Shown here: in pieces, positions 1 to 20,556 of the stretch | Layout of the letters: every line of letters starts with the position of its first letter | Position numbering within the stretch: position 1 is the first letter of the stretch | Origin: Escherichia coli | GTDB taxonomy: Bacteria; Pseudomonadota; Gammaproteobacteria; Enterobacterales; Enterobacteriaceae | Length of the DNA: 20,556 nucleotides | Assembly (NCBI GenBank): GCA_022664555.1 | Contig: GCA_022664555.1_4839.2 | Strand: one strand, 5' to 3' | The notes under the pieces: model-generated | The model's input: the letters and a program-made list of their open reading frames with translations, nothing else | Databases searched by the model: none | Told to the model about the DNA's origin: nothing | Translations under genes and position numbers: made by a program

Positions 1-1
1 C

Positions 2-154
2 ACCCATACCCGCGAACAGGGATTCATCGACAACCAGGGCAACTTCCTCACTCGTGAAGAGGCATGCATCGTAGCCCGTGAAGCTGGACAGATCAATCAG
101 GTGCGCCTGAAGACAACCCCGTTCCGCGAACTCTTTTCCGAAGACCTCTATTGA
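2..154 (+). CDS. 3' end of a gene truncated by the window edge (C-terminal ~50 aa), function unknown
   Basis: Frame 2 is open from the window edge to TGA at 152-154 (...GFIDNQGNFLTREEACIVAREAGQINQVRLK...). Not in the ORF track because it has no start in the window. Confidence 0.35.
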   Translation, partial: THTREQGFIDNQGNFLTREEACIVAREAGQINQVRLKTTPFRELFSEDLY

Positions 155-160
155 AGAAAA

Positions 161-194
161 AGGCGGTATTATACCGCCTCGACCTCTTGTTTGG
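161..194 (+). terminator. Possible intrinsic terminator after the truncated upstream gene
   Basis: Stem aggcggta/taccgcct (161-168 / 172-179) followed by a weak T-rich stretch (ctcttgtttgg). Confidence 0.3.
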
Positions 195-203
195 TAACAT
201 CAA

Positions 204-446
204 ATGAACCCAGAATTTGAAAATCTGTTCGAGCGATGCTTCGAACCAGGTTCTGTGTCCGGTTACATGGACCGCCTTTGCACTGCCATTGTAATACGCC
301 TTGCTGCCAAGGGTATCGTTGTCAACACCATTATCCGCAATGGGAACAACTTTATCATGCAGATGACTGATTATCACCACCGCACAGGCATCATCCAGGT
401 GTCATGTGTTGACAACAGCATTATTGAATGGAGACAGTACGCATGA
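204..446 (+). CDS. Hypothetical protein (80 aa)
   Basis: ATG at 204; stop TGA overlaps the next ATG (ATGA at 443-446), suggesting translational coupling. No clear SD upstream. Confidence 0.4.
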   Translation: MNPEFENLFERCFEPGSVSGYMDRLCTAIVIRLAAKGIVVNTIIRNGNNFIMQMTDYHHRTGIIQVSCVDNSIIEWRQYA

Positions 447-1042
447 CCACATATGTAATCAATGGTGGCGATCTACTGAAAGCCGCCTGTAGCTTCAATC
501 TGATCGACATCTTTGCCCACGGTGCCAACTGTTGGTCTACCATGGGCGCGGGTATTGCCCTGCACATCGGCAACAACTTCCCAGCGCTGCGCGAAGTCGA
601 TGCGAACGACCCTCGTGGTCCAGAGCAACGCCTGGGTGGTATGTCCTATGCATTTGACCACAGCAAGGGCGTTTGGGGCGCGAACCTCTACACTCAGTTT
701 TATCCAGGCCCTAACGCTCGCATGCCGTCTGTCATCAGTTCTGTTCAGACCCTGTTTGAGCAGGTGCATGAAATTGTGGAAGCAACTAAAGACGAAACTG
801 TCTATGTCGGCCTGCCTGCTATCGGCTGTGGTATTGGTGGTCTGAACCTCTACAGTGTAGTGCGCCATATCAATCGAATCTCTGAAAGCGTGTATGAAGA
901 GACCCGCCGTCGTGTCGTCCCAGTCTTCTATATCAGGGAAGGAGACGGATTCGATGATGATCTGATGGAACTTTCTCATCTGGACACAGAAGGTATCATG
1001 ATTGTCGAAGATGAGCAAGAAATCATCGACGAGGAGGGGTGA
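443..1042 (+). CDS. Macro-domain (ADP-ribose binding/processing) family protein
   Basis: ATG at 443 with GGAGA 7 nt upstream. Motifs IDIFAHGANCWSTMGAGIALHI and VYVGLPAIGCGIGGL resemble the two glycine-rich macro-domain signatures. Acidic C-terminal tail. Confidence 0.6.
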   Translation: MTTYVINGGDLLKAACSFNLIDIFAHGANCWSTMGAGIALHIGNNFPALREVDANDPRGPEQRLGGMSYAFDHSKGVWGANLYTQFYPGPNARMPSVISSVQTLFEQVHEIVEATKDETVYVGLPAIGCGIGGLNLYSVVRHINRISESVYEETRRRVVPVFYIREGDGFDDDLMELSHLDTEGIMIVEDEQEIIDEEG

Positions 1043-1045
1043 ATA

Positions 1046-1297
1046 ATGATATGCGCGTTTGATCAAGAATTTTATAAAAAGGTCAATATTCTAAAACTTG
1101 TCATGTCTGGAACTAGTTCGAAAGAAGTATCAGAAATTTATTGTATTTCACAGGCCAGGGTGAGCCAGATTTTGAGGGAAACTATAGGGTTACTTTGCCC
1201 AGAGATAGAAATTAAGCGCGTCAACAAAAAGTTCATTGATGAAAATTATTATACAGTAAAAGCCAAAATAAAGTGTTGGGAGAATAAGCATGTATAA
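1046..1297 (+). CDS. Small HTH DNA-binding protein (sigma-70 region-4 / NUMOD1-like helix-turn-helix)
   Basis: ATG at 1046 preceded by GAGGAGG. HTH-like segment SSKEVSEIYCISQARVSQILRE. The ORF lies in a visibly AT-rich island compared with its flanks. Confidence 0.55.
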   Translation: MICAFDQEFYKKVNILKLVMSGTSSKEVSEIYCISQARVSQILRETIGLLCPEIEIKRVNKKFIDENYYTVKAKIKCWENKHV

Positions 1298-1922
1298 ATC
1301 AAATTTTTTGGCTGTGGCTGACAGTGAAACCTTGGGGCGCTGGGATGATGCAGTCATGCTGTCTTGGGCGCACACCATCGCCGATCTGACCAAGCGTTAT
1401 ACACTTCAGCAGCTGGTTGAGGAGCGCACGACGTTCATTAAGCTGAATGTCAAAGAGCAGCTCGAACTTGGTCGCGTGAAGGACCAGGGGACGGTAGAAT
1501 GGTGGTTGGGGGCGGGTAAACGTAACCCGTGTGATGCGGCTCGCGCAGTCAGTCTGTACCCCAAGGAAGATGACATCTCTATCTTCCAATTGGCCGATGA
1601 AATCCGCAAGGGTTGCCATCGTCTTGGGGTAGACCCGCGCTCGGTTGACTGGTGTGATCGCAACCTGTTTGATCTGCGCAAGGCTCAGCACATCATTGAG
1701 GTGACATGTAAGCAGGACTCCAACGAGCCTTGGGACTACCACCACACCTTCGACATCGTGAGCTGGCTGAAGGGTGTTGGACAGCAGGATCGGTATGCTG
1801 GTATCAAGGCGTGGGAACTGGAAGGTATGGTCTATCATGACCCTCGTTATGACGCTGCGCTTGACTGGCTGCGTATTCAGAAGACCATGGAAGATCTGAT
1901 GGGGCTGGAGGTTGTGGGATGA
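1290..1922 (+). CDS. dexA: DEDDh-family 3'-5' exonuclease (T4 DexA-like)
   Basis: ATG at 1290 with GGGAGA upstream. Exo I motif AVADSETLG, Exo II-like NLFDL, Exo III motif HDPRYDAALDW (H-x4-D). Length and motif order match phage exonuclease A. Confidence 0.75.
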   Translation: MYKSNFLAVADSETLGRWDDAVMLSWAHTIADLTKRYTLQQLVEERTTFIKLNVKEQLELGRVKDQGTVEWWLGAGKRNPCDAARAVSLYPKEDDISIFQLADEIRKGCHRLGVDPRSVDWCDRNLFDLRKAQHIIEVTCKQDSNEPWDYHHTFDIVSWLKGVGQQDRYAGIKAWELEGMVYHDPRYDAALDWLRIQKTMEDLMGLEVVG

Positions 1923-2221
1923 TTGTATTCACTGTCATCGGTGTGATCGTAACAGCTGGGGTGTTCACAGCCATATTGGGCTACCTGTACTTCATGTTCC
2001 TTCATCCGTTATTTCAGGCGTTCAGTCTCACGAATTGGTACTTGGCCTGCCTAAAGGCCGACGGCGGCGTGAACACAGCCTCTCTTCCTTACTGGCGGCT
2101 GGTAGCGCATTACTACTCGGTCGGTGGATGGCCTGGGGAAAGGACATGGAACTCTATCGGTGAGTGGTATGGAATAGGTCGATGGCGTATATTCCCTGAT
2201 GAAGACGATCAAGCCCCGTGA
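1919..2221 (+). CDS. Small membrane protein (N-terminal transmembrane segment)
   Basis: ATGA overlap with the dexA stop. Hydrophobic N-terminus IVFTVIGVIVTAGVFTAILGYLYFMF. Terminator immediately downstream. Confidence 0.5.
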   Translation: MIVFTVIGVIVTAGVFTAILGYLYFMFLHPLFQAFSLTNWYLACLKADGGVNTASLPYWRLVAHYYSVGGWPGERTWNSIGEWYGIGRWRIFPDEDDQAP

Positions 2222-2234
2222 GGGGCTTTTCTAT
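2211..2234 (+). terminator. Rho-independent terminator
   Basis: agcccc-gtga-ggggct stem-loop (2212-2227) followed by TTTTCT; overlaps the stop codon of the preceding ORF. Confidence 0.6.
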
Positions 2235-2285
2235 ATCCGGGGTAGAGTATCATTGGTTCACCAATGAATCCTCGGGAGAGGTGAT

Positions 2286-2627
2286 ATGAAACGTTCGGTT
2301 GTCGTAAATGACATCACGAGATTGATAAACCTTGTCAAAGATGTGTTTCCACAACAGGTGGATGTCGAGTACGTGGGGAAGAACGGGAAGTGTTACCAGG
2401 TCGCTCTGTTGTTGAAGCACGTGTATCCCCAAGCAGAGATCCATTACAGTCAGACCGAAGGTCATGTGTATACTCTGATTGATGGGCATTACTACGACAT
2501 CGACGGCATCCACTTCAGTGTCCCACCGGACACGTGTTTGCTCGAACACAACAGAGGCCATAAACCCCATCGCTGGCATAAAGGATTTGTGAACGTACCA
2601 ATTTTAGAATGGTTGAGGAGACCATAA
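2286..2627 (+). CDS. Hypothetical protein (113 aa)
   Basis: ATG at 2286 with GGAGAGG 5-6 nt upstream; stop TAA overlaps the next start (TAATG). Confidence 0.55.
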
Positions 2628-3187
2628 TGGCAGGAATTGTGAAGTACCTGGGCGACACCCACCTCGGGCACAAGAAGATCTTCAAGCCCCGTGGGTTCGA
2701 CACGCAGGAAGCCCACGACGCTGTGGTCATCGACAGTATCTTTCAGGGGCTGAAGTCCCGAGACGTCCTTGAACTTGCAGGCGACATCTGCTTCATCGGG
2801 GCTGAGGGGTTCATTCGCCTGATGCGCGAGGGTGCCAAGCGGAATATTGATGAGTTCAAACGCCGCCCGGTTCCCGATGACTGGCGACCGAACTTTATCA
2901 TCAGGGTGGCGCAAGGCAACCATGACAATTTCAAGATGTTGATGCAGCTGTATCAAGAGGGATGGATTAGCTCCTTTGGTGCGATGTATGAGCGTGATAC
3001 TCCGGTTGGTCGTGTGCTGACCACTCACGTTCCTTATCAATTAGACCGCTGGGCGTATAATATCCATGGTCATCTTCACAGTGAAATGCGTGAAGAACGT
3101 GAATACCTGAACTGTAGTTGGGAACAATTCAAGCGCCCTGTAACCCTGTCTGAGTTGTTATACACCAATCTGGGGATTGAAATATGA
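2627..3187 (+). CDS. Calcineurin-like metallophosphoesterase
   Basis: ATG at 2627 with GAGGAG 6 nt upstream. Metallophosphatase motifs GDTHLG (GDxHG), GNHD (GNH[DE]) and HGHLH. Confidence 0.7.
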
Positions 3188-3501
3188 AAATTTATTTTCC
3201 TGGCCAAAAAGTGCCTTCTGAAGTGCAGAAGGTCACAATCACAGGCTACCGGAAAGGGGATCCATATCTGCGCTTCTCCTCTCCATGTATCGTGAAGCAA
3301 ACTAAAACGGGTTATTATATCAGGCCGATTGTGTTGATGGGCTGTGTAATGACGTTCAGAGCTTCCTGTGAACACGTTCTTATACAAGGAAGCCCGAACA
3401 TCGAAGGTGGAGAAACCCACACGAACTGCAAGCCGATTATCCCGACATGGTTGATTATTGGTGTGCTTTCCGTTTTAGCTCTGAAAGGAATATTGTCATG
3501 A
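3184..3501 (+). CDS. Hypothetical protein (105 aa) with hydrophobic C-terminus
   Basis: ATGA overlap with the preceding stop. C-terminal TM-like segment [18 protein letters not shown]. Confidence 0.45.
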
Positions 3502-3827
3502 AAAAGCCGCGTATTACAGGACACCAACTCTTGGTTCTCTACGGGATAGAGAACTTTGAGAAAGGTCATTACCGTTATGTTGAATGGTACTTGCATCCCA
3601 TATCCTGTACCAATGAGAAGTGCTACACGGTGTGTACGTTCAAGTTATTCACGATTTCTTGTGGTTTCACCTCCGTCAAAGGCAACCCCCGCACTGGGGC
3701 TTCCCTGCTCGCCAAGGGGTTGATCGAACCAGCTGGCTCAATGGTTCATGACGGTTCTTACGTGAACTGGCCGAACGCTGAGGTGACGTTCTATCGCCTG
3801 ACCGAACTCGGTAAATCTTATCTCTGA
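3498..3827 (+). CDS. Hypothetical protein (109 aa), possibly winged-helix-like
   Basis: ATG at 3498 (AAAGGA upstream), ATGA overlap with the preceding stop. The ORF-track start at 3447 looks like an upstream extension. Confidence 0.5.
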   Translation: MKKPRITGHQLLVLYGIENFEKGHYRYVEWYLHPISCTNEKCYTVCTFKLFTISCGFTSVKGNPRTGASLLAKGLIEPAGSMVHDGSYVNWPNAEVTFYRLTELGKSYL

Positions 3828-3851
3828 ATAAAGATTCAGCGGTTATTGAAG

Positions 3852-3883
3852 AAGGGGGAGTATATACTTCCCCTTAGTTTATT
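3852..3883 (+). terminator. Rho-independent terminator
   Basis: 10-bp stem aagggggagt/acttcccctt (one G-U pair) with loop atat, followed by agTTTATT. Preceded by the 10-mer gttattgaag. Confidence 0.6.
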
Positions 3884-3897
3884 AAGAGGAACCGGAA

Positions 3898-4212
3898 ATG
3901 ACCCCATTAAAAGAAATGTATGAGCGCCTGGCTGAACTACAGGCGAAGGAAAAGCGCTTCTCAGAAGAAGAGTCTGAAATCTCCGAGCTGAACACTTTGA
4001 TCGCCACTCGCGAGAAGTACCTGCAGCGCTACATTAATCACCCACCGCGCATGGTAGACCGCGTCAGCACTATCATGGACCTGGATGAAGTTACTCCTGG
4101 CAAAGAAATCATTGTCAGGGAAGTCCATCAGATGGTCGCCATGGGTCAGATCTTTGGTCGTGCAGACCAAGACGACATGATGTTCCTCCTTGAAAAGAAA
4201 CTGGTGATGTGA
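3898..4212 (+). CDS. Hypothetical protein (104 aa)
   Basis: ATG at 3898 with AAGAGGA 7 nt upstream; stop TGA overlaps the cd start. Confidence 0.55.
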   Translation: MTPLKEMYERLAELQAKEKRFSEEESEISELNTLIATREKYLQRYINHPPRMVDRVSTIMDLDEVTPGKEIIVREVHQMVAMGQIFGRADQDDMMFLLEKKLVM

Positions 4213-4718
4213 TGGCTATCAAACCCCGTATGTTGTTTGCGCATATGCGCTCGGCTCATGCATACGCTCTGTCCAGCTATGCCCAGCGCCTGAAGGTCGG
4301 CTGTGTTATCGTTGACCCGCGTGTTGACCAGCCCCTGTCTATCGGTTGGAACGGGACTGCTCCTGGCGCTCCTAATGTCTGTGAGAAGGAAGTAGACGGT
4401 CAACTGGTATATGTGGGTGTTATCCACGCCTAGGATAATGCTCTGATCAAACTCCCCCAGCACACCGAAGACTGTTGTGGCCTGGTGATGTTTGTCACTC
4501 ATAGTCCATGCCCAGAGTGCACCCGTCGTATTATCGACAGTGGCAAGATCGCTAAAGTGTTCTATGACCGACAATATAGTATCACAGACTGTATTATTGA
4601 AATGCTGGCTGCTGGAATTGAAGTATATCGCATGGTCGATCAGGTTGTTGTAGTCCAGCATTCTGTGAAGAACGGCGAACTGGTATCCACCCCTGTTTTA
4701 GTGAACCCTGACAAATAA
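4212..4718 (+). pseudogene. cd: dCMP deaminase (cd) interrupted by an in-frame amber codon (TAG at 4431-4433) at the catalytic-Glu position
   Basis: Single 168-codon frame. N-part VGCVIVD...SIGWNGTAPG...VIHA, then TAG, then DNALIKL...THSPCPEC. This matches the deaminase zinc motifs H-A-E and PCxxC, with the stop where E is expected. ORF-track fragments are 4209..4433 and 4485..4718, in the same frame. Confidence 0.75.
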
Positions 4719-4728
4719 GGAATTTATC

Positions 4729-5136
4729 ATGCGTTATGTAGATCGTATGCTCGGCAAAGACGAGCACGTTATTGCCTTCACCCGCCCGACTTGGTGGAGC
4801 GGTTTTTGGATTTATGTTCTGGTTATTTTAACGTTTATTCCAACATTTGGATTCAGCTTGTTATTTCTGATACCAACAATTTTAAATGTATTGACAACTG
4901 AATTCGCTGTGACTAACAAGCGCGTCATCGTCAAGCGCGGGTTCATCCGTCGTGATGCTGATGAGTTGCGCATTGGTAAGGTGGAGACAGTGAAGGTTGA
5001 TCAGTCCATCACAGGCCGCATCTTGGGTTTCTCAACAATCAGCGTGATCGGTACGGGCGGCACCCGCCTGCTGGCCAAGGGTTGTGCTGGTGGTAATGCG
5101 TTCCGTCAGAAGATCTACGATCACCTAGAAGACTGA
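4729..5136 (+). CDS. Membrane protein with bacterial PH-like (DUF304-type) domain
   Basis: ATG at 4729 with AAGGA upstream. Two hydrophobic segments followed by a TNKRVIVKRGFIRRDADELRIGKVETVKVDQSITGRILGF pattern. Confidence 0.55.
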   Translation: MRYVDRMLGKDEHVIAFTRPTWWSGFWIYVLVILTFIPTFGFSLLFLIPTILNVLTTEFAVTNKRVIVKRGFIRRDADELRIGKVETVKVDQSITGRILGFSTISVIGTGGTRLLAKGCAGGNAFRQKIYDHLED

Positions 5137-5138
5137 TC

Positions 5139-5351
5139 ATGATCATTTCAGGTTACACCATCGATCTTTATTGTGAATGCTCAGATTGCAAGGCATGCAG
5201 TTGGGCTTGGGAAGAGCATCACCCCAAGTGCGGGTTCAAACAATACACTGGTGAGACTTGGGGTGAGTGTGTCAAACAGGCGCGAGCAGACGGCTGGCAA
5301 ATTGGGCGCGACAGGCATACCTGTTACGCCCCTGGCCACAAGAGAAGTTAA
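5139..5351 (+). CDS. Small cysteine-rich protein (possible zinc-binding)
   Basis: 70 aa with CECSDCKAC ... HHPKC ... C ... C spacing; follows the previous stop by 2 nt. Confidence 0.45.
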   Translation: MIISGYTIDLYCECSDCKACSWAWEEHHPKCGFKQYTGETWGECVKQARADGWQIGRDRHTCYAPGHKRS

Positions 5352-5962
5352 GGTAAGAGCAGTCCATCATCCCGCTCCGTTGGGGCGGGTTTAATCTCCT
5401 TCCGCATCTGTTCTTTCAAGAATCTGACACGCTCGGCATGTCGGCGATCTTGCATCTCCATATCCCGTTTCTTTTTCGACTTCAATTCGAACTGTTTACG
5501 AACATCCGGATCTTCACCTGGAACAAGATGCTCTTCGGTCCAGATAATGAACTTCCAGTTCTTCTTGGCACACAGTTCGCGGGTGGCCTCCCACTTGGCA
5601 GAATTGACCAACCAGGTTCGCATCGCATTGTTGAACGTCGACTCCTTCATGTTCGGAGTCTTCTTCGGCTGCTTGATCTGGTCTTTGGGCTTGATCTCAA
5701 TGAGGGTGACCTGTAGTTCCTCTTGCCCTTCACGGCGCGTCCAGACCTTGAGGTCCATGAAGTAACGATGGGTGCGCCCGTCTACTGGGGAAATGTAAGG
5801 GATTACGGTCTCCTCGTTTTCCCAGAAAATGATCGCAGGATTAGTATCACAAAACTTGAAAGCCACAAGTTCCAAAGAAGATCGAAATACGATTTTGTTT
5901 GGGTTGCCTTTGTACTTTTTAGGATTGACAGGAACATATTTCCCTTGAAGATATTGCGCCAT
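5348..5962 (-). CDS. Hypothetical protein with PD-(D/E)xK-like nuclease motif and lysine-rich C-terminus
   Basis: ATG at 5962 with GGAGGA upstream, overlapping the seg stop (TAATG). Motif ...PYISPVDGRTHRYFMDLKVW... (D ... D-L-K). Confidence 0.5.
   Translation of the reverse strand: MAQYLQGKYVPVNPKKYKGNPNKIVFRSSLELVAFKFCDTNPAIIFWENEETVIPYISPVDGRTHRYFMDLKVWTRREGQEELQVTLIEIKPKDQIKQPKKTPNMKESTFNNAMRTWLVNSAKWEATRELCAKKNWKFIIWTEEHLVPGEDPDVRKQFELKSKKKRDMEMQDRRHAERVRFLKEQMRKEIKPAPTERDDGLLLP
5371..5395. terminator. Possible bidirectional terminator hairpin between convergent genes
   Basis: cccgctcc-gtt-ggggcggg stem-loop followed by TTTAAT. It lies in the last codons of the minus-strand ORF, so the assignment is tentative. 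Confidence 0.3.
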
Positions 5963-6699
5963 TATGCTTTCCTCCAACCTTTATGCTGTAAATTGCGACC
6001 CTTGTTTACGTGGCCCATGGAGCCTTCGCTCAAACCGATTTCTTTACAAAATTTTGCCAGGTTGACAATTGTCACCAACTGCCCTTCTGGGTTGATGAAT
6101 TTGAATTCTCGGGAATTGGCCTCGGATATTCTCTCGCGCCCTTCTTTCGTCACAGCCCCTTTGCAATTAGAGTAATCTACCAACCCCAATTCAACAAGTC
6201 GCTTATTTGAATTTCTTATTTTGTCCCTGGTTTGCTGGTCTACAACACAACCAAATCTTGGGTTATTTTCTCCCGAACGATCTTTTCCAAACCAAAAATT
6301 TCTAGAACCGTTTAGCGCTCTTGAACGATAAATTCTTTCCAGTTCTTCTTTTGGTTTAGAGAGTAATGTGTTCAGAGCTTTGGTAGACGCCTGCTTTCTA
6401 GCCTCTGGGTCTGAATTGATGTGGTCGAAGGATCCACATCCACCCAGCGTCAAATTGTATGTATCTTCCCTTTCTATAAAATCTTTGGTTACTATTCTGG
6501 ATTCTTCTAGGTACATTTGTTCCTGAGTTTCACACTCCAATAAAATATCCTTTCTGAAGTTTTCAACTCCATGTTTCTTGATTGCTCTGGTTATCATAAC
6601 ACCAGAACCCATATAGCCATCATCCGGTTCGCCTTTGTGGGCACCAACATATATCTTACCGTTTAGAAGATTGGTTATCTGGTAGACGAAGTATCTCAT
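5962..6699 (-). CDS. GIY-YIG homing endonuclease (Seg-like)
   Basis: N-terminal YFVYQITNLLNGKIYVGA ... GYMGSG ... E ... N matches the GIY-YIG catalytic module. C-terminal half has NUMOD-like DNA-binding repeats. GC is visibly lower than in the flanks. Confidence 0.8.
   Translation of the reverse strand: MRYFVYQITNLLNGKIYVGAHKGEPDDGYMGSGVMITRAIKKHGVENFRKDILLECETQEQMYLEESRIVTKDFIEREDTYNLTLGGCGSFDHINSDPEARKQASTKALNTLLSKPKEELERIYRSRALNGSRNFWFGKDRSGENNPRFGCVVDQQTRDKIRNSNKRLVELGLVDYSNCKGAVTKEGRERISEANSREFKFINPEGQLVTIVNLAKFCKEIGLSEGSMGHVNKGRNLQHKGWRKA
5962..6699 (-). mobile_element. Free-standing homing endonuclease gene inserted between nuclease and baseplate genes
   Basis: Same ORF as the Seg-like CDS; intergenic placement and compositional difference from neighbours. 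Confidence 0.55.
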
Positions 6700-6749
6700 A
6701 ATCTAGTCCTAAATAGTCATAACACTCTATCTATTTAAGGGCTGAGACC

Positions 6750-7718
6750 ATGGCCGACTTCAAGAAGACAATCGATAAGATCAAGGTTCTGAACACCAAG
6801 GGATTGTCCCAGGCTCAGAAGCAATTGTCTTATCCCCTGGACGTCACTGGGGGTAAGACCTTAGGACACTATGTCCTATTCAACATCAACCGCATCTCCG
6901 GTTCATCTTATGGCAATACGGCTACTCAGACTATCGAGAACCCAATACAGAACCCTCTGGGGAATACTCCTGTGGTCTATGGGTCCAAGTCTGGTTCCAT
7001 CACCAAATATGCATGGGCGCGTCACGTTCGTTCAAACGAGTCCATCGTCTTGTGTATGCCAGAGTCCATTACAACCAACTATGGTGTTGGCTGGAACGGT
7101 AGTGAGCTGGGGCTGGCTGGAATGGGTGCACAGTTCCTTTCCCGCGCCGCCCAAGACATGACTCAGTTTAAACTGGGTGATGCACTCAACGTCGGGAAGG
7201 AGATGGGGCGATTCGCTGCCACCAAGGCTATCCAATCTGCATCGGAGGCTATCCCGTTCCTGCCGAGCATTAACGCCCATGACACCCTTGAGTTGTTCAC
7301 AGGCACCATGACCAACCCATATGTGGAGATGATCTTCCAGGGTGTTCGCAACCGTGAGATTCCATTTACATTCAAATTCACGCCGCGATCTCAGAAGGAA
7401 GCCAAGATGGTCCGTGAGATCATCCGCATGTTCAAGATGCATATGTACCCAGAGTACAAGTACAACAAGAATTCCAGCGCGTTTTACTTGCATCCTTCAA
7501 CATTCGACATTACGTTCATGGTCAATGGGGAGCGTAACCAGTGGCTACACCGCATCTCCACTTGTGTACTTTCCAACATGTTCGTCAACGAGACGCCGGA
7601 CAGTTCATACGCGGTTCACAAAGATGATGGTATCGTGTCCACGCAGGTTGACATGACCTTCATCGAACTGGAGCCTCTGCATAAAGGGCGCTTTGAAACC
7701 GAAGGCGATAGCTTCTAA
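6750..7718 (+). CDS. Baseplate/tail-tube junction protein with tail-tube fold (gp19-family; gp54/gp48-like by size)
   Basis: 322 aa. C-terminal REIPFTFKFTPRSQKEAKMVREIIRMFKMHMYPE resembles the conserved tube-protein motif. First gene of a + strand structural operon. Confidence 0.6.
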   Translation: MADFKKTIDKIKVLNTKGLSQAQKQLSYPLDVTGGKTLGHYVLFNINRISGSSYGNTATQTIENPIQNPLGNTPVVYGSKSGSITKYAWARHVRSNESIVLCMPESITTNYGVGWNGSELGLAGMGAQFLSRAAQDMTQFKLGDALNVGKEMGRFAATKAIQSASEAIPFLPSINAHDTLELFTGTMTNPYVEMIFQGVRNREIPFTFKFTPRSQKEAKMVREIIRMFKMHMYPEYKYNKNSSAFYLHPSTFDITFMVNGERNQWLHRISTCVLSNMFVNETPDSSYAVHKDDGIVSTQVDMTFIELEPLHKGRFETEGDSF

Positions 7719-7729
7719 GAGAGGATGCC

Positions 7730-8284
7730 ATGAAATATTTTGAGAAGTTTCCACTTGTTTGGCATCAATTGCAAGATGTCAAAGAGAATCATCAGTTGTT
7801 GTTACAGAACTTAACGCGCCGGGTGATGATCTTACAGAAAATTAAGGACATCGAAGGGCTTCTCCTGCCGTATACGATCCAAGAGGGGGAAACCCCAAGG
7901 TCTTTCGCAGAACGCGTTTACGGATCCTTCGAGTTGTTTTGGATACCTTGTCTGATAAACGGCATCATGGACATCAATAAGGACTGGCCAAAACCGGAAC
8001 GTCGTATTGTTGAAGAACTGACTGCAGACTATGGCATCGATGGTATGTGGGATACAGCCTATTATGTAGACCAGTTCAACAATGTGACCGACGCCCGTGC
8101 TATCAAATTTGCATATAACCTAGACCTGGATGAGCCGTCCATAATTGCTAACTATGGTCTGACGGCAGTTTCATATCATGATGATGCAATCAGTAAGAAT
8201 GAAGCCAAACGGAACATCCGAGTACTCGACCCAGATTATGTGTCTTCGTTTGTCAATCAGCTGGAGCAGGAGTTGGCGAAATGA
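7730..8284 (+). CDS. Small baseplate hub-associated protein (gp26/gp28/gp51-like by position)
   Basis: 184 aa; ATG at 7730 with AAGAGAGGA upstream; ATGA-coupled to the next gene. Assignment is by synteny only. Confidence 0.45.
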   Translation: MKYFEKFPLVWHQLQDVKENHQLLLQNLTRRVMILQKIKDIEGLLLPYTIQEGETPRSFAERVYGSFELFWIPCLINGIMDINKDWPKPERRIVEELTADYGIDGMWDTAYYVDQFNNVTDARAIKFAYNLDLDEPSIIANYGLTAVSYHDDAISKNEAKRNIRVLDPDYVSSFVNQLEQELAK

Positions 8285-9669
8285 TCGAAAACAGAGAGAC
8301 CCAAGACGGTATTGTAACACCGTCAACAACATTTGACCTGAAGTATATGGCGATCCTCCCTCATACACCCCAGGGTGGAACACCAACGCCATATGATCTG
8401 ACGGCGTTGTTTGAGGAGTTCAACGTCTTCCAGGATCTGGGTCTTGAAGGGAAGTCATCTCCATCACTTACAGCCAATGTCTTGATAAAAGAAGTGTGTG
8501 ACATTCTTGACACAATGCCTATCTTGGGTGGTGAAGAAGTTGTGGTGTCATTCAAGAGTCCGGCGGCCTCGGAATACCCCACTCTCTCCCTGCGCGTAGC
8601 GCGTGTTGGGCGCGTAGCTGATGAGTCCAACAGCTCGTCCAAGAAAGCATTCTGGTTGCACATGGTGACCACCGATGCCTATAAGGACAGCATGATCCGA
8701 TGCTCCCTCGGTCTTGACGGTTCGTATTCTGACATGGCGAAGGCAATCTTCAATCAGTTGGAGTCGCGCACCAAGTTCGAAGACATCGACCCGTCGTATG
8801 GAATTCAAGAGCGGTTCGCCACCCCGCTCTGGCCTGTGCTGCGATCTATTGATTATATGGCGAGCCGTTCTTATGACGAATTGTTCATGCCATTCGTGTT
8901 CTATGAAGACTTCAATGGCTATCACTTCAAGAGCCTGACGACGTTGTTCAACCAGGGTAGCCAGTCATTGACAGCAGAAGAGAAGCAGGAACTAGCTCAG
9001 CAGAACAAGTTGTTCCGTGATCCTCAGGACGCGCCGCTCATGCAGGATAACAACTTCAACTCTGAGCGCTTTATGCGCACGATCATCAAGGCAGAGAAGA
9101 AGCTGGCGCGTGACCAGTTCATGGCAAACTACCGCGATGTCCTGGCGGTGAACGAGCGCGTCTACGACTTTGAGACCAAGACAGTCACCCCAACACAGCG
9201 CATCTATACTGAGTGGTTTGCAGAGACGGCTCACCTTGATCCGTTCCCGATGTTCTCAGATGAATTCAATCGTCAGAACGTCCGTTACATTGAAGCCCAG
9301 CCGGATGGAGCGGAGCAGATTGATTATGCTCGTCGTGTTATCAACTTCAGTCTTGCCAGCACTGTGATGCGCGTGTTGCTCGTTGGTGATAACCGCCTGA
9401 ACGTCGGTCAGGTGTTCTACGTCGAAGACCAGTCCAACCGTCCTAAGAAGAACGAAAACCTGGCAGAGTTAAGTAAGCTATCGACAGGCCACTATATCGT
9501 GACCAAAGTGCGTCACAAGATTTCCCGCCTAACCAAAGATTATCAGTGCATCGCTGAGATTGCCAAGGACAGTTTGCTGGAGCAGGTGCTTCCACCTCAG
9601 ACCAATCAGACAACTGCTTCCACCACTACTCCTCAGGCGATTGAGAAAGGCCAAGCACAGAAGGTTTAA
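8281..9669 (+). CDS. Baseplate hub subunit, gp27-like (tentative)
   Basis: 462 aa. Segments PLWPVLRSIDYMASRSYDELFMPFVFYEDFNGYHFKSLTTLFNQ and GDNRLNVGQVFYVEDQSN resemble remembered gp27 hub motifs. Immediately upstream of the tape-measure gene. Confidence 0.55.
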   Translation: MIENRETQDGIVTPSTTFDLKYMAILPHTPQGGTPTPYDLTALFEEFNVFQDLGLEGKSSPSLTANVLIKEVCDILDTMPILGGEEVVVSFKSPAASEYPTLSLRVARVGRVADESNSSSKKAFWLHMVTTDAYKDSMIRCSLGLDGSYSDMAKAIFNQLESRTKFEDIDPSYGIQERFATPLWPVLRSIDYMASRSYDELFMPFVFYEDFNGYHFKSLTTLFNQGSQSLTAEEKQELAQQNKLFRDPQDAPLMQDNNFNSERFMRTIIKAEKKLARDQFMANYRDVLAVNERVYDFETKTVTPTQRIYTEWFAETAHLDPFPMFSDEFNRQNVRYIEAQPDGAEQIDYARRVINFSLASTVMRVLLVGDNRLNVGQVFYVEDQSNRPKKNENLAELSKLSTGHYIVTKVRHKISRLTKDYQCIAEIAKDSLLEQVLPPQTNQTTASTTTPQAIEKGQAQKV

Positions 9670-9680
9670 CGAGGTGACCC

Positions 9681-11627
9681 ATGGCACAGGAAGCAACGAA
9701 CAATGATGTTGTCAAAGTTCTAGACAAGATCAAGGCGGAGATGATGCAGCGCAAACAACTCCGCGCTCAGAATGAAACCAACAAACAGCTTGACCGGATG
9801 AACAAGAATCTGGCCAAGCTGGAATCTGCCACTAAACAGGGCACCAAGGCCGAGTCCAAGCCATTTGAAATCCGTATCCCGACAGTCAATGAGATCGTCA
9901 TGGGATTCGCTCGCATGTCTCCGATCTTCACCCGCGACTTCAGCGTATGGATGAAGGATACTGTCGATGTGGGTAACGAAGGTAATCGGGAACTGGAGAA
10001 TATCGCAGGCAAGATTGACCGCCTCGGTGAGATCACCCGCATGCCAACAGATGACACGTCCCTGGAGTATCTTAACCTGATCTCAGACCAGCTGAAGTCT
10101 GCCAATGATGACACCCTCAAGCGCATGGACGAGCAGAGTGTGTCTCTGGTCCGCGTGGGATCATTCTTGAACATGATCGACGGAGTGATGATCGAGGTTC
10201 GTGACAATGTTGCTGAACTGAAAAAGAACTCCGATGACACCCTTACTCGCTTGTCTAGCATTGAAAACAAGATTGGACGCACGGGCGGTCATATCGTTGG
10301 AGTGTTGACACGCATCTTTGATGAAGACCAGAAGTGGCGTGAGAAGGACGAGATGCGCCGTGGGGAAACAGACAAAGAAACGGGTGGTCATCCTCAGGCG
10401 GGTTCTGTTATACCCAAAGACGATGACCAGAAAGACGATTCCTCCGGTATCGGGGCTGCTGTGGCGGCCATGCTTGGCCTGAATGCACTGAAGGGCTTCT
10501 TGCTCAAGCCGTTCAAGATCATCGGTGGTGTTGTCGGGACTTTCCTCGGCATGTTCTCCAAGCTGGGAGAAGGTATCACCAAACTTCTGGGTCCATTTGG
10601 GAAGGTGTTCAAGTTCCTGAAAGTCGGCCCACTGGCTCTCCTGTCTATGATCTGGGACTTCGGTAAAGGCTTCATTGATGCGAAGGAGATCCTAGGTAAA
10701 GGTGCTGTCACGATAGTTGACCGAGTACGGGCGGGGATATCAGAACTGGTTGGTGGATTTGGTGATCTATTTGACTGGGTGTCCAAGATCTTTGGCTTTG
10801 ATACCGAGGCGGGTGAAACCCTGCGCAAATACACCCTCATGATCACAGAGGCTCCCGCTCGTTGGCTGAATGGTATTATCGACTGGATTAGCAACGACTT
10901 GTTTGCAGGGATCGGGAGAGACACGTCTCTTACGGATATCCCTGGCAAGTTAGCAGACAACCTACAGTCCGAGTTGATAAAGCTGGTAGACTGGATCACA
11001 GGGGGTATCAGTAGTGTGATCGACGAGGGCATGGGTGTGGCCAACAAGGTCATTGACGATATCAAGAAGGGATTTGCCGAAAATGTGAAGAAACCTTTCT
11101 TCAACATGCTGAACACAATCACCAATGCGATGTTCGATATCGTTGACAAGTTCGTCAGCATCATCCCTGACGCTCTGGGTGGACAGGCTGCGAAGCAGAA
11201 GATGGATGAGGCTCGCCAGTCTATGCTGATTGACACTGATGAGAATCCATCTCCTAATGTGACAGAGACCCAGCAGCCACAGACGCCAGCACAACCGAAC
11301 ATCGATCCACAAACGCTGACTCCAATACCTTCTGGTGCGTCTTCGGATGACAAGAATATGACTAATGACCGCACCTCTCAGCTGAAAGCTGCGTATGGTT
11401 CTATCGGGGGTGGTACTCTGGGCGGGGCCATGCCATCACAAGGGAGGGCGCTGTCTAATATTGAGCAAGTACAAGGCGGCTATTCACCGCCTCCGGCCAG
11501 CGTCGTGATGCCAGTACAGCAGAATGTGGATGCTTCTAAGAGGATCAACACGACCAATAACTTCAACAGCTCATATCTTGAGCCTGAGAACAAAACAGAT
11601 AATTCCCGCATCCTGTGGGAATGGTAA
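9681..11627 (+). CDS. Tail tape measure / baseplate hub protein, gp29-like
   Basis: 648 aa. N-terminal coiled-coil-like region, a long Gly-rich hydrophobic segment (GIGAAVAAMLGLNALKGFLLKPFKIIGGVVGTFLGMF...) and a Ser/Pro-rich C-terminus. ATG at 9681 with GAGGTGA upstream. Confidence 0.6.
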   Translation: MAQEATNNDVVKVLDKIKAEMMQRKQLRAQNETNKQLDRMNKNLAKLESATKQGTKAESKPFEIRIPTVNEIVMGFARMSPIFTRDFSVWMKDTVDVGNEGNRELENIAGKIDRLGEITRMPTDDTSLEYLNLISDQLKSANDDTLKRMDEQSVSLVRVGSFLNMIDGVMIEVRDNVAELKKNSDDTLTRLSSIENKIGRTGGHIVGVLTRIFDEDQKWREKDEMRRGETDKETGGHPQAGSVIPKDDDQKDDSSGIGAAVAAMLGLNALKGFLLKPFKIIGGVVGTFLGMFSKLGEGITKLLGPFGKVFKFLKVGPLALLSMIWDFGKGFIDAKEILGKGAVTIVDRVRAGISELVGGFGDLFDWVSKIFGFDTEAGETLRKYTLMITEAPARWLNGIIDWISNDLFAGIGRDTSLTDIPGKLADNLQSELIKLVDWITGGISSVIDEGMGVANKVIDDIKKGFAENVKKPFFNMLNTITNAMFDIVDKFVSIIPDALGGQAAKQKMDEARQSMLIDTDENPSPNVTETQQPQTPAQPNIDPQTLTPIPSGASSDDKNMTNDRTSQLKAAYGSIGGGTLGGAMPSQGRALSNIEQVQGGYSPPPASVVMPVQQNVDASKRINTTNNFNSSYLEPENKTDNSRILWEW

Positions 11628-12287
11628 TCAGATTCCGTGGGCTTGTATTAGCTCACGGAGTCTCTGTTTTGAATATGTTGTATCCTCATCCGGAACCACA
11701 GCATTCGTCTTCCTGAGCAAGAACGCCTCCGAGTTCCAATAGATGTCATCACGCAGAATCGTATCGTACAGATGAATGAAACCAACGATCTTGTTCAGAC
11801 CGACAAGGAACCAAATCGGGAACTTCTTGATGATGATGTCTGTTAGCAACGGCGGATGACGTGTACCCGTCCCCTTGATGTACTCAATGAAGGTGCAGTT
11901 GCGCTCCCTTATGGCAGGGATCATCTCCCGCTCGAACTCCTCTAGGAAGTTATATGTGAATTTCTCTTACAGCTTACGGTATTCATCATAATTGGCCTGA
12001 GCCTGGCGTGTAAGCAATGTCGTCACCCAGGTCTTGGGTGATTTGATGAAGTTGGCAATGATGTAGTTCTCTACCACTTCACCCTGTGATGACTCGAACC
12101 GACGGGCAAGGCGAGCAAACTGTTTGCACACGGCCTCCTTCGCCAAGAACGTCTCGAACTTGTAATTCATCGGCCCATACAAGCTGTAATCGAAGTCCTT
12201 AGTGGTGAAGTGCAGCTTGATCGCCATGAATACACAGTAAACGTTGAACGCCCGCTCGAACTCCATCTTCTGCCACTCTGTTAGCAT
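11628..12287 (-). pseudogene. 59: gp59-like helicase loader interrupted by an in-frame ochre codon (TAA at 11967-11969)
   Basis: ORFs 11967..12287 and 11628..11924 are in the same frame, separated by one TAA and 14 sense codons. N-part VYCVFMAIKLHFTTKDFDY...NFIKSPKTWV and C-part IYWNSEAFLLRK resemble gp59 N- and C-domains. Combined length is about 219 aa. Confidence 0.5.
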
Positions 12288-12535
12288 TTGCGTTCCTCTT
12301 CTTTAATAAATTGCAATAACTCTTCCATCAGCCCTTTCTTCTTGATGAACTGTAACACCAGGATGAAGCGACGGAAGGAGCGGGGGACAACACGATAACC
12401 CTTCGCCCAGTAGTTCACAACATTAGAACAATCCAATAAACGAGCCAGCCCAGATTGTGACACCCCGAGGCTCAGCAGAACCTTGTACATGTACTTCTTG
12501 TCATTTACCGGAAGCTCTTTCATTCTTAAACTCAT
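12281..12535 (-). CDS. Small XRE/Cro-like HTH protein
   Basis: HTH-like GVSQSGLARLLDCSNVVNYWAKG. Start uncertain (ATG at 12535 or 12523). Overlaps the gp59-like start by 7 nt and contains its RBS. Confidence 0.45.
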   Translation of the reverse strand: MSLRMKELPVNDKKYMYKVLLSLGVSQSGLARLLDCSNVVNYWAKGYRVVPRSFRRFILVLQFIKKKGLMEELLQFIKEEERKC

Positions 12536-12758
12536 GATACTTGTCCGCTAATGTCTTATAATATTTGTTAGGATTATACTCCTGTTTGGAATAGTGAAGA
12601 GTAAGGGAAGCACTCAGACCTAGGATAATCACGACAACGAGCGCCTTGTGGTTATTGATCTCGGGAATAGCTATCCACACCAGCAGCATCACAAGCGAGC
12701 TGATAATCAAGGACAGCAAGAACGTTAATGCAATCACCAATGCGAATAGCTCGTCCAT
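12501..12758 (-). CDS. Small membrane protein (two hydrophobic segments)
   Basis: ATG at 12758 with AGAGGTG upstream. LFALVIALTFLLSLIISSLVMLLVWIAI and ALVVVIILGLSASL. Confidence 0.45.
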   Translation of the reverse strand: MDELFALVIALTFLLSLIISSLVMLLVWIAIPEINNHKALVVVIILGLSASLTLHYSKQEYNPNKYYKTLADKYHEFKNERASGK

Positions 12759-12762
12759 CAGA

Positions 12763-12984
12763 TCACACCTCTTTGTGATTCTTCATCTTGCGGACAGTGC
12801 CCACAAACCCAAGATCCTTCCCGCAATGGGTGCAGATAGCATGGCAAGCATGGTTCTCACGATAGGTGCTGTGTTTGCAGCGCCATTGCTTGAACGCCGA
12901 ACGGGCAACTGGGATCACGGCGATCAAGAAGACGATGCCGGATATCTGAAGTTCAACCAAGAACTTCGCCCACCAGAAACTCAT
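12763..12984 (-). CDS. Small protein with N-terminal TM helix and C-terminal Cys/His cluster
   Basis: ATG at 12984, just downstream of the ligase stop (the ORF-track start at 13086 lies inside ligase). FLVELQISGIVFLIAVIPV then CKH...HACHAICTHCG. Confidence 0.4.
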   Translation of the reverse strand: MSFWWAKFLVELQISGIVFLIAVIPVARSAFKQWRCKHSTYRENHACHAICTHCGKDLGFVGTVRKMKNHKEV

Positions 12985-12988
12985 GTAC

Positions 12989-14419
12989 TCACCCATTATC
13001 CTTCTCCAACAGGAATGCGATGTTTTCGATGTACGCTTTCTGTATCGCATAGACTTCATCCAGTGTGTTGGCCACTTTCTTGTCAATGCGGACTTCTACA
13101 AGGCGAGGTAGGAACAAAGACTTCATCGCATCATCTGTCTTATCCTGTACGCCATTGGAGAGCACTGCGGCGATCTTGCCAATGTAGTCGCCCTGGTTCT
13201 CCCACATATGGCGTCTCAGCTCATCTGAGATCCCTGATACGCCAACAACAAGCAGGCTGTCGGAAGTTTTACAAATCAGTGAGCCAAAAGTCTTGGCGTG
13301 TTTACCCTTCTTGTCGGCCTCGTTGAAGCCCACGATTTCAAGGTCACACTCAACCTCCATCTTCAGCTTCAGACCTTCAGAAGAAGTACCATCTTCCCAA
13401 GGCATGTCGGCGGCCTTACATATCGTACCTTCTTCTTTGCGAGCCAGCGCGTCTTTGAAGTGGTCGACGGCTTCGGCAAATGAGTGAACAACACGAGTTT
13501 CCTGAACCTGAACCAGACCGTCGTCTTCACAAAACATTTGCATGATCATGTCGAAGCGGGTTTCATACGGGGTGTCCACGCGCTGGGCGTTGAACCAGTT
13601 GTCGTACGGGACAACATCCCACACCCGGTAGATCACCCGATAACGATCTTCTAGGGGTTCTCCTGTCTGAATCACGCTGTTGAGTTTACCGTTACCGACA
13701 GCACGAGGCAGGATGGTATTCGACTTGAGGTCAACAACGAGAAGTTCACCATGGAACACACTCTCACCAATCCCCGCATCGTAGATGATGTCCTTGAACA
13801 CCAGTGACAGGTTGTCAACCGAACCGCCTGCGATAAGGGAACCGGATCGAGAGCGAATCTCAGGCTCTTTATTGTACCGACATATGATGTTGGCGAACAT
13901 GCCGTCTGACTTCAGCTGGCTGTAGACAACACGCTTGAAGTCCATCTTCTTCAGCAGGTCAATCGTCATGTTGTCATAACGATGATACGGAAGAATGTTG
14001 ATCAGGCGTCCAGTGCCTCCGGCGGCGTTGAATGCAGCGTTGATGCCCTTCTCAGCGATACCCGCCTTGATATCACGGTCTAGGATCATCTGAATGAGTT
14101 CGTGGTATTGGGGATCCATCTTCAGGGCGACAGAGGCCAACAGGGCATCAGCCTTTTGGCCACCGACAAGGCGCTGCGCCATCTGGTCGAGGACGCCATA
14201 GACTTCGCTAATGTCATCAGTCTTCTCACGGACGAGCATGCGAGGGTACGCGCTGAGCTTCAACTCAGTCCGATAGAACGACGTCATTGGGTCATAGACA
14301 TACTGCAGGAAGTCTGCCAAGTCTGGGTTGTTCTTGAATGCTTCGGTCAGCACGGCTTTCTTCGCATTGCTGCCTTTGGTTTCGCGAAGTCGGTGGACTG
14401 TTTCAAGGATAGGGATCAT
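12989..14419 (-). CDS. 30: ATP-dependent DNA ligase (T4 gp30-like)
   Basis: 476 aa. Adenylation motif KSDG (YSQLKSDGMF), HGELLVVD, EGTICK and C-terminal OB-like region. ATG at 14419 with GGAG upstream. Confidence 0.9.
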   Translation of the reverse strand: MIPILETVHRLRETKGSNAKKAVLTEAFKNNPDLADFLQYVYDPMTSFYRTELKLSAYPRMLVREKTDDISEVYGVLDQMAQRLVGGQKADALLASVALKMDPQYHELIQMILDRDIKAGIAEKGINAAFNAAGGTGRLINILPYHRYDNMTIDLLKKMDFKRVVYSQLKSDGMFANIICRYNKEPEIRSRSGSLIAGGSVDNLSLVFKDIIYDAGIGESVFHGELLVVDLKSNTILPRAVGNGKLNSVIQTGEPLEDRYRVIYRVWDVVPYDNWFNAQRVDTPYETRFDMIMQMFCEDDGLVQVQETRVVHSFAEAVDHFKDALARKEEGTICKAADMPWEDGTSSEGLKLKMEVECDLEIVGFNEADKKGKHAKTFGSLICKTSDSLLVVGVSGISDELRRHMWENQGDYIGKIAAVLSNGVQDKTDDAMKSLFLPRLVEVRIDKKVANTLDEVYAIQKAYIENIAFLLEKDNG

Positions 14420-14424
14420 GTGGT

Positions 14425-14465
14425 GTCTCCAGGGTTATATGTGCTGCTATTATAACCCTGGGGAC
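14425..14465 (-). promoter_or_regulatory. Stable hairpin in the ligase 5' leader that sequesters the Shine-Dalgarno sequence
   Basis: Perfect 11-bp inverted repeat ccagggttata / tataaccctgg with 11-nt loop, extendable to about 15 bp. The minus-strand GGAG SD lies within the 3' arm, 6 nt from the ATG. Confidence 0.5.
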
Positions 14466-14532
14466 TTCAATAGATTATTGGTGGGTGCGGGATTTTGCCT
14501 GGCCGATAATGAGGTCAGTGTGTAGTCCTCGG

Positions 14533-14874
14533 TTATTTCTTCGGGGGTTCAATTGAGGTGAAAGAATCCTTCCAACTCTTGAATTTTTCAACCAGGGCTT
14601 CTTTACCCAGCTTGTCATTTGACACGCTGTGAATATAGGCAAATGCTCCATAGCCGGATCCTGGCATAGCCTTGCAGATGCGCAGACTGACCAAAGAATC
14701 TCCTACGGAAACAAGATAGTGGTCACGACGATTGTTCGGGGCATAATGGTTGTCGTGAAACTTGTCAATAACAACACAGTTCTGAGGTTCGACGTCAATC
14801 GGTAGCCCGTTGGCTTCGGATCCGCCGCGCCCAAGTACGCAGCCTGGGAATAATGTTTCTAAGAGTGTAGTCAT
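14533..14874 (-). CDS. Hypothetical protein (113 aa)
   Basis: ATG at 14874 with AAGGA 7 nt upstream; preceded by a ~250-nt non-coding region. Confidence 0.55.
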   Translation of the reverse strand: MTTLLETLFPGCVLGRGGSEANGLPIDVEPQNCVVIDKFHDNHYAPNNRRDHYLVSVGDSLVSLRICKAMPGSGYGAFAYIHSVSNDKLGKEALVEKFKSWKDSFTSIEPPKK

Positions 14875-15127
14875 GGACTGTTCCTTCTTTAAGTTCCCAA
14901 GAATTAAATGGGTGAATAGTTTATTGAATTATTTGTTGTGAAACCCAGAGCCTTGTGGACTTCTTCACGATTTTAATTTCGGCCTGAGCCTCTGTGCGAT
15001 TAATCTAGCGCTTGTGATGTCGGGAGAGGGCTTTGTAAACAAGCCTTGGCGTCAATGGCATCGATTAGACAACGGATCTCAGCGCATCAGAGGCTTGCCC
15101 AACAGCCAGTTGAAATACTTGCGCATG

Positions 15128-15340
15128 TCACTTCCTCATCAGTGAGAGTAGGTTGACCGTAGCCGGGCGCGCATCAGGGGCGTAGAAGACGTCCTGAGAG
15201 TGCCTCTTACAGCACGGGCAATCCTTCGTGGCGATTACACAGGGAGCCTTGCTTACGGCAAATCCGGCGGCTTCGGCTTCCTTCACAGTGGTGAATGGCA
15301 GGTAAGCACTTGTGCCCTGCCCTCCGCATGAACATTCCAT
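15128..15340 (-). CDS. Small cysteine-rich protein (CSCGG ... C ... CPCC)
   Basis: ATG at 15340 with GGAGGA 6 nt upstream; 70 aa with 7 Cys. Confidence 0.5.
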   Translation of the reverse strand: MECSCGGQGTSAYLPFTTVKEAEAAGFAVSKAPCVIATKDCPCCKRHSQDVFYAPDARPATVNLLSLMRK

Positions 15341-15540
15341 CAGAAATCCTCCAACGTGATACCATTGACTTCCGACATTAACCCAAGGCGCTTAACCCGA
15401 CGAGCGTGGCGGTGCTCCTTCTTGATGCTTTTAGAGCGTTGTGCTTTGGAACGTCGATTCTTGTAAGTGTCAGACGGATACTTGTCATGTCCTGGACAAC
15501 AAGATCCTGGCTCGTATACATACATGATTTCACGTTTCAT
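15340..15540 (-). CDS. Small basic protein (66 aa)
   Basis: ATG at 15540 directly after the upstream stop (TGAATG); Lys/Arg-rich with a CCPGH motif. Confidence 0.45.
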   Translation of the reverse strand: MKREIMYVYEPGSCCPGHDKYPSDTYKNRRSKAQRSKSIKKEHRHARRVKRLGLMSEVNGITLEDF

Positions 15541-15657
15541 TCATTTCTTCCTCTTAAAGGGGACGACCAGGGCTATGATGAGAAGCATAGCTGTAATCAT
15601 CCCACATGCTATCAGACCGAAGGCGAACGACTTCAGAACAAACTCAATCAAATTCAT
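15541..15657 (-). CDS. Very small hydrophobic membrane peptide (38 aa)
   Basis: Hand-translated: MNLIEFVLKSFAFGLIACGMITAMLLIIALVVPFKRKK. ATG overlaps the stop of the 368-aa gene (ATGA). Below the ORF-track size cutoff. Confidence 0.35.
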   Translation of the reverse strand: MNLIEFVLKSFAFGLIACGMITAMLLIIALVVPFKRKK

Positions 15658-16760
15658 AATTTCCTCAATTTGGCTCTGGTGACCTGAGTTTGTTTAACGC
15701 CGTTGTACTCAGTCAGTTCTTTGACACGACCACGGATGATCATATCGCCCTGCAAGAACTCTGTATCCATATAAGAGGTCTTCCAGGTAATTGTATTGCC
15801 TTCTGCTGTTTTGAAAGTAAACAGGTAGCTATCACCATATTCATTGGAGAAGAGGAAGGTGCGCTTGTCGAACCTGACTTGCACTTCCAGCATTTCACCG
15901 ACTTCACCCACCCATTTGTTCTCCGCCTTGCGGTCAGTACGAGGACGATGGATGTAATCGTAATACTTCTTGGCACCCCAGCGGACTGTGTTGTTATCCT
16001 TGATGAGGTGATAGCCGGGTTCACACATGCGTTTCAGGCGAACATTGAACTCATTAGATTCGGACAGCGCACTGATGAAGAGCTTCATATGGTACATTTC
16101 CGACTCGGCATCTTCACGGTATTCGTGTGCCTTGTTTACGAAATACTCTTCATCGGAACCTGCTTTTGGTTTCTGGTGAGACCGGACATAGCCCAGGACT
16201 TTGTCAAACAGTTCAGACTTGATATCCACGCCTGCCAACATCACCTGGAAGCATGCGCGCAGGAAACTGTGGGTGTCGACGAAGCGCTCATTTTGGACGC
16301 GATATATACCCTCTGGGTCGTCCTCGTCTGGCATGAAGAACTCTTGGATTTCCAGATAGTAAGACATAATCGCGTCAAGCGATTTCTGATGAGGTACATA
16401 ATGATGCATACAGGTGCTACCAATCAGCATCTGGGTGTGCGTTTCCTCATTTTCAATCACATACGTGTTCTTGCGACGGATGACTAGATTGCAATGCTGA
16501 CACCAAGAGACGTTCTCTGTCTCGAAGCGACGGATGAAGTCAGGATTGATGTTGTCAGACAGGCGGTTAAGAATAACTTTTGGATATTCGTGATTGAACT
16601 GACCGATGATTTTCCAGCCACCATAAGAGACGGGGCGGTCAATGCCTTCGCCTTCGAGAGTAACAGGTTTCCACCAGTGAGTAAGGATCTCACCAGTGAA
16701 GTCGCGGGTGTGGGTTTTGAAGGGTTCACCATAAGTCACAGTCGGAAACGGAACACCCAA
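15654..16760 (-). CDS. Hypothetical protein (up to 368 aa) with Cys/His cluster and OB-fold-like C-terminus; start codon uncertain
   Basis: Long ORF with no ATG in the first ~117 codons (the track start is TTG at 16760). Cluster WCQHCN...STCMHHY. C-terminal beta-rich segment VGEVGEMLEVQVRFDKRTFLF...ITWKTS. Confidence 0.55.
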   Translation of the reverse strand: MGVPFPTVTYGEPFKTHTRDFTGEILTHWWKPVTLEGEGIDRPVSYGGWKIIGQFNHEYPKVILNRLSDNINPDFIRRFETENVSWCQHCNLVIRRKNTYVIENEETHTQMLIGSTCMHHYVPHQKSLDAIMSYYLEIQEFFMPDEDDPEGIYRVQNERFVDTHSFLRACFQVMLAGVDIKSELFDKVLGYVRSHQKPKAGSDEEYFVNKAHEYREDAESEMYHMKLFISALSESNEFNVRLKRMCEPGYHLIKDNNTVRWGAKKYYDYIHRPRTDRKAENKWVGEVGEMLEVQVRFDKRTFLFSNEYGDSYLFTFKTAEGNTITWKTSYMDTEFLQGDMIIRGRVKELTEYNGVKQTQVTRAKLRKL

Positions 16761-16900
16761 CCTTTCGGCAGTGCGCTAGAGCTTCTTCAGTCTCTAAACT
16801 ACAAAAAATTCATTGTATAACGGAATATTGAAAGTTTTTAAGTTCATTTCCAGACTCATGATGTAGTTGTAACTCTTCAATACAGATTAAATATTAGGCG

Positions 16901-16928
16901 ATTATTTCTTGAAAGTAAAGTTATTGAA
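16901..16928 (-). promoter_or_regulatory. Candidate sigma70-like promoter for the 368-aa gene operon
   Basis: Minus strand: TTCAAT (16923-16928), 16-nt spacer, AATAAT (16901-16906); immediately downstream of the terminator hairpin. Confidence 0.3.
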
Positions 16929-16933
16929 GTTAA

Positions 16934-16956
16934 AAGCCCAGTACTTGACTGGGCTT
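16934..16956 (-). terminator. Rho-independent terminator after the 104-aa gene
   Basis: 9-bp stem aagcccagt / actgggctt with loop acttg. On the minus strand it is followed by TTTTAACTTC. Lies 18 nt downstream of the stop codon at 16974-16976. Confidence 0.55.
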
Positions 16957-16973
16957 CTTGGTGTTCGATTGAC

Positions 16974-17288
16974 TTATTCGCCACTGACATTCGGGTCTCG
17001 ATCGGGCTTGGCGTTCGGGAATAGAGACTCGTATAGGTCTTGATATTTCTCGCTCGTTTCGATCGTCTTATGGTAAGTTCCATTGGCGCGGTCGGATACA
17101 ACCTTGCGCAGGTCGCTGGCCTTGATGCCCGTCTCTTTCGCCAGCTCGGCCAGAGTCTCAGTAATGAAAGTCTGTTCCGACTTGATGCGGACCTGGGCGG
17201 CACGACAGTTTTCAATTGCACCTATCAGCTTGCGACGGGATTCAGGATCAGATGGTAGTACATAAAAGCCGATTTGTTCTACAGACAT
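16974..17288 (-). CDS. Hypothetical protein (104 aa)
   Basis: ATG at 17288 with AAGAGGAA upstream. Confidence 0.55.
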   Translation of the reverse strand: MSVEQIGFYVLPSDPESRRKLIGAIENCRAAQVRIKSEQTFITETLAELAKETGIKASDLRKVVSDRANGTYHKTIETSEKYQDLYESLFPNAKPDRDPNVSGE

Positions 17289-17303
17289 TTGGTGTTCCTC
17301 TTG

Positions 17304-17639
17304 TTAAGATCTCATAGCTTGTGGGATCAGATTAGTCCCGCAACGGCGTAAAAAGAAGTTTACGATTGAGTGATACTGGAACTTCGGGATGATCTCTACA
17401 CCATCTTCCGTCGTATACCATTCCACTGTGTTGGTGCGCACTGGAAGGGGAAATGACGGTAGATCCAGCTGTACGAGTTCACCCTCTTGGCATATCATAC
17501 CAATTCCATATTCCTCCCAGATTTTACGATTGTTGAAGAACTCCAGAGTCTGCTCCGGACTCAGCTCAATCGCTTGTTTGGTGTGGCACACCTGTTTGGC
17601 GGCCTGCACCAGGCCAGCCATAAAATCATTGTGTGACAT
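17304..17639 (-). CDS. Hypothetical protein (111 aa)
   Basis: ATG at 17639 with AGGAG 6 nt upstream; candidate promoter just upstream. Confidence 0.55.
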   Translation of the reverse strand: MSHNDFMAGLVQAAKQVCHTKQAIELSPEQTLEFFNNRKIWEEYGIGMICQEGELVQLDLPSFPLPVRTNTVEWYTTEDGVEIIPKFQYHSIVNFFLRRCGTNLIPQAMRS

Positions 17640-17671
17640 GATGTGCTCCTGGTTTATATTCAGATCATAGA

Positions 17672-17699
17672 ATTATACCCTATGACCCGCTTTATTGAA
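17672..17699 (-). promoter_or_regulatory. Candidate sigma70-like promoter downstream of gene 41
   Basis: Minus strand: TTCAAT (17694-17699), 16-nt spacer, TATAAT (17672-17677); about 30 nt upstream of the AGGAG/ATG of the 111-aa gene. Confidence 0.35.
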
Positions 17700-17703
17700 T
17701 TAC

Positions 17704-19128
17704 CTAGAATTTCCAATTATTGACCGTTTGGGCTTTCTGCTCATCGCTGGCAGCAGCCCCGGACTTGTTGAGGTCATGTTTGATGTGTACGTTTTCGACA
17801 TATTTGGCCTCAGCCTCAGTCAGGTCCTTCTTAACTTCGTTCCAGTCCAGGTCAAACAGGATCTGTTTGTCTTGGTCCATACCAAACAGGAATGATTTCA
17901 GCTTCTGCTTGTTGGCATAACGGTTCTTGAGTATTGAGGCTCGGGCTTTCTTGACCGCCGCCAGTTCGTCAGGAGCATAGAATGCCATGATGAAGTCGGC
18001 CACCTTCGGAATACCGATAGCATCTGCCAGATCACTGATTCCACCATCAGTGCTATTCTGATTCTCACGATTGAACTGCATACCAGTCCATACAGGGACA
18101 TCAAACTCAAATCCCAGCGCACGAAACTCACGAGCCACAGACGTGTAATAGACGTTCGTGTTCTGCATCAGGTGGGAAGGCAGGCGCGAGGAAGCAGCTT
18201 CACCAAGATAGTCAATAACGATAACATCAGGAGCACGACCGGTCGCCTGGATGTACTCAAGGATGTCACGGCGGAATAAACCTGTGTGTCCAGCGCCGGA
18301 CGGATATTCCTTGATGACGATATCGCCCTTGGGTGCGCCATCTTGGCGACTGCGGAGCTTCTCTATCGTTGCAATATACTCGTGCCTTGTGAGTTTCTCT
18401 AAAGACTCAAAGTCGCGACGCATGATACGGGCATCAAGACGGTGTCGCCAGACGTTCTCGGCCACTTCGAGGGTGAAGACAAAGACGTTCAGCCCCTGCT
18501 CCGAGTACCCTGCGGTCAGGTCAATCAGCGTTGTGGTCTTACCTGCGTTGATCGCACCTGTTACGATGTTCAGTGTCTTCTTACCAACGCCACCACGTGT
18601 CGCCTTATTGAAGATCTCAACTGCGAACGGGATCTTGGCCTCGTTGGAGTTCATGTGGTCATACTGCTCTGCCGCCATCTCCCAATAGATGTGACCGAGG
18701 TATGAATCAAATCGGATCGCCAGGGCTTCCTGCAACAGGGTCGGGATGTTGTTCATCTCGTCCTTGCGCTTCTCGTCACCGTAGATGTTGACGGCGGTCT
18801 TGATTGCGTTGTGTACAGCCTTTTGCCGCGCCCAAGCCTCGGTTTCCTTCGCCAGCCACTCTTCATTGAAGGTGTTGTCGTTGATGTTCTCTAGGGCAGA
18901 TACCGCCTGGTCAAACACATATTCGTTCAGCTTTGTCCGTTCAAGAATGATAGACAGTGCTTCGATAGACGGGCGGGCATTATACTCTGAGGCATAACTG
19001 TCAATCAGGCCAAAGATGACCTTTTCGCCTTCGTTGTCAAAATAATCGGCTTTCAGGTACGGCAGGATCTTTCTTTGATAATCTTCATTGTAAATCAACT
19101 GTGAAAGCACGACAGATTCGAGTAACAT
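17704..19128 (-). CDS. 41: Replicative DNA helicase, DnaB-like (T4 gp41-like)
   Basis: Walker A GAINAGKTTTL, Walker B-like VIVIDYLGEA, DnaB-type N-terminal domain. First ATG at 19128 (the track start at 19134 is TTG). Stop is TAG. Confidence 0.9.
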   Translation of the reverse strand: MLLESVVLSQLIYNEDYQRKILPYLKADYFDNEGEKVIFGLIDSYASEYNARPSIEALSIILERTKLNEYVFDQAVSALENINDNTFNEEWLAKETEAWARQKAVHNAIKTAVNIYGDEKRKDEMNNIPTLLQEALAIRFDSYLGHIYWEMAAEQYDHMNSNEAKIPFAVEIFNKATRGGVGKKTLNIVTGAINAGKTTTLIDLTAGYSEQGLNVFVFTLEVAENVWRHRLDARIMRRDFESLEKLTRHEYIATIEKLRSRQDGAPKGDIVIKEYPSGAGHTGLFRRDILEYIQATGRAPDVIVIDYLGEAASSRLPSHLMQNTNVYYTSVAREFRALGFEFDVPVWTGMQFNRENQNSTDGGISDLADAIGIPKVADFIMAFYAPDELAAVKKARASILKNRYANKQKLKSFLFGMDQDKQILFDLDWNEVKKDLTEAEAKYVENVHIKHDLNKSGAAASDEQKAQTVNNWKF

Positions 19129-19134
19129 TGGCAA

Positions 19135-19464
19135 CTACCCCACCAAAAATTTATTGTATTCCTGAGCATTACGCTGCATGAGGGTTACAAGGATATCCCC
19201 TGTCACCTCAGTGAACAAGTCATTTTCTTTCAAATTCACAAACATCAGACGTAATGGTTTCTTCAATATATCGGTCACAAAGGACAGGCGGGGTTCGCCG
19301 TCCACTTCGTTGATGGCAACCTTGCCGAACCGGAATTGAACGCCACGGAATTTGCCAGAAGTGATCTTGATGATCGCCAGCTGATCAGCACCAGGGTCGA
19401 TGATTGTGTAGTTATTGGGGGAGTTGCCTCCCCCTGCGTTGTCACTCGGATGTGTTGATAACAT
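19135..19464 (-). CDS. Conserved hypothetical protein between uvsX and gene 41 (position of T4 gene 40)
   Basis: First ATG at 19464 (the track start at 19515 is GTG); overlaps the uvsX 3' end by 23 nt; stop TAG abuts the gene 41 start region. Confidence 0.5.
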   Translation of the reverse strand: MLSTHPSDNAGGGNSPNNYTIIDPGADQLAIIKITSGKFRGVQFRFGKVAINEVDGEPRLSFVTDILKKPLRLMFVNLKENDLFTEVTGDILVTLMQRNAQEYNKFLVG

Positions 19465-20527
19465 GGTCCATTTGCTCCAGCATGTTCGCAGGCATAACAG
19501 TACCGTTAGAAACACCGAACATCTTCTTCACGTCATCGGCGAAGTCGACATTCTCCAGAAGCGGATACCAGAAATCATCATCCATCTGACGCTTCTGATA
19601 TTTCTTTTCCTTCTCAGGATCGAAGCCGCCCTTGGCTGTACGCACATACCAGCCGGAAGACGGCATATCAACGTAACCCAGAGCACGAGCGATCTCAAGC
19701 AGGCCGCTCCAACGGTCAATGCCGCCGTCGTACAGCACTGTCACAGGGAGTTTGGCTTTCTCTTTGACATGACGGCCTTTCATGATGCCGATGTTGAAGT
19801 TCCAGCCCAGCAGATCTTTGTCTTCCTTCACCTGAGAACGGGTGATGAACCAGATCAGGTTGGACGACAGGAAGCCCTGCTTGCCGCCTTTGATGTTAGG
19901 CTCGGCATACTGGTTGCCGATCTCATCGTAATAGGAGTTGATCCACACCAGCACGAGGTCTTTGCTGTTGATCTCAGGGGTGATCACGCGCCAGAAGCTG
20001 TTGAGGGCACGGGCGCGGGTCATATCCTGTGTATCTTTCCCAGCGATGGCATCTTCAACTTCTTTCGTAGAAGGCAGCTGGCTGATGGAGTCAATGAAGA
20101 CGATAACATGGTCGCCTTTCTTGACTTCCTGAAGGATTTGCAACAGGCGGATCTTGGTCTGCTCAACGTTGTCAATCGGCACGTACAGGACGCGATCCAT
20201 GTCAATACCCATAGACGTCCAGTAATCGGCGTTGGCACCTTTCTCAGAGTCCGCGAAGATACACAGGGCATCAGGGAACTTGTCCATGTACGCCTTGACA
20301 TCTACCAGACCGAACATCGTTTTGAAGGTACGGGAATCACCCACCATCATCTTGATACCGGAGATCAGGCCGCCGTCAATACGCCCGGACCAGGCGATGT
20401 CGATCAGGGGAATACCAGTAGAACAGATGATAGACGGTTCCAGAGCGTCTGATTGGGACAGCACTGAAGCCTGGTCGTCGTGTTTCTTGGCAACCTTCAG
20501 CATGCGGTCCATTAATGAACTGGCCAT
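19442..20527 (-). CDS. uvsX: RecA-like recombinase UvsX
   Basis: 361 aa. Walker A-like GDSRTFKT, Walker B-like HVIVFIDSIS, RecA-fold order. ATG at 20527. Confidence 0.9.
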   Translation of the reverse strand: MASSLMDRMLKVAKKHDDQASVLSQSDALEPSIICSTGIPLIDIAWSGRIDGGLISGIKMMVGDSRTFKTMFGLVDVKAYMDKFPDALCIFADSEKGANADYWTSMGIDMDRVLYVPIDNVEQTKIRLLQILQEVKKGDHVIVFIDSISQLPSTKEVEDAIAGKDTQDMTRARALNSFWRVITPEINSKDLVLVWINSYYDEIGNQYAEPNIKGGKQGFLSSNLIWFITRSQVKEDKDLLGWNFNIGIMKGRHVKEKAKLPVTVLYDGGIDRWSGLLEIARALGYVDMPSSGWYVRTAKGGFDPEKEKKYQKRQMDDDFWYPLLENVDFADDVKKMFGVSNGTVMPANMLEQMDHVINTSE

Positions 20528-20556
20528 TTCACTTCATCTTTATTGTTGATCGTCGT

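Follow-up and report, generated by a model that had tools for sequence, protein, structure and literature searches.

The locus analysed here raises the question whether two phage genes lying close together, one for a DexA-like exonuclease and the other for a compact phosphoesterase, form a single early operon that degrades nucleotide signals or nucleic acids, as the original prediction had proposed. The window, by which we mean the whole stretch of 20,556 nucleotides analysed, belongs to a phage of the Ackermannviridae with Ag3 and A221 as close relatives (~95% DNA identity; megablast 95–96%), in agreement with the phage origin assumed earlier, and both ORFs are present on the + strand at the positions first proposed for them (Table 1). 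Both genes are known, and hundreds of GenBank records of Ackermannviridae already give them a name; the Ag3/A221-type megablast relatives label them 'DexA exonuclease' and 'putative serine/threonine protein phosphatase / phosphoesterase'. Annotating them is routine, and they do not make up a new type of system. Our analysis suggests, with moderate confidence, that dexA and the phosphoesterase gene are accessory genes, each conserved on its own, in the left-arm region of this phage and not a dedicated two-enzyme module.

Table 1. Features of the region around dexA and the phosphoesterase gene, with positions counted from the first nucleotide of the window.
Feature	Position	Strand	Evidence or remark
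80-aa ORF, first gene of cassette 1	204–446	+	
Macro-domain protein (Tk.4-like, DarG-macrodomain-like), cassette 1	428–1042	+	phrog_335 1e-63; NCBIfam DarG 2.6e-8; PADLOC DarG 2.6e-7
83-aa HTH ORF, sporadic ~250 bp insertion between macro and dexA genes	1046–1297	+	weak HTH/Sigma70_r4 matches
DexA-family DEDDh 3'-5' exonuclease, 210 aa	1290–1922	+	phrog_255, PDB 8KEL, motif positions
DexA catalytic codons	D11 1320–1322; E13 1326–1328; D128 1671–1673; H183 1836–1838; D188 1851–1853	+	
100-aa membrane protein (phrog_2531), last gene of cassette 1	1919–2221	+	start overlaps dexA stop by 4 nt
Intrinsic-terminator-like hairpin and T-tract, AAGCCCCGTGAGGGGCTTTTCTAT, between cassettes	2211–2234	+	terminator scan; -13.8 kcal/mol
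TAT(C/T)ATTG element, -10-hexamer-like	2248–2255	+	invariant columns in six-sequence alignment A4; ~30 nt upstream of next gene
YunG-like protein, 113 aa, first gene of cassette 2	2286–2627	+	PF24591 3e-43; phrog_4814
Binuclear metallophosphoesterase, aq_1665 / T5-orf4c type (phrog_547), 186 aa	2627–3187	+	
Phosphoesterase ligand codons	D10 2654–2656; H12 2660–2662; D53 2783–2785; N98 2918–2920	+	
Phosphoesterase ligand codons, continued	H99 2921–2923; H134 3026–3028; H149 3071–3073; H151 3077–3079	+	
DUF7618 protein with C-terminal hydrophobic (TM-like) segment	3184–3501	+	PF24594 1e-48; start overlaps phosphoesterase stop by 4 nt
phrog_4677 protein, last gene of cassette 2	3498–3827	+	phrog_4677
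Terminator-like hairpin closing cassette 2	3852–3875	+	terminator scan; -15.6 kcal/mol, z=-2.6

The exonuclease ORF matches phrog_255 ('exonuclease') with E=9e-53 and is matched by none of the Pfam models. T4 DexA (PDB 8KEL) aligns with it end to end over residues 9–207 (phmmer E=1.4e-4), and all five DEDDh catalytic residues are in place opposite the T4 positions D7, E9, D119, H186 and D191, which were taken from PMC12153337 and the 8KEL alignment. The D-x-E of Exo I is formed by D11-S-E13 opposite D7-F-E9 of T4, the Exo II aspartate is D128 (..NLFD) opposite D119 (..MSFD), and the H-x4-D of Exo III, characteristic of the 'h' subtype, is formed by H183-DPRY-D188 opposite H186-D191. The full-length match to 8KEL, the PHROG assignment and these five residues together confirm the label 'DexA-like exonuclease'. 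Homologues are present in 341 phage records.

Apart from the shared family and catalytic residues, the protein is similar in size to T4 DexA (PDB 8KEL/8KEN; 210 against 227 aa), and its gene shares a nucleotide-metabolism region resembling that of T4 with cd and tk.4-like genes. However, the pairwise match between the two proteins is remote, and they differ at W152 of T4 DexA, which has been reported to stack on 5hmC (PMC12153337). This tryptophan is a histidine in the window protein, while D169 is kept. The window phage is not known to use 5hmC; discrimination between modified and unmodified DNA, if there is any, would therefore have to work differently. By homology to T4 DexA, whose role is taken from PMC12153337, the most probable activity of the enzyme is the degradation of single-stranded or nicked DNA to 5'-dNMPs, and such digestion would serve the scavenging of host DNA as well as resection during homing and recombination.

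The second protein matches phrog_547 ('phosphoesterase') with E=4e-44. All five superfamily motifs (DxH, GD, GNH(D/E), H and GHxH) are present, as GDTH at residues 9–12, GD at 52–53, GNHD at 97–100, THVP at 133–136 and GHLH at 148–151. None of the metal ligands (D10/H12, D53, N98/H99, H134 and H149/H151) varies among 13 close (alignment A1) and 40 diverse (A2) homologues, and the active site is intact. GNHD and GHLH had been recognised from the beginning, but the GDxHG given with them does not hold, as motif I reads GDTHLGH (GDxHxGH) and is not of the PPP type. Position 2627 is taken as the start because M1-A2-G3 is invariant among the homologues; an alternative start at 2609 is ruled out by the same invariant MAG.

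An AF2 model (pLDDT 87) of the 186-aa protein has the calcineurin-like metallophosphoesterase fold with its beta-sandwich, which together with the invariant ligands and the phrog_547 match bears out the earlier description of a compact calcineurin-type enzyme. Family placement was reached through profile searches and structure. There is no direct match to Pfam Metallophos at E<=0.01, and scans with Pfam and NCBIfam returned only noise (Peptidase_S37; PdeM at 17 bits), but 19 of 40 profile-linked relatives match PF00149 and 17 of 40 match PF12850. The matches of a BFVD fold search were all phage proteins, either unnamed or called 'putative phosphoesterase'. Residues ~57–90 form a helical insertion that is specific to the clade; in comparison with A2, which covers the family broadly, the phage clade carries roughly 20–30 extra residues after motif II, in which R67, R72, W86 and R87 are invariant.

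Are the two genes parts of one operon? The two enzymes are encoded in two neighbouring cassettes of translationally coupled genes, each bounded by a hairpin. The first cassette includes the macro-domain gene, which had been noted upstream and proves to be real by its phrog_335, NCBIfam DarG and PADLOC DarG matches, and which is annotated as 'Tk.4 protein' in Ag3. The HTH ORF following it is absent from A221 and Ag3 and occurs in only four phage records. In the second cassette, the stop of the YunG-like gene overlaps the start of the phosphoesterase gene (TGATG). The hairpin between the cassettes is identical except for its loop in five of five related loci (A221, Ag3, S118, K751 and IME250), and none like it is expected by chance within the window. 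However, its stem is only 7 bp long and its stability is unexceptional (z=-1.9). The hairpin may terminate transcription, but read-through could still co-transcribe both cassettes. The succession of the hairpin and the TATCATTG element is kept in three genera, and TAT(C/T)ATTG is a possible promoter of the second cassette; in a sigma-70 promoter scan, matches were not above chance and none was located before either cassette. The hairpin closing the second cassette has a homologue in S118, while in IME250 a hairpin at a similar place showed up on the - strand alone.

Gene content around the two enzymes is variable. Two genes lie between dexA and the phosphoesterase gene in the window, and two to four across the loci compared; which genes these are differs between genera. 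The membrane protein gene has homologues in K751, IME250, S118 and Ag3, but Taipeivirus has other genes in place of the YunG-like gene, and Ag3 has a different gene at the DUF7618 position. Limestonevirus (LIMEstone1) lacks the whole stretch from the macro-domain gene through the phrog_4677 gene, and phage A221 has a nonsense codon at W113 of the phosphoesterase. Both cassettes are dispensable in some relatives. Outside the Ackermannviridae, all loci inspected, for example those of T5, Acinetobacter phage ZZ1 and Listeria phages, contain the phosphoesterase family without DexA. The conserved hairpin, the variable intervening genes and the occurrence of the family without DexA argue against one operon or functional module. 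However, the order of dexA followed by the phosphoesterase gene is constant across Agtrevirus, Kuttervirus and Taipeivirus, which is compatible with a loose functional link. Early expression, as originally proposed, can only be presumed from genome position; our search of the literature on Ackermannviridae transcriptomics returned nothing specific and no transcript data.

The phosphoesterase belongs to a large family, which counts 2,132 representatives at E<=1e-3 when clustered at 50% identity. Members occur in 2,493 phage records, roughly 5% of the sequenced phage genome records. Many of these are T5-like, Herelleviridae or Ackermannviridae, and hundreds of matches are to Salmonella, Escherichia and Vibrio phages. 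The window protein shares the family signatures GD-x-H-x-x-H, R-G-F, R-W..N-x-H-G-H-x-H and Y-x-N, and H15, R22, F24, R141, N145 and Y160 are nearly invariant in the family. Longer members carry fused domains, none of which is informative. In the literature found on COG4186, the T5 phosphoesterase and anti-defence metallophosphoesterases, no substrate has been demonstrated for any aq_1665 / T5-orf4c member. Because the family is this large (~2,100 representatives, ~2,500 phage records) and has no experimentally defined substrate, one biochemical characterisation would annotate many phage genes.

Comparison with described proteins places the enzyme without revealing its function. The structural-genomics metallophosphoesterase aq_1665 of Aquifex aeolicus (PDB 1XM7) is only ~20% identical to it, and since aq_1665 has no known substrate the match transfers no function. 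A clear homologue is T5 orf4c (hhalign probability 99.9, E=1e-35; ~29% identity by tblastn), which is of the same length class and has the same ligand set. However, orf4c does not have the helical insertion, follows a NinI/PP2A-like protein phosphatase (orf5c), has no DexA nearby and is located in the annotated early C-region, whereas early expression of the window gene is a matter of conjecture. PdeM, the nuclease metallophosphoesterase of Pseudomonas putida, is distinct, as the window protein reaches 17.2 bits with the TIGR04123 model, whose cut-off is 150. Mre11/SbcD differs as well, the window protein having 186 aa and no capping or extra domain, and relatives including Ag3 encode separate gp47/gp46. 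The metallophosphoesterase of cluster A mycobacteriophages (A10ZJ24 gp48 / Bxb1 gp47) is early and has been reported to be a phosphodiesterase and to damage host DNA (PMC12287305); it is thus a phage-encoded precedent for action on nucleic acids. It is of another subfamily and has 255 aa; kinship with the window protein was rejected, as hhalign matches the GNHD motif alone (probability 0.5%), and the host-DNA-damage function is not transferable.

Gene neighbourhoods were compared in 80 IMG/VR loci from a search seeded with the single protein P0082. DnaB helicase (20 loci), UvsX (12) and PolA fragments (~18) are found among the replication and recombination neighbours, and Rnl1 ligase (7), AAA_33+HD kinase (7) and HAD phosphatase (10) among the others; the contexts are mixed, and since many of the 80 loci belong to related lineages the counts do not represent independent cases. 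Most of the family contexts are DNA replication and recombination modules; in some, genes for RNA ligase and kinase are the neighbours. In Acinetobacter phage ZZ1 the family gene is located between gp47 and gp46.

We agree with the original prediction that the function of the phosphoesterase is not deducible from sequence. As no substrate has been demonstrated in the family, its substrate class is here drawn from fold neighbours and gene context, and our best guess is that it acts on nucleic acids, which would fit both. The protein is a small binuclear metallophosphoesterase, probably Mn2+-dependent. Its most likely substrates are the termini of nucleic acids, short oligonucleotides or nucleotides, on which it would act as a phosphodiesterase or phosphomonoesterase. 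Such an enzyme would belong to the turnover of nucleic acids or the processing of their ends and would not dephosphorylate proteins.

More specific roles can be envisaged, each of them improbable. One is that of an RNA end-healing 2',3'-cyclic phosphodiesterase / 3'-phosphatase mending tRNAs cut by host anticodon nucleases. RNA end-healing of this kind is performed by the metallophosphoesterase domain of Clostridium thermocellum Pnkp. In several different IMG/VR gene arrangements, family members are direct neighbours of T4 Rnl1-type RNA ligase and AAA_33+HD kinase genes, and in a Listeria phage the distance between the family member and genes for a tRNA-splicing ligase and DUF1768/NADAR is ~3.5 kb. 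Calcineurin-like phosphoesterases have also been described in rV5-type RNA-repair neighbourhoods by Iyer et al. 2022 (PMC9503650). However, most family contexts consist of DNA replication genes, neither an RNA ligase nor a polynucleotide kinase is annotated in the complete genome of the close relative Ag3, and tblastn with Rnl1 and AAA_33+HD representatives against Ag3 finds nothing (best E 0.99 and 0.06), which speaks against this role in the window phage.

An equally unlikely proposal is that of a nucleotide-pool enzyme, a (d)NMP/(d)NTP phosphohydrolase which either shapes the pools for modified-thymidine DNA or removes alarm mononucleotides such as m6dAMP, set free by DexA-type nucleases from host DNA and sensed by Metis / PUA-Cal-HAD defences. 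The region carries a dCMP deaminase gene in addition to dexA, and thymidylate-synthase-like and MazG genes are also encoded by Ackermannviridae. A fold relative of the phosphoesterase is carried by Delftia phage PhiW-14 (BFVD), and the DNA of both PhiW-14 and Ackermannviridae contains hypermodified thymidine. However, T5 has a homologue although, to our knowledge, its DNA is not modified, the gene is missing from Limestonevirus of the same family, and no nucleotidase-specific features were identified in the protein. Recent work describes host defences that respond to m6dAMP arising as the host genome is degraded, but T5 is still sensitive to Metis (10.1101/2025.11.05.686725).

The role originally put forward, hydrolysis of cyclic or linear oligonucleotide signals (CBASS, Pycsar, type III CRISPR, 2'-5' oligoadenylate-like) as a counter-defence, perhaps together with DexA, likewise has little probability. 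The protein is small and soluble with a phosphodiesterase-type fold and an intact active site, its gene is accessory, as seen from Limestonevirus and A221, and the DarG-like macrodomain gene in the same region is a plausible anti-DarT gene. However, the known phage enzymes that degrade such signals have unrelated folds, Acb1 being a 2H phosphoesterase, Apyc1 a metallo-beta-lactamase and AcrIII-1 a ring nuclease (DUF1874). All they would have in common with the phosphoesterase is the activity proposed for it, cleaving phosphodiester bonds in small nucleotides, and no metallophosphoesterase is among the known signal-degrading enzymes in the literature found. In a PADLOC scan of nine neighbouring proteins only the macro-domain protein gave a match, to DarG, and the phosphoesterase showed no similarity. 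Moreover, the family is widespread and often located inside replication modules, unlike the patchiness typical of anti-defence genes. With its fold, the PADLOC result and the literature found all against it, this part of the original prediction is not upheld.

Slightly less probable still is a broader version, in which the phrog_547 phosphoesterase would be an unrecognised counter-defence enzyme destroying a nucleotide-derived alarm, either a cyclic oligonucleotide or the m6dAMP which DexA-type digestion of the host chromosome would release and Metis-type systems would sense. If true, the location of the phosphoesterase gene near dexA in Ackermannviridae would reflect a strategy of first degrading the host and then erasing the evidence.

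Least probable of all is the role given by the database label, a Ser/Thr protein phosphatase of the lambda-PP / NinI type acting on host or phage proteins: although the GenBank records of Ag3, A221, K751, S118 and others use this name and lambda / NinI-type PPP enzymes (PDB 1G5B) share the calcineurin-like binuclear superfamily fold and GNH(D/E), their GDxHG and GDxVDRG signatures are absent and replaced by GDTHLGH and GDICFIG without the phosphate-binding Arg, the closest structural and sequence relatives are not PPP phosphatases (in the fold comparison lambda PP (7.4) and PP5 (6.9) are outranked by others), and the label originated from a similarity note to a T5 protein, in a phage that has the separate PP2A/NinI-like orf5c directly beside the true homologue orf4c, a 'phosphoesterase'. 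The GenBank name thus appears to be an annotation carry-over and is very probably wrong; 'metallophosphoesterase, aq_1665/T5-orf4c family' is the better designation.

The phosphoesterase of the window is an intact predicted binuclear hydrolase belonging to a large, uncharacterised phage family. The invariant N-terminal M-A-G of its homologues places the start at 2627; the ATG overlaps the stop codon of the upstream gene (TGATG) and GAGGAG is present 8 nt upstream. The full motif set (GDTH 9-12, GD 52-53, GNHD 97-100, THVP 133-136 and GHLH 148-151) and a match to phrog_547 "phosphoesterase" at 4e-44 bear out the compact metallophosphoesterase of the original prediction; there is no direct match to Pfam Metallophos. 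GNHD and GHLH had been named correctly, but the predicted GDxHG is slightly off, the real sequence being GDTHLGH. This difference matters because GDxHG is the signature of PPP protein phosphatases.

Only 17 close relatives were retrieved by a word-indexed protein search, and a family profile built from 13 of these was run against 1.8 billion cluster representatives; with a cut-off of E<=1e-3 it picked up 2,132 proteins, the majority 155-200 aa long. Alignment of 40 sequences of the wider family reveals that D10, H12, G52, D53, G97, N98, H99, H134, P136, H147, H149 and H151 are invariant and H15, R22, F24, D100, R141, N145 and Y160 nearly so; about half of these 40 relatives match PF00149 or PF12850. 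In the Ackermannviridae clade motif II is followed by ~30 additional residues (about 57-90); this segment is predicted with high confidence to be helical, and its R67, R72, W86 and R87 are clade-invariant. BFVD matches of the protein (AlphaFold2 model: pLDDT 87, pTM 0.85) are all unnamed or "putative phosphoesterase", and no informative fused domain is present among the family members examined. Using one typical member as tblastn query, the family was found in 2,493 of 50,697 phage records, in T5-like phages, Ackermannviridae, Herelleviridae, Acinetobacter T4-likes, rV5-likes, jumbo phages and actinophages. About one phage genome record in twenty carries the family, and the question of its substrate is all that has broader value here.

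In related phage records the gene is named "putative serine/threonine protein phosphatase", "phosphoesterase" or "metallophosphatase". The common name "serine/threonine protein phosphatase" is most likely a carry-over error, because T5 orf5c, a PP2A/NinI-like protein phosphatase, lies immediately upstream of orf4c and the Ag3 annotation names a T5 "serine/threonine protein phosphatase" as its source. Profile-profile comparison identifies orf4c, a "putative phosphoesterase" of the T5 early C-region, as a clear homologue of the window protein (probability 99.9, E=1e-35). In contrast, it reveals no relationship to Bxb1 gp47 (metallophosphoesterase, 255 aa), for whose A10ZJ24 homologue host-DNA damage has recently been reported (PMC12287305).

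Neighbours within 2.5 kb of family members were clustered for 80 IMG/VR loci and the cluster representatives scanned against Pfam. DnaB-type helicase (20 of the 80 loci), family A DNA polymerase pieces (about 18), UvsX/RecA (12), HAD phosphatase (10) and, in 7 loci each, an AAA_25 primase-helicase-like protein, T4 Rnl1-type RNA ligase, AAA_33+HD kinase and a DUF6267+cytidylyltransferase protein were present, in a handful of lineage-specific architectures, and therefore these counts are not independent. The family gene lies between gp47 and gp46 in Acinetobacter phage ZZ1, and in a Listeria phage it has a tRNA-splicing ligase gene and a NADAR gene nearby; rV5-type RNA-repair neighbourhoods with calcineurin-like phosphoesterases are mentioned by Iyer et al. 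(PMC9503650). The family is thus found among nucleic-acid enzymes, and from these gene contexts and the fold neighbours we favour a nucleic acid or nucleotide over a protein as the substrate.

In several unrelated uncultivated phages (IMG/VR loci L020-L022, L039, L058, L074 and L081), the Rnl1-type ligase and AAA_33+HD kinase adjoin a phrog_547-type phosphoesterase, a grouping which looks like an RNA heal-and-seal cassette around the metallophosphoesterase. For the phage in the window RNA repair is unlikely: neither an RNA ligase nor a polynucleotide kinase is annotated in the complete genome of Ag3, and tblastn of the Rnl1 and kinase representatives against it also gave no match. Action on immune second messengers, as proposed originally, is conceivable but received no specific support, and PADLOC models show no resemblance to the nine proteins of the region except for the DarG-like macrodomain. 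Defences sensing m6dAMP set free by phage-driven host-DNA degradation have recently been described (10.1101/2025.11.05.686725), and in principle this alarm signal could be removed by a phage phosphoesterase. However, this is speculative, and T5 is sensitive to that system despite its homologue, which argues against such a role.

The DexA-like exonuclease also holds: it matches phrog_255 "exonuclease" (E=9e-53), aligns along its entire length with T4 DexA (PDB 8KEL; E=1.4e-4), and its D11, E13, D128, H183 and D188 align with D7, E9, D119, H186 and D191, the catalytic set given in the DexA structure paper (PMC12153337). T4 DexA W152, reported to stack on 5hmC (PMC12153337), is His in the window protein whereas D169 is kept in both. 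Judged by sequence, the enzyme most likely does the same job as T4 DexA, 3'-5' digestion of DNA to mononucleotides.

Megablast of window positions 1-6000 matched 232 phage records, the best being Ackermannviridae phages of Escherichia, Enterobacter and Salmonella (A221, fGh-Ecl02, LHE287 and Ag3; 88-96% identity, >90% of the query covered). There the exonuclease gene is named "DexA exonuclease / exonuclease A"; both it and the phosphoesterase gene are already known and annotated.

Open reading frames and hairpins of the + strand region
Feature	Coordinates	Strand	Source or position
Macro-domain ORF	428-1042	+	ORF listing
HTH ORF, 83 aa	1046-1297	+	ORF listing
DexA-like exonuclease ORF	1290-1922	+	ORF listing
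Membrane-protein ORF	1919-2221	+	ORF listing
GC-rich hairpin + T-rich tract	2211-2228	+	between dexA and phosphoesterase blocks
YunG-like ORF	2286-2627	+	ORF listing
Phosphoesterase ORF	2609/2627-3187	+	ORF listing
DUF7618 ORF	3184-3501	+	ORF listing
phrog_4677 ORF	3498-3827	+	ORF listing
GC-rich hairpin + T-rich tract	3852-3875	+	after phosphoesterase block
GC-rich hairpin	5371-5389	+	further one, after block 3898-5351

The sequence observations of the original prediction are correct apart from the detail of motif I and the placing of both genes in one operon. The + strand genes form three blocks of overlapping or nearly abutting members (204-2221, 2286-3827 and 3898-5351), separated by gaps of 64 nt and 70 nt, each with a GC-rich hairpin that leads into a T-rich tract. 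The hairpin and tail between the dexA and phosphoesterase blocks, AAGCCCCnnnnGGGGCTTTTCTAT, is the same except for the loop in A221, Ag3, S118 (Kuttervirus), K751 and IME250 (both Taipeivirus), in every case where the small membrane-protein gene 3' of dexA ends; chance alone would give none in the window. TAT(C/T)ATTG at 2248-2255, ~14 nt past this hairpin and kept in all six aligned sequences (Agtrevirus, Kuttervirus, Taipeivirus), is a possible promoter -10 element of the next cassette. The genes lying between dexA and the phosphoesterase also change from genus to genus: the window and Ag3 have two (membrane protein, YunG-like), K751 likewise has two, S118 has four, and those of IME250 include a QueC-like gene. 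The gene 3' of the phosphoesterase varies as well, DUF7618 in the window being another gene in Ag3. The dexA-phosphoesterase neighbourhood is synteny inside one phage family and not a conserved pair; we infer both the "early" expression and the two transcription units. A GC-rich hairpin at 160-180, after the Arn.3-like gene, recurs in K751 and IME250; it and the three hairpins in the table each close one of successive cassettes of tightly packed overlapping genes.

Dickeya phage LIMEstone1 (L010 5167-6185), of the same subfamily, lacks a ~3.4 kb stretch comprising macro, dexA, membrane protein, YunG-like, phosphoesterase, DUF7618 and phrog_4677 genes; its topoisomerase and two small ORFs are directly followed by the ORF preceding dCMP deaminase. 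In other Ackermannviridae the stretch lies between topoisomerase and cd, and it is a variable accessory island. The A221 phosphoesterase orthologue (L001 3381-3941), annotated in GenBank as two CDS, is interrupted by a stop codon at W113, upstream of motifs IV and V; unless due to a sequencing error, this suggests that the phage can do without the gene in culture. The variation of intervening genes, the loss in LIMEstone1 and the A221 stop therefore mark both cassettes as dispensable accessory DNA.

The Tk.4-like macro-domain protein is similar to the macrodomain of the antitoxin DarG (NCBIfam 2.6e-8, PADLOC 2.6e-7); it may be an enzyme that reverses DarT-type DNA ADP-ribosylation. An AT-rich insertion of ~250 bp separates macro from dexA, is absent from A221 and Ag3, and encodes the HTH protein, which is unrelated to the 114-aa gene of Kuttervirus at the same position; just 4 of 50,697 phage records have this HTH gene, each time immediately 5' of dexA. 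The dCMP deaminase gene (4209-4718) has an in-frame TAG at 4434-4436 that falls precisely on the codon for the catalytic Glu of its HAE motif (..GVIHA*DNAL..), where A221 and S118 have GAG; it is an amber mutant, a pseudogene or a sequencing error. A GIY-YIG-type homing endonuclease gene (5962-6699, - strand), located between the gp4 head-completion and gp48 baseplate genes, is missing from the nearest relatives, megablast coverage resuming at ~6695, and the F-LimII homing endonuclease occupies the same site in LIMEstone1.

What the first reader, a model, noticed from the sequence alone, without database searches (positions are those of the whole stretch)
1046..1297. AT-rich island encoding an orphan sigma-r4/NUMOD1-like HTH protein
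This 250-nt stretch is visibly more AT-rich than both flanks. It encodes an 83-aa protein whose only recognisable feature is an HTH (ISQARVSQILRE) of the type found in sigma region 4 and in the DNA-binding modules of homing endonucleases. It may be a remnant of a degraded homing endonuclease or a recently acquired small regulator.
Basis: seen in the sequence. Interest (0 to 1): 0.45.

Follow-up and report, generated by a model that had tools for sequence, protein, structure and literature searches.

The report
Orphan HTH gene cassette in phage
A 250-base AT-rich island in this Ackermannviridae phage is a real, recently acquired gene for a small helix-turn-helix protein of the sigma-region-4/LuxR type, passed between related phages by ordinary recombination; it is not a decayed homing endonuclease, and it is a fairly ordinary kind of phage accessory gene.

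Summary
Window 1046-1297 has GC 0.333, against 0.517 and 0.542 in the flanks, and contains the most AT-rich 252-nt stretch of the 20.5-kb window. It encodes a real 83-aa gene: of 9 variable sites among six copies, 8 are at codon position 3. The only recognisable feature is a tri-helical HTH. It scores below threshold against Sigma70_r4, GerE and the sigma-70 family model, but its predicted fold matches LuxR/GerE domains and FliA region 4. NUMOD1 is not matched. The protein is an orphan: seven carriers were found, all Ackermannviridae and all at the same Tk.4|dexA junction. That junction otherwise holds a conserved, unrelated native gene (phrog_5613, 184 phage records) or is empty; no homing endonuclease was seen there in the 60 related records sampled. 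SilasIsHot carries the island on a roughly 540-bp patch inside a foreign (SFP10-type) backbone. Both island flanks trace to a Taipeivirus-type junction. I conclude it is a horizontally acquired accessory gene spread by homologous recombination. It most likely encodes a small DNA-binding regulator, with a sigma-region-4 decoy as the main rival. The homing-endonuclease-remnant reading is not supported. Interest is low to moderate.

The parts
1046..1297 (+). 83-aa ORF (9.7 kDa, pI 8.9) encoding the orphan HTH protein. Predicted helices are 4-20, 25-32, 36-50, 61-66 and 68-82.
   Evidence: ORF; GC 0.333; purifying selection; AF2 pLDDT 87; independent BFVD model TM 0.97; pI
1115..1186 (+). HTH core (residues 24-47). 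The recognition helix SQARVSQILRE is residues 35-45 (nt 1148-1180).
1031..1045 (+). Left junction. GAGGAGG (1031-1037) is the Shine-Dalgarno that serves dexA in empty-site phages and here serves the island ORF. Island-specific sequence begins at 1038. It supplies a new TGA stop for Tk.4 (1040-1042). The G-run length varies among carriers.
   Evidence: Junction comparison
1278..1332 (+). Right junction. GGGAG (1278-1282) is a new Shine-Dalgarno for dexA. The ORF stop overlaps the dexA start (ATGTATAA, 1290-1297). The first 43 nt of dexA differ at 11 sites from the empty-site allele, all synonymous, and are nearly identical to the Taipeivirus IME250 allele. The tract ends at different points in different carriers.
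428..1042 (+). Upstream flank: Tk.4 / macro-domain ('phosphatase') gene. Its 3' part is one arm of the recombination patch.
   Evidence: phrog_335 E 1e-63; mosaic analysis
1290..1922 (+). Downstream flank: dexA exonuclease. Its 5' roughly 90-130 nt form the other arm of the patch.
   Evidence: phrog_255 E 9e-53

Best explanation
The island is a horizontally acquired accessory gene sitting in a variable slot between the Tk.4 (macro-domain) and dexA genes of Ackermannviridae phages. It encodes a small basic protein. The N-terminal roughly 50 residues form a tri-helical HTH of the LuxR/GerE and sigma-70 region 4 class. The C-terminal roughly 30 residues form a helical hairpin in the position this class uses for dimerisation. 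Shown: it has no promoter or terminator of its own, it lies inside the Tk.4-dexA gene string, it took over the Shine-Dalgarno that serves dexA in empty-site phages, and it overlaps the dexA start codon. Co-transcription and translational coupling are inferred from these features. Shown: it has moved between genera on short patches by homologous recombination in the conserved flanking genes. Inferred: the original insertion was into the Tk.4 tail of a Taipeivirus-type overlapping junction, at GGAG microhomology. Inferred function: a sequence-specific DNA-binding regulator, probably a dimer, that modulates host or phage promoters early in infection. It is dispensable, since most relatives lack it.
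Against: Every profile hit is below the curated threshold. The fold rests on single-sequence AF2: four of the five models were poor, although BFVD agrees with the best one. DNA binding, dimerisation and any target site are untested, and no repeated operator-like motif was found near the island. The donor organism is unidentified. Homologous recombination explains the spread, but it cannot be told apart here from nuclease-stimulated gene conversion.
Confidence: 0.6

Rival explanations
1. Sigma-region-4 decoy. The protein does not act mainly on DNA. It mimics region 4 of a host sigma factor (closest to the FliA/sigma-28 type) and binds a region-4 partner: the RNA polymerase beta-flap tip, an anti-sigma factor such as FlgM, or an activator. 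That would redirect host transcription.
Against: LuxR/GerE DNA-binding domains score at least as well structurally. The recognition helix keeps the polar and basic residues expected for DNA contact, and the protein is basic. No interaction data exist, and no standalone region-4 decoy of this kind is known to me.
Confidence: 0.15
2. Remnant of a degraded homing endonuclease. The HTH is the surviving DNA-binding module of a free-standing endonuclease that once occupied the slot and drove its spread.
For: Patchy distribution, an AT-rich intergenic insertion and a variable-length converted tract in the flanks resemble free-standing endonuclease loci. A LAGLIDADG endonuclease of Streptomyces phage Sollertia carries a C-terminal HTH 41% identical over 39 aa. 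This phage does harbour a homing endonuclease elsewhere.
Against: There is no nuclease motif or leftover coding sequence: the ORF begins 3 nt after the Tk.4 stop. The ORF is intact in all seven carriers and under purifying selection. None of the 60 sampled records of about 270 related phage records has an insert above about 460 bp at the slot, and only one record of 270 splits into two match places. The alternative occupant is a conserved non-nuclease gene. NUMOD1 is not hit. There is no similarity to the window's own GIY-YIG/NUMOD3 endonuclease. The HTH is N-terminal here but C-terminal in endonucleases of this type.
Confidence: 0.07
3. Self-promoting minimal cassette. The HTH protein itself biases inheritance of the island, for example by binding the empty or native allele and recruiting a phage or host nuclease, or by protecting its own allele from cleavage. 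The result would be super-Mendelian spread without a nuclease of its own.
For: The island is near-identical in phages whose flanks differ by 5-25%. The conversion patches are short, and recoded synonymous sites lie right next to the insertion.
Against: The recoded dexA 5' allele is a naturally occurring Taipeivirus allele, not a special immunity recoding. Ordinary recombination between co-infecting phages is sufficient and is documented in the family. Only 4 of about 270 records carry it, so it is not sweeping.
Confidence: 0.05
4. Not a gene: an AT-rich regulatory spacer that happens to be open.
For: 5% of composition-matched shuffles give an open run of 83 or more codons.
Against: 8 of 9 polymorphisms are at codon position 3. 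The ORF has a strong Shine-Dalgarno and start, and its stop is coupled to dexA. It has a confident, reproducible helical fold and significant similarity to real HTH domains. No promoter, terminator or Rfam hit is present.
Confidence: 0.02

Closest known systems
LuxR/GerE-type (tetra-helical) DNA-binding domains, e.g. B. subtilis GerE (1fse), RcsB, TraR
   Different: Pfam GerE scores 16.4 bits, below the 23.5 cutoff. Sequence identity is 10-21%. The C-terminal part is a two-helix hairpin, not a single helix. No DNA-binding data exist.
Region 4 of sigma-70-family factors, especially FliA/WhiG (sigma-28)
   Different: There are no regions 2 or 3, so it cannot be a sigma factor. It is below the Sigma70_r4 and TIGR02937 cutoffs. 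It has an unrelated C-terminal extension.
HTH modules of homing endonucleases (NUMOD1; I-TevI-type C-terminal HTH; Sollertia gp128 LAGLIDADG-HTH)
   Same: A generic tri-helical HTH. It is 41% identical over 39 aa to the C-terminal HTH of Sollertia gp128.
   Different: No NUMOD1 hit and no nuclease domain. The HTH is N-terminal. There is no endonuclease at this slot in the relatives examined and no similarity to the window's own GIY-YIG/NUMOD3 endonuclease.
Phage 'morons' and accessory-gene cassettes in hypervariable slots (Hendrix-type mosaicism)
   Same: Atypical base composition, patchy distribution, insertion exactly between two conserved genes, and exchange by recombination in conserved flanks.
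   Different: Classical morons carry their own promoter and terminator. This one has neither and relies on the operon's transcription and on translational coupling.
Small phage transcription activators Mor/C of phage Mu
   Different: No sequence similarity. The match is local to the HTH only.

Membership tests
Sigma-70 family / Sigma70_r4 (PF04545, TIGR02937) | Score at or above the curated cutoff of the region-4 or family model | tested here: not met
   PF04545 16.6 bits against 24.1; TIGR02937 22.5 bits against 42.9, E 7e-5
Sigma-70 family / Sigma70_r4 (PF04545, TIGR02937) | Presence of region 2 (core binding and -10 recognition) | tested here: not met
   The protein is 83 aa. No Sigma70_r2 hit at E<=10.
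Sigma-70 family / Sigma70_r4 (PF04545, TIGR02937) | Region-4-like fold of the HTH | tested here: met
LuxR/GerE DNA-binding domain (PF00196) | Score at or above the Pfam gathering cutoff | tested here: not met
   16.4 bits against 23.5
LuxR/GerE DNA-binding domain (PF00196) | Four-helix bundle with the HTH in helices 2-3 and a C-terminal dimerisation helix | tested here: inconclusive
NUMOD1 (PF07453) homing-endonuclease DNA-binding module | Match to the NUMOD1 profile | tested here: not met
   Not listed among Pfam hits even at E<=10. HMMER's filters may drop very weak matches.
Free-standing homing endonuclease gene or its remnant | A nuclease domain (GIY-YIG, HNH, LAGLIDADG, PD-(D/E)xK) or a recognisable remnant of one | tested here: not met
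   No such hit in Pfam, PHROGs or NCBIfam. The ORF abuts Tk.4 and dexA, leaving no spare sequence.
Free-standing homing endonuclease gene or its remnant | An intact endonuclease at the same locus in some relatives | tested here: not met
   Among about 270 records, the 60 sampled have slot inserts of 0, about 245, about 340-380 or about 460 bp, and only one record splits into two places. The occupants are phrog_5613 proteins with no nuclease hit.
Free-standing homing endonuclease gene or its remnant | Sporadic distribution with flanking co-conversion tracts | tested here: met
   4 of about 270 phage records carry it. The SilasIsHot patch spans 835-1376, and the tract in dexA has variable ends. 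This feature is not specific to endonucleases.
Moron / horizontally acquired accessory cassette | Atypical composition, patchy distribution and a precise intergenic location | tested here: met
Moron / horizontally acquired accessory cassette | Own promoter and terminator | tested here: not met
   No sigma-70-like promoter or intrinsic terminator within 900-1400. This was a consensus scan only; phage-specific promoters are not covered.

The most novel reading that the evidence does not exclude
The 83-aa protein is a standalone mimic of sigma-28/sigma-70 region 4, captured from a low-GC bacterial sigma gene. The phage would use it as a decoy for a region-4 partner (the RNAP beta-flap, or an anti-sigma factor such as FlgM) to rewire host transcription. 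That would be a takeover mechanism not yet described for Ackermannviridae. A second possibility is that the HTH biases the cassette's own inheritance without a nuclease of its own.
Probability: 0.15. Interest if true: 0.6.

Novelty: new member of a known kind. Interest (0 to 1): 0.27.

Why it matters
The island is a cleanly resolved small example of phage mosaicism. One junction has three alternative states, and a foreign 250-bp gene has been carried across genus boundaries (Taipeivirus-like to Agtrevirus/Kuttervirus-like) on patches of a few hundred bases. The insertion preserved ribosome-binding sites and the overlap with the downstream start codon for both neighbouring genes. Ackermannviridae are being engineered for therapy and biocontrol, and for that work this is an optional, uncharacterised putative regulator present in AV101 and a few relatives. 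If it proved to be a sigma-region-4 decoy it would be a new type of host-takeover factor, but nothing here requires that.

Tried and rejected
1. NUMOD1 or homing-endonuclease membership: no profile hit, and no similarity to the window's own GIY-YIG/NUMOD3 endonuclease.

2. A wider family: the word-indexed search of 5.8 billion proteins found one cluster. Exhaustive HMMER over 1.84 billion representatives found four weak HTH-only hits. The PDB sequence search found nothing meaningful, and PADLOC found nothing.

3. A cellular or plasmid source: no hits in 185,579 species genomes, E. coli complete genomes or PLSDB.

4. A non-coding RNA or regulatory element: no Rfam hit at E<=1, no promoter or terminator, and only short imperfect inverted repeats.

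5. Homology between the island ORF and the native slot occupant: none by BLASTP.

6. Klebsiella jumbo phages as donor: the HTH is 45% identical over 38 aa, but the gene's GC is 0.41 and the similarity is confined to the HTH, so no donor can be named.

7. The first MAFFT junction alignment misplaced the gap, so the junctions were redone by anchoring. One malformed reference gave an error.

Full report
**What the window is.** The window is part of an Ackermannviridae phage genome. Positions 1-3500 match 204 phage records. The closest are Escherichia phages A221, YX22, ZQ1 and AV101 at 96-97% identity. The neighbourhood is a string of + strand early-type genes:
- a Tk.4 / macro-domain 'phosphatase' gene (428-1042; phrog_335, E 1e-63)
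- the ORF in question (1046-1297)
- the dexA exonuclease (1290-1922; phrog_255, E 9e-53)
- a small membrane-like ORF, a YunG-like protein and a phosphoesterase

GC of 1046-1297 is 0.333, against 0.517 for Tk.4 and 0.542 for dexA. The window mean is 0.489 (sd 0.043 for 252-nt windows). The lowest 252-nt GC value in all 20,556 nt (0.313) lies at 1058, and only 0.15% of windows are as low as the ORF. All three codon positions are depressed (0.37/0.27/0.36), so the amino-acid composition is AT-biased as well, not just the wobble positions.

**The ORF is a real gene.**
- A GAGGAGG Shine-Dalgarno (1031-1037) sits 8 nt before the ATG.
- The stop codon overlaps the dexA start (ATGTATAA).
- Six independent copies show 9 variable nucleotides, 8 of them at codon position 3. 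Six are synonymous and three are conservative replacements: I2M, T23S and K72N.
- ORF length alone is weak evidence, since 5% of shuffles give an open run this long.
- No promoter, terminator or Rfam family is detected in or around the island.

**What the protein looks like.**
- Profile hits are all to HTH models and all below curated cutoffs: Sigma70_r4 (E 0.0055), GerE (0.0069), HTH_28 (0.0077); PHROG sigma-factor families (E 0.002-0.08); and the NCBIfam sigma-70 family model TIGR02937 (E 7e-5, residues 14-48 against model positions 124-159 of 165) plus FliA_WhiG (E 0.029).
- NUMOD1 does not appear even at E<=10.
- Single-sequence AlphaFold gives a five-helix model with pLDDT 87 for the best model, although the other four models were poor.
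- An independently built BFVD model of the 98%-identical protein superimposes at TM 0.97.
- The protein is basic, with pI 8.9.

**It is an orphan.**
- The word-indexed search of 5.8 billion proteins returns only its own cluster.
- The exhaustive HMMER scan of 1.84 billion representatives adds four weak, HTH-only hits.
- The best of these, P0004 (59% identity over 37 aa), is the region-4 ORF of a split FliA/WhiG-like sigma gene in a low-GC bacterium. A Sigma70_r2 ORF lies directly upstream of it.
- The other three are proteins made of tandem HTH repeats.
- There are no hits in 185,579 species genomes, complete E. coli genomes or plasmids.

**Distribution and the slot.** Seven carriers were found, all Ackermannviridae and all at the Tk.4|dexA junction: the window, AV101, 4HA11, SilasIsHot, KE31, one IMG/VR contig and one metagenome contig. 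Across about 270 related records the junction has three states:
- A conserved native gene of 109-131 aa (phrog_5613, unknown function). Its GC is native (0.46-0.51) and it is 51-58% identical across Kuttervirus, Agtrevirus and Taipeivirus. It occurs in 184 records.
- Empty, with the Tk.4 stop abutting or overlapping the dexA start. Examples are A221, fGh-Ecl02, ChubbyThor and the Klebsiella taipeiviruses.
- The AT-rich HTH ORF.

The native gene and the HTH ORF share no similarity. No homing endonuclease occupies the slot in any of the 60 records sampled. The largest insert seen is about 460 bp, in a record with an annotated repeat, and only one of the 270 records splits into two match places.

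**Evidence for horizontal movement.**
- The island is 97-100% identical in phages whose flanks differ much more.
- SilasIsHot has an SFP10-type Kuttervirus backbone. Informative sites are SFP10-type at window coordinates 436-832 and again from 1421 onward.
- Between 835 and 1376 SilasIsHot switches to window-type. This roughly 540-bp patch carries the island in place of the native gene.
- KE31 and the metagenome contig have a Tk.4 3' end that is 95-97% identical to Klebsiella taipeiviruses.
- All carriers share a dexA 5' allele, ATGTATAAATCAAATTTTTTGGCTGT. It differs from the empty-site Agtrevirus allele at 11 sites in the first 43 nt, all synonymous. It is essentially that of the Serratia Taipeivirus IME250.
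- The converted tract ends at different points in different carriers.

**Where the insertion probably arose (inference).**
- In Klebsiella taipeiviruses, Tk.4 ends ...GAG GGT AAC AAT GTA TAA and overlaps dexA by 8 nt.
- In the carriers, the island ORF ends ...GAG AAC AAA CAT GTA TAA.
- I infer that the insertion arose inside the Tk.4 tail of a Taipeivirus-type junction, at GGAG microhomology.
- On this reading, the newcomer inherited the last codons, the stop and the coupling to dexA, and supplied a new TGA stop for Tk.4.
- Cross-genus recombination in this family is already documented for tail-spike genes (PMC11721090).

**The homing-endonuclease hypothesis.** In its favour:
- a sporadic distribution
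- an AT-rich intergenic insertion
- conversion-like tracts in the flanks
- a Streptomyces-phage LAGLIDADG endonuclease whose C-terminal HTH is 41% identical over 39 aa

Against it:
- There is no nuclease motif and no room for one.
- The ORF is intact and selectively maintained in all carriers.
- No endonuclease was found at this slot in any relative examined.
- NUMOD1 is absent.
- The HTH is N-terminal rather than C-terminal.
- The window's own homing endonuclease (5962-6699, minus strand; SegE-like GIY-YIG plus NUMOD3) gives no alignment to the ORF even at E<=100.
- The 'recoded' dexA codons are a natural Taipeivirus allele, not a special immunity recoding.

I rate this reading at about 0.07.

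**Most likely mechanism.** The following steps are shown:
- This is a real, foreign, dispensable gene for an HTH protein of the LuxR/GerE and sigma-region-4 class.
- It is embedded in the Tk.4-dexA gene string.
- It has been exchanged among Ackermannviridae on short recombination patches.

The following steps are inferred:
- It is co-transcribed with Tk.4 and dexA and translationally coupled to dexA.
- It binds DNA as a small, probably dimeric, regulator early in infection.

The main rival (about 0.15) is that it acts as a sigma-region-4 decoy. Its closest sequence relative is a true sigma region 4, and it lacks region 2. Neither function can be tested with these tools.

**Verdict.** The HTH and 'recently acquired regulator' readings hold; the NUMOD1 and endonuclease-remnant readings do not. 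This is a new, orphan member of a familiar kind: a small phage accessory HTH gene in a hypervariable slot. The mosaic history is unusually clean, but a specialist would not be surprised. Interest is about 0.27.

Noticed in passing
window 5962-6699 (- strand): A 244-aa SegE-like GIY-YIG homing endonuclease with a NUMOD3 motif (phrog_314, E 2e-44) occupies the window's second AT-rich dip (GC 0.41), between the head-completion and baseplate tube-cap genes. Full-length DNA matches are found only in Dickeya limestoneviruses (F-LimII locus, about 83% identity). The closest E. coli/Salmonella relatives appear to lack it.
   Followed up: partly
Tk.4|dexA slot in L008 918-1262, L009 915-1295, L010 915-1310, L012 865-1194: The native occupant of the slot is a conserved 109-131-aa protein (phrog_5613, no Pfam hit, unknown function). 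It is present in 184 phage records across three genera and has been cleanly lost in several Agtrevirus-like and Klebsiella Taipeivirus lineages.
   Followed up: partly
window 1036-1039; L006 about 2490; L013 about 2990: The G-run at the end of Tk.4 is 3, 4 or 5 G in different island carriers. This gives three different Tk.4 C-termini (DEEGE*, DEEG*, and an extension overlapping the island ORF by 17 nt in KE31).
   Followed up: partly
L005 (SilasIsHot), window-equivalent 215-426: SilasIsHot has a second window-type patch upstream of its SFP10-type Tk.4 segment. The 2-kb region is therefore a multi-patch mosaic, not a single exchange.
   Followed up: no
window 16494-17221: The third AT-rich dip (GC about 0.39) holds ORFs 16494-16820 (+) and 16877-17221 (-), which have no Pfam or PHROG hit. 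Unlike the island, this region is conserved at about 97% in all close relatives. Some records annotate a 'transcriptional regulator' there.
   Followed up: partly
window about 2230-2285; L003 2518-3437; L004 2741-3657: Between the 100-aa ORF (1919-2221, followed by a terminator-like hairpin at 2211-2228) and yunG, fGh-Ecl02 and ChubbyThor carry two extra ORFs, including an 'alpha hydrolase', that are absent from the window. This is another variable slot.
   Followed up: no
L014 4565-5195: The best distant relative, P0004, is the region-4 half of a bacterial FliA/WhiG-like sigma gene. The gene is called as two ORFs (Sigma70_r2 at 4565-4846, Sigma70_r4 at 5001-5195) in a 35%-GC metagenomic contig next to rpsD and the rib operon. 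It may be frameshifted or a true split sigma.
   Followed up: no
L012 (IME250) 1195-1315: Serratia Taipeivirus IME250 has a 121-nt spacer between the native slot gene and dexA that other phages lack. It contains a short open frame and shows no similarity to the island.
   Followed up: no

What the first reader, a model, noticed from the sequence alone, without database searches (positions are those of the whole stretch)
3842..3883. Conserved 10-mer GTTATTGAAG immediately 5' of two terminator hairpins
The same 10-mer precedes both the terminator hairpin at 3852-3883 (+ strand operon) and the hairpin at 16934-16956 (copy at 16920-16929, for a minus-strand operon). Two unrelated GC-rich stems share an identical AT-rich flank. 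This suggests a repeated terminator/promoter cassette or a protein-binding site rather than chance.
Basis: seen in the sequence. Interest (0 to 1): 0.4.

Follow-up and report, generated by a model that had tools for sequence, protein, structure and literature searches.

The report
Phage promoter box beside terminator hairpins
The repeated 10-mer is real: it carries an 8-base box (TTCAATAA) that marks the early/middle promoters of this Ag3/ViI-like phage, and these promoters are fused to terminator hairpins in compact stop-and-restart cassettes of a kind already known from T4-like phages.

Summary
GTTATTGAAG occurs exactly at 3842-3851 and 16920-16929, each next to a stable GC-rich hairpin (2 copies against 0.08 expected).

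The window comes from an Ackermannviridae phage, 96.8% identical to Enterobacter phage fGh-Ecl02. In that full genome the 10-mer occurs 4 times, all intergenic. Its core TTCAATAA/TTATTGAA is the most over-represented intergenic 8-mer: 24 copies in 11.7 kb intergenic against 7 in 141 kb coding. Twenty of the 24 point the same way as the downstream gene.

The box lies 12 nt upstream of a -10-like hexamer far more often than any other spacing. That is the geometry of T4 MotA-box middle promoters, but I found no MotA or AsiA. In 13 of 20 such promoters the -10 hexamer sits in a hairpin loop.

- **Site 2:** conserved terminator, then box, then TTTACT-17-TAATAT promoter.
- **Site 1:** inverted box, 12 nt, then TATACT inside the hairpin. 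This arrangement is conserved across subfamilies.

Both hairpins were already listed as terminators in phage Ag3. Composite promoter/terminator cassettes (PeSL/PmSL) are known in T4-like phages. The box itself appears undescribed. All function is inferred from sequence, with no transcript data. Verdict: a new variant of a known kind, of moderate interest.

The parts
3842..3851 (+). Site 1 copy of the 10-mer GTTATTGAAG. It contains the inverted box TTATTGAA at 3843-3850 (TTCAATAA on the - strand).
   Evidence: TTATTGAAG is invariant in 11 loci from different genera, while the flanking intergenic bases vary.
3852..3875 (+). Site 1 hairpin: 5' arm 3852-3860, loop 3861-3866, 3' arm 3867-3875. It is followed by a weak T-rich tail, TTAGTTTATT (3874-3883). 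Probable terminator or attenuator for the upstream + strand genes.
   Evidence: -17.1 kcal/mol, z -3.0. Listed as rho-independent terminator Torf031 in phage Ag3. The 3' arm is invariant, and a G-to-A change in the 5' arm keeps pairing.
3863..3868 (+). -10-like hexamer TATACT, lying in the loop and 3' arm of the site 1 hairpin. It is exactly 12 nt downstream of the inverted box and 29 nt upstream of the ATG at 3898. Predicted transcription start about 3875-3877; Shine-Dalgarno AAGAGGAA at 3884-3891.
   Evidence: Sequence. TATACT is invariant and the 11-12 nt spacing is kept across genera. The 29-nt distance to the ATG falls within the 28-41 nt range I counted for 11 of the class promoters listed.
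16920..16929 (-). Site 2 copy of the 10-mer. It reads CTTCAATAAC in the direction of transcription, with the box TTCAATAA at 16928..16921. It lies between the terminator and the -35 hexamer.
   Evidence: The box is kept at this promoter across genera, but its position relative to the -35 hexamer shifts.
16934..16956 (-). Site 2 hairpin followed by TTTTAACTT. Intrinsic terminator of the upstream - strand gene (104 aa, 17288..16974).
   Evidence: -16.1 kcal/mol, z -4.5. Listed as Torf057 in Ag3. Three of 10 pairs show compensatory changes across 8 sequences.
16891..16919 (-). Site 2 core promoter: -35-like TTTACT (16919..16914), 17-nt spacer, -10-like TAATAT (16896..16891). Predicted start about 16888-16883; ATG at 16859.
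   Evidence: It matches the T4/PST PeSL promoter consensus TTTACW-N17-TAYWAT. TTTACT-17-TA..AT is conserved across genera.
148..180 (+). A further inverted-box cassette: cTATTGAA (148-155), 11 nt, TATTAT (167-172) in the loop of hairpin 160-180. It lies upstream of the gene starting at 204.
   Evidence: Conserved in Ag3 and CBA120. The hairpin is Torf021 in Ag3.
14449..14473 (-). Inverted-box promoter of the DNA ligase gene: cTATTGAA (14473..14466), 11 nt, TATAAT (14454..14449), with a flanking inverted repeat CCAGGGTTAT..ATAACCCTGG. ATG at 14419.
   Evidence: Identical architecture in Ag3 and CBA120.
14903..14928 (-). Forward-box promoter: TTCAATAA (14928..14921), 12 nt, TTTAAT (14908..14903). 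The hexamer is TATAAT in fGh-Ecl02 and CBA120. ATG at 14874.
17672..17699 (-). Forward-box promoter: TTCAATAA (17699..17692), 14 nt, TATAAT (17677..17672) in the loop of a 13-bp hairpin. ATG at 17639.
   Evidence: (-14.2 kcal/mol, z -4.0).

Best explanation
The 10-mer is one instance of a lineage-specific promoter box, TTCAATAA (often CTTCAATAA[C/A]; reverse complement TTATTGAA[G]). This box marks the pre-late (early/middle) promoters of Ackermannviridae phages. In these phages such promoters are fused to intrinsic-terminator hairpins, forming compact stop-and-restart cassettes of the PeSL/PmSL type known from T4-like phages.

Site 2, read on the - strand:
- The hairpin at 16956..16934 plus its T-run ends the transcript of the upstream 104-aa gene.
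- The box follows 5 nt later and abuts a T4-early-like promoter, TTTACT-17 nt-TAATAT, which restarts transcription for the next gene.

Site 1, read on the + strand:
- The box is inverted (TTATTGAA).
- It lies 12 nt upstream of TATACT, which sits in the loop and 3' arm of the hairpin.
- Transcripts coming from upstream can form the hairpin and be attenuated. Transcripts started about 7 nt after TATACT lack the 5' arm and so escape termination.

What is shown: the motif's enrichment, its orientation bias, its fixed spacing to the -10 hexamer, its nesting in hairpins, and its conservation across subfamilies.

What is inferred: that these sites are active promoters and terminators; and that the box, which takes the place of a -35 element at about -30, is read by a phage-induced factor analogous to MotA rather than by sigma-70 region 4.
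For: Identity of the window:
- It is an Ag3-like Ackermannviridae phage, 96.8% identical to fGh-Ecl02.

Genome-wide counts in fGh-Ecl02:
- TTCAATAA/TTATTGAA is the top intergenic 8-mer: 24 intergenic against 7 coding copies, a 42-fold enrichment.
- 20 of 24 intergenic copies are co-oriented with the downstream gene, p about 8e-4.
- The spacing from box to TATNNT peaks sharply at 12 nt, in 8 of 31 copies.
- Box (up to 1 mismatch)-N11-13-TANNNT gives 25 hits, 19 of them intergenic. Shuffled genomes give 6.1 genome-wide.
- In 13 of 20 such promoters the -10 hexamer lies in a hairpin loop, against 14% of control hexamers, p about 2e-7.
- For 11 of the promoters listed I counted 28-41 nt from the -10 hexamer to the ATG. 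Site 1 is 29 nt.

Conservation:
- In CBA120, a different subfamily, the box is again the top intergenic 8-mer and sits at the homologous promoters.
- At site 1, TTATTGAAG, TATACT and their spacing are invariant or near-invariant across genera.
- At site 2, the hairpin shows compensatory changes, and TTTACT-17-(-10) is conserved.
- Two more inverted-box promoters in the window are conserved in Ag3 and CBA120.

Gene class:
- Structural genes carry a different motif, CTAAATA, and never the box.

Literature:
- The MotA box lies 12 +/- 1 bp from the -10 element (PMC2988021).
- PeSL stem-loops may lie upstream of the -35 box or overlap the -10 box. The T4/PST PeSL consensus is TTTACW-N17-TAYWAT, and PmSLs combine a Mot box with TATTAT.
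Against: - There are no transcript 5' or 3' end data for any Ackermannviridae phage in the literature I could search. Promoter and terminator activity is therefore purely inferred.
- At site 1 the box is inverted, which an asymmetric monomeric reader like MotA would not tolerate.
- The box position relative to the -35 hexamer is not fixed in the TTTACT-type promoters. It lies upstream in the window, overlapping in Kuttervirus, and in the spacer elsewhere. That pattern fits a separate regulator site better than a core promoter element.
- The site 1 T-tail is weak (TTAGTTTATT).
- The window's own promoter at 14903-14928 has TTTAAT, a weaker match to the -10 consensus than the TATAAT of its relatives.
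- No reader protein is identified.
Confidence: 0.68

Rival explanations
1. The box is an operator for a phage-encoded DNA-binding regulator, for example one that shuts off or times the early promoters. On this view it is not part of the promoter proper, and orientation and exact position would then matter little. Candidate readers are the weakly DsbA-like 104-aa protein encoded immediately upstream of site 2, and the HU/IHF-family protein of these phages.
For: - The box occurs in both orientations.
- It shifts relative to the -35 hexamer between genera, and is duplicated in CBA120.
- Two promoters carry a TTATTGAA-N13-TTCAATAA inverted pair flanking the -35 hexamer.
- The phage encodes an HU-family protein: PF00216, E 6e-30.
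- The gene next to site 2 belongs to phrog_639, 'transcriptional regulator', and has a weak Phage_DsbA match at E 0.07.
Against: - The sharp 12-nt spacing to the -10 hexamer, the strong co-orientation with genes (20 of 24), and the absence of any -35 element in that class all point to a positioned promoter element.
- Nothing links either candidate protein to the box.
- This rival overlaps with the best explanation rather than excluding it.
Confidence: 0.25
2. The 10-mer is simply part of the terminators: an A/T-rich flank that extends the stem, or forms the U-tract, of uni- or bidirectional intrinsic terminators.
For: - At site 1 the predicted fold pairs UUAUUGAA with the downstream U-rich tail.
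- At site 2 the box begins 5 nt after the stem, within the U-rich region.
- At window 160-180 the - strand reads hairpin followed by TTTTTCTTCAATAG.
Against: - Most intergenic boxes are not terminator flanks. They lie a fixed distance upstream of -10 hexamers and 50-100 nt upstream of start codons.
- The ligase-promoter copy has no T-tract in either orientation.
- The hairpins at 2211 and 5371 in the window are terminator-like but lack the word.
Confidence: 0.08
3. The repeated word reflects spread of a mobile or recombinogenic regulatory cassette, that is PeSL-style modular shuffling. The copies would then be similar by descent or recombination rather than by selection on the box itself.
For: - PeSLs mediate indels in T4-like phages.
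- Some indel breakpoints between the window and its relatives lie next to cassettes: window 2277-2286 just after hairpin 2211-2228, and 14516-14520 next to the ligase cassette.
- The stretch TGAATAAAGATTC is shared between site 1 and another box promoter.
Against: - Similarity between copies is confined to the 8-10 nt box and the -10 hexamer. The stems and spacers are unrelated.
- Each copy is conserved at its own locus across subfamilies. That pattern indicates selection on the box, not recent copying.
Confidence: 0.12
4. Chance: two unrelated intergenic regions happen to share a 10-mer.
For: The window holds 385 direct 10-mer pairs, so shared 10-mers as such are common.
Against: - 2 copies against 0.08 expected for this word.
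- 4 of 4 genome copies are intergenic, p about 3e-5.
- The core is the top intergenic 8-mer in two subfamilies.
- Both sites are conserved across genera.
Confidence: 0.02

Closest known systems
PeSL (promoter-early stem-loop) cassettes of T4-like myoviruses (Arbiol et al. 2010, PMC2839356; Comeau et al. 2014, PMC4122927)
   Same: - Both are intergenic composite elements that join a sigma-70-type early promoter to a stable stem-loop acting as terminator or attenuator.
- They recur many times per genome, mostly in front of small genes of unknown function.
- The stem-loop may lie upstream of the -35 box (as at site 2) or overlap the -10 box (as at site 1 and 13 of 20 box promoters).
- The T4/PST consensus TTTACW-N17-TAYWAT equals site 2's TTTACT-17-TAATAT.
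   Different: - PeSLs were described only in T4-like phages (Tevenvirinae and relatives), not in Ackermannviridae.
- PeSLs have no TTCAATAA box.
- Many cassettes here lack any -35 hexamer.
- Promoter and terminator activity, and recombination mini-circles, were shown experimentally for PeSLs but not here.
T4 middle promoters (MotA box plus -10; sigma appropriation by MotA/AsiA) and the PmSL variant in phages nt-1/KVP40
   Same: - A conserved box replaces the -35 element and lies 12 +/- 1 bp upstream of a good sigma-70 -10 hexamer.
- In PmSLs this arrangement is combined with a stem-loop and a TATTAT -10 hexamer.
- The downstream genes are pre-late ones: DNA metabolism and small unknown genes.
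   Different: - The box sequence is TTCAATAA, not (a/t)(a/t)(a/t)TGCTTtA.
- No MotA or AsiA Pfam family was detected among the 119 proteins of 215 aa or fewer in the near-identical genome.
- The box also works, or at least is conserved, in inverted orientation at three promoters.
Rho-independent terminators annotated in Shigella phage Ag3 (Anany et al. 2011, Table S2)
   Same: Both hairpins are already listed there: Torf031 (site 1) and Torf057 (site 2). The hairpin at window 160-180 is Torf021.
   Different: That paper lists nine sigma-70-like 'early promoters', three of which contain ttcaataa. It did not recognise the box, its spacing to the -10 hexamer, or the overlap of promoters with the hairpins.

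Membership tests
PeSL-type composite promoter/terminator cassette | Intergenic position directly upstream of a gene's Shine-Dalgarno sequence and start codon | tested here: met
   At site 1 the cassette lies between the stop codon at 3827 and the ATG at 3898. At site 2 it lies between the stop codon at 16974 and the ATG at 16859.
PeSL-type composite promoter/terminator cassette | Sigma-70-like promoter with -35 hexamer, about 17 nt spacer and -10 hexamer (T4/PST type TTTACW-N17-TAYWAT) | tested here: inconclusive
   Site 2 meets it: TTTACT-17-TAATAT, conserved across genera. Site 1 has a -10 hexamer (TATACT) but no -35 hexamer at 16-18 nt; the inverted box sits at 12 nt instead.
PeSL-type composite promoter/terminator cassette | [quoted passage not shown] | tested here: met
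   Site 2 has its hairpin upstream of the -35 hexamer. Site 1 has its hairpin overlapping the -10 hexamer. Fold energies are -16 to -17 kcal/mol with z of -3 to -4.5. Genome-wide, 13 of 20 box promoters have the -10 hexamer in a loop.
PeSL-type composite promoter/terminator cassette | Many copies per genome, mostly next to small genes of unknown function | tested here: met
   There are 19 intergenic box-N11-13-(-10) sites plus several TTTACT-type sites in the 153-kb genome. Most precede 'hypothetical protein' genes.
PeSL-type composite promoter/terminator cassette | Association with indel breakpoints (modular shuffling, mini-circles) | tested here: inconclusive
   Two of the breakpoints between the window and its relatives lie within about 50 nt of cassettes; others do not. 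Mini-circles cannot be tested here.
PeSL-type composite promoter/terminator cassette | Demonstrated promoter and terminator activity | not testable with these tools
   This needs reporter fusions or mapping of transcript ends.
T4-type middle promoter (MotA/AsiA sigma appropriation) | A box replaces the -35 element, 12 +/- 1 bp upstream of a -10 TAnnnT hexamer | tested here: met
   The spacing histogram peaks at 12 nt. There are 19 intergenic sites with spacing 11-13 nt. Site 1 has exactly 12 nt.
T4-type middle promoter (MotA/AsiA sigma appropriation) | MotA box sequence (a/t)(a/t)(a/t)TGCTTtA | tested here: not met
   The box here is TTCAATAA or its inverse.
T4-type middle promoter (MotA/AsiA sigma appropriation) | Phage encodes MotA and AsiA | tested here: not met
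   A Pfam scan of all 119 fGh-Ecl02 proteins of 215 aa or fewer, at E up to 0.01, returned no AsiA, MotA_activ or MotCF family. Caveats: the proteins were concatenated for the scan, and remote homologues could escape.
Intrinsic (rho-independent) terminator | GC-rich hairpin followed by a U-tract on the transcribed strand | tested here: met
   Site 2 has an 11-bp stem followed by UUUUAACUU. Site 1 has a 10-bp stem followed by an interrupted UUAGUUUAUU, which is weak.
Intrinsic (rho-independent) terminator | Structure conserved through compensatory changes | tested here: met
   At site 2, 3 of 10 pairs show changes on both sides across 8 sequences. At site 1 there is only a one-sided G-U to A-U change.
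Intrinsic (rho-independent) terminator | Transcript 3' ends at the U-tract | not testable with these tools
   This needs Term-seq or 3'-RACE.

The most novel reading that the evidence does not exclude
Ackermannviridae phages run their pre-late transcription through a promoter class of their own. A TTCAATAA box centred near -29 replaces the -35 element and works in either orientation. The -10 hexamer is typically presented in the loop of a terminator hairpin. The box is read by a still unidentified phage factor unrelated to MotA/AsiA, so this would be an independent invention of sigma appropriation.
Probability: 0.25. Interest if true: 0.6.

Novelty: new variant of a known kind. Interest (0 to 1): 0.4.

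Why it matters
Ackermannviridae (ViI, CBA120, Ag3 and LIMEstone-like phages) are widely used for biocontrol and for phage engineering, yet their transcription programme is essentially unstudied. A 2024 family review does not mention promoters or transcription at all.

- **A testable map.** A defined box with fixed geometry gives a concrete map of about 20-25 pre-late promoters per genome. It separates these from the CTAAATA late promoters and gives a direct handle for finding the factor that reads the box.
- **A wider pattern.** The stop-and-restart cassette architecture described for T4-like phages extends to a separate family. This matters for genome engineering, where genes are inserted at such junctions, and for understanding modular gene exchange.

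Tried and rejected
- **IMG/VR scan.** It says nothing about taxonomic spread.
- **Literature.** Searches for 'TTCAATAA' with 'phage', Ackermannviridae with 'middle promoter', and Ackermannviridae with RNA-seq or TSS terms found nothing relevant. The EspM4VN paper used only a generic promoter predictor.
- **Rfam.** No family reaches its gathering score anywhere in the window.
- **A - strand promoter at site 1.** TTCAATAA-N12-TATTCA was rejected: the hexamer lacks the final T, there is no - strand gene downstream, and the spacing changes to 10 nt in Kuttervirus.
- **TTGAAG as a sigma-70 -35 hexamer at the inverted-box sites.** Rejected, because the spacer to the -10 hexamer would be only 10-11 nt.
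- **Resemblances recalled from memory.** These were the sigma-28 promoter, the IHF consensus and the H-NS nucleation motif TCGATAAATT. The first two do not fit the spacing or the flanking bases. The H-NS resemblance (TCAATAAA) was not tested.
- **The 104-aa protein next to site 2.** No informative PDB sequence match, and only a sub-threshold Phage_DsbA hit.
- **The 672-aa protein some records call 'putative RNA polymerase'.** It has no Pfam match.
- **A misdiagnosis on my part.** I first thought fetched loci were missing from the script machine. In fact each file holds several records, so a few region fetches were redundant.

Full report
**1. The observation.**

GTTATTGAAG occurs exactly twice in the window, at 3842-3851 and 16920-16929, both on the + strand. 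Dinucleotide shuffles expect 0.08 copies, and none of 100 shuffles reached 2.

Each copy adjoins a stable hairpin.
- Site 1: AAGGGGGAG/TATATA/CTTCCCCTT at 3852-3875. The + strand RNA folds at -17.1 kcal/mol, z -3.0.
- Site 2: AAGCCCAGT...ACTGGGCTT at 16934-16956. The transcribed - strand folds at -16.1 kcal/mol, z -4.5.

A shared 10-mer is not remarkable in itself, because the window contains 385 direct 10-mer pairs. The question is therefore whether this word is special. It is.

**2. What the window is.**

The window is 96.8% identical over 95% of its length to Enterobacter phage fGh-Ecl02, and 91-92% identical to Shigella phage Ag3. It therefore comes from an Ag3-like member of the Ackermannviridae.
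- Genes at 1-5351 run on the + strand. They are small early-type genes, including DexA, a phosphatase and dCMP deaminase.
- Genes at 6750-11627 are baseplate and tail genes.
- Genes at 11628-20556 run on the - strand. They include the helicase loader, DNA ligase, gp41 and UvsX.
- No Rfam family matches anywhere in the window.

**3. The word genome-wide.**

I assembled the complete 153-kb fGh-Ecl02 genome with its 196 annotated features.
- The exact 10-mer occurs 4 times (about 0.3 expected; Poisson p about 2e-4). All four copies fall in the 7.7% of the genome that is intergenic, p about 3e-5.
- Among all 8-mers, TTCAATAA/TTATTGAA is the most over-represented in intergenic DNA: 24 copies in 11.7 kb against 7 in 141 kb of coding sequence, a 42-fold enrichment.
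- Twenty of the 24 intergenic copies read TTCAATAA in the direction of the downstream gene, p about 8e-4.
- In the window itself the 8-mer occurs 7 times against 0.68 expected. Four copies are intergenic: 3843, 14921, 16921 and 17692.

**4. The box belongs to promoters.**

The distance from TTCAATAA to the next TATNNT hexamer peaks sharply at 12 nt, in 8 of 31 copies. A minor class has 6 nt: TTTACTTCTTCAATAA-N6-TATACT.

Allowing one mismatch in the box and 11-13 nt of spacing gives 25 sites, 19 of them intergenic. Shuffled genomes give 6.1 over the whole genome. For 11 of the intergenic sites listed, I counted 28-41 nt from the hexamer to the start codon of a co-oriented gene.

These sites have no -35 hexamer at the sigma-70 distance. 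A conserved box 12 +/- 1 bp from a good -10 element is exactly the geometry of T4 middle promoters, where the MotA box replaces the -35 element (PMC2988021). The box sequence is different, however. A Pfam scan of all 119 small proteins of fGh-Ecl02 also found no AsiA or MotA family.

Structural genes carry a different upstream motif, CTAAATA, which resembles the T4 late promoter TATAAATA. They never carry the box. The box therefore marks pre-late genes.

**5. Why hairpins are next to it.**

In 13 of 20 box promoters the -10 hexamer lies in the loop of a hairpin with a stem of at least 5 bp. Only 14% of control intergenic TANNNT hexamers do so, p about 2e-7. Several of these hairpins are followed by T-runs and are listed as terminators in the Ag3 paper.

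This is the architecture described for PeSLs, the promoter-early stem-loops of T4-like phages. PeSLs are composite cassettes of a strong sigma-70-like promoter and a stem-loop terminator. [quoted passage not shown] A 'PmSL' variant combines a Mot box with a TATTAT hexamer. Those papers do not cover ViI-like phages.

**6. Site 2.**

Read on the transcribed - strand, the order is:
- stop codon of a 104-aa gene (16974);
- hairpin 16956..16934, followed by TTTT AA;
- CTTCAATAAC (the 10-mer);
- TTTACT (16919..16914);
- 17 nt;
- TAATAT (16896..16891);
- about 31 nt;
- ATG (16859).

This is a PeSL of the class with the stem-loop upstream of the -35 box, and it matches the T4/PST promoter consensus.

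Across genera the hairpin keeps its structure through compensatory changes in 3 of 10 pairs, and TTTACT-17-(-10) is conserved. The box moves, however. It lies upstream of the -35 hexamer in Ag3-like phages. In Kuttervirus it overlaps the hexamer (TTTACTTCAATAA). In CBA120 it is duplicated in tandem. In one more distant contig it takes the 12-nt spacing to the -10 hexamer.

**7. Site 1.**

Read on the + strand, the order is:
- stop codon (3825-3827);
- 15 nt;
- TTATTGAA (3843-3850), which is the box inverted;
- 12 nt;
- TATACT (3863-3868), in the loop and 3' arm of the hairpin;
- 29 nt, including AAGAGGAA;
- ATG (3898).

In 11 loci, whose downstream protein is 49-96% identical to the window's, TTATTGAAG, TATACTTCCCCTT and TTTATT are invariant, and the spacing stays at 11-12 nt. 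The rest of the spacer varies, and a G-to-A change in the 5' arm preserves pairing.

The inverted arrangement is not unique to site 1. Two more promoters in the window have cTATTGAA-N11-TATTAT/TATAAT with the hexamer in a hairpin:
- 148-180 on the + strand;
- the ligase promoter, 14473..14449 on the - strand.

All three are conserved in Ag3 and CBA120. TATTGAAG-N9-12-TANNNT occurs 6 times in the genome, against 0.25 in shuffles.

A start about 7 nt after TATACT would give a transcript that lacks the 5' arm of the hairpin. Such a cassette can stop incoming transcripts while launching new ones. This last step is inference.

**8. What reads the box.**

This is unknown. The fixed spacing and the orientation bias argue for a positioned promoter element read by a phage-induced factor. 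The inverted copies, and the floating position in the TTTACT-type promoters, argue for a separate regulator site. The two roles may coexist.

The candidates are no more than that:
- the 104-aa protein encoded just upstream of site 2 (phrog_639 'transcriptional regulator'; sub-threshold Phage_DsbA match at E 0.07, also precomputed for many homologues);
- an HU/IHF-family protein (PF00216, E 6e-30).

**9. What was already known.**

Both hairpins are listed as rho-independent terminators of Ag3: Torf031 and Torf057. Three of that paper's nine 'early promoters' contain ttcaataa, but the motif was not noticed. A 2024 review of the family contains none of the words promoter, transcription, sigma or regulatory. 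I found no transcriptome study of the family in the library I could search. The cassette type (PeSL/PmSL) is known from T4-like phages. The TTCAATAA box, its 12-nt geometry without MotA/AsiA, and its inverted use appear to be undescribed.

**10. Verdict.**

The element is a promoter/terminator arrangement with a probable protein-recognition box. It is not a terminator flank, and the two sites are two different architectures rather than copies of one cassette.
- It is a new variant of a known kind, of moderate interest.
- Every functional statement rests on sequence statistics and conservation. Mapping transcript ends would settle it.

Noticed in passing
window 16770-16859 (- strand); compared with L006 and L001: The gene downstream of site 2 is a 397-aa protein in fGh-Ecl02 and Ag3. 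In the window it carries two in-frame TAG codons (both GAG to TAG) and a cluster of about 14 substitutions, mostly G to T, in its first 90 nt. The surrounding sequence is otherwise about 99% identical. Possible explanations are amber mutations, a pseudogene or truncated start, or a local sequencing problem. The remaining 368-codon ORF (15654-16760) is intact.
   Followed up: partly
window 6709-6715 (+), and 12 intergenic sites in fGh-Ecl02: CTAAATA, often extended to CTAAATACCCC(ATA), lies 28-85 nt upstream of structural genes: baseplate, tail spikes, neck, sheath and scaffold. It is probably the late promoter read by gp55/gp33, a variant of the T4 late motif TATAAATA. The tail-spike copies are followed by an inverted repeat of the same word (GGGGTATT).
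   Followed up: partly
fGh-Ecl02 genome; in the window e.g. 16859 and 17639 (- strand): 34 of 193 start codons (18%) are immediately preceded by ATC, typically (A/T)(T/C)ATCATG. That is about ten times the expected frequency and holds for both early and late genes. It may be a preferred translation-initiation context or an operator. The phage encodes a RegA-type translational repressor (PF01818).
   Followed up: partly
L002:15966-15994 and L004:1251-1279 (fGh-Ecl02): Two promoters carry an inverted pair, TTATTGAA-N13-TTCAATAA, flanking the -35 hexamer TTTACT. Four boxes are embedded in the near-palindrome TTTATTCAATAAA. This hints at dimeric binding.
   Followed up: no
L046:30502-30532 (CBA120, - strand): At the homologue of site 2, CBA120-like phages have a tandem duplication: TTTACTTCAATAAAAC TTTACTTCAATAAAAC.
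   Followed up: no
window 1045-1289 and 5958-6694: Two segments are absent from both fGh-Ecl02 and Ag3. One is a small ORF (1046-1297, 83 aa) between the Tk.4-like and DexA genes. The other is a 245-aa ORF on the - strand (5962-6699) between the head-completion gene and the gp48 gene. That is a typical position for a homing endonuclease, but its nature was not checked.
   Followed up: no
window 16974-17288 (- strand); L003:35096-35374; fGh-Ecl02 protein 17146-17610: Possible transcription-related proteins were seen. One is a weakly DsbA-like 104-aa protein next to site 2. Another is an HU/IHF-family protein that some records annotate as 'transcription factor'. A third is an ART-PolyVal ADP-ribosyltransferase domain (PF18760, E 1e-8) in a small protein, reminiscent of the T4 Alt/Mod enzymes that modify RNA polymerase.
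   Followed up: partly
L003:22840-22880 (fGh-Ecl02 72840-72880): One box promoter (TTCAATAA-N12-TATATT) is followed, inside its predicted 5' leader, by a strong terminator-like hairpin, GCGCCCTGACAAACGGGGCGC (Torf160 in Ag3). It lies upstream of a 672-aa protein of unknown function. This could be an attenuator.
   Followed up: no

What the first reader, a model, noticed from the sequence alone, without database searches (positions are those of the whole stretch)
4212..4718. dCMP deaminase carries an amber codon exactly at the catalytic glutamate
The cd reading frame is continuous for about 168 codons except for one TAG at 4431-4433. The flanking residues (V-I-H-A-[TAG]-D-N-A-L ... T-H-S-P-C-P-E-C) place the stop where the Glu of the H-A-E motif is expected, so GAG to TAG is a single G-to-T change. 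An in-frame GTG/ATG at 4485/4488 could allow reinitiation of a C-terminal fragment that lacks the catalytic residue. Possible readings are a natural or laboratory amber allele (suppressor-dependent), loss of the dTMP-supply branch, or a sequencing error.
Basis: partly seen in the sequence, partly recalled or inferred. Interest (0 to 1): 0.8.

Follow-up and report, generated by a model that had tools for sequence, protein, structure and literature searches.

The report
Stop codon from clustered sequence errors
The stop codon at the catalytic glutamate of this phage's dCMP deaminase is really in the sequence, but it is one of about 50 tightly clustered, unselected G-to-T-type changes that also break two other conserved genes, so it is most likely an error patch in the record and not phage biology.

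Summary
TAG at 4431-4433 replaces the GAG of the H-A-E catalytic glutamate in a 168-codon dCMP deaminase (cd) gene of an Agtrevirus-like Ackermannviridae phage.

The amber is not an isolated event. Against 10 relatives that agree with each other, cd carries 8 private substitutions, all G>T or C>A, and none is synonymous. Five hit residues that are invariant across four genera.

The same kind of patch occurs 8 times in the window. Together the patches cover 305 bases and hold 50 changes, 49 of them transversions. Of the coding changes, 38 are nonsynonymous or nonsense and 6 are synonymous. There are no indels. The patches also put TAA into the DNA helicase loader gene and two TAGs into a conserved 397-codon gene.

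The number of stops (4) matches what unselected G>T/C>A changes would give (3.25). Every change fits calls drifting towards T in the Illumina two-colour code, in one read orientation per patch.

No other sequence I could find carries the variants: 12 close relatives aligned at cd, one IMG/VR contig and one metagenome contig are all wild type. TAG still terminates gp41.

Best reading: localised base-calling or consensus errors, with the real phage probably carrying GAG. This cannot be proven without the reads. Interest is low.

The parts
4212..4718 (+). dCMP deaminase (cd) gene, 168 codons, interrupted by one TAG
   Evidence: Orthologue of the intact 507-nt cd in all relatives. PF00383 58 bits with Glu restored.
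4431..4433 (+). TAG replacing the GAG of catalytic Glu74 (H-A-E motif)
   Evidence: G>T at 4431. GAG in the close relatives and GAA in LIMEstone1, and GAG in IMG/VR L019 and metagenome L020.
4411..4447 (+). error-like patch 1 in cd: C>A, G>T, G>T, G>T, G>T (S67Y, E74*, E75D, S79I)
   Evidence: 5 of 5 are transversions and none is synonymous.
4573..4590 (+). error-like patch 2 in cd: C>A, C>A, G>T (P121Q, R123S, G127C)
   Evidence: All three residues are invariant in 9 relatives from 4 genera, and R and G are conserved in 4P9C.
3580..3660 (+). largest error-like patch, in a conserved 109-codon gene (phrog_4677): 16 private changes, 15 transversions, 13 nonsynonymous
7781..7796 (+). error-like patch in the gp53 baseplate wedge gene: 3 transversions, all nonsynonymous
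8495..8499 (+). error-like patch in the baseplate hub/tail gene: GGGGTGGG to GTGTGTG, 2 G>T, both nonsynonymous
11943..11969 (-). error-like patch in the DNA helicase loader gene (11628-12287, minus strand). TAC>TAA at 11969-11967 gives Y107* and splits the gene.
   Evidence: phrog_269 DNA helicase loader, E 9e-63
14862..14907 (.). error-like patch, mostly intergenic: 6 transversions (C>A, G>T, four T>A on the + strand)
16776..16854 (-). error-like patch at the 5' end of a conserved 397-codon gene (15654-16847, minus strand, phrog_2319): 12 transversions. GAG>TAG at codon 18 (16796-16794) and codon 24 (16778-16776).

Best explanation
The amber codon is a defect of the sequence record and not a property of the phage. 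Eight short patches (305 bases in all, about 16% of positions changed) carry substitutions that drift towards T, or towards A on the opposite strand. The most likely origin is low-quality short reads carried into the consensus at thinly covered spots. The spectrum fits Illumina two-colour chemistry, where spurious green signal gives G>T and C>A, and lost red signal gives A>T and C>G. One patch happens to cover the H-A-E motif of cd, where GAG is one G>T step from TAG. The phage most likely has GAG and an intact dCMP deaminase that makes dUMP from dCMP. Shown: the patches, their spectrum, the lack of selection on them, the other broken genes, and the absence of the variants elsewhere. Inferred: that the cause is base calling or assembly, and which platform was used.
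For: Relatives: 12 close Aglimvirinae genomes aligned at cd have an intact 507-nt gene with GAG or GAA at codon 74, and nine relatives from four genera have Glu74. IMG/VR and metagenome scans with a pattern that accepts either allele found only the wild type.
Private changes: there are 184 across the window, and 50 of them lie in 8 patches. Of those 50, 49 are transversions, against a control Ts:Tv of 1431:640 (Fisher p = 1e-23). Their coding effects are 38 nonsynonymous or nonsense to 6 synonymous, against 235:273 for control transversions (p = 1.5e-7).
No selection: the patch changes match the expectation for unselected G>T/C>A changes (72.8% nonsynonymous, 7.4% nonsense, 19.9% synonymous; 3.25 stops expected, 4 seen).
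Other genes: the helicase loader has Y107* (TAA) and the phrog_2319 gene has E18* and E24*.
Conserved residues in cd: E74, E75, P121, R123 and G127 are invariant in 9 relatives from 4 genera, and only the window differs.
Rest of the window: outside the patches the private changes look selected (transitions 41 synonymous to 8 nonsynonymous; transversions 9 to 6), and no gene has an indel in a patch.
Spectrum: all 50 changes fit a drift towards T in the two-colour code with one read orientation per patch, and 49 of 50 are single-channel changes (P = 0.012 against strand-randomised observed types; 0 of 200,000 trials for uniform transversions). AfterQC reports that NextSeq produces very few A/G and C/T errors because of the two-colour system (PMC5374548).
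Code: TAG is a true terminator of gp41.
Against: No reads, coverage or quality values are available, so the error origin is inferred. Consensus-level errors at 16% density are unusual for a phage isolate, which is normally sequenced at high depth, so very low local coverage or a poor polishing step has to be assumed. The two-colour model was formulated after seeing the data. G>T and C>A are reverse complements of each other, so only 14 of the 50 changes discriminate the read orientation. The source record could not be found, so its platform is unknown.
Confidence: 0.8

Rival explanations
1. The DNA that was sequenced really carried these changes, but they were never exposed to selection. Examples are patches copied from oxidatively damaged template during library amplification, or a defective minority genome that the assembler picked up. 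The viable phage population would still have GAG.
For: G>T/C>A is the classical outcome of 8-oxoG (established knowledge). The changes show no selection.
Against: 8-oxoG does not explain the 10 A:T>T:A and 4 C:G>G:C changes, or their coherence of strand within each patch. A density of 16% over 20-80 bases, with clean sequence between patches, is far above any known damage or polymerase error rate.
Confidence: 0.08
2. It is a genuine nonsense allele of a viable phage: a natural or laboratory amber mutant of cd, grown on a suppressor host or carrying its own suppressor tRNA, with loss or conditional expression of the dUMP supply step.
For: TAG lies exactly at the catalytic Glu. TAG is a rare terminator in the window, ending 2 of 32 genes. 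Relatives carry tRNA-Tyr and tRNA-Ser genes, which are the classical sources of suppressors (established knowledge).
Against: The same window has an internal TAA in the helicase loader and two TAGs in another conserved gene. cd also has six missense changes, five of them at residues invariant across the family. The window has no tRNA, and AV101's tRNAs have normal anticodons (CAT, GTT, GTA, GCT). Classical chemical mutagens give transitions, not patches of transversions (established knowledge). TAG terminates gp41 as it does in the relatives.
Confidence: 0.04
3. The record was altered after base calling. Examples are ambiguity codes or masked low-quality bases resolved to a fixed base, a faulty polishing or consensus step, or deliberate editing of the sequence.
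For: The changes are confined to short blocks with sharp edges. The exact proteins of this window, including ones with no patch, are not on record in a collection of 153 billion gene positions.
Against: Random filling would give one third transitions, but 1 of 50 is seen. A fixed resolution rule would not give strand-coherent patches in both orientations. The spectrum matches a physical instrument error mode.
Confidence: 0.05

Closest known systems
Phage dCMP deaminases of the zinc-dependent cytidine/deoxycytidylate deaminase fold (T4 Cd, PDB 1VQ2; the 138-residue enzyme of PDB 4P9C)
   Same: H-A-E and P-C-x-x-C zinc/catalytic motifs, length and order of conserved blocks. 4P9C matches at E 3.7e-25 over residues 3-141, including the Y-R-I-T-D-G block. 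Position and synteny are the same as cd in all Ackermannviridae relatives.
   Different: As written, the catalytic Glu codon is TAG and five other family-invariant residues are changed. No relative shows this.
Classical amber (conditional-lethal) mutants of T-even phages
   Same: An in-frame TAG in a nucleotide-metabolism gene that arises by one base change from a sense codon.
   Different: There are four stops in three genes, including a TAA, all embedded in dense transversion patches with extra missense changes. No suppressor tRNA was seen. The comparison itself rests on established knowledge of T4 genetics.
Substitution error profile of two-colour Illumina instruments
   Same: Substitutions only, almost no A/G or C/T changes (PMC5374548). 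Every change is a one-channel step, coherent within each patch.
   Different: These changes are in a finished consensus and not in single reads. The platform of the source record is unknown.
Older four-colour Illumina 'T accumulation' errors
   Same: G is miscalled as T first, then A and C as T, in late cycles (PMC2745764).
   Different: It predicts many C>T calls, but only 1 is seen against 9 C>A and 4 C<->G changes (C>G or G>C) once the patches are oriented. The fit is poorer than for the two-colour model.
Stop-codon reassignment (TAG read as an amino acid) in some large gut phages
   Same: In-frame TAG in conserved genes.
   Different: TAG terminates gp41 and the next gene at the same positions as in relatives. 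Only 3 in-frame TAGs occur, all inside error-like patches. An in-frame TAA also occurs. The family is not known for recoding (own knowledge).

Membership tests
dCMP deaminase (PF00383, zinc-dependent CDA fold) | Profile match above the curated threshold | tested here: met
   58 bits against a cut-off of 25, with Glu restored at codon 74
dCMP deaminase (PF00383, zinc-dependent CDA fold) | H-A-E motif: His zinc ligand plus catalytic Glu | tested here: not met
   His72-Ala73 are present, but the Glu74 codon is TAG in the window as written. The close relatives have GAG and LIMEstone1 has GAA.
dCMP deaminase (PF00383, zinc-dependent CDA fold) | P-C-x-x-C zinc-binding motif | tested here: met
   S-P-C-P-E-C at residues 98-103, aligned to 4P9C, 2HVW and 1VQ2
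dCMP deaminase (PF00383, zinc-dependent CDA fold) | Orthologous position in Ackermannviridae genomes | tested here: met
   Same neighbours and same 507-nt length as the annotated cd in AV101, A221, AG3, SKML-39 and LIMEstone1
Suppressor-dependent amber allele | A single nonsense change in a gene that otherwise shows purifying selection | tested here: not met
   Seven further private changes in cd, none synonymous, five at invariant residues
Suppressor-dependent amber allele | A suppressor tRNA (CUA anticodon) available to the phage | tested here: inconclusive
   No tRNA in the window. AV101's four tRNAs are not suppressors. The rest of this genome and its host are not visible.
Stop-codon (TAG) reassignment | TAG not used as a terminator, and in-frame TAGs spread over many genes | tested here: not met
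   TAG ends gp41 and the next gene. In-frame TAGs occur in only 2 of 32 genes, and there is also an in-frame TAA.
Sequencing or consensus error patch | Changes show no purifying selection while the surrounding sequence does | tested here: met
   38 to 6 inside the patches against 235 to 273 for control transversions (p = 1.5e-7). Outside the patches, transitions are 41 to 8.
Sequencing or consensus error patch | Spectrum typical of an instrument error mode | tested here: met
   49 of 50 are single-channel two-colour steps and 50 of 50 are coherent towards T within each patch. Literature support in PMC5374548. The hypothesis was formed after seeing the data.
Sequencing or consensus error patch | Variants absent from independent sequences of the same lineage | tested here: met
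   10 close relatives are unanimous at all 50 sites. L019 and L020 are wild type at the amber, and L020 is wild type at all 8 cd sites.
Sequencing or consensus error patch | Low coverage, low base quality or strand bias at the affected positions | not testable with these tools
   No reads or quality values are available, and the source record was not found

The most novel reading that the evidence does not exclude
The patches are real. In that case a viable Agtrevirus-like phage would carry dense, localised G>T-type hypermutation tracts, with nonsense codons in cd, the helicase loader and a third conserved gene. That would imply either an unknown targeted mutagenic process or propagation that depends on amber and ochre suppression.
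Probability: 0.03. Interest if true: 0.6.

Novelty: not a real feature. Interest (0 to 1): 0.08.

Why it matters
If the amber were real, it would mean a ViI-like phage can do without its own dCMP deaminase. By inference from T4 Cd and from the 5-hmdUMP pathway described in PMC5889632, this enzyme supplies the dUMP that these phages turn into 5-hmdU-derived hypermodified thymidine. The evidence instead points to a defect in the record, so the practical value is quality control. This record probably contains about 50 wrong bases in 20 kb, concentrated in eight patches. They create three false pseudogenes (cd, helicase loader, phrog_2319 gene) and about 34 false amino-acid changes. Anyone using it for annotation, phylogeny or protein design should correct or mask these patches. 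The clustering, transversion-only and no-selection test used here is a simple way to separate such artefacts from real nonsense alleles.

Tried and rejected
1. I looked for the source genome or an independent copy through exact proteins (gp53, the cd N-terminal fragment, DNA ligase, the SegE-like ORF). None is on record.

2. I scanned IMG/VR and the metagenome collection with a pattern accepting G or T at the three sites around the amber. Only one contig turned up in each, and both are wild type.

3. Suppressor tRNA: there is none in the window, and AV101's tRNAs are Met-CAT, Asn-GTT, Tyr-GTA and Ser-GCT. I scanned only the first 31 kb of AV101, which holds its four annotated tRNAs.

4. The sequence-specific dephasing error model (PMC3141275) predicts miscalls that copy the preceding reference bases. 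It does not fit: for example GCC[G]AGG becomes T with no T nearby.

5. Four-colour 'T accumulation' (PMC2745764) is a poorer fit, because C>T is nearly absent.

6. Oxidative 8-oxoG damage alone does not explain the A>T and C>G changes.

7. Recombination with a divergent relative is rejected for the patches, because the true mosaic patches in the same window (5817-5945, 19973-20243) have normal Ts/Tv ratios and are mostly synonymous.

8. Reinitiation at GTG 4485 or ATG 4488: the codons exist, but the upstream sequence CTGTTGTGGCCTG shows no clear Shine-Dalgarno match, and the product would lack His72 and Glu74.

9. Sense-strand bias of G>T: my tally from the lists is about 22 to 11, which is not convincing.

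10. Pfam gave no domains for the fragments of the other broken genes. PHROGs on the intact AV101 copies gave the labels.

Full report
**What is there.**
The frame 4212-4718 translates to 168 codons with a single internal TAG at 4431-4433. It is flanked by V-I-H-A-*-D-N-A-L, with T-H-S-P-C-P-E-C downstream. GTG 4485 and ATG 4488 are in frame. With Glu restored, the protein scores 58 bits on PF00383 against a cut-off of 25. It also matches solved dCMP deaminases: 4P9C at E 3.7e-25, plus 2HVW and T4 Cd 1VQ2.

**Whose genome.**
The window is an Agtrevirus-like member of the Ackermannviridae (Aglimvirinae). The best matches are Escherichia phages AV101, A221, YX22, PC3/PH4, ZQ1, LHE287 and RPN242, Enterobacter phage fGh-Ecl02 and Salmonella phage CECAV_050, at 96.6-97.8% identity. 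No record is identical. Every relative inspected has an intact 507-nt cd at the same position. The close relatives have GAG at the codon in question and LIMEstone1 has GAA.

**The amber is not alone.**
The cd alignment shows eight window-private substitutions:

| Position | Change | Effect |
|---|---|---|
| 4411, 4412 | C>A, G>T | S67Y |
| 4431 | G>T | E74* |
| 4436 | G>T | E75D |
| 4447 | G>T | S79I |
| 4573 | C>A | P121Q |
| 4578 | C>A | R123S |
| 4590 | G>T | G127C |

All are G:C>T:A transversions and none is synonymous. In an alignment with nine relatives from four genera (Agtrevirus, Limestonevirus, Taipeivirus, Kuttervirus; 59-95% identity), E74, E75, P121, R123 and G127 are invariant, and only the window differs. 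R123 and G127 are conserved even in the 4P9C enzyme.

**The same thing happens elsewhere in the window.**
I aligned the whole window to ten relatives and kept the positions where all relatives agree and the window differs. That gives 184 private changes, which fall into two populations.

- Ordinary divergence. This covers scattered changes (transitions 41 synonymous to 8 nonsynonymous; transversions 9 to 6) and three mosaic patches with normal transition/transversion ratios that are mostly synonymous.
- Eight abnormal patches at 3580-3660, 4411-4447, 4573-4590, 7781-7796, 8495-8499, 11943-11967, 14862-14907 and 16778-16854. Together they cover 305 bases and hold 50 changes, a density of 16.4%.

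Within the abnormal patches:

- 49 of the 50 changes are transversions, against a control Ts:Tv of 1431:640 among the relatives (Fisher p = 1e-23).
- Their coding effects are 34 nonsynonymous, 4 nonsense and 6 synonymous, against 235 to 273 for control transversions (p = 1.5e-7).
- There are no indels in any patch.
- Many hits break G-runs (GGG>GTG, TGG>TGT), or C-runs on the other strand.

**Other genes are broken too.**
Mapping AV101's genes onto the window shows three more premature stops. The DNA helicase loader (phrog_269) has Y107*, TAC>TAA at 11969-11967. A conserved 397-codon gene (phrog_2319) has E18* and E24*, both GAG>TAG, at 16796 and 16778. Together with cd, that makes four stops in three genes, each inside an abnormal patch.

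**Is the amber more than chance?**
No. Across all coding G and C positions in the window, G>T/C>A changes give 72.8% nonsynonymous, 7.4% nonsense and 19.9% synonymous outcomes. Among 44 coding changes, 3.25 stops and 8.7 synonymous changes are expected, and 4 and 6 are observed. Thirteen cd codons are one such step from a stop, and GAG74 is one of them. The TAG lands on the catalytic Glu only because one patch covers the H-A-E motif.

**Independent sequences.**
Exact-protein look-ups for four proteins of the window found nothing. A degenerate DNA pattern that accepts either allele found one IMG/VR contig and one metagenome contig. Both are wild type, and the metagenome contig is wild type at all eight cd sites.

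**Mechanism.**
The changes were never filtered by selection and are confined to read-sized patches. The most economical explanation is base-calling or consensus error.

The spectrum gives a specific lead. In the Illumina two-colour code (A red plus green, C red, T green, G dark), G>T and C>A are both 'green gained', and A>T and C>G are both 'red lost'. Transitions need both channels to flip. All 50 changes fall in the drift-towards-T set for one read orientation per patch, and 49 of the 50 are single-channel steps. With the observed types but the strand randomised per change, P = 0.012. With uniform transversions, none of 200,000 trials reached 50.

AfterQC reports that NextSeq machines make very few A/G and C/T errors, for exactly this reason (PMC5374548). 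Older four-colour 'T accumulation' (PMC2745764) fits less well, because C>T is nearly absent. The dephasing model of PMC3141275 does not fit at all.

I formed this model after seeing the data, and the platform of the record is unknown. It is therefore an inferred mechanism. What is shown is that the changes are clustered, unselected and unique to this record.

**Rival readings.**

- A genuine suppressor-dependent amber allele is unlikely. An in-frame TAA and two further TAGs occur in other genes. cd carries six extra missense changes at conserved residues. The window has no tRNA. The closest relative's tRNAs (Met-CAT, Asn-GTT, Tyr-GTA, Ser-GCT) are not suppressors. TAG ends gp41 as it does in the relatives.
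- Stop-codon reassignment fails for the same reasons.
- Real but unselected template damage cannot reach 16% density, and it does not explain the A>T and C>G changes.
- Post-processing corruption of the record cannot be excluded, but it does not predict the strand-coherent spectrum.

**Function of the gene if intact.**
By homology to T4 Cd and the 4P9C enzyme, the protein deaminates dCMP to dUMP. Phages that hypermodify thymidine make 5-hmdUMP from dUMP with a dUMP hydroxymethyltransferase, and ViI-like phages belong to that group (PMC5889632). That cd feeds this pathway here is an inference. Its strict conservation across four genera argues that the enzyme is needed, which again makes a true null allele improbable.

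**Verdict.**
The feature is most likely not real biology (confidence about 0.8), so interest is low. The decisive test is to inspect the reads, or to re-sequence 4350-4650 together with the two other stop-bearing patches.

Noticed in passing
window 5962-6699 (minus strand), with 5817-5945: A 245-aa ORF with SegE-type GIY-YIG and NUMOD3 motifs (a homing endonuclease) sits between the gp4 head-completion gene and gp48. It is absent from all 10 relatives compared across the window. The adjoining 5' part of gp4 carries 40 private changes with a normal Ts/Tv ratio (23 synonymous to 17 nonsynonymous), which looks like a co-conversion or recombination tract from the homing event.
   Followed up: partly
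window 11628-12287 (minus strand): The DNA helicase loader gene (phrog_269) is split by TAC>TAA at 11969-11967, inside a three-change transversion patch. This is a second false pseudogene of the same origin as the cd amber.
   Followed up: yes
window 15654-16847 (minus strand): A conserved 397-codon gene (phrog_2319; annotated as RecT-like in phage CECAV_050) has two GAG>TAG codons (18 and 24) within a 12-change transversion patch at its 5' end. The mechanical ORF list therefore shows it only from a TTG at 16760.
   Followed up: yes
window 3580-3660: The densest patch: 16 private changes in 81 bases, 15 of them transversions and 13 nonsynonymous, in a conserved 109-codon gene of unknown function (phrog_4677). 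It creates no stop codon.
   Followed up: partly
window 19973-20243 (UvsX gene): 21 private changes, mostly synonymous transitions. This is an ordinary mosaic or recombination patch, and it served as an internal control for what real divergence looks like.
   Followed up: partly
window 3184-3501: This ORF matches the AV101 gene at the same position only weakly (69% identity over about 107 bases), while the flanking genes are 88-97% identical. It looks like an allele replacement typical of early-gene mosaicism.
   Followed up: no
locus L009 (ON212266.1, Enterobacter phage fGh-Ecl02): The record is filed under Cvivirinae; Kuttervirus, yet it is 96.8% identical to this Agtrevirus-like window over 20 kb. 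The taxonomy line is probably wrong.
   Followed up: no
window, all 32 mapped genes: Terminator usage is TGA 17, TAA 13 and TAG 2 (gp41 and the gene after it). TAG is rare but is a real stop.
   Followed up: yes

What the first reader, a model, noticed from the sequence alone, without database searches (positions are those of the whole stretch)
5348..5962. Lysine-rich protein with a PD-(D/E)xK-like motif adjacent to the homing endonuclease
The protein has a candidate restriction-endonuclease-fold core (VDGRTHRYFMDLK) followed by a highly basic C-terminal half. It is translationally coupled to the Seg-like gene and converges on the + strand accessory block with overlapping stop codons (TTAA at 5348-5351). 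The function is unknown; it could be a nuclease or a DNA end-binding protein.
Basis: inference. Interest (0 to 1): 0.4.

Follow-up and report, generated by a model that had tools for sequence, protein, structure and literature searches.

The report
Phage head completion nuclease gp4

Summary

The fold guess is therefore correct, but the motif was misread. The invariant catalytic set is E31, D70, E89 and K91, as in T7 endonuclease I (E20/D55/E65/K67). K72 is not conserved, and D61 is nearly invariant but aligns to a non-catalytic position.

The C-terminal 56 residues form a mixed-charge helix (net +3) ending in a conserved DDGLLLP tip. T4-like gp4 proteins lack this tail, and its function is unknown. 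Close relatives carry a separate gp2 DNA end protector.

One side finding: the GIY-YIG gene plus the first ~150 nt of gp4 form one imported, AT-richer block, a likely homing co-conversion tract.

Novelty: already known. Interest: low.

The parts
5348..5962 (-). gp4 head completion nuclease CDS (204 aa plus stop)
   Evidence: ORF. It is 93% identical to annotated Gp4 head completion proteins of Ackermannviridae and 41% identical to T4 gp4, E 3e-34. PHROG 218 at 5.6e-57.
5519..5962 (-). PD-(D/E)xK nuclease core, residues 1-148
   Evidence: Pfam PF08722 covers residues 41-143. The AF2 model has pLDDT above 90 over most of the core. TnsA is the top solved match.
5870..5872 (-). codon of E31 (helix alpha-1 glutamate, in the motif RSSLE)
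   Evidence: Invariant in 42 homologues. Aligned to E20 of T7 endonuclease I.
5753..5755 (-). codon of D70 (the 'PD' aspartate)
   Evidence: Invariant. Aligned to D55 of T7 endonuclease I. It sits at the start of strand 71-75 in the model.
5690..5698 (-). codons of E89-I90-K91 (the 'ExK' of the motif)
   Evidence: E89 and K91 are invariant. They lie at the end of strand 84-90. Their equivalence to T7 endonuclease I E65/K67 is inferred from the pattern, not from the alignment.
5351..5518 (-). C-terminal extension, residues 149-204: conserved linker VPGEDPDV, a long charged helix (152-189) and a disordered tip ending DDGLLLP
   Evidence: Model. The extension is present only in homologues of 190-209 aa (Ackermannviridae-like) and absent from T4-like proteins of 140-155 aa. 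Charge count.
5971..5975 (-). Shine-Dalgarno GGAGG for gp4, inside the last codons of the GIY-YIG gene
   Evidence: Sequence. The junction is conserved in Se-B and LIMEstone1.
5962..6699 (-). free-standing GIY-YIG (Seg-like) homing endonuclease gene, related to F-LimII of phage LIMEstone1
   Evidence: Pfam SegE_GIY-YIG and NUMOD3, PHROG 314. Absent from the closest relative. Present at the same site in LIMEstone1 and Se-B. Listed in Table 1 of PMC3296691.
5812..6699 (-). imported block: the endonuclease gene plus the first ~150 nt of gp4
   Evidence: gp4 nt 1-150 are 66-68% identical to fGh-Ecl02 against 98.5% for nt 151-540, with a sharp boundary near 5812. GC is 38-41% against 49-51% around it.
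5371..5399 (+). terminator-like hairpin plus T-rich tail for the converging + strand genes, embedded in the gp4 tail codons
   Evidence: Scan. Annotated as a rho-independent terminator at the same place in Ag3 and LIMEstone1.
6732..6737 (-). TAAATA box, a late-promoter-like element upstream of the endonuclease/gp4 pair
   Evidence: Sequence. It corresponds in position to the 'putative late promoter' -10 signal annotated in LIMEstone1. This is inference only.
5139..5351 (+). converging small ORF (70 aa, PHROG 926, function unknown) whose stop overlaps the gp4 stop
   Evidence: Annotated as orf00035 in Ag3.

Best explanation
The gene encodes the Ackermannviridae orthologue of phage T4 gp4, the head completion nuclease.

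It is a small metal-dependent PD-(D/E)xK (TnsA / T7 endonuclease I-like) nuclease. Its active site is formed by E31 (helix alpha-1), D70 (start of the second core strand) and E89-x-K91 (end of the third core strand).

By analogy with T4, it is made late. It acts on DNA-filled heads after headful packaging, trimming or processing the DNA at the portal so that neck proteins and the tail can join. It is probably not a virion component.

In this phage lineage the core carries an extra 56-residue charged helix with a conserved acidic-hydrophobic tip. I infer that this tail is a docking or oligomerisation module.

Shown here: homology, fold, conservation of the catalytic residues, and synteny. Inferred: nuclease activity, timing, role in head-tail joining, and the role of the tail.
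For: Sequence homology:
- 93% identity to proteins annotated Gp4 head completion protein in Ag3, fGh-Ecl02 and others.
- 41% identity to T4 gp4 over residues 6-146, E 3e-34.
- PHROG 218 'head closure' at 5.6e-57 and Pfam PF08722 at 2.5e-17.
- UniRef names for homologues read 'Head completion nuclease'.

Structure:
- The AF2 model has pLDDT 88.2 and alpha-beta-beta-beta-alpha-beta topology.
- Best viral models are 'Head completion nuclease' proteins, TM 0.77.

Catalytic residues:
- E31, D70, E89 and K91 are invariant in 42 homologues.
- E31 and D70 align to the catalytic E20 and D55 of T7 endonuclease I.

Context:
- The gene is divergent from baseplate genes gp48 and gp53, as T4 gene 4 is divergent from gene 53.

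Literature:
- The PD-(D/E)xK fold of gp4 was predicted in PMC1189080.
- The DNase activity of T4 gp4 is reported as required for morphogenesis/packaging (Benler et al. 2020, as summarised in PMC7824862 and PMC11895373).
- gp4 was not detected in LIMEstone1 virions by mass spectrometry (PMC3296691).
Against: No enzymatic or genetic data exist for this protein or for any Ackermannviridae gp4. The precise substrate and step are not settled even for T4 gp4.

I could not read model coordinates, so the spatial clustering of E31/D70/E89/K91 rests on topology and homology and was not measured. The alignment to T7 endonuclease I covers only the first half of the motif and is weak (hhalign prob 63%, E 7e-5; hmmsearch E 0.12).

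The C-terminal tail has no counterpart in T4 gp4, so some aspect of its function may differ.
Confidence: 0.9

Rival explanations
1. It is a DNA end-binding or end-protecting protein, functionally like T4 gp2. It would use the basic surface and the tail to cap genome ends rather than cut DNA.
For: The protein is basic overall (pI 9.5). It has a charged C-terminal helix that T4 gp4 lacks. Other members of the fold include inactive DNA binders.
Against: There is no detectable similarity to T4 gp2. All four catalytic residues are invariant across 42 homologues, which argues for an active enzyme. Close relatives, for example vB_CECAV_050 at 96.6% identity to this window, encode a separate gp2 homologue annotated DNA end protector.
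Confidence: 0.04
2. It belongs functionally to the mobile element. It would be a TnsA-like nuclease that works with the neighbouring GIY-YIG endonuclease in homing or transposition.
For: The Pfam family is named after the Tn7 transposase subunit TnsA. The gene overlaps the Seg-like gene by one base.
Against: The gene is present, at the same place and 98.5% identical beyond nt 150, in relatives that lack the endonuclease gene. It is a core gene found in 2544 phage records. T4 gene 4 has no such neighbour. The endonuclease is the inserted partner, not gp4.
Confidence: 0.01
3. It is a structural head-closure (connector) protein with a degenerate nuclease fold, as the PHROG label 'head closure / connector' suggests.
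For: PHROG 218 is filed under 'connector'. Older annotation calls it a head completion protein, which implies a structural part.
Against: The catalytic residues are invariant. gp4 was not found in LIMEstone1 virions although 39 other proteins were (PMC3296691). DNase activity has been reported for T4 gp4 (cited in PMC7824862).
Confidence: 0.05

Closest known systems
Phage T4 gp4 (also known as gp50/gp65), head completion nuclease
   Same: 41% identity over the whole 145-residue core. Same Pfam and PHROG families. The same invariant E...D...ExK residues. The same position, divergent from baseplate wedge gene 53.
   Different: This protein has 56 extra C-terminal residues: a charged helix plus a DDGLLLP tip. 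gp48 lies between it and gp53. It is not followed by genes 2 and 3 as in T4.
Gp4 head completion protein of Shigella phage Ag3, Enterobacter phage fGh-Ecl02 and Dickeya phage LIMEstone1 (Ackermannviridae)
   Same: Same length (204 aa) and the same tail. Residues 51-204 differ from fGh-Ecl02 at two positions. Same neighbours and the same embedded terminator.
   Different: The first 50 codons differ at 13 amino-acid and 50 nucleotide positions. This stretch goes with the homing endonuclease gene, which Ag3 and fGh-Ecl02 lack.
TnsA (Tn7 transposase subunit) N-terminal catalytic domain
   Different: Only 14-15% identity. There is no TnsA C-terminal domain, no TnsB/C partners and no transposon context.
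T7 endonuclease I (gene 3 Holliday junction resolvase)
   Same: The shared motifs FRSxLE and Y-x-x-D align, placing E31 on E20 and D70 on D55. It was reported as the best PSI-BLAST template for gp4 in PMC1189080.
   Different: The similarity is weak (E 0.12 and 7e-5 over 47 columns). There is no evidence here for the domain-swapped dimer or for junction specificity.

Membership tests
T4 gp4 head completion nuclease family (PHROG 218; Pfam PF08722 TnsA-like N) | Significant full-length sequence similarity to T4 gp4 | tested here: met
   BLASTP gives 41% identity over residues 6-146, E 3e-34. PHROG 218 at 5.6e-57 covers profile positions 2-143 of 148.
T4 gp4 head completion nuclease family (PHROG 218; Pfam PF08722 TnsA-like N) | PD-(D/E)xK (restriction endonuclease-like) fold | tested here: met
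T4 gp4 head completion nuclease family (PHROG 218; Pfam PF08722 TnsA-like N) | Intact catalytic residues E / D / ExK | tested here: met
   E31, D70, E89 and K91 are invariant in 42 homologues and in T4 gp4. E31 and D70 align to T7 endonuclease I E20 and D55.
T4 gp4 head completion nuclease family (PHROG 218; Pfam PF08722 TnsA-like N) | Genomic context among late morphogenesis genes, divergent from baseplate genes | tested here: met
   gp48, gp53 and a baseplate hub gene lie on the opposite strand directly upstream. T4 gene 4 is divergent from gene 53.
T4 gp4 head completion nuclease family (PHROG 218; Pfam PF08722 TnsA-like N) | DNase activity required for head-tail joining | not testable with these tools
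   Reported only for T4 gp4 (Benler et al. 2020, cited in PMC7824862 and PMC11895373). It needs biochemistry and genetics.
T4 gp2 DNA end protector | Sequence similarity to T4 gp2 | tested here: not met
   The best BLASTP segment has E 0.14 over 9 residues. Relatives have a separate gp2 homologue elsewhere in the genome.
Tn7-type TnsA transposase subunit | TnsA C-terminal domain and a neighbouring tnsB/tnsC transposition module | tested here: not met
   Only the N-terminal nuclease domain matches. The neighbours are phage morphogenesis genes and a GIY-YIG gene.

The most novel reading that the evidence does not exclude
The lineage-specific C-terminal module may be a docking or regulatory device. 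It comprises the conserved VPGEDPDV linker, a 38-residue charged helix and an acidic-hydrophobic DDGLLLP tip, and it is found only in Ackermannviridae-like gp4. It could tether the nuclease to the portal, the terminase or the neck, or keep it inactive until packaging ends. That would give a handle on the still unclear step at which gp4 cuts DNA.

Separately, the first 150 nt of gp4 may be the target and immunity region of the neighbouring Seg-like endonuclease. An essential nuclease gene would then be kept mosaic by homing.
Probability: 0.25. Interest if true: 0.35.

Novelty: already known. Interest (0 to 1): 0.12.

Why it matters
It matters little as a discovery. The gene is a core morphogenesis gene of T4-related phages, it is already annotated in dozens of near-identical genomes, and its fold and activity are published.

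The check is still useful in three ways:
- It corrects the active-site assignment to E31/D70/E89/K91, which is what any mutagenesis should target.
- It shows that the tail is a lineage-specific add-on of unknown role.
- It documents a clean case of a free-standing GIY-YIG endonuclease cassette. The cassette took over the ribosome-binding site and start position of an essential gene, supplies a new Shine-Dalgarno for that gene from its own last codons, and brought along about 150 nt of foreign gp4 coding sequence.

Tried and rejected
- Sequence search of the PDB with the single protein found nothing meaningful (best E 0.13, KIN17). With the family profile, only weak T7 endonuclease I hits appeared (E 0.12). 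No gp4-family structure has been solved.
- NCBIfam has no model for the protein or for the tail alone.
- I could not read Benler et al. 2020, because the paper is not held. A search for 'head completion nuclease' in the paper library gave no hits. I relied on how two held papers cite it.
- I looked for the donor of the foreign 5' 150 nt of gp4 in the phage collection. The best match is only 79.9% identical, to Kutterviruses, so the donor lineage is unsampled there.
- gp2-like function was rejected.
- The sigma-70 promoter scan found no site in 5000-6900, as expected for late genes. The late-promoter assignment rests only on a TAAATA box and on the LIMEstone1 annotation.
I repeated it without that row.
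- I did not use the large representative search, the metagenome scan or the genome scan, because the identification was already unambiguous.

Full report
**Observation.** The ORF listing gives 5348..5977 (-) from an upstream TTG. Alignment with homologues shows that the protein starts at the ATG at 5962, reading MAQYLQGKY..., so it has 204 residues.

- The ATG shares one base with the TAA stop of the GIY-YIG ORF 5962..6699, forming TAATG.
- A GGAGG Shine-Dalgarno (5975-5971, -) lies 8 nt upstream of the ATG. Stop/start overlap is a fact; obligatory translational coupling is not shown.
- The stop codon (5350-5348, -) overlaps the stop (5349-5351) of the converging + ORF 5139..5351, so the + strand reads TTAA at 5348-5351.
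- Lysine is 12.3% and the pI is 9.5. Both halves of the protein have net charge +5. The last 56 residues carry 16 K/R and 13 D/E. 'Lysine-rich' is correct; 'highly basic C-terminal half' is overstated.

**Identity.** The window is about 97% identical over 94-95% of its length to Ag3-like Ackermannviridae phages such as Enterobacter phage fGh-Ecl02 and Escherichia phage LHE287.

- tblastn with the protein finds matches in 2544 phage records. The best are 93% identical and annotated 'Gp4 head completion protein' (annotation tables).
- The protein matches PHROG 218 'head closure' (5.6e-57, almost full profile length) and Pfam PF08722 'TnsA-like endonuclease N terminal' (2.5e-17).
- Against T4 itself it is 41% identical to gp4 over residues 6-146 (E 3e-34). 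It has no similarity to gp2, the DNA end protector.
- The neighbours on the other strand are gp48 (baseplate tail tube cap), gp53 (baseplate wedge) and a hub protein. This mirrors the divergent 4/53 arrangement in T4.
- Sources in the protein database name homologues 'Head completion nuclease'.

**Fold and active site.** An AlphaFold2 model built on 42 homologues is confident (mean pLDDT 88.2, pTM 0.72).

- Its elements are helix 29-40, strands 44-48, 53-57, 64-68, 71-75 and 84-90, helix 107-134, strand 137-141, a long helix 152-189 and a disordered end.
- Foldseek against the PDB puts TnsA first (1f1z, E 3e-4, prob 1.0).
- Against predicted viral structures, the best matches are other 'Head completion nuclease' proteins (TM 0.77).

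The invariant positions across 42 homologues include E31, E50, D70, E89 and K91, and the 28-sequence alignment that contains T4 gp4 agrees. D61 is at least 90% conserved (E in T4). K72 varies (K, A, Q, T, W, Y...). Profile alignments to T7 endonuclease I are weak but consistent. They place FRSSLE on FRSGLE (E31 = E20) and YFMD on YTPD (D70 = D55), with K72 opposite L57 and D61 opposite S48 (hmmsearch E 0.12; hhalign E 7e-5, prob 63%). From established knowledge of T7 endonuclease I, whose active site is E20, D55, E65 and K67, the remaining pair corresponds to E89-I-K91 at the end of strand 84-90. This last step is inference from pattern and topology. I could not read model coordinates to measure distances.

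**What is known about the family.** Feder and Bujnicki predicted the PD-(D/E)xK fold in T4 gp4 in 2005, with TnsA and T7 endonuclease I as the best templates. They suggested a role in checking or cutting packaged DNA at head-tail attachment (PMC1189080). Iyer et al. state that a 2020 report (Benler et al., Virology 543:7-12) showed that the non-specific DNase activity of T4 gp4 is required for packaging/morphogenesis (PMC7824862). Another paper summarises the role as cleaving packaged DNA to allow head-tail joining (PMC11895373). I could not read the 2020 paper itself. In Dickeya phage LIMEstone1, whose gp4 is 91.5% identical to this one, gp4 was not found among 39 virion proteins by mass spectrometry (PMC3296691). 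That fits an enzyme better than a structural part.

**Mechanism.** The best-supported explanation has these parts:

- The protein is a late, non-structural, metal-dependent nuclease that processes the DNA end at the portal of filled heads so that neck and tail can attach.
- A late-promoter-like TAAATA box lies at 6737-6732 (-), about 33 nt before the Seg start. It matches the position of the 'putative late promoter' annotated in LIMEstone1. This is inference.
- The + strand accessory genes that converge on gp4 end in a terminator-like hairpin at 5371-5389 followed by TTTAATCT, inside the tail codons of gp4. The same element is annotated in Ag3 and LIMEstone1.

**The C-terminal tail.** Homologues fall into two length classes. 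T4-like and cyanophage proteins have 140-155 aa and end just after the last core strand. Proteins of 190-209 aa come from Ackermannviridae and related Vibrio phages and carry the extension. About 362 of the 2544 phage records cover at least 80% of the query.

Within the long class, the linker HLVPG-(E/Q)DP(D/E)V and, in the enterobacterial members, the terminal LLP are conserved. The helix itself keeps its charged character but not its sequence. No family model matches the tail. Its function is unknown. I rate docking or oligomerisation as the most plausible role. Replacement of gp2 is unlikely, because close relatives have their own gp2 homologue.

**Side finding: a homing cassette reaches into the gene.**

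- The closest relatives (fGh-Ecl02, Ag3) lack the GIY-YIG gene. There gp4 is separated from gp48 by only about 50 bp.
- Pairwise BLAST shows window 5958-6694 as a clean insertion.
- On the gp48 side, identity is 98-100% right up to the Seg ATG. The Seg ATG sits exactly where the gp4 ATG sits in the Seg-less genome.
- On the gp4 side, the first 150 nt are only 66-68% identical (50 differences; 19 synonymous and 13 non-synonymous codon changes). Identity then jumps to 98.5% at about position 5812.
- The block 5812-6699 has 38-41% GC, against 49-51% around it.
- LIMEstone1, which has the related endonuclease F-LimII at the same site, shows the same pattern against Ag3: 70.7% identity in nt 1-150 against 93.1% afterwards.
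- The last codons of the endonuclease (KGWRKA*) encode the GGAGG for gp4. This junction is identical in Se-B over the 21 bases from GGTTGGAGG through the gp4 start codon, and nearly so in LIMEstone1.
- F-LimII is listed as a free-standing SegD-like GIY-YIG endonuclease upstream of the head completion gene (PMC3296691).
- No phage in the collection has the 5' 150 nt at more than 80% identity.

The simplest reading is a homing event with a one-sided co-conversion tract. The foreign 5' end of gp4 may make the target site resistant to cutting. This fits what is established for T4 seg genes, but cleavage was not tested.

**Verdict.** The object is a well-known, already annotated core phage gene whose activity has been published. 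The motif assignment should be corrected to E31/D70/E89/K91. The only open points are the lineage-specific tail and the mosaic 5' end, and both are modest. Novelty: already known. Interest: about 0.12.

Noticed in passing
window 5812-6699: The GIY-YIG gene plus the first ~150 nt of gp4 form one imported block. Against Seg-less relatives it is 66-68% identical, compared with 98.5% beyond it, and its GC is 38-41% against 49-51% around it. The boundary near 5812 is sharp, and there is no divergence on the gp48 side. LIMEstone1 (endonuclease present) shows the same pattern against Ag3. This is a likely homing co-conversion tract or target-site immunity region.
   Followed up: yes
window 5960-5980 (- strand): The last codons of the homing endonuclease (KGWRKA*) encode a GGAGG Shine-Dalgarno 8 nt before the gp4 ATG. 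The junction GGTTGGAGGAAAGCATAATG is conserved in Salmonella phage Se-B and nearly so in LIMEstone1. The endonuclease itself uses the weaker ribosome-binding site and the start position that gp4 has in Seg-less genomes.
   Followed up: partly
window 5371-5399 (+ strand): A terminator-like hairpin (CCCGCTCCGTTGGGGCGGG followed by TTTAATCT) for the converging + strand genes lies inside the codons of the gp4 tail (KPAPTE). It is annotated as a terminator in Ag3 and LIMEstone1.
   Followed up: partly
window 5415-5436 (gp4 nt 527-548): A small patch of 6 nucleotide differences (one amino-acid change, V to F) in which this window differs from fGh-Ecl02, Ag3 and LIMEstone1 alike, within an otherwise almost identical stretch. 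It is unexplained.
   Followed up: no
window 1045-1289 and 2277-2286: There are two indels relative to the closest relative, fGh-Ecl02. About 245 bp are present only in the window (ORF 1046-1297, +). About 900 bp of fGh-Ecl02 (L001 2032-2933, three small genes) are absent from the window.
   Followed up: no
window 6708-6738: Two divergent TAAATA boxes lie in the 50-bp gp48/Seg intergenic region, at + 6710-6715 and - 6737-6732. Their positions match the two 'putative late promoter' -10 signals annotated in LIMEstone1.
   Followed up: partly
window 4729-5351 (+ strand): The accessory genes converging on gp4 are a bacterial PH-domain membrane protein (PF03703; PHROG 3707) and a 70-aa cysteine-rich protein of unknown function (PHROG 926). 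Both are conserved in Ag3.
   Followed up: no

What the first reader, a model, noticed from the sequence alone, without database searches (positions are those of the whole stretch)
5962..6699. Seg-like GIY-YIG homing endonuclease inserted between a nuclease gene and the baseplate operon
The catalytic GIY-YIG module is clear (FVYQITNLLNGKIYVGA...). The gene has lower GC than its neighbours, is tightly wedged (its stop overlaps the downstream start), and sits at a divergent junction with the structural operon. This is the typical arrangement of a mobile free-standing homing endonuclease whose cleavage site would lie in a neighbouring conserved gene of relatives that lack it.
Basis: partly seen in the sequence, partly recalled or inferred. 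Interest (0 to 1): 0.5.

Follow-up and report, generated by a model that had tools for sequence, protein, structure and literature searches.

The report
Mobile GIY-YIG homing endonuclease gene
This is a selfish Seg-type homing endonuclease gene in an Ackermannviridae phage that entered together with about 150 bases of the neighbouring head-completion gene, a clear but ordinary example of a known kind of mobile element.

Summary

- **The gene.** The ORF at 5962..6699 (-) encodes 245 aa. The N-terminus is a Seg-type GIY-YIG nuclease domain. The C-terminus is a NUMOD3 plus helix-turn-helix DNA-binding module.
- **The setting.** The window is an Agtrevirus-like Ackermannviridae phage contig deposited under E. 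coli. The gene lies between gp4 (head completion, TnsA-like nuclease fold) and the divergent gp48/gp53 baseplate genes.
- **Presence and absence.** The closest relatives examined (~97% nt: A221, fGh-Ecl02), plus Ag3 and EspM4VN, lack it. In them the gp4 ATG sits exactly where the endonuclease ATG sits here.
- **Orthologues.** Copies 72-79% identical occupy the same site in Limestonevirus (F-LimII, annotated in 2012) and in some Kuttervirus and Taipeivirus genomes.
- **Imported flank.** The first ~147 nt of gp4 next to the gene are ~66% identical to the close relatives. The rest of the contig averages 97%. The same boundary (gp4 nt 147-162) recurs in four HEG+/HEG- pairs. This is a co-conversion tract, and it places the likely cut site near gp4 nt 140-165.
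- **State of the gene.** All orthologues are intact, with dN/dS 0.05-0.16.
- **Verdict.** New member of a known kind; cleavage is untested.

The parts
5962..6699 (-). Free-standing GIY-YIG homing endonuclease gene (245 aa; F-LimII orthologue, Seg-type)
   Evidence: ORF. Pfam and PHROG matches. Orthologues 72-79% identical occupy the same site in other phages. It is absent from the nearest relatives.
6430..6699 (-). N-terminal GIY-YIG catalytic domain (aa 1-90)
   Evidence: Y6, Y17, E66 and N82 are invariant in 70 homologues. The AF2 model matches the I-TevI catalytic domain 1LN0 (prob 1.0, TMt 0.68). T4 SegA is 42% identical over 81 aa.
6214..6276 (-). NUMOD3 motif (aa 142-162) in the linker and DNA-binding region
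   Evidence: Pfam PF07460, 25.3 bits against a cutoff of 20.4.
5968..6132 (-). C-terminal helix-turn-helix-type DNA-binding module (aa 190-244)
   Evidence: It aligns to the C-terminal DNA-binding part of I-HmuI (1U3E) by sequence and by fold. PHROG 2081 matches residues 190-244.
5960..5975 (-). TAATG stop/start overlap, plus a GGAGG ribosome-binding site for gp4 encoded in the last endonuclease codons (W-R-K-A)
   Evidence: Read directly from the sequence. The same 3' junction (GCTTTCCTCCAA on the + strand) is present in LIMEstone1 and Det7. The C-terminal WRKA is invariant in 7 orthologues.
5816..5962 (-). Imported (co-converted) 5' part of gp4, nt 1-147
   Evidence: 50 differences from fGh-Ecl02 fall in gp4 nt 1-150, against 10 in nt 151-615. 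The three least-identical aligned 50-nt windows of the whole contig lie here. The tract is 88% identical to the HEG+ lineage L008/L014.
5798..5824 (-). Position equivalent to the predicted target region (gp4 nt ~139-165) in genomes that lack the endonuclease gene
   Evidence: Inference only. The conversion-tract boundary falls at gp4 nt 147-162 in four HEG+/HEG- pairs. The only alignment columns that separate all HEG- alleles from all HEG+ alleles are nt 142-143.
5348..5962 (-). gp4 head completion gene (204 aa, TnsA-like nuclease fold), downstream of the endonuclease and overlapping it by one base (TAATG)
   Evidence: Pfam PF08722, 63.6 bits; PHROG 218, E=5.6e-57. Relatives annotate the orthologue as the head completion protein.
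6700..6749 (.). 50-bp divergent intergenic region, native to the Agtrevirus backbone, with two TAAATAG late-promoter-like boxes (6710-6716 +, 6731-6737 -) and an AGGA ribosome-binding site (6707-6710, -) now used by the endonuclease
   Evidence: 49/50 identical to A221 and fGh-Ecl02. The boxes are the only two TAAATAG in the window. They coincide with the late -10 signals annotated in LIMEstone1.
6750..7718 (+). gp48 baseplate tail tube cap, first gene of the divergent baseplate cluster
   Evidence: PHROG 230, E=7e-114; Pfam T4_tail_cap.

Best explanation
The ORF encodes a functional, free-standing Seg-type GIY-YIG homing endonuclease, an orthologue of F-LimII of Dickeya phage LIMEstone1. It entered this Agtrevirus-like phage by double-strand-break repair (intronless homing) from a diverged HEG+ relative.

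**Shown**
- The gene sits exactly between the gp4 translation-initiation region and the gp4 ATG.
- It takes over the gp4 ribosome-binding site and the position downstream of the gp4-side late-promoter box.
- It supplies a new GGAGG ribosome-binding site for gp4 inside its own last codons.
- It came in together with the first ~147 nt of gp4.

**Inferred**
- In a mixed infection, the protein is made late from the gp4 late promoter.
- It binds the HEG- allele through its C-terminal NUMOD3/HTH module.
- It cuts near gp4 nt ~140-165, which is ~150 bp from the insertion point.
- The phage recombination machinery (UvsX, gp59 and gp41 orthologues are encoded in the same window) repairs the break from the HEG+ genome.
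- That repair copies the endonuclease gene and the intervening gp4 segment.
- The diverged gp4 segment protects HEG+ genomes from being cut.
For: **Domain architecture.** Pfam SegE_GIY-YIG and NUMOD3 score above their cutoffs. PHROG 314 gives E=3.4e-45. Y6, Y17, E66 and N82 are invariant in 70 homologues. The AF2 model (pLDDT 85.8) matches the I-TevI catalytic domain and the I-HmuI DNA-binding region. T4 SegA is 42% identical over 81 aa, E=2e-15.

**Presence/absence at one exact site.** A221, fGh-Ecl02, Ag3 and EspM4VN have the empty site. In Kuttervirus, Det7 has the gene and CBA120 lacks it. In Taipeivirus, KpS110 has it and Menlow lacks it. 214 records carry an intact empty junction, and HEG+ records break at the gp4 start codon. 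58 records carry a 60-80% identical orthologue. All orthologues examined, including metagenomic ones, sit between gp48 and gp4.

**Co-conversion.** gp4 nt 1-147 are ~66% identical to the nearest relatives, against 97-99% elsewhere. These are the three most diverged aligned 50-nt windows of 391 in the contig. The same boundary, at nt 147-162, is seen in four HEG+/HEG- pairs. On the gp48 side, identity resumes immediately at the endonuclease ATG.

**Purifying selection.** Seven orthologues are intact, with dN/dS 0.05-0.16.

**Literature.** Free-standing T4 endonucleases cut at a distance from their genes. Their homing co-converts the DNA between the cut and the gene (PMC2988022).
Against: - No cleavage or inheritance experiment exists for this protein or for F-LimII. 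The 2012 paper annotates it by similarity only.
- The canonical GIY-YIG arginine (I-TevI R27) has no invariant counterpart. R38 is present in only 28 of 70 homologues; H21, K42 and K50 are the conserved basic residues.
- The generic Pfam GIY-YIG model and TIGR01453 both score below their cutoffs.
- The donor is not in any database searched. The best tract match is 88% and the best protein match is 79%.
- Ackermannviridae genomes are mosaic in general. One example is the patch at 4800-4899. Ordinary recombination could therefore have moved the cassette.
- The tract boundary also coincides with the start of a highly conserved gp4 block. It may mark where homology begins rather than where the cut lies.
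Confidence: 0.85

Rival explanations
1. The gene is a passenger, not a driver. It is an old resident of the family that ordinary homologous recombination between co-infecting phages moved into this genome, with no contribution from its own nuclease activity. It may now be inactive or serve another role.
For: Mosaic patches unrelated to any endonuclease exist nearby: 4800-4899, and KpS110 vs Menlow at gp4 nt 252-291. The endonuclease gene is itself a recombinant of several alleles. No biochemical data exist.
Against: The recombination boundary falls within the same 15 nt in four HEG+/HEG- pairs. It always lies on the gp4 side and always abuts the gene. That fits a fixed break site better than random crossovers. 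Strong purifying selection on all seven orthologues argues for a maintained activity.
Confidence: 0.1
2. It is a decaying or inactive remnant of a homing endonuclease, at a late stage of the homing cycle.
For: There is no invariant arginine equivalent to I-TevI R27. The generic GIY-YIG Pfam model scores below its threshold.
Against: The ORF is full length in all seven orthologues, with dN/dS 0.05-0.16 and synonymous sites near saturation. The same arginine-less signature (H...DGYMGSG...K) is present in T4 SegA. SegA is listed as an active endonuclease in PMC2988022.
Confidence: 0.03
3. It is a transposon-like or intron-borne insertion rather than a free-standing homing endonuclease gene.
For: None found.
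Against: No Rfam family, including group I introns, reaches threshold anywhere in the window. No target-site duplication or terminal inverted repeats flank the insert. The insert begins exactly at an ATG and ends in TAATG between two intact genes.
Confidence: 0.01

Closest known systems
F-LimII (ORF22) of Dickeya phage vB_DsoM_LIMEstone1 and its orthologues in Kuttervirus (Det7 gp130, PhiSH19) and Taipeivirus (KpS110 gp055)
   Same: The insertion site is the same, between gp48 and gp4, with the same orientation and length (245-246 aa). The conserved 3' junction carries the gp4 ribosome-binding site. Identity is 73-76% aa. PMC3296691 annotates it as a free-standing GIY-YIG endonuclease whose downstream gene is the head completion protein.
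   Different: This copy sits on an Agtrevirus-like backbone. No Agtrevirus-type relative examined in the phage collection has it. It is a distinct, internally recombinant allele: aa 1-150 resemble L008/L014, aa 151-190 resemble LIMEstone1, and aa 191-245 resemble KpS110.
T4 Seg endonucleases (SegA-G), which carry out intronless homing
   Same: It is free-standing, with an N-terminal GIY-YIG domain carrying the Seg signature (YxITN...KIYxGxH...DGYMGSG...E...YN). SegA is 42% identical over 81 aa. The flanking gene is co-converted, and the inferred cut site lies some distance from the gene.
   Different: The genomic site differs, and the C-terminal DNA-binding region is unrelated to that of SegA. 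Activity and target have not been shown. The inferred cut-to-gene distance (~150 bp) is at the short end of what the T4 review describes (hundreds to thousands of bp). Only SegA, SegF and I-TevII were compared directly.
I-TevI (T4 td intron endonuclease)
   Same: It has a two-domain design: a GIY-YIG catalytic domain (Foldseek prob 1.0 to 1LN0), a linker, and a NUMOD3/HTH DNA-binding module.
   Different: It is not intron-encoded. TIGR01453 scores 42 bits, below its 56-bit cutoff. A 7-residue deletion removes the segment that carries R27 in I-TevI. No operator-like copy of the putative target was found at its promoter.
I-HmuI (HNH endonuclease of Bacillus phage SPO1)
   Same: The C-terminal ~90 residues align to the I-HmuI DNA-binding region (1U3E residues 70-166) by sequence and by fold.
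   Different: There is no HNH domain. The nuclease domain is GIY-YIG. The 'HNH endonuclease' labels on the Det7, PP35 and vB_SenM-2 orthologues reflect only the shared DNA-binding module.

Membership tests
GIY-YIG nuclease superfamily | Two short motifs, each with a conserved Tyr (GIY ... YIG), 10-11 residues apart at the N-terminus | tested here: met
   The sequence has FVY(4-6) and IYVG(16-19). Y6, Y17 and G19 are invariant in 70 homologues.
GIY-YIG nuclease superfamily | Conserved catalytic Glu and Asn (I-TevI E75, N90) | tested here: met
   E66 and N82 are invariant in 70/70 homologues. They align to I-TevI E75 and N90.
GIY-YIG nuclease superfamily | Conserved Arg following the YIG motif (I-TevI R27) | tested here: inconclusive
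   The R27 segment falls in a 7-residue gap of the alignment. R38 is present in only 28/70 homologues. H21 (70/70), K42 (69/70) and K50 (68/70) are the conserved basic residues. T4 SegA shares this pattern. Model coordinates could not be inspected.
GIY-YIG nuclease superfamily | Profile match and fold | tested here: met
   PF19835 SegE_GIY-YIG scores 34.2 bits against a cutoff of 25. The generic PF01541 scores only 18 against 22.6. Foldseek matches the I-TevI catalytic domain 1LN0 with prob 1.0, TMt 0.68.
Free-standing (Seg-type) phage homing endonucleases | A separate ORF between genes, not inside an intron or intein | tested here: met
   The empty site shows gp4 and gp48 separated by 50 bp. 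No group I intron or other Rfam match was found.
Free-standing (Seg-type) phage homing endonucleases | Sequence relatedness to T4 Seg proteins | tested here: met
   SegA gives E=2e-15, 42% identity over 81 aa. SegF is only marginal (E=0.036). SegB-E and SegG were not compared.
Free-standing (Seg-type) phage homing endonucleases | Sporadic presence/absence at one site among close relatives | tested here: met
Free-standing (Seg-type) phage homing endonucleases | Co-conversion of flanking DNA with the endonuclease gene | tested here: met
   gp4 nt 1-147 were imported with the gene. The boundary recurs at nt 147-162 in four HEG+/HEG- pairs.
Free-standing (Seg-type) phage homing endonucleases | Site-specific double-strand cleavage of the HEG- allele, and super-Mendelian inheritance in mixed infection | not testable with these tools
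   This needs a protein cleavage assay and phage crosses. The one library paper that names the orthologue F-LimII annotates it by similarity only.
F-LimII orthologous group (Ackermannviridae gp48/gp4 site) | Same insertion site, orientation and junction sequences; full-length similarity | tested here: met
   72-79% aa identity over 99-100% of the length. The 5' and 3' junctions are shared.
HNH homing endonucleases (label carried by some orthologues) | HNH nuclease motif or domain | tested here: not met
   No HNH Pfam family hit. Similarity to I-HmuI and to PHROG 2081 is confined to C-terminal residues 150-244.
Group I intron endonucleases (TIGR01453) | Score above the curated cutoff; location within an intron | tested here: not met
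   42.2 bits against a cutoff of 56.05. No intron was found.

The most novel reading that the evidence does not exclude
The endonuclease and the first ~150 nt of gp4 may form one co-adapted mobile cassette.

- The endonuclease's last codons encode the ribosome-binding site of the essential gp4 gene, and the endonuclease occupies gp4's own initiation region. The host gene's expression would then be tied to the selfish gene, so only a precise deletion could remove it.
- The enzyme would cut a fixed site at gp4 nt ~140-165, in DNA that Ackermannviridae hypermodify at thymidine. Each homing event would then also replace the N-terminal 49 residues of gp4 (13 amino-acid changes here).

If this holds, the locus would be a natural system for studying endonuclease-driven allele replacement in a structural or nuclease gene. 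It would also provide a GIY-YIG enzyme that is active on hypermodified DNA.
Probability: 0.3. Interest if true: 0.45.

Novelty: new member of a known kind. Interest (0 to 1): 0.3.

Why it matters
- **Annotation.** It corrects an NCBI 'hypothetical protein [Escherichia coli]' to a phage homing endonuclease. It also flags orthologues mislabelled as HNH enzymes.
- **A clean natural example.** It shows intronless homing outside the T4 group. One gene appears at one exact site in four Ackermannviridae genera, each time with the same ~150-nt flank of gp4.
- **A testable prediction.** The cleavage site should lie near gp4 nt 140-165 in genomes that lack the gene.
- **Practical note.** Ackermannviridae phages are used for biocontrol and therapy. 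Endonuclease-driven marker exchange is therefore relevant to cocktail design.
- **Limit.** None of this is surprising to a specialist.

Tried and rejected
- **Operator-like target copy.** I looked for a copy of the putative target at the endonuclease promoter, as in I-TevI autorepression. The best local alignment between A221 gp4 nt 1-220 and window 6690-6760 scored 7.5, equal to the shuffle mean. Rejected.
- **Promoter scans.** The T4 late-promoter consensus TATAAATA has no hit near the gene. No sigma-70-type promoter was found in 5200-6900. The TAAATAG boxes match LIMEstone1's annotation, but two hits are not significant by count alone.
- **Search for the donor or identical copies.**
  - Complete E. 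coli genomes: no match.
  - JGI metagenomes, exact 28-mer across the endonuclease-gp4 junction: no match.
  - IMG/VR: only the ~83%-identical L014 lineage.
- **Other mobile-element types.** Transposon, IS and intron explanations were rejected.
- **Broader profile models.** The generic Pfam GIY-YIG model and TIGR01453 both score below their cutoffs. They were not used as evidence of membership.
- **Not completed.** I did not compare the protein with T4 SegB-E and SegG, because only T4 bases 1-50000 were fetched. I did not inspect the 3D model for the residue that replaces I-TevI R27, because no coordinates were available.
Full report
**What the window is.** The 20,556-bp window is an Ackermannviridae (Aglimvirinae, Agtrevirus-like) phage contig. 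Megablast finds Enterobacter phage fGh-Ecl02 and Escherichia phages LHE287, A221, ZQ1 and YX22 at ~96.8% identity over 94-95% of its length. Shigella phage Ag3 follows at ~92% and the Dickeya Limestonevirus phages at ~86%. The endonuclease protein is identical to NCBI 'hypothetical protein MKK42_21810 [Escherichia coli]' on a 20,556-bp contig. The window is therefore a phage contig deposited within an E. coli assembly.

**Checking the observation.** The ORF at 5962..6699 (-) encodes 245 aa and starts MRYFVYQITNLLNGKIYVGAHKG.
- Pfam matches SegE_GIY-YIG (34.2 bits, cutoff 25) and NUMOD3 (25.3 bits, cutoff 20.4).
- The generic GIY-YIG model scores 18 bits, below its cutoff of 22.6.
- PHROG 314 'homing endonuclease' matches at E=3.4e-45.
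- The gene is 41.2% GC. gp48 is 50.3%, the native part of gp4 is 51.3% and the window overall is 49.0%. The gene contains the lowest-GC 400-nt stretch of the contig.
- Its TAA stop (5962-5964) overlaps the ATG (5960-5962) of the next gene as TAATG.
- That next gene (5348..5962, 204 aa) is the T4 gp4-type head completion protein, with a TnsA-like nuclease fold (PF08722, 63.6 bits; PHROG 218).
- Fifty bp upstream, on the other strand, begin gp48 (6750..7718), gp53 (7730..8284) and the hub/tail protein (8281..9669).

**Protein anatomy.** In an alignment of 70 homologues, the invariant residues are Y6, N10, Y17, G19, H21, D27, Y29, F48, E66, Y81 and N82.
- Y6 and Y17 are the GIY-YIG tyrosines.
- E66 and N82 align to I-TevI E75 and N90.
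- No arginine is invariant. The I-TevI R27 segment falls in a 7-residue deletion. H21, K42 and K50 are the conserved basic residues.
- T4 SegA has the same signature and is 42% identical over 81 residues (E=2e-15). The T4 review lists SegA as an active enzyme (PMC2988022).
- An AlphaFold2 model (mean pLDDT 85.8) matches the I-TevI catalytic domain (1LN0, prob 1.0, TMt 0.68).
- Its C-terminal part matches the DNA-binding region of I-HmuI (1U3E). phmmer found that same match by sequence.

The protein therefore has a GIY-YIG nuclease domain, a linker with a NUMOD3 motif, and a C-terminal helix-turn-helix module. There is no HNH domain. The 'HNH endonuclease' labels on some orthologues reflect only the shared DNA-binding module.

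**Presence and absence.** A221, fGh-Ecl02, Ag3 and EspM4VN lack the gene. Their gp4 and gp48 are separated by the same 50-bp spacer.
- The other ~96%-identical relatives cover only 80% of the 3.6-kb query, in two pieces. That is consistent with the same absence.
- Base-level comparison shows that the gp4 ATG of the empty site lies exactly where the endonuclease ATG lies here.
- The insert ends with ...TGGAGGAAAGCATAATG. This provides a GGAGG ribosome-binding site for gp4 inside the endonuclease's last codons.
- LIMEstone1 and Det7 have the same 5' and 3' junctions.
- Orthologues 72-79% identical lie at this site in every case examined:
  - Limestonevirus: F-LimII.
  - Some Kuttervirus: Det7, and PhiSH19, SenALZ1, barely and Mutine.
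  - Some Taipeivirus: KpS110, and FKP14 and Bestiario.
  - Three Logan metagenomic contigs.
  - An IMG/VR genome.
- CBA120 (Kuttervirus) and Menlow (Taipeivirus) lack it.
- A 351-bp empty-site query finds 214 records with an uninterrupted junction. Alignments to HEG+ records break at the gp4 start codon.
- tblastn finds 58 records with a 60-80% identical orthologue.

The gene is thus sporadic across four genera at one exact site.

**Co-conversion tract.** Against fGh-Ecl02, gp4 shows 50 differences in nt 1-150 and 10 in nt 151-615.
- Across the whole contig, 391 aligned 50-nt windows average 96.9% identity. The three lowest (33-38 of 50) are the three that abut the endonuclease gene.
- On the gp48 side, identity returns to 49/50 immediately after the endonuclease ATG.
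- The foreign DNA is therefore window ~5816-6699: the endonuclease gene plus gp4 nt 1-147.
- The same pattern recurs in other genera:
  - Det7 vs CBA120: dense differences end at nt 155.
  - KpS110 vs Menlow: they end at nt 156-162.
  - LIMEstone1 vs EspM4VN: they end at nt 155.
  - In all three, the sequence is near-identical thereafter and on the gp48 side.
- The imported tract is 88% identical to the HEG+ lineage L008/L014 and 65-71% identical to all the others. The actual donor is not in the databases searched.

**Inferred target.** The T4 review describes free-standing endonucleases that cut at a distance from their genes, with the intervening DNA co-converted. A boundary fixed within ~15 nt in four comparisons, always on the gp4 side, points to a break near gp4 nt ~140-165 of HEG- alleles.
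- The only alignment columns that separate all six HEG- alleles from all seven HEG+ alleles are nt 142-143 (TGG-TC in HEG-).
- nt 151-155 differ in five of the seven HEG+ alleles.
- This is inference. The boundary also coincides with the start of a highly conserved block (codons for VIPYISPVDGRxHRYFMD). It could simply mark where strand invasion becomes possible.

**Functionality.** All seven orthologues are intact. Synonymous sites are near saturation and dN/dS is 0.05-0.16. The gene is itself a recombinant:
- aa 1-150 resemble L008 (90-95%);
- aa 151-190 resemble LIMEstone1 (88%, against 23% to L008);
- aa 191-245 resemble KpS110 (89%).

**Expression (inferred).** The 50-bp spacer holds the only two TAAATAG motifs of the window, in divergent orientation. 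They sit at the positions annotated as late -10 signals in LIMEstone1. The endonuclease now follows the gp4-side box and uses the former gp4 ribosome-binding site (AGGA, 6707-6710). It is probably made late, on one transcript with gp4. No sigma-70 promoter or canonical T4 late box is present.

**Alternatives.** Three alternatives were considered.
- Intron, transposon or IS: excluded.
- Pseudogene: contradicted.
- Passive transfer by ordinary recombination: this cannot be excluded without experiments, because mosaic patches exist elsewhere. It explains the recurrent one-sided boundary less well.

**Comparison with what is known.** Adriaenssens et al. 2012 (PMC3296691) list F-LimII as a free-standing GIY-YIG endonuclease. 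They give SegD of phage 133 as its best phage homologue and the head completion gene as the downstream gene. They report no experiment. The present gene is a new allele of that group on an Agtrevirus-like backbone. I could not find the recurrent co-conversion boundary or the target prediction in the literature library. Only one paper there names F-LimII, and papers on Ackermannviridae homing endonucleases are descriptive.

**Verdict.** The finding is real and correctly interpreted. It is a new member of a known kind, of modest interest.

Noticed in passing
window 4212-4718 (+), stop at 4431-4433: The dCMP deaminase gene carries an in-frame TAG at codon 74, which replaces the catalytic Glu of the HAE motif (G->T at 4431). 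Eight of its 15 differences from phage A221 are G->T or C->A transversions. This could be a real pseudogene, or an oxidative-damage or low-coverage sequencing artefact.
   Followed up: partly
window 1045-1289 (ORF 1046..1297 +): A 245-bp low-GC segment is absent from fGh-Ecl02 and Ag3 and lies between the Tk.4-like and DexA genes. It encodes an 83-aa protein with weak helix-turn-helix / sigma-70 region 4 matches, all below cutoff. It is the second-lowest GC region of the window.
   Followed up: partly
window 4800-4899 (bPH_2 / membrane-flanked domain gene): There is a 100-nt mosaic patch here. The window, A221, fGh-Ecl02 and Kuttervirus Det7 agree (48/50), whereas Ag3, EspM4VN and LIMEstone1 differ (31-36/50). 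This indicates recombination across genera that is unrelated to any endonuclease gene.
   Followed up: no
window 5962-6699: The endonuclease gene is a domain-level recombinant. Residues 1-150 resemble the L008/L014 lineage, residues 151-190 (the NUMOD3 region) resemble LIMEstone1, and residues 191-245 resemble KpS110.
   Followed up: yes
window 7718-7730 and ~12281-12526; L002 4564-6207; L004 11449-12144: Other endonuclease insertion sites in this region are empty in the window. LIMEstone1 has the Hef-like F-LimIII between gp48 and gp53. Ag3 has a MobE-like endonuclease next to gp59. Endonuclease content varies from genome to genome.
   Followed up: no
public records of orthologues (Det7 gene 130, PP35, vB_SenM-2) and NCBI MKK42_21810: Orthologues are annotated as 'HNH endonuclease', 'endonuclease segB domain protein' or 'hypothetical protein'. 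The window's own contig is filed under Escherichia coli. The nuclease domain is in fact GIY-YIG.
   Followed up: yes
L006 vs L013, gp4 nt 252-291: KpS110 (HEG+) and Menlow (HEG-) show a second cluster of differences inside gp4. It lies downstream of the main conversion tract and is not seen in the other pairs.
   Followed up: no

What the first reader, a model, noticed from the sequence alone, without database searches (positions are those of the whole stretch)
11628..12287. gp59-like helicase-loader gene split by a single in-frame TAA at the domain boundary
Two minus-strand ORFs (11967..12287 and 11628..11924) share one frame and are separated only by TAA (11967-11969) plus 14 sense codons. 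Together they give about 219 aa, the size of T4 gp59. Each half resembles one gp59 domain by remembered sequence features. The downstream half has its own ATG (11924) with GAGGAG about 12 nt upstream, so the two domains might be made as separate polypeptides. This is the second nonsense-interrupted DNA-metabolism gene in the window and uses a different stop codon from cd.
Basis: partly seen in the sequence, partly recalled or inferred. Interest (0 to 1): 0.75.

Follow-up and report, generated by a model that had tools for sequence, protein, structure and literature searches.

The report
Helicase-loader gene broken by probable sequencing error
The phage's gene-59-type helicase-loader gene really does carry a stop codon in this sequence, but the stop is one of many clustered, unselected G-to-T type changes seen only in this assembly, so it is most likely a base-calling error and not a biologically split gene.

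Summary
Two minus-strand ORFs (11967-12287 and 11628-11924) share one frame, separated by TAA and 14 sense codons. Together they are the 219-codon DNA helicase loader of an Agtrevirus-like Ackermannviridae phage. An AlphaFold model of the intact orthologue superposes on T4 gp59 (1C1K, TM 0.71).

The split looks like an artefact, not biology. Every relative examined has TAC (Tyr107) at that codon, and all 29 homologue clusters are single proteins of 219-229 aa.

The stop is a private G>T change on the + strand, in a 25-nt patch with two other private changes to T. One of them turns invariant Asn109 into Lys.

Across the window, private transitions look selected: 138 synonymous, 33 non-synonymous, 0 stops. 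Private G>T/C>A changes look random: 18, 44 and 4 stops, against about 5 stops expected by chance.

Eight AT-ward, transversion-dominated patches total 305 nt, or 1.5% of the window. They hold all four in-frame stops, which hit cd, gene 59 and a 397-aa gene.

The proposed restart Met122 lies inside the first C-domain helix. The GAGGAG upstream of it is ordinary conserved coding sequence.

Verdict: an ordinary gene 59 homologue with a probable consensus error, or less likely a recent unselected lesion. Interest is low.

The parts
11628..12287 (-). Gene 59-type DNA helicase loader: 219 codon positions, interrupted in this sequence only
   Evidence: It is 98.7% identical in DNA to the intact 660-bp 'DNA helicase loader' CDS of phage ZQ1 and its relatives. 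tblastn with the fGh-Ecl02 protein covers residues 1-219 with one internal stop. It matches PHROG 269, and the orthologue model has the 1C1K fold.
11967..11969 (-). In-frame TAA at codon 107, caused by a private G11967T change on the + strand (TAC>TAA on the coding strand)
   Evidence: The codon is TAC (Tyr) in ZQ1, PC3, SKML-39, LIMEstone1, the nine syntenic relatives L005-L013 and four other public contigs L014-L017. Tyr107 is at least 90% conserved across 25 homologues.
11943..11967 (.). 25-nt patch of three window-private changes, all to T on the + strand (A11943T, G11961T, G11967T), with no transitions
   Evidence: G11961T turns invariant Asn109 into Lys. The signature matches the other AT-ward patches that hold the other three stops.
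11970..12287 (-). N-terminal fragment ORF, residues 1-106, corresponding to the gp59 N domain
   Evidence: It matches PHROG 269 profile positions 1-99 at E = 1.7e-29. The Pfam T4_Gp59_N match is only E = 0.08, 13.8 bits against a cut-off of 25, aligning residues 15-103 to profile positions 5-89 of 93.
11925..11966 (-). 14 sense codons (108-121) left untranslated between the TAA and the next ATG
   Evidence: They encode the first half of predicted helix 110-128 and include invariant N109 (Lys in the window), F110 and Y112, plus near-invariant N113, F114 and E119.
11628..11924 (-). C-terminal fragment ORF, Met122 to Ile219, covering most of the gp59 C domain
   Evidence: It matches PHROG 269 profile positions 119-210 at E = 1.6e-20. 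GAGGAG lies 12 nt upstream of the ATG, but the same sequence is present in relatives with intact genes.
4411..4447 (+). AT-ward patch in cd (dCMP deaminase). It includes TAG at 4431-4433, which replaces the Glu of the H-A-E motif
   Evidence: It shows the same error-like signature and supports the window-wide explanation.
16778..16854 (-). AT-ward patch at the 5' end of the 397-aa conserved hypothetical gene: 14 transversions, no transitions, and two TAG codons (codons 18 and 24)
3580..3660 (+). The largest AT-ward patch: 16 transversions and 1 transition, giving W>C twice, G>C twice and C>F in a 112-aa hypothetical protein

Best explanation
The locus is an ordinary single-polypeptide gene 59 (helicase loader) of an Agtrevirus-like Ackermannviridae phage. 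The TAA at codon 107 is most likely not in the phage's DNA. It looks like a base-calling or consensus error, G read as T on the + strand. It is one of about 50 AT-ward miscalls concentrated in eight short patches of 81 nt or less. These are probably places where the consensus rested on error-rich read ends or on oxidatively damaged template.

Shown here:
- the change is private to this sequence;
- it lies in a patch of transversions only, all to T;
- this class of change is unselected across the window.

Inferred: the physical cause, meaning miscalling, low coverage or damage. No reads are available.

If the true codon is TAC, the phage makes a normal 219-aa loader. By homology with T4 gp59, that protein would bind forked DNA and load the gp41-type helicase, encoded at 17704-19128, onto ssDNA coated with the phage single-strand-binding protein.
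For: 1. **The stop is private.** The codon is TAC in 4 aligned orthologues spanning 84-99% DNA identity, in the nine closest syntenic relatives and in 4 further IMG/VR and metagenome contigs. The exact 43-mer carrying TAA is absent from IMG/VR. Neither half-protein is on record in the 153-billion-gene index. All 29 homologue clusters are 219-229 aa.

2. **Private G>T/C>A changes look unselected.** There are 313 window-private substitutions.
   - Transitions: 138 synonymous, 33 non-synonymous, 0 stops. That is 81% synonymous against 34% expected at random (p = 1e-36).
   - G>T/C>A: 18 synonymous, 44 non-synonymous, 4 stops. That is 27% synonymous against 20% expected (p = 0.12), with 5.0 stops expected.
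   - Fisher test between the two classes: p = 2e-14.

3. **The changes are clustered.** 58% of gaps between G>T/C>A events are 30 nt or less, against 10% under random placement (maximum 25% in 2000 simulations).

4. **The patches hold all the stops.** Eight patches total 305 nt, or 1.5% of the window.
   - Inside: 54 private changes, 49 of them to A or T; 6 synonymous, 38 non-synonymous, 4 stops.
   - Outside: 183 synonymous, 71 non-synonymous, 0 stops.

5. **The patches have strand polarity.** Changes go mostly to T at 3580-3660 and 11943-11967, and mostly to A at 14862-14907 and 16778-16854. This is expected if each patch comes from reads of one orientation.

6. **The errors are substitutions only.** There are only 2 private 1-nt indels and no frameshifted genes.

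7. **The spectrum matches a documented Illumina miscall pattern.** G is mistaken for T first; in later cycles A and C are also mistaken for T, because of T accumulation (Kircher et al. 2009, PMC2745764). Runs of consecutive sequence-specific miscalls are also documented (Nakamura et al. 2011, PMC3141275). Oxidative G>T library artefacts are described in the title and abstract of PMC3616734, listed.

8. **The same patch destroys an invariant residue.** Asn109 becomes Lys.
Against: - No reads, quality values or coverage are available, so the artefact itself is inferred, not seen.
- The three genes hit by stops are plausibly dispensable, by analogy with T4 where cd is non-essential and gene 59 mutants are leaky (my own knowledge). 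Real nonsense mutations in them could therefore survive for a while.
- The gene 59 patch is small, with only three changes. On its own it would not be statistically compelling; the argument rests on its likeness to the larger patches.
- I delimited the patches after seeing the data. I used substitution type and spacing to do so, not coding effect.
- An assembler would normally out-vote isolated bad reads, so the explanation needs very low local coverage or a systematic error.
Confidence: 0.78

Rival explanations
1. The TAA is real but recent and unselected. On this reading the sequenced genome is a defective or lab-passaged variant, or was hit by oxidative G>T mutagenesis. Gene 59 is then a fresh nonsense allele: it makes only the 106-aa N-terminal fragment, the loader function is lost, and helicase loading falls back on slower loader-independent assembly.
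For: The sequence does contain the stop. The change is a single transversion of the kind 8-oxoG produces. All four stops hit genes that are non-essential or leaky in T4, or of unknown function (cd, gene 59, the 397-aa ORF). No stop hits the helicase, ligase, UvsX or any structural gene.
Against: - Real oxidative mutagenesis scatters G>T changes. It does not place 14 transversions in 77 nt or 16 in 81 nt with single-strand polarity.
- The same class of change also causes radical replacements in the baseplate hub (G72V, W73C) and in ligase (G164V, G297C). A viable phage should not tolerate many of these.
- No other public sequence shares any of these changes.
Confidence: 0.17
2. One reading: gene 59 is functionally split. 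The N domain ends at the TAA, and the C domain is made separately by initiation at ATG 11924 using the upstream GAGGAG. The two pieces then work as a two-subunit loader.
For: The stop falls in the inter-helix loop 107-109 near the N/C junction. An ATG with an SD-like GAGGAG 12 nt upstream follows 14 codons later. Each half on its own still matches the loader profile.
Against: - The split is not conserved in any relative or homologue.
- The GAGGAG...ATG is ordinary coding sequence, identical in phages with intact genes.
- Met122 lies in the middle of helix 110-128. The 14 lost codons carry six invariant or near-invariant residues, so the C piece would be a truncated domain.
- A 12-nt SD spacing is longer than the usual optimum (my own knowledge).
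- The stop shares its signature with the changes that disable cd at its catalytic Glu and put two stops in a third gene.
Confidence: 0.03
3. Programmed readthrough or stop-codon recoding: the phage, or a suppressor tRNA it carries, decodes TAA and TAG as sense codons, so full-length proteins are still made.
For: There are four in-frame stops in three genes within 20 kb. Ackermannviridae genomes do carry tRNA genes elsewhere (my own knowledge).
Against: - The stops replace different amino acids, Tyr once and Glu three times, and use two different stop codons.
- Relatives have sense codons at all four sites.
- No tRNA gene lies in the window.
- All other genes in the window end at normal stops and align end to end with their orthologues.
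- The stops sit among radical missense changes of the same mutational type.
Confidence: 0.01

Closest known systems
Bacteriophage T4 gp59 helicase loading (assembly) protein, PDB 1C1K
   Same: Both have nearly the same length (219 against 217 residues) and a two-domain all-alpha architecture. The AlphaFold model of the intact orthologue superposes on 1C1K over 210 columns with TM 0.71 in both directions, and no other PDB chain comes close. The gene sits in a replication and recombination module with a gp41-type helicase, UvsX and a DNA ligase.
   Different: Identity in the structural alignment is only about 16%. Pfam T4_Gp59_N scores below its gathering threshold and T4_Gp59_C gives no hit. 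A profile of 25 homologues finds nothing in PDB by sequence. No biochemistry exists for the Ackermannviridae protein. In this window the reading frame carries a stop at codon 107.
Intact 'DNA helicase loader' genes of Aglimvirinae phages (e.g. ZQ1 QVW27103.1, SKML-39 YP_007236232.1, LIMEstone1 ORF028 YP_007237350.1)
   Same: They are orthologues in the same position, convergent with the tape-measure-like gene and upstream of the small ORFs and ligase. DNA identity is 84-99%.
   Different: All of them are uninterrupted, with TAC at codon 107, AAC at 109 and CTT at 115. The window has TAA, AAA and CTA.
Truly split phage replication genes (e.g. T4 topoisomerase genes 39 and 60, or genes split by homing-endonuclease insertions)
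   Same: Superficially alike: one ancestral protein encoded as two adjacent ORFs on the same strand.
   Different: In true splits the interruption is an inserted element or a conserved arrangement shared by related phages, and each part has its own evolved start (my own knowledge). Here the interruption is a single private base change, no element is inserted, and relatives are intact. Relatives do carry a homing endonuclease next to gene 59, but it lies upstream of the gene and not inside it.
Illumina late-cycle miscalls (G to T, then A and C to T, from 'T accumulation') and oxidative G>T library artefacts
   Same: The spectrum is similar: G>T is dominant and A>T second, with their complements on the other strand. 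The changes are substitutions only, clustered at read-length scale, polar by strand and without any sign of selection (PMC2745764; PMC3141275; PMC3616734 listed).
   Different: The sequencing platform, chemistry and coverage of this assembly are unknown. Errors of this kind normally get out-voted in a consensus, so very low local depth or a systematic effect has to be assumed.

Membership tests
T4 gp59 helicase-loader family | Two-domain all-alpha fold superposable on the T4 gp59 crystal structure (1C1K) | tested here: met
   The AlphaFold2 model of the intact orthologue P0001 (LIMEstone1 cluster) has pLDDT 90.5, pTM 0.83 and 14 helices. In Foldseek against PDB, the top hit is 1C1K with TM 0.71/0.71, 210 aligned columns and probability 1.00; the next hit has TM below 0.2. 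The model is of the orthologue, not of the window's truncated products.
T4 gp59 helicase-loader family | Sequence-profile membership: Pfam PF08993 T4_Gp59_N and the Pfam gp59 C-domain model | tested here: inconclusive
   T4_Gp59_N scores E = 0.08, 13.8 bits against a gathering score of 25, though it aligns nearly end to end (residues 15-103 to profile positions 5-89 of 93). There is no C-domain hit. PHROG 269 'DNA helicase loader' matches strongly: 2.1e-62 for the full-length ZQ1 protein, 1.7e-29 for the N half and 1.6e-20 for the C half.
T4 gp59 helicase-loader family | Encoded alongside a gp41-type hexameric helicase and recombination proteins | tested here: met
   The window encodes a DnaB/gp41-type primase-helicase at 17704-19128 (-), UvsX at 19442-20527 (-) and a DNA ligase at 12989-14419 (-). 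Each is 97-99% identical to the annotated orthologues.
T4 gp59 helicase-loader family | Binds fork DNA and loads the helicase onto ssDNA coated with single-strand-binding protein | not testable with these tools
   This is a biochemical property, described for T4 in PMC3012046. No data exist for this phage group.
Functionally split (two-polypeptide) gene | The interruption is conserved in related genomes | tested here: not met
   Every relative examined has TAC at codon 107. All 29 homologue clusters are single proteins of 219-229 aa.
Functionally split (two-polypeptide) gene | The downstream part has its own evolved start and forms a complete domain | tested here: not met
   The GAGGAG-N12-ATG is conserved coding sequence in intact genes. 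Met122 lies inside predicted helix 110-128, and codons 108-121, which hold six invariant or near-invariant residues, would be lost.
Stop-codon recoding or suppression | Consistent mapping of one stop codon to one amino acid, with a matching suppressor tRNA | tested here: not met
   TAA replaces Tyr and TAG replaces Glu three times. There is no tRNA in the window. The rest of the genome was not available.
Sequencing or consensus artefact | Variants private to one assembly, biased in spectrum, clustered at read-length scale, and showing no purifying selection | tested here: met
   Private G>T/C>A changes fit random expectation (4 stops against 5.0 expected). Of 54 changes inside the patches, 49 are to A or T. 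All four stops lie within 1.5% of the window.
Sequencing or consensus artefact | Low quality, low depth or strand bias in the supporting reads | not testable with these tools
   No reads or source record could be found. The exact sequence is absent from IMG/VR, from the GTDB genome contigs and from the gene index.

The most novel reading that the evidence does not exclude
The TAA is real, and the phage gets by with a two-piece loader: a free 106-aa HMG-like fork-binding N domain, plus a C fragment restarted at Met122 that still contacts the helicase and the single-strand-binding protein. That would show the two gp59 domains can work in trans.
Probability: 0.03. Interest if true: 0.45.

Novelty: not a real feature. 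Interest (0 to 1): 0.08.

Why it matters
The main value is as a caution. The window carries four in-frame stops in three genes. Read one at a time they look like interesting split genes or pseudogenes, but together they show the signature of a localized error process, concentrated in eight short patches covering about 1.5% of the sequence. Annotating these as split or degraded genes would propagate an artefact.

One modest positive result also comes out. The Ackermannviridae 'DNA helicase loader' escapes Pfam's gp59 models, but a confident structure prediction shows it to be a full-length, two-domain structural homologue of T4 gp59.

If the stop were real it would be only a fresh nonsense allele. 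Only the unlikely two-polypeptide reading would say anything new about how gp59 works.

Tried and rejected
- **Looking for the source record or a closer relative.**
  - The exact 43-mer spanning the TAA was absent from IMG/VR.
  - A degenerate 50-mer searched in IMG/VR and in metagenomes found four contigs, all with TAC, and none closer than 98.6%.
  - Exact-protein look-ups of both gene 59 halves and of the homing endonuclease found nothing on record.
  - An exact 46-mer from the homing endonuclease gave no hits in IMG/VR or the GTDB genomes.
  - The origin and the reads therefore remain unknown.
- **Sequence-only tests of gp59 homology were weak.** Pfam was sub-threshold. phmmer of the ZQ1 protein against PDB gave only spurious SH2 hits at E about 0.1. 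A 25-sequence profile against PDB gave nothing. Only the structure comparison settled the homology.
- **Suppressor tRNA or recoding:** rejected.
- **An inserted element splitting the gene:** rejected. The alignment with intact orthologues has no gaps across the site.
- **Nanopore or 454-type errors:** unlikely, since there are almost no private indels.
- **Promoter and terminator scan of 11400-12700:** nothing above the shuffle background that would suggest a separate transcription unit for the C half.

Full report
**1. The observation**

Read on the minus strand, 12287-11628 is one frame:
- an ATG ORF of 106 codons that ends in TAA (11969-11967);
- then 14 sense codons;
- then an ATG (11924) opening a 98-codon ORF that ends at 11628.

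GAGGAG ends 12 nt before that ATG. The total is 219 codon positions. The description is accurate.

**2. What the locus is**

The window belongs to an Agtrevirus-like member of the Ackermannviridae (Aglimvirinae).
- Its closest database relatives are Escherichia phages ZQ1, LHE287, AV101, A221, YX22, PC3, PH4 and RPN242, Enterobacter phage fGh-Ecl02 and Salmonella phage CECAV_050.
- These are about 97% identical over the window and 98-98.7% over this locus. None is identical.
- In all of them the corresponding 660-666-bp ORF is intact and annotated 'DNA helicase loader'.

The two window halves match opposite halves of PHROG 269 'DNA helicase loader' (N half 1.7e-29, C half 1.6e-20).

Sequence-based links to T4 gp59 are weak:
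- Pfam T4_Gp59_N scores E = 0.08, below the gathering score, and there is no C-domain hit.
- Sequence and profile searches of PDB found nothing meaningful.

Structure settles the question.
- I collected 29 homologue clusters, all 219-229 aa, and aligned 25 of them.
- An AlphaFold2 model of the LIMEstone1-cluster orthologue is confident: pLDDT 90.5, pTM 0.83, 14 helices.
- Its only credible PDB match is T4 gp59, 1C1K: TM 0.71 in both directions over 210 columns. The next hit has TM below 0.2.

So 'gp59-like' is right, and it holds for both domains.

The stop is at residue 107, in the three-residue loop between predicted helices 94-106 and 110-128. Extrapolating the weak Pfam N-domain alignment puts the end of that model at about residue 107. 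'Near the domain boundary' is therefore fair.

**3. What the interruption is**

The alignment with intact orthologues has no gaps across the site. The window has TAA where ZQ1, PC3, SKML-39 and LIMEstone1 all have TAC (Tyr107).
- The nine closest syntenic relatives agree on TAC.
- So do four further public contigs from IMG/VR and metagenomes.
- Tyr107 is at least 90% conserved in homologues down to 51% identity.

On the + strand the change is G11967T. Within 25 nt there are two more private changes, both also to T. G11961T converts invariant Asn109 to Lys, and A11943T is synonymous.

**4. The window-wide pattern**

A tblastn search of fGh-Ecl02 proteins against the window showed that gene 59 is not alone.
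- cd has one internal stop.
- A conserved 397-aa hypothetical gene has two.
- The other 28 genes compared align without any internal stop.

I then listed every position where the window's base is absent from at least six (in practice 8-9) covering relatives. There are 313 such private substitutions.

| Class of private change | Synonymous | Non-synonymous | Stops | % synonymous: observed / random |
|---|---|---|---|---|
| Transitions | 138 | 33 | 0 | 81 / 34 (p = 1e-36) |
| G>T and C>A | 18 | 44 | 4 | 27 / 20 (p = 0.12) |

- For G>T/C>A, 5.0 stops are expected at random, so the 4 observed fit chance.
- The two classes differ at p = 2e-14 by Fisher's test.
- Transitions are what real divergence under purifying selection looks like. 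G>T/C>A changes are indistinguishable from random hits on these coding sequences.

These changes are also strongly clustered. 58% of successive gaps are 30 nt or less, against 10% expected and a maximum of 25% in 2000 random placements.

The clusters are of two kinds.
- **Real divergence.** Some clusters mix many transitions with transversions in all directions and are mostly synonymous. Examples are 5816-5945, next to an inserted homing endonuclease, and 19425-20393 in uvsX.
- **AT-ward patches.** Eight short patches contain almost only transversions to A or T: 3580-3660, 4411-4447, 4573-4590, 7781-7796, 8495-8499, 11943-11967, 14862-14907 and 16778-16854.

The eight patches add up to 305 nt, or 1.5% of the window.

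| Region | Private changes | To A or T | Synonymous | Non-synonymous | Stops |
|---|---|---|---|---|---|
| Inside the patches | 54 | 49 | 6 | 38 | 4 |
| Rest of the window | 259 | 132 | 183 | 71 | 0 |

(The remaining 6 changes inside the patches and 5 outside are intergenic.)

Further features of the patches:
- Each has a polarity. Changes go mainly to T on the + strand in some patches and mainly to A in others.
- There are essentially no private indels.
- They include radical replacements such as W>C, G>C and C>F in a small protein, G72V and W73C in the baseplate hub, and a stop at the catalytic Glu of the H-A-E motif of dCMP deaminase.

**5. Explanation**

The simplest account is that the patches are consensus errors and the gene 59 TAA is one of them. 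Three published observations fit the spectrum and the clustering:
- In Illumina late cycles G is mistaken for T first, then A and C are also mistaken for T, because of 'T accumulation' (Kircher et al. 2009, PMC2745764).
- Consecutive sequence-specific miscalls occur in runs (Nakamura et al. 2011, PMC3141275).
- Oxidative damage during library preparation gives G>T artefacts (title and abstract of PMC3616734, listed).

What is shown here is that the stop is private, clustered, polar and unselected. The physical cause is inferred, because I could not find the source record or its reads.

I put the readings at:
- artefact: about 0.78;
- real but recent and unselected nonsense allele: about 0.17;
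- functional split: about 0.03;
- readthrough or recoding: about 0.01.

**6. Why the split-gene reading fails even if the TAA is real**

- No relative or homologue is split.
- The GAGGAG...ATG encodes E-E-F-E-R-E-M and is identical in phages with intact genes, so it did not evolve as a restart signal.
- The restart Met122 lies inside helix 110-128.
- The 14 orphaned codons carry invariant N109, F110 and Y112 and near-invariant N113, F114 and E119. This is among the most conserved stretches of the family.
- The promoter and terminator scan shows nothing above background inside the gene.

Recoding is also excluded. The four stops replace two different amino acids, use two different stop codons, and are sense codons in every relative. 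The window has no tRNA gene.

**7. Comparison with what is known, and verdict**

The gene is an already annotated orthologue of the Aglimvirinae helicase loader and a structural homologue of T4 gp59. The 'split' is most probably not a real feature of the phage. The structural confirmation of gp59 homology is a minor positive by-product. Interest is low at 0.08. The most novel reading still open, a working two-piece loader, has a probability of about 0.03.

Noticed in passing
window 4212-4718 (+), stop at 4431-4433: The dCMP deaminase gene (cd) is interrupted by TAG. The stop falls exactly at the Glu of the zinc-deaminase H-A-E motif: relatives read CAC GCC GAG, the window reads CAC GCC TAG. 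Seven more private G>T/C>A changes lie in two patches, 4411-4447 and 4573-4590. The signature is the same error-like one as in gene 59.
   Followed up: partly
window 15654-16847 (-), stops at 16796-16794 and 16778-16776: A conserved 397-aa hypothetical gene has two TAG codons, at codons 18 and 24. It has no Pfam hit and is called 'RecT-like ssDNA annealing protein' in one relative. The stops sit in a 77-nt patch with 14 AT-ward transversions and no transitions.
   Followed up: partly
window 3580-3660 (+), in the 112-aa hypothetical gene 3498-3827: This is the densest AT-ward patch: 16 transversions and 1 transition in 81 nt. It gives W>C twice, G>C twice and C>F, and lowers protein identity to relatives to 79%, against 96-100% for neighbouring genes.
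   Followed up: partly
window 5962-6699 (-), with flank 5816-5945: A 245-aa GIY-YIG plus NUMOD3 (SegE-like) homing endonuclease ORF is inserted between the head-completion gene (gp4) and gp48. It is absent from the nine nearest relatives and from metagenome contig L016. It is about 76% identical over the region to the endonuclease F-LimII at the same site in Dickeya Limestonevirus phages. The adjoining 130 nt of gp4 is densely diverged, with mixed and mostly synonymous changes, as expected for a co-conversion tract.
   Followed up: partly
relatives L002/L011 (PC3), L012 (CECAV_050), L013 (RPN242), L008 (A221), just upstream of gene 59; window equivalent about 12285: Several close relatives carry a homing-endonuclease gene of about 695 bp directly upstream of gene 59, overlapping its start. 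Their loader has a different, 2-aa-longer N terminus (MREYTDWEKMQ... against MLTEWQKME...). The window lacks this element.
   Followed up: partly
window 11630-11663 (+): A strong hairpin terminator (14-bp stem followed by a T run) for the convergent 648-aa tape-measure-like gene lies inside the last codons of gene 59 on the opposite strand. The same feature is annotated in LIMEstone1.
   Followed up: no
window 19425-20393 (-), uvsX and the upstream small ORF: A dense run of window-private changes, mostly synonymous third-position transitions, suggests this segment was acquired by recombination from a lineage not in the database. These look like real changes, unlike the AT-ward patches.
   Followed up: no
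window 1046-1297 (+): An 83-aa ORF lies between Tk.4 and dexA. Among the close relatives inspected, only AV101 has it. It appears to be a small presence/absence gene.
   Followed up: no

What the first reader, a model, noticed from the sequence alone, without database searches (positions are those of the whole stretch)
14425..14465. 15-bp hairpin occluding the DNA ligase ribosome-binding site
A perfect 11-bp inverted repeat (ccagggttata ... tataaccctgg), extendable to about 15 bp, lies immediately upstream of the ligase start. Its 3' arm on the minus strand contains the GGAG Shine-Dalgarno sequence, 6 nt from the ATG. No U-tract follows, so it is unlikely to be a simple terminator. It looks like a translational control or RNA-processing element.
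Basis: seen in the sequence. Interest (0 to 1): 0.55.

Follow-up and report, generated by a model that had tools for sequence, protein, structure and literature searches.

The report
Ligase ribosome-site hairpin containing a promoter
A conserved RNA hairpin hides the ribosome-binding site of a phage DNA ligase gene, and because the gene's own likely promoter sits inside the hairpin, probably only transcripts started there can be translated; phage T4 is known to use the same trick.

Summary
On the minus strand, 14465-14451 pairs with 14439-14425: 11 perfect base pairs, one C.A mismatch, then 3 more pairs. The GGAG Shine-Dalgarno (SD) sequence (14430-14427) lies in the 3' arm, 7 nt (not 6) before the ligase ATG (14419). 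No U-tract follows.

The window is from an Ackermannviridae phage, 97% identical to Escherichia phage YX22. The hairpin is kept in five to six lineages: 92% of alignment cells pair. Changes are compensatory (A-U/G.U/G-C, U-A to G-C, G-C to A-U). The G.U states fit only the sense RNA.

There is also a conserved upstream box (TCTATT, 14474-14469) and an invariant A seven nt downstream (14442). The geometry matches about 20 other promoter-like sites in the genome.

Read-through RNA would need 14-22 kcal/mol to open the ribosome-binding site (RBS). RNA started at 14442 lacks the 5' arm and would need 2-7 kcal/mol.

The best reading is a T4 e/soc/49/I-TevI-type gate that depends on where the transcript starts. 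Here it uses a non-late promoter on a replication gene. All evidence is computational: no transcript 5' end or translation measurement exists. It is a new member of a known kind, of moderate interest.

The parts
12989..14419 (-). ATP-dependent DNA ligase gene (476 aa; end coordinate includes the stop codon), the regulated cistron
   Evidence: ORF list. Pfam PF01068, E = 3.8e-14. Annotated as DNA ligase in YX22 and many relatives.
14417..14419 (-). Ligase start codon ATG
   Evidence: The N-terminus aligns with the annotated starts of relatives.
14427..14430 (-). Shine-Dalgarno GGAG, 7 nt before the ATG, inside the 3' arm
   Evidence: Invariant in 17 of 17 aligned leaders.
14425..14439 (-). 3' arm of the hairpin (TATAACCCTGGAGAC)
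   Evidence: RNAalifold consensus.
14440..14450 (-). Loop (ATAGCAGCACA). Variable in relatives except the AT that completes TATAAT, plus A14445 and A14442.
   Evidence: Alignments A1 and A2.
14451..14465 (-). 5' arm of the hairpin (GTCCCCAGGGTTATA). It coincides with the promoter spacer and the first four bases of the -10 hexamer.
14449..14454 (-). TATAAT, putative -10 hexamer of the ligase promoter, 29 nt upstream of the ATG (30 by the convention)
   Evidence: Invariant in 17 of 17 leaders, including the two bases that are not paired. Same geometry as about 20 other promoter-like sites in YX22.
14442..14442 (-). Predicted transcription start (A, seventh nt after the -10; +/-2 nt). RNA from here lacks the 5' arm.
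   Evidence: Invariant A in an otherwise variable loop. Inferred, not mapped.
14469..14474 (-). Conserved upstream box TCTATT (TTTATT in the Taipeivirus phages L009/L050), 14 nt from the -10. It sits where the recurrent TTCAAT box lies in other promoter-like sites.
   Evidence: Invariant TATT core. Comparison with YX22 sites. Homology between IME250 and the Klebsiella phages begins exactly here.
14475..14477 (-). Stop codon TAA of the upstream reading frame. It is at -58 in 9 of the 14 relatives checked (no stop in the -58..-54 window in L003, L004, L015, L053, L054; Kuttervirus TAG about -61), and at least 9 nt before the stem where located.
14533..14874 (-). Upstream 113-aa gene. Its transcripts would read into the ligase gene because no terminator lies between them.
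   Evidence: A promoter-like TTCAAT (14928-14923)-N14-TTTAAT (14908-14903) lies upstream of it.

Best explanation
The hairpin is a translational gate set by where the transcript starts, of the kind known from phage T4 genes e, soc, 49 and I-TevI.

Transcripts that start upstream, for example at the promoter-like site before the 113-aa gene, run into the ligase gene. They contain both arms. The 14-15 bp helix forms and buries the GGAG, so the ligase cistron on these RNAs is poorly translated.

The ligase gene's own promoter has its spacer and -10 hexamer (TATAAT, 14454-14449) in the DNA that encodes the 5' arm. RNA polymerase starting there begins at about A14442, in the loop. That mRNA carries only the 3' arm, has a free Shine-Dalgarno on a 23-nt leader, and is translated. 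Ligase synthesis is thereby tied to its own promoter and uncoupled from upstream transcription.

Shown here: the helix, its conservation and covariation, the conserved promoter-like elements, and the computed accessibility difference. Inferred: the start site, promoter activity, read-through, and the size of the translational effect.
For: 1. The structure is real and conserved. In 17 distinct leaders from Agtrevirus-like, Limestonevirus, Kuttervirus and Taipeivirus phages, IME250, Bullseye and CRW-SP2, 91.8% of cells pair, against 25-54% when the 3' partners are slid. The covariation score is 0.148 against 0.114 +/- 0.011, reached by 0 of 500 shuffles. Pair types include A-U/G.U/G-C at 14459/14431, U-A to G-C at 14455/14435, and G-C to A-U at 14465/14425. 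RNAalifold predicts the same helix on its own.

2. One-sided changes go through G.U. These would be C.A mismatches on the other strand or in duplex DNA, which points to sense RNA.

3. Promoter signals not explained by the helix. The unpaired AT of TATAAT is invariant. A14442 is invariant in a variable loop. The TCTATT box upstream of the helix is conserved. The whole block is gapless from the box to the ATG, apart from a 1-nt insertion in CRW-SP2.

4. In YX22, about 20 intergenic sites read TTCAAT(AA)-N14-TAT(A/T)AT with the -10 ending 29-37 nt before a start codon. The ligase value is 30.

5. Opening the RBS (-14..+6) costs 14-22 kcal/mol in read-through RNA and 2-7 kcal/mol in RNA starting at the predicted +1, in all 7 lineages tested.

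6. No terminator lies between the upstream gene and the ligase gene. Where located, upstream stop codons end at least 9 nt before the stem, so terminating ribosomes should not open it (inference).

7. The same architecture recurs in the genome. Genes with a late-like xTAAATA motif 20-45 nt upstream lose a median 4.2 kcal/mol of RBS occlusion when the RNA starts 24 nt upstream. Motif-less genes lose 0.3 (p = 5e-8).

8. The mechanism is established experimentally in T4 (Uzan and Miller 2010, PMC3014915).
Against: No transcript 5' end, promoter assay or translation measurement exists for any Ackermannviridae phage in the searchable literature.

The site has no sigma-70-type -35 hexamer. The consensus scan does not call it, and a 14-nt spacer is too short for unmodified sigma-70 holoenzyme. 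Promoter activity would therefore need an unidentified factor; these phages are reported to lack MotA and AsiA.

Among 31 YX22 genes with a TATAAT-like -10, only the ligase gene and one other show strong upstream-arm occlusion. The ligase case is therefore an exception in its promoter class.

The upstream promoter-like site is of the same class, so a temporal rationale is unclear.

Covariation rests on few independent events among closely related phages.

In the short RNA the SD is still predicted to pair weakly with codons 3-5.
Confidence: 0.6

Rival explanations
1. A cis-repressing leader hairpin present on all ligase mRNAs. Transcription starts upstream of 14465 and the TATAAT is conserved only as stem sequence. 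Translation needs the helix to be opened by a trans factor, by temperature, by a ribosome-standby mechanism, or by cleavage.
For: The helix and SD occlusion are real and conserved. No canonical sigma-70 promoter is called at the site.
Against: The unpaired AT of TATAAT, A14442 and the TCTATT box are invariant although the helix does not need them. The -10-to-ATG distance equals that of about 20 other promoter-like sites. No alternative promoter is visible between the upstream stop codon (14475) and the stem. The loop sequence is not conserved, so a loop-specific binding factor is unlikely.
Confidence: 0.14
2. A DNA-level palindromic operator. A dimeric phage or host protein binds the two half-sites CCAGGGTTATA (centres 22 bp apart), which span the -10 to about +18, and represses the ligase promoter.
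For: The palindrome overlaps the putative promoter core. Half-site sequences are strongly conserved.
Against: In Kuttervirus and Taipeivirus the arms differ by two adjacent positions that pair only as G.U. This means an imperfect DNA palindrome but an intact RNA helix. Changes preserve complementarity rather than sequence (Bullseye, CRW-SP2). The exact motif occurs once per genome, so no regulon is apparent.
Confidence: 0.07
3. An RNA-processing or stability element. It would be an RNase III (or other endonuclease) site like T7 R1.3 upstream of the T7 ligase gene, or a 3' stabiliser for the upstream cistron's mRNA.
For: It is an intercistronic, stable hairpin without a U-tract. T7 has an RNase III site before its ligase gene (general knowledge).
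Against: 14-15 bp in a single stem is short of the roughly two helical turns typical of RNase III substrates (general knowledge). No Rfam family matches. Precise registration of the 3' arm on the SD in every lineage is not needed for processing or stabilisation.
Confidence: 0.07
4. No function as a structure. The complementarity is a by-product of two independently conserved elements, a promoter and an RBS.
For: An 11-bp inverted repeat somewhere in 20 kb is not rare (10% of surrogates). Both arms have sequence-level reasons to be conserved.
Against: Three pairs show changes on both sides that keep pairing, including positions in the promoter spacer and the 5' UTR that have no other known constraint. 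Slid registers pair 25-54% against 92%. Helix stability of -16.5 to -24.6 kcal/mol is kept in seven lineages.
Confidence: 0.06

Closest known systems
Phage T4 gene e (lysozyme) leader: an RBS-sequestering hairpin with late promoters in the region encoding its 5' strand
   Same: The SD is buried in a helix on long read-through transcripts. A promoter immediately upstream of the RBS lies in the DNA that encodes the 5' strand, so its transcripts lack that strand and are translated. A 100-fold effect has been measured in T4 (PMC3014915). The same architecture is seen here: 5' arm = promoter spacer plus -10, 3' arm = SD.
   Different: In T4 the internal promoter is a gp55-type late promoter (TATAAATA) and the gene is late. 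Here the hexamer is TATAAT with an upstream box, and the gene is a replication enzyme. The phage family differs (Ackermannviridae). Nothing has been measured here.
T4 soc, gene 49, I-TevI, and Aeromonas phage Aeh1 mobE RBS hairpins
   Same: Inhibitory helices at translation initiation regions that silence early or middle read-through transcripts (PMC3014915).
   Different: Those genes are late structural, nuclease or homing-endonuclease genes. No ligase or other core replication gene is on the list.
Late-motif hairpins in the same phage genome (e.g. YX22 tailspike genes 121551-124214, 124567-127593, 127696-130677, and 150863-151030)
   Same: The promoter-like motif forms the start of a 5' arm that pairs with the RBS region. 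The computed opening cost is large in long RNA and small in short RNA.
   Different: Those use xTAAATA (late-like) motifs, and the motif itself pairs with TATTT next to the ATG. The ligase gene uses the TATAAT class, where only one other gene behaves this way.
T7 RNase III site R1.3 upstream of T7 ligase gene 1.3
   Same: A hairpin immediately upstream of a phage ligase gene.
   Different: The T7 sites are longer bipartite stems that are cleaved by RNase III and do not occlude the SD (general knowledge). Here there is a 14-15 bp simple stem registered on the SD.
T4 gene 43 translational operator (hairpin plus RBS bound by the DNA polymerase)
   Same: A hairpin next to or overlapping the RBS of a replication gene.
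   Different: The gp43 operator depends on conserved loop bases. Here the loop varies, apart from bases explained by a promoter.

Membership tests
T4-type promoter-embedded RBS-sequestering hairpin (e, soc, 49, I-TevI) | The Shine-Dalgarno and/or AUG is paired in a stable RNA helix on long transcripts | tested here: met
   GGAG 14430-14427 lies in the 3' arm. P(unpaired) is about 0 in 210-nt RNA. The helix is -16.5 to -24.6 kcal/mol in 7 lineages.
T4-type promoter-embedded RBS-sequestering hairpin (e, soc, 49, I-TevI) | A promoter lies in the DNA encoding the 5' strand, so its transcripts lack that strand | tested here: inconclusive
   Sequence evidence only: an invariant TATAAT 14454-14449, an invariant A14442, a conserved TCTATT box, and genome-typical geometry. 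No 5' end has been mapped.
T4-type promoter-embedded RBS-sequestering hairpin (e, soc, 49, I-TevI) | Transcripts from upstream promoters read through into the gene | tested here: inconclusive
   No terminator-like site lies between 14874 and 14419 on the minus strand. A promoter-like site is present at 14928-14903. Transcripts were not observed.
T4-type promoter-embedded RBS-sequestering hairpin (e, soc, 49, I-TevI) | The internal promoter is a gp55-type late promoter (TATAAATA) | tested here: not met
   The hexamer is TATAAT. The late-like motif of this genome is xTAAATA(C/T/G) and is absent here.
T4-type promoter-embedded RBS-sequestering hairpin (e, soc, 49, I-TevI) | A measured drop in translation from long versus short transcripts | not testable with these tools
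   Only computed opening energies are available: 14-22 against 2-7 kcal/mol.
RNase III processing site (T7 R1.3 type) | About two helical turns of dsRNA, usually a bipartite stem with an internal loop | tested here: not met
   A single stem of 14-15 bp. The criterion comes from general knowledge.
Intrinsic (rho-independent) terminator | A GC-rich stem immediately followed by a U-tract | tested here: not met
   ACACCACAUG follows the stem. The scan finds no terminator here.
Protein-bound translational operator (T4 gp43 type) | Conserved loop or single-stranded recognition bases | tested here: not met
   The loop differs in every lineage, except for AT (end of the -10), A14445 and A14442. Binding itself cannot be tested here.
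Canonical sigma-70 promoter | A -10 TATAAT plus a -35 TTGACA-like hexamer at 16-18 bp | tested here: not met
   The -10 is perfect. No -35 is found at 16-18 bp, and the site is not called by the scan. The conserved box lies 14 bp upstream.
Any Rfam RNA family | A covariance-model match | tested here: not met
   No match with E <= 1 in 14300-14650 on either strand.

The most novel reading that the evidence does not exclude
Ackermannviridae may gate translation by transcript origin across the genome. A dozen or more genes would have their own promoter built into the 5' arm of a hairpin that hides the ribosome-binding site. The ligase gene would be a pre-replicative example that uses a so far uncharacterised promoter class (TTCAAT/TCTATT box, 14-bp spacer, TATAAT). 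Because the spacer is too short for sigma-70 alone and these phages lack MotA and AsiA, that class would have to be read by an unknown phage-modified RNA polymerase. The hairpin would then tie ligase synthesis to that unknown factor's activity.
Probability: 0.3. Interest if true: 0.55.

Novelty: new member of a known kind. Interest (0 to 1): 0.36.

Why it matters
If confirmed, this would extend the T4 'read-through RNA is silent, promoter-proximal RNA is translated' device. It would then apply to a different phage family, to a core replication gene, and to a non-late promoter.

It would also give a concrete, testable anchor for the promoters of ViI-like phages: one conserved -10, an upstream box and a predicted start site. 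The founding genome papers could not identify these promoters (PMC3184105, PMC3121705).

For annotation and engineering of these phages, which are widely used as biocontrol agents, it warns that placing the ligase gene, or genes inserted near it, under upstream transcription may not yield protein.

Tried and rejected
1. Repeated element: the 24-nt motif occurs once in the window, even with 3 mismatches allowed, and once per genome in IMG/VR, always at the ligase gene. It is therefore not a dispersed repeat.

2. Canonical sigma-70 promoter or intrinsic terminator: neither is called at the site.

3. Rfam: no family matches.

4. Late promoter reading: TATAATA does not fit the genome's xTAAATA late-like motif or T4's TATAAATA.

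5. Metagenome scan for more ligase loci gave only two, one nearly identical to the window and one 33% identical and uninformative. This limits the depth of the covariation sample.

6. Distant Ackermannviridae: Serratia 3M and the two Vibrio phages lack the block and the hairpin. Erwinia phiEa2809 has a similar promoter-like site but only a 5-bp stem. The hairpin is therefore confined to the Aglimvirinae/Kuttervirus/Taipeivirus/IME250 group.

7. Translational coupling: in every lineage where the upstream stop codon was located, it ends at least 9 nt before the stem, so a terminating ribosome should not open the helix.

8. Literature: no TSS or transcriptome data for the family were found. The LIMEstone1 GenBank record annotates promoters and terminators, but none at the ligase gene.

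9. Generalising the architecture to all TATAAT-class promoters failed. Only 2 of 31 show strong upstream-arm occlusion. It does hold for late-motif genes.

Full report
**Observation**

On the minus strand the window reads GTCCCCAGGGTTATA (14465-14451), ATAGCAGCACA (14450-14440), TATAACCCTGGAGAC (14439-14425), ACACCAC, then ATG (14419-14417). The arms form 11 perfect pairs (14461-14451 with 14439-14429), one C14462.A14428 mismatch and three outer pairs. GGAG (14430-14427) is in the 3' arm. No T-run follows, and the terminator scan is negative.

The 136-nt leader folds to -34 kcal/mol with this hairpin (z = -4.4). The hairpin alone is -18.9 kcal/mol. By itself an 11-bp inverted repeat in 20.5 kb is only mildly unusual: 0.115 are expected and 10% of surrogates hold one. 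The case therefore rests on position and conservation.

**Context**

The window is from an Ackermannviridae phage. It is 97% identical to Escherichia phage YX22 (Aglimvirinae), and the leader is 100% identical to that of vB_EcoM-ZQ1. The ORF 12989-14419 is an ATP-dependent DNA ligase (PF01068). It lies in a minus-strand cluster of replication and recombination genes: a recombination and repair protein, a gp41 helicase and a helicase loader.

The upstream 113-aa gene ends at 14533. The 60 nt down to the TAA at 14477-14475 are the relic C-terminus of a small membrane-protein gene that is intact in other lineages. In nine of the 14 relatives checked (L001, L002, L007, L009, L012, L014, L016, L050, L052) a stop codon sits at -58; one search reported no stop within -58 to -54 for L003, L004, L015, L053 and L054, and in Kuttervirus the upstream gene ends with a TAG about 61 nt before the ATG. 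Where it was located, the stop ends at least 9 nt before the stem.

**Conservation**

Ligase loci came from IMG/VR, GenBank phages and one metagenome. They show one block running from the upstream stop codon to the ATG. It is gapless, except for a 1-nt insertion in CRW-SP2. It is present in Agtrevirus-like, Limestonevirus, Kuttervirus and Taipeivirus phages, Serratia IME250, Klebsiella Bullseye and Salmonella CRW-SP2. Homology between IME250 and the Klebsiella phages begins exactly at this block.

On 17 distinct leaders:
- 91.8% of cells form standard pairs, against 25-54% when the 3' partners are slid.
- The covariation score is 0.148 against 0.114 +/- 0.011, reached by 0 of 500 shuffles.
- Pair 14459/14431 is A-U, G.U or G-C.
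- Pair 14455/14435 is U-A, or G-C in Bullseye.
- Pair 14465/14425 is G-C, or A-U in CRW-SP2.
- The C.A mismatch of the window lineage is U-A everywhere else.

RNAalifold predicts the same helix independently. The one-sided changes pass through G.U, which pairs only in the sense RNA. This argues for RNA and against a DNA palindrome. Serratia 3M and the Vibrio Ackermannviridae lack the block. Erwinia phiEa2809 has only a 5-bp stem.

**A promoter inside the hairpin**

Three conserved features are not needed by the helix:
- The last two bases of TATAAT (14450-14449) are unpaired yet invariant.
- A14442, seven nt after the hexamer, is invariant in a loop that otherwise differs in every lineage.
- The box TCTATT (14474-14469), 14 nt upstream of the hexamer, is conserved outside the helix.

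I assembled the whole YX22 genome. About 20 intergenic sites read TTCAAT(AA)-N14-TAT(A/T)AT, with the -10 ending 29-37 nt before a start codon. The ligase site (30 nt) fits this geometry, and its box sits where TTCAAT sits in the others.

The site is not a canonical sigma-70 promoter: it has no -35 hexamer at 16-18 bp. The founding papers on ViI-like phages report that early and middle promoters could not be identified and that MotA and AsiA are absent (PMC3184105, PMC3121705). The LIMEstone1 record annotates promoters but none at the ligase gene. Promoter function is therefore a well-supported inference, not a demonstration.

**Consequence**

RNA started at about 14442 carries only the 3' arm. 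The computed cost of opening -14..+6 is 14-22 kcal/mol in RNA that begins 150 nt upstream. It is 2-7 kcal/mol in RNA that begins at the predicted start. This holds in all seven lineages tested (CRW-SP2).

No terminator separates the ligase gene from the upstream gene. That gene has its own promoter-like site (TTCAAT 14928-14923, TTTAAT 14908-14903), so read-through RNA is expected.

**Genome-wide view**

Ranking all 185 testable YX22 genes by RBS opening cost puts the ligase gene 12th, at 16.5 against a median of 6.7 kcal/mol. Eleven of the top 18 have a late-like xTAAATA motif at the start of the 5' arm, pairing with TATTT next to the ATG.

The 25 genes with that motif lose a median 4.2 kcal/mol when the RNA starts 24 nt upstream. 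The 129 motif-less genes lose 0.3 (p = 5e-8). Promoter-embedded occlusion is therefore common in this genome for late-type motifs. Among the 31 genes with a TATAAT-like -10, however, only the ligase gene and one other show it. The ligase case is exceptional within its promoter class.

**Mechanism and rivals**

The best explanation (confidence about 0.6) is the T4 e/soc/49/I-TevI mechanism (PMC3014915). Long transcripts are translationally silent for the ligase gene. Transcripts from the embedded promoter are open.

The rivals are:
- A leader hairpin present on all ligase mRNAs that some factor must open (0.14).
- A DNA operator (0.07).
- An RNase III or stability site (0.07).
- A by-product of promoter and RBS conservation (0.06).

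The evidence against each is given in the structured fields.

**Comparison and novelty**

The element works like the T4 elements and meets the structural criteria. It fails one feature of the T4 set, because its promoter is not a gp55-type late promoter, and the gene is a replication enzyme. I file it as a new member of a known kind, in a family where promoters are still poorly defined.

**Limits**

All evidence is computational. The covariation rests on a handful of events in closely related phages. The biological rationale (timing versus stoichiometric uncoupling) is open, because the upstream promoter-like site looks like the same class.

Noticed in passing
window 17699-17672 (-), 14928-14903 (-), 151-172 (+), about 3838-3866 (+); YX22 loci L044-L047: There is a recurrent promoter-like class, TTCAAT(AA)-N14 (range 12-16)-TAT(A/T)AT, with the -10 ending 28-37 nt before start codons. 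About 20 sites occur in YX22. The spacer is too short for a sigma-70 -35 element. The box sits where the T4 MotA box would, yet these phages reportedly lack MotA and AsiA.
   Followed up: partly
window 161-179 (+), 3852-3875 (+), 17687-17663 (-); YX22 145961, 153559, 151070, 86231, 35330, 40336 and others: Many of these -10 hexamers lie in the loop of a GC-rich inverted repeat, often followed by a T-run. These look like intrinsic terminators with the next gene's -10 in the loop. Some lack a T-run, and those are unexplained.
   Followed up: partly
YX22 (L046) 124257, 127633, 130721; also L045 95935 and 52090 region; L047 150827: A late-like motif xTAAATA(C/T/G)C lies 24-43 nt before structural genes (12 of 18 CTAAATA sites are intergenic). 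Its ATACCCC part pairs with GGGGTAT at the RBS of three tailspike genes, in hairpins of -18 to -21 kcal/mol. This appears to be the unidentified late promoter of ViI-like phages.
   Followed up: partly
window 6709-6716 (+) and 6738-6731 (-): Between the divergent genes 5962-6699 (-) and 6750-7718 (+) lie two late-like motifs, CTAAATAG and TTAAATAG. They are reverse complements of each other's RBS-proximal sequence, so each mRNA could fold CCTAAATAG...CTATTTAAGG.
   Followed up: no
window 14475-14532 (-): The 'intergenic' 60 nt upstream of the promoter block encode ...DLIIGQAKSRTHQ*. This is the relic C-terminus of a small single-pass membrane protein gene that is intact in P46FS4 (L001) and Klebsiella RCIP0012 (L050). 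The stop codon is at -58 in nine of the 14 relatives checked.
   Followed up: yes
window 16956-16934 (-): An intrinsic terminator, AAGCCCAGT-CAAGT-ACTGGGCTTTT, is followed directly by a TTCAATAA box, upstream of the gene that starts near 16760.
   Followed up: no
YX22 (L046) 139160-139219 (+): This is the only other TATAAT-class gene with strong occlusion. The hairpin TCTATATTCCTGTAGA...TCTACAGGAGAAATAGA has TATGAT in its loop. The RBS opening cost is 17.1 against 1.8 kcal/mol.
   Followed up: no
YX22 (L045) 87152-87616: A RegA-like 'translation repressor protein' is annotated next to the clamp-loader genes, as in T4. The ligase initiation region is not AU-rich, so it is an unlikely target (the inference rests on general knowledge of RegA sites).
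   Followed up: no
L052 (Klebsiella phage Bullseye) and MW650886/OL615011 hits: In some relatives the ligase match is split or truncated: two pieces spanning about 3.3 kb in ZQ1 and Gloob, and only the first 245 nt in Bullseye. This suggests insertions, possibly homing endonucleases, within the ligase gene.
   Followed up: no

What the first reader, a model, noticed from the sequence alone, without database searches (positions are those of the whole stretch)
15654..16760. Large unknown protein in the replication block with no ATG start and a Cys/His cluster
The long minus-strand ORF sits where T4-like genomes often carry replication genes (near 41 and ligase). It lacks primase Toprim motifs and the ligase KxDG motif. 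It has a CxxC...C-x-H-H cluster and an OB-fold-like C-terminus. No ATG occurs in its first ~117 codons; the only near-5' candidates are TTG (16760, with GAAAGG directly adjacent) or GTG. It is either initiated at a non-ATG codon or 5'-damaged.
Basis: partly seen in the sequence, partly recalled or inferred. Interest (0 to 1): 0.5.

Follow-up and report, generated by a model that had tools for sequence, protein, structure and literature searches.

The report
Conserved phage gene broken by ambers
The "large protein with no ATG start" is the last 368 codons of a conserved, normally ATG-started 397-codon phage gene of unknown function, cut off from its start by two stop codons in a short, oddly mutated stretch, so it is a damaged or mis-sequenced gene and not an unusual way of starting translation.

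Summary
The ORF (15654-16760, minus strand, 368 aa, TTG) is real. Its missing ATG is a by-product of ORF calling. The window comes from an Agtrevirus-like Ackermannviridae phage. In more than 400 phage genomes the orthologous gene is a 397-aa, ATG-started "hypothetical protein" (phrog_2319, E 1e-145). That ATG is present here at 16847. Two in-frame TAG codons follow it at 16796 and 16778; both are GAG (Glu) in every relative. The "TTG start" is simply Leu30.

The two stops lie in a 77-nt tract (16778-16854) holding 14 substitutions found only in this genome. All 14 are transversions, mostly G>T on the coding strand. Four similar tracts occur elsewhere in the window. One puts TAG on the catalytic Glu of dCMP deaminase; separately, a private G>T puts TAA in the gp59-like helicase loader. 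TAG ends two normal genes here, and no suppressor tRNA was found, so recoding is unlikely. The tracts are either errors in the sequence record or very recent, unselected damage-type mutations. Sequence alone cannot tell which.

The protein family has an invariant Cys/His zinc knuckle, a helical middle and a C-terminal RPA/SSB-like OB fold. It has no conserved catalytic residues, so it is probably a nucleic-acid-binding replication or recombination accessory protein. Interest is low.

The parts
15654..16847 (-). Full orthologous coding region of the phrog_2319 gene (397 codons plus stop). In this sequence it is interrupted by two amber codons.
   Evidence: Codon-by-codon mapping of the fGh-Ecl02 CDS onto the window gives 97.2% identity, no gaps and two new stops. 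Orthologous CDSs are 1194 nt in all relatives.
15654..16760 (-). The flagged 368-codon ORF, which is the part of the gene downstream of the second amber codon. Its TTG 'start' is the Leu30 codon.
   Evidence: The phrog_2319 match covers profile positions 30-398 of 399.
16845..16847 (-). Conserved ATG start codon of the gene. A second in-frame ATG lies at 16859-16857.
   Evidence: Alignment with three relatives. The annotated starts of orthologues map here.
16854..16857 (-). Shine-Dalgarno element. It is GAGG in relatives and GAGT here, weakened by the first substitution of the tract.
   Evidence: Read from alignment A1 and the upstream sequences listed.
16794..16796 (-). Amber codon 1 (codon 18). 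It is GAG (Glu) in all relatives.
16776..16778 (-). Amber codon 2 (codon 24). It is GAG (Glu) in the close relatives.
16778..16854 (.). Tract of 14 substitutions private to this genome, all transversions. On the gene strand they are G>T x9, C>A x3 and A>T x2. The tract runs from the ribosome-binding site to codon 24.
   Evidence: No phage record shares the tract; the best match over 161 nt is 91.3%. The exact 44-mer is absent from viral contigs.
16410..16502 (-). Codons for the family-invariant zinc knuckle C-x-H-C ... R ... G-x-x-C (ORF residues C87, H89, C90, C117; C116, H118, C119, C146 in full-length numbering).
   Evidence: Invariant in 164 diverse family members and in the alignment of 20 sequences.
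15660..15893 (-). C-terminal OB-fold domain (full-length residues 319-396).
16934..16956 (-). Hairpin in the upstream intergenic region, between the dsbA-like regulator gene and this gene. It probably acts as a terminator ahead of the gene's own promoter.
   Evidence: Stem of 9 pairs found by the scan, which reports it on the + strand. The LIMEstone1 record annotates a terminator and -35/-10 signals within the region matching window 15548-16989.
15541..15657 (-). Downstream 38-codon membrane-protein gene. Its ATG overlaps this gene's TGA (ATGA), so premature termination upstream could reduce its translation through loss of coupling.
   Evidence: Read from the sequence. Annotated as a putative membrane protein in relatives.

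Best explanation
The flagged ORF is not a gene that starts at a non-ATG codon. It is the downstream 368 codons of a conserved 397-codon gene (family phrog_2319; Ag3 gp050; KVP40.0369-like) that normally starts at the ATG at 16847 behind a GAGG ribosome-binding site. In this sequence two Glu codons (GAG, codons 18 and 24) read TAG. An ORF finder therefore restarts at the first permitted codon after the second stop, which is the internal Leu30 TTG.

As written, ribosomes would make a 17-residue peptide and stop. At most a trace of an N-terminally truncated protein could arise by re-initiation. That product would lack strand beta1 and the long helix alpha1 of the N-terminal domain and would probably not fold. 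The gene is therefore either inactive in this phage or intact in reality and mis-recorded.

Both stops belong to a 77-nt tract of 14 private transversions, one of five such tracts in the window. I judge these about equally likely to be errors in the sequence record or very recent unselected damage-type mutations.

Shown: the gene's identity, the conserved ATG, the two stops, the tract and its mutation spectrum. Inferred: the loss of function and the origin of the tract. Also inferred is the protein's normal role: a zinc-knuckle plus OB-fold nucleic-acid (probably ssDNA) binding accessory protein of the replication/recombination module. My confidence in that role is about 0.35.
For: Identity. 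phrog_2319 matches at E 1.2e-145, starting at profile position 30. There are 22 close homologues of 394-406 aa, all with an extra conserved N-terminal segment MxxKTxxIPIxNxxxxxERLxKLxRTAEKLG. tblastn finds the gene in 406 phage records, 377 of them near full length.

Start and stops. The same frame read upstream gives M..MNLKTFNIPLYNEFFVV*RLKKL*RTAERLGVPF. The DNA alignment shows GAG in relatives where the window has TAG, twice, and TTG/CTG = Leu at the supposed start. Codon mapping reports the two new stops and no gaps.

Not ordinary divergence. All 14 private substitutions in 16778-16854 are transversions, whereas about 64% of window-wide differences are transitions. P(14 of 14 transversions) is about 4e-7, and the Poisson probability of 14 or more private changes in 77 nt is about 3e-11.

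No recoding. TAG is the normal stop of gp41 and of the neighbouring 109-aa gene. There is no tRNA in the window. The closest relative encodes only tRNA-Met(CAT) and tRNA-Tyr(GTA).

The N-terminal segment matters. In the AF2 model residues 4-9 are strand beta1 and residues 10-30 a helix, with pLDDT 81-86, and distant family members align from profile positions 1-7 onward.

Protein role. The OB fold is supported. C116, C119, C146 and R391 are invariant; H118, R125, W355, K376 and T387 are nearly invariant; no conserved acidic residues were found. Linkage with ligase and helicase loader is kept in a Vibrio phage at 22% identity.
Confidence: 0.9

Rival explanations
1. Origin A. The two amber codons and the other transversion tracts are errors in the sequence record, for example low-coverage or low-quality substitution miscalls kept in the consensus. 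In that case the real phage has an intact, ATG-started gene.
For: Five short tracts (3580-3660, 4411-4447, 13531-13561, 14862-14907, 16778-16854) hold 46 transversions against 2 transitions. All are private to this genome and none is shared with any of 50,697 phage records. They ignore codon position. They put a stop on the catalytic Glu of dCMP deaminase and five non-conservative changes into DNA ligase; a further private G>T puts a stop in the gp59-like loader. Meanwhile the remaining parts of these genes keep intact frames and mostly synonymous differences. Other deposited relatives also show split genes typical of sequencing errors, such as A221.
Against: The tracts contain no indels or Ns. 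The one specific Illumina signature I could test, a miscalled base equal to the preceding one or two bases (PMC3141275), is not enriched. The purine>T changes sit on the coding strand in all four clear tracts, which a sequencing artefact does not predict. That pattern could still be chance, with a probability of roughly 0.06-0.12.
Confidence: 0.45
2. Origin B. The tracts are real, very recent clustered mutations caused by localised damage to one DNA strand, with an A inserted opposite lost or damaged purines. They have inactivated three dispensable genes, including this one, so this copy is a fresh pseudogene.
For: The spectrum is GC>TA 71%, AT>TA 21%, AT>CG 0% and transitions 4%. From established knowledge, that is what the 'A-rule' bypass of apurinic sites or oxidised G produces. 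Each clear tract is strand-coordinated, with the mutated purines on the non-template strand. The gene appears dispensable, because another Agtrevirus assembly (Logan SRR25010974) carries an 11-nt frameshifting deletion in it. In T4, cd and gene 59 are non-essential (own knowledge). No tract falls in the baseplate/tape-measure block 6750-11627.
Against: A density of 14 changes in 77 nt, with 9 of about 20 Gs hit, is far above known polymerase error rates unless nearly every site was damaged. One tract lies in DNA ligase, which is probably important. No precedent for such mutation showers in phages was found in the literature searches.
Confidence: 0.35
3. The ORF is expressed as annotated, as a 368-aa (or about 361-aa) protein initiated at TTG 16760 or GTG 16739. 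This could be by design or by re-initiation after the upstream mini-ORF terminates.
For: The TTG lies 15 nt after the second TAG and is preceded by the purine-rich GAAAGG. Bacterial ribosomes can re-initiate close to a stop codon (own knowledge).
Against: GAAAGG abuts the TTG with zero spacing, which is unfavourable for a Shine-Dalgarno element. TTG is the Leu30 codon and reads CTG in Ag3. All 29 other genes mapped in the window start with ATG. Every family member carries the N-terminal beta1-alpha1 segment, which is part of the folded N-domain.
Confidence: 0.07
4. The amber codons are read through, by a phage or host suppressor tRNA or by reassignment of TAG, so the full-length protein is made.
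For: All three in-frame TAGs in the window replace Glu GAG codons. The closest relative encodes a tRNA-Tyr(GTA), which a single anticodon change would turn into an amber suppressor. Many laboratory E. coli strains carry supE (own knowledge).
Against: TAG terminates two ordinary genes in the window. A TAA also interrupts the helicase loader and could not be rescued by an amber suppressor. GAG>TAG is simply the stop that a G>T-biased process creates. No tRNA is present in the window and no CUA tRNA in the relative.
Confidence: 0.04

Closest known systems
phrog_2319 / Shigella phage Ag3 gp050 (YP_003358537) / KVP40.0369-type conserved hypothetical protein
   Same: The match is full length apart from the first 29 residues. 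The window's ORF is 91% identical to the nearest cluster representative and 97% identical in DNA to E. coli Agtrevirus-like phages. It has the same neighbours: gp41 helicase, a dsbA-like regulator, small membrane proteins and ligase.
   Different: This copy has two in-frame amber codons and a weakened ribosome-binding site. Every other copy examined is intact, except one with an 11-nt deletion.
Classical amber (nonsense) mutants of phage genes, such as T4 am mutants
   Same: A sense codon is converted to TAG early in a gene, and the product would depend on a suppressor host.
   Different: Here there are two ambers six codons apart inside a cluster of 14 transversions, with further nonsense codons in two other genes. 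This is not the single transition-type change (CAG or TGG to TAG) that is typical of chemically induced amber mutants (own knowledge).
OB-fold ssDNA-binding proteins with a zinc site (RPA70, archaeal RPA, MCM N-terminal domain, Mcm10, T4 gp32)
   Different: There is no sequence similarity. The zinc knuckle lies in a separate N-terminal domain that has no clear structural relative. The phage already encodes a gp32-type SSB elsewhere. DNA binding has not been tested.
RecT-like ssDNA annealing protein (the annotation given to the orthologue in Salmonella phage vB_CECAV_050)
   Same: Only the general expectation of ssDNA binding in a recombination/replication context is shared.
Clustered strand-coordinated mutation showers (kataegis) on damaged single-stranded DNA
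   Same: The tracts are short, with many substitutions of one class on one strand.
   Different: Known examples are eukaryotic and dominated by APOBEC C>T/C>G changes. Here the changes are purine>T, and they may not be biological at all.

Membership tests
phrog_2319 (Ackermannviridae / KVP40-type conserved hypothetical protein) | Full-length match to the family profile | tested here: met
   E 1.2e-145, profile positions 30-398 of 399 for the called ORF. Positions 1-29 are encoded upstream in the same frame.
phrog_2319 | Invariant zinc knuckle C-x-H-C ... R ... G-x-x-C | tested here: met
   Present as CQHC (ORF residues 87-90), R96 and C117. Invariant in 164 family members.
phrog_2319 | C-terminal OB fold with W...K...QT..R | tested here: met
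phrog_2319 | Uninterrupted ATG-initiated reading frame of about 380-420 codons | tested here: not met
   Two in-frame TAGs at codons 18 and 24. It is a member by descent but not an intact member.
Gene with a genuine non-ATG (TTG/GTG) start | Start codon conserved as a start in orthologues, with a properly spaced ribosome-binding site | tested here: not met
   The TTG is the internal Leu30 codon (CTG in Ag3). GAAAGG has zero spacing. Orthologues start 29 codons upstream at ATG.
TAG stop-codon reassignment or suppression | TAG not used as a terminator, and a suppressor tRNA present | tested here: not met
   Two genes end in TAG. No tRNA is present in the window. No CUA tRNA is present in the closest relative. 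The rest of this phage's genome could not be examined.
RecT/Red-beta single-strand annealing proteins | RecT/Red-beta/Rad52-type fold or a Pfam RecT match | tested here: not met
DnaG/T7-type primase | Toprim and primase catalytic domains | tested here: not met
   No Pfam hit. The phage's primase is a separate gene elsewhere in the relative's genome.
ATP-dependent DNA ligase | Nucleotidyltransferase domain with KxDG | tested here: not met
   No Pfam hit for this ORF. The ligase is the neighbouring gene 12989-14419.
HNH / His-Me finger nuclease (considered because of a beta-beta-alpha element with FNHEY...N...N followed by CxxC) | Catalytic His and Asn/His conserved across the family | tested here: not met
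   H86 is only 77% conserved, and N94 and N112 are not conserved among 164 members. No HNH Pfam hit.
OB-fold ssDNA-binding proteins (RPA/SSB-like) | OB-fold domain | tested here: met
OB-fold ssDNA-binding proteins (RPA/SSB-like) | Binding of single-stranded DNA | not testable with these tools
   This needs EMSA or fluorescence anisotropy with purified protein.

The most novel reading that the evidence does not exclude
The five transversion-only tracts may be real. In that reading, localised, strand-coordinated purine>T hypermutation of the non-template strand, a kataegis-like mutation shower in a phage genome, has just knocked out three accessory DNA-metabolism genes (phrog_2319, dCMP deaminase, gp59-like loader) in a viable Agtrevirus. 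Possible causes are depurination or oxidation of exposed ssDNA, or a host DNA-damaging defence, followed by translesion synthesis. This would also show that the widespread phrog_2319 gene is dispensable.
Probability: 0.2. Interest if true: 0.6.

Novelty: already known. Interest (0 to 1): 0.22.

Why it matters
This matters mainly for annotation. The ORF should be annotated as an interrupted copy or pseudogene of a conserved gene, or corrected after re-sequencing. It should not be recorded as a TTG-initiated protein, and the same applies to the split dCMP deaminase and helicase-loader genes in this window.

Two secondary points follow. First, phrog_2319 is a very large uncharacterised phage family: about 8,300 cluster representatives (50% identity) scoring E<=0.001, present in the Ackermannviridae genera sampled (Kuttervirus, Agtrevirus and relatives) and in KVP40-like phages. 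It has a clear zinc-knuckle plus OB-fold architecture, which makes it a reasonable target for biochemical study. Second, if the transversion tracts proved real, they would be an unusual example of clustered, strand-biased mutagenesis in a phage.

Tried and rejected
1. Locating the source genome. The exact 44-mer spanning both TAGs is absent from viral contigs. Exact-protein look-ups of the ligase and of the ORF found nothing. The best public relatives are about 97% identical.

2. TAG recoding or suppression. Rejected on stop-codon usage and tRNA scans.

3. Illumina dephasing as the source of the tracts. The test that a miscall equals the preceding one or two bases (PMC3141275) showed no enrichment in any tract or read direction.

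4. Templated (quasi-palindrome or repeat) mutagenesis. No inverted or direct repeat nearby could have templated the new sequence.

5. Import of the tracts by recombination from another phage. No phage record carries any of the tracts.

6. HNH/His-Me nuclease idea for the N-domain. The putative catalytic residues are not conserved.

7. The RecT-like annotation. Not supported.

8. Searches that gave no functional lead. Pfam, NCBIfam and PDB sequence searches gave no hits. The BFVD fold search returned only uncharacterised proteins. afdb50 was unavailable. Literature searches for the PHROG and for amber mutants in Ackermannviridae found nothing useful.

9. Wider genomic-context survey of distant family members. 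The diverse alignment had no stretch usable for scanning, and single distant queries gave 0-2 loci. Context therefore rests on three annotated phages.

Full report
WHAT IS THERE. The window comes from an Ackermannviridae phage of the Agtrevirus type. Its DNA is 96.6-97% identical over more than 90% of its length to E. coli and Enterobacter phages LHE287, YX22, A221 and fGh-Ecl02, and about 92% identical to Shigella phage Ag3. The genome itself is not in the phage collection. The flagged ORF is real: 15654..16760 on the minus strand, 368 codons, with TTG as the first permitted codon. It matches PHROG family 2319 (function unknown) at E 1.2e-145. The match begins at profile position 30 of 399, so about 29 N-terminal residues are missing from the called ORF. 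It has no Pfam domain.

THE MISSING START. Orthologues in every relative examined are 1194-nt, ATG-initiated CDSs. Reading the same frame further upstream in the window gives ...IMSLEMNLKTFNIPLYNEFFVV*RLKKL*RTAERLGVPFPT.... The orthologous ATG is therefore present at 16847. Another in-frame ATG lies at 16859. Two in-frame TAG codons at 16796-16794 (codon 18) and 16778-16776 (codon 24) separate these starts from the called ORF. Alignment with three relatives shows GAG (Glu) at both positions in all of them. It also shows that the supposed TTG start is the internal Leu30 codon, which is TTG in close relatives and CTG in Ag3. Mapping the fGh-Ecl02 CDS onto the window codon by codon gives 97.2% identity, no gaps and exactly these two new stops.

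WHY THE STOPS ARE THERE. Both stops lie in a 77-nt tract (16778-16854) that carries 14 differences from all nine closest relatives. All 14 are transversions. On the gene strand they are G>T x9, C>A x3 and A>T x2. Across the window about 64% of differences are transitions. The chance of 14 of 14 transversions is about 4e-7, and 14 private changes in 77 nt has a Poisson probability of about 3e-11. The first change also turns the GAGG ribosome-binding site into GAGT. No record among 50,697 phage genomes shares the tract, and the exact sequence is absent from the viral contig collection.

The tract is not unique in the window. An objective clustering of window-private transversions finds five tracts with almost no transitions: 3580-3660 (15 transversions, 1 transition), 4411-4447 (5, 0), 13531-13561 in the ligase (6, 1), 14862-14907 (6, 0) and 16778-16854 (14, 0). 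The naturally divergent stretches look different. Examples are the stretch next to a homing-endonuclease insertion at 5816-5945 and the one in uvsX. There, transitions and transversions are mixed and the changes tend to be spaced three bases apart. The tracts are also unique to this genome.

One tract creates another stop: TAG replaces the catalytic Glu of the H-A-E motif of dCMP deaminase. Outside the five tracts, one of a few scattered private G>T changes at 11943-11967 turns TAC into TAA at codon 107 of the gp59-like helicase loader, splitting it into ORFs of 106 and 98 aa. Pooled over these regions, the spectrum is GC>TA 71%, AT>TA 21%, GC>CG 6%, AT>CG 0% and transitions 4%. In the four clear tracts the purine>T changes are on the coding strand.

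ORIGIN OF THE TRACTS. I could not settle this. Several observations favour an error in the record. The changes ignore codon position and hit a catalytic residue. They cause five non-conservative changes in the ligase. The remaining parts of the affected genes are intact and differ from relatives mostly synonymously. Other observations favour real, recent mutation. The spectrum is what is expected when A is inserted opposite lost or oxidised purines (established knowledge). The changes are strand-coordinated. There are no indels or Ns. The genes carrying stops are plausibly dispensable: another Agtrevirus assembly has an 11-nt frameshifting deletion in this same gene, and cd and gene 59 are non-essential in T4 (own knowledge).

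One specific artefact model was tested. In Illumina sequence-specific dephasing, miscalled bases copy the preceding one or two bases (PMC3141275). That signature is not enriched here. Templated mutagenesis from a nearby repeat is also not supported. I put the record-error reading at about 0.45, real mutation at about 0.35, and the remainder on other or unknown causes.

RECODING AND RE-INITIATION. TAG is the ordinary terminator of the gp41 helicase gene and of the adjacent 109-aa gene. The window has no tRNA. The closest relative, scanned almost completely, encodes only tRNA-Met(CAT) and tRNA-Tyr(GTA). A TAA is among the new stops. Reassignment or phage-encoded suppression is therefore unlikely, although a supE host would allow some read-through. 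Re-initiation at TTG 16760 is conceivable, but GAAAGG abuts it with no spacer. The product would also lack residues 1-29, which form strand beta1 and most of helix alpha1 of the N-terminal domain in the model (pLDDT 81-86) and are present throughout the family.

WHAT THE PROTEIN IS. The family is large. A profile search of 1.84 billion representatives finds 8,329 proteins at E<=1e-3, nearly all 370-430 aa and aligned end to end. In sequenced phages it occurs in the Ackermannviridae genera sampled (Kuttervirus, Agtrevirus and relatives), in KVP40-like and other Vibrio and Aeromonas myoviruses, and in a Streptomyces phage. It is almost always annotated as hypothetical. There is no Pfam, NCBIfam or PDB sequence match.

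Across 164 diverse members the invariant residues are C116, C119, C146 and R391. H118, R125, G143, W355, K376 and T387 are 96-99% conserved. No acidic residue is conserved. This pattern fits a Cys3(His) zinc knuckle plus a basic/aromatic OB surface, which suggests a binding protein and not an enzyme. A tentative HNH-like reading of the FNHEY element fails on conservation. The 'RecT-like' label in one GenBank record has no support.

The gene's neighbours are gp41 helicase, a dsbA-like regulator, ligase and the helicase loader. Linkage to ligase and loader is retained in Vibrio phage K382 at 22% identity, but not in KVP40-like phages or in Streptomyces phage Zuko. My best guess, at about 0.35 confidence, is an ssDNA- or fork-binding accessory factor of replication, recombination or repair.

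VERDICT. The gene family is already known as a conserved hypothetical family. The only unusual element is the set of transversion-only tracts, which may well be sequence errors. Interest is low (0.22). The most novel reading still open is real strand-coordinated hypermutation showers in a phage, which I give a probability of about 0.2.

Noticed in passing
window 4212-4718 (+), stop at 4431-4433: The dCMP deaminase gene is interrupted by TAG exactly at the catalytic Glu of the H-A-E zinc-site motif (VIHA*DN...PCPEC). The stop lies inside a 5-substitution transversion-only tract (4411-4447). ORF calling splits the gene into 4209-4433 and 4485-4718.
   Followed up: yes
window 11628-12287 (-), stop at 11967-11969: The gp59-like DNA helicase loader is interrupted by TAC>TAA at codon 107, leaving ORFs of 106 aa and 98 aa. 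The change is one of a few private G>T/A>T changes at 11943-11967.
   Followed up: yes
window 3580-3660, 4411-4447, 13531-13561, 14862-14907, 16778-16854: Five short tracts private to this genome hold 46 transversions and 2 transitions, mostly GC>TA and AT>TA, with the purine>T changes on the coding strand in the four clear cases. The ligase tract changes five residues (ERRFDIIQQLFDE becomes ETRFDMIMQMFCE). They are either sequence errors or clustered damage-type mutations. No other phage record shares them.
   Followed up: partly
window 5962-6699 (-), and 5816-5945: A GIY-YIG/NUMOD3 (SegE-like) homing endonuclease gene sits between gp4 (head completion) and gp48. It is absent from the nine closest relatives. 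The adjacent 5' end of gp4 is unusually divergent, with mixed transitions and transversions, which looks like a co-conversion tract.
   Followed up: partly
L007 3001-4183 (Logan SRR25010974 contig 188, another Agtrevirus): The same phrog_2319 gene carries an 11-nt deletion after codon 185 and is called as two ORFs (207 aa and 195 aa). This suggests the gene can be lost without killing the phage.
   Followed up: partly
window 15340-15540 (-): A 66-aa gene (phrog_5428) lies between the 38-aa membrane-protein gene and the 70-aa gene. It is present here, in fGh-Ecl02 and in the Logan contig, but absent from LHE287, YX22, CECAV_050, Ag3 and others, so it is a presence/absence polymorphism.
   Followed up: no
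window 15654-15657 (-): The stop codon of the phrog_2319 gene overlaps the start of the downstream 38-aa membrane-protein gene (ATGA). Premature termination upstream could have polar effects on the small genes that follow.
   Followed up: no
PQ306799.1 (Salmonella phage vB_CECAV_050) cecavS50_042: The orthologue is annotated 'RecT-like ssDNA annealing protein'. Neither the sequence profiles nor the structure searches here support that name.
   Followed up: yes
L018 230-306 and 561-644 (Escherichia phage LHE287): The closest relative encodes only two tRNAs, Met(CAT) and Tyr(GTA). A single anticodon change in the tRNA-Tyr would make a supF-type amber suppressor. The corresponding region of the window's phage is not available.
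   Followed up: no
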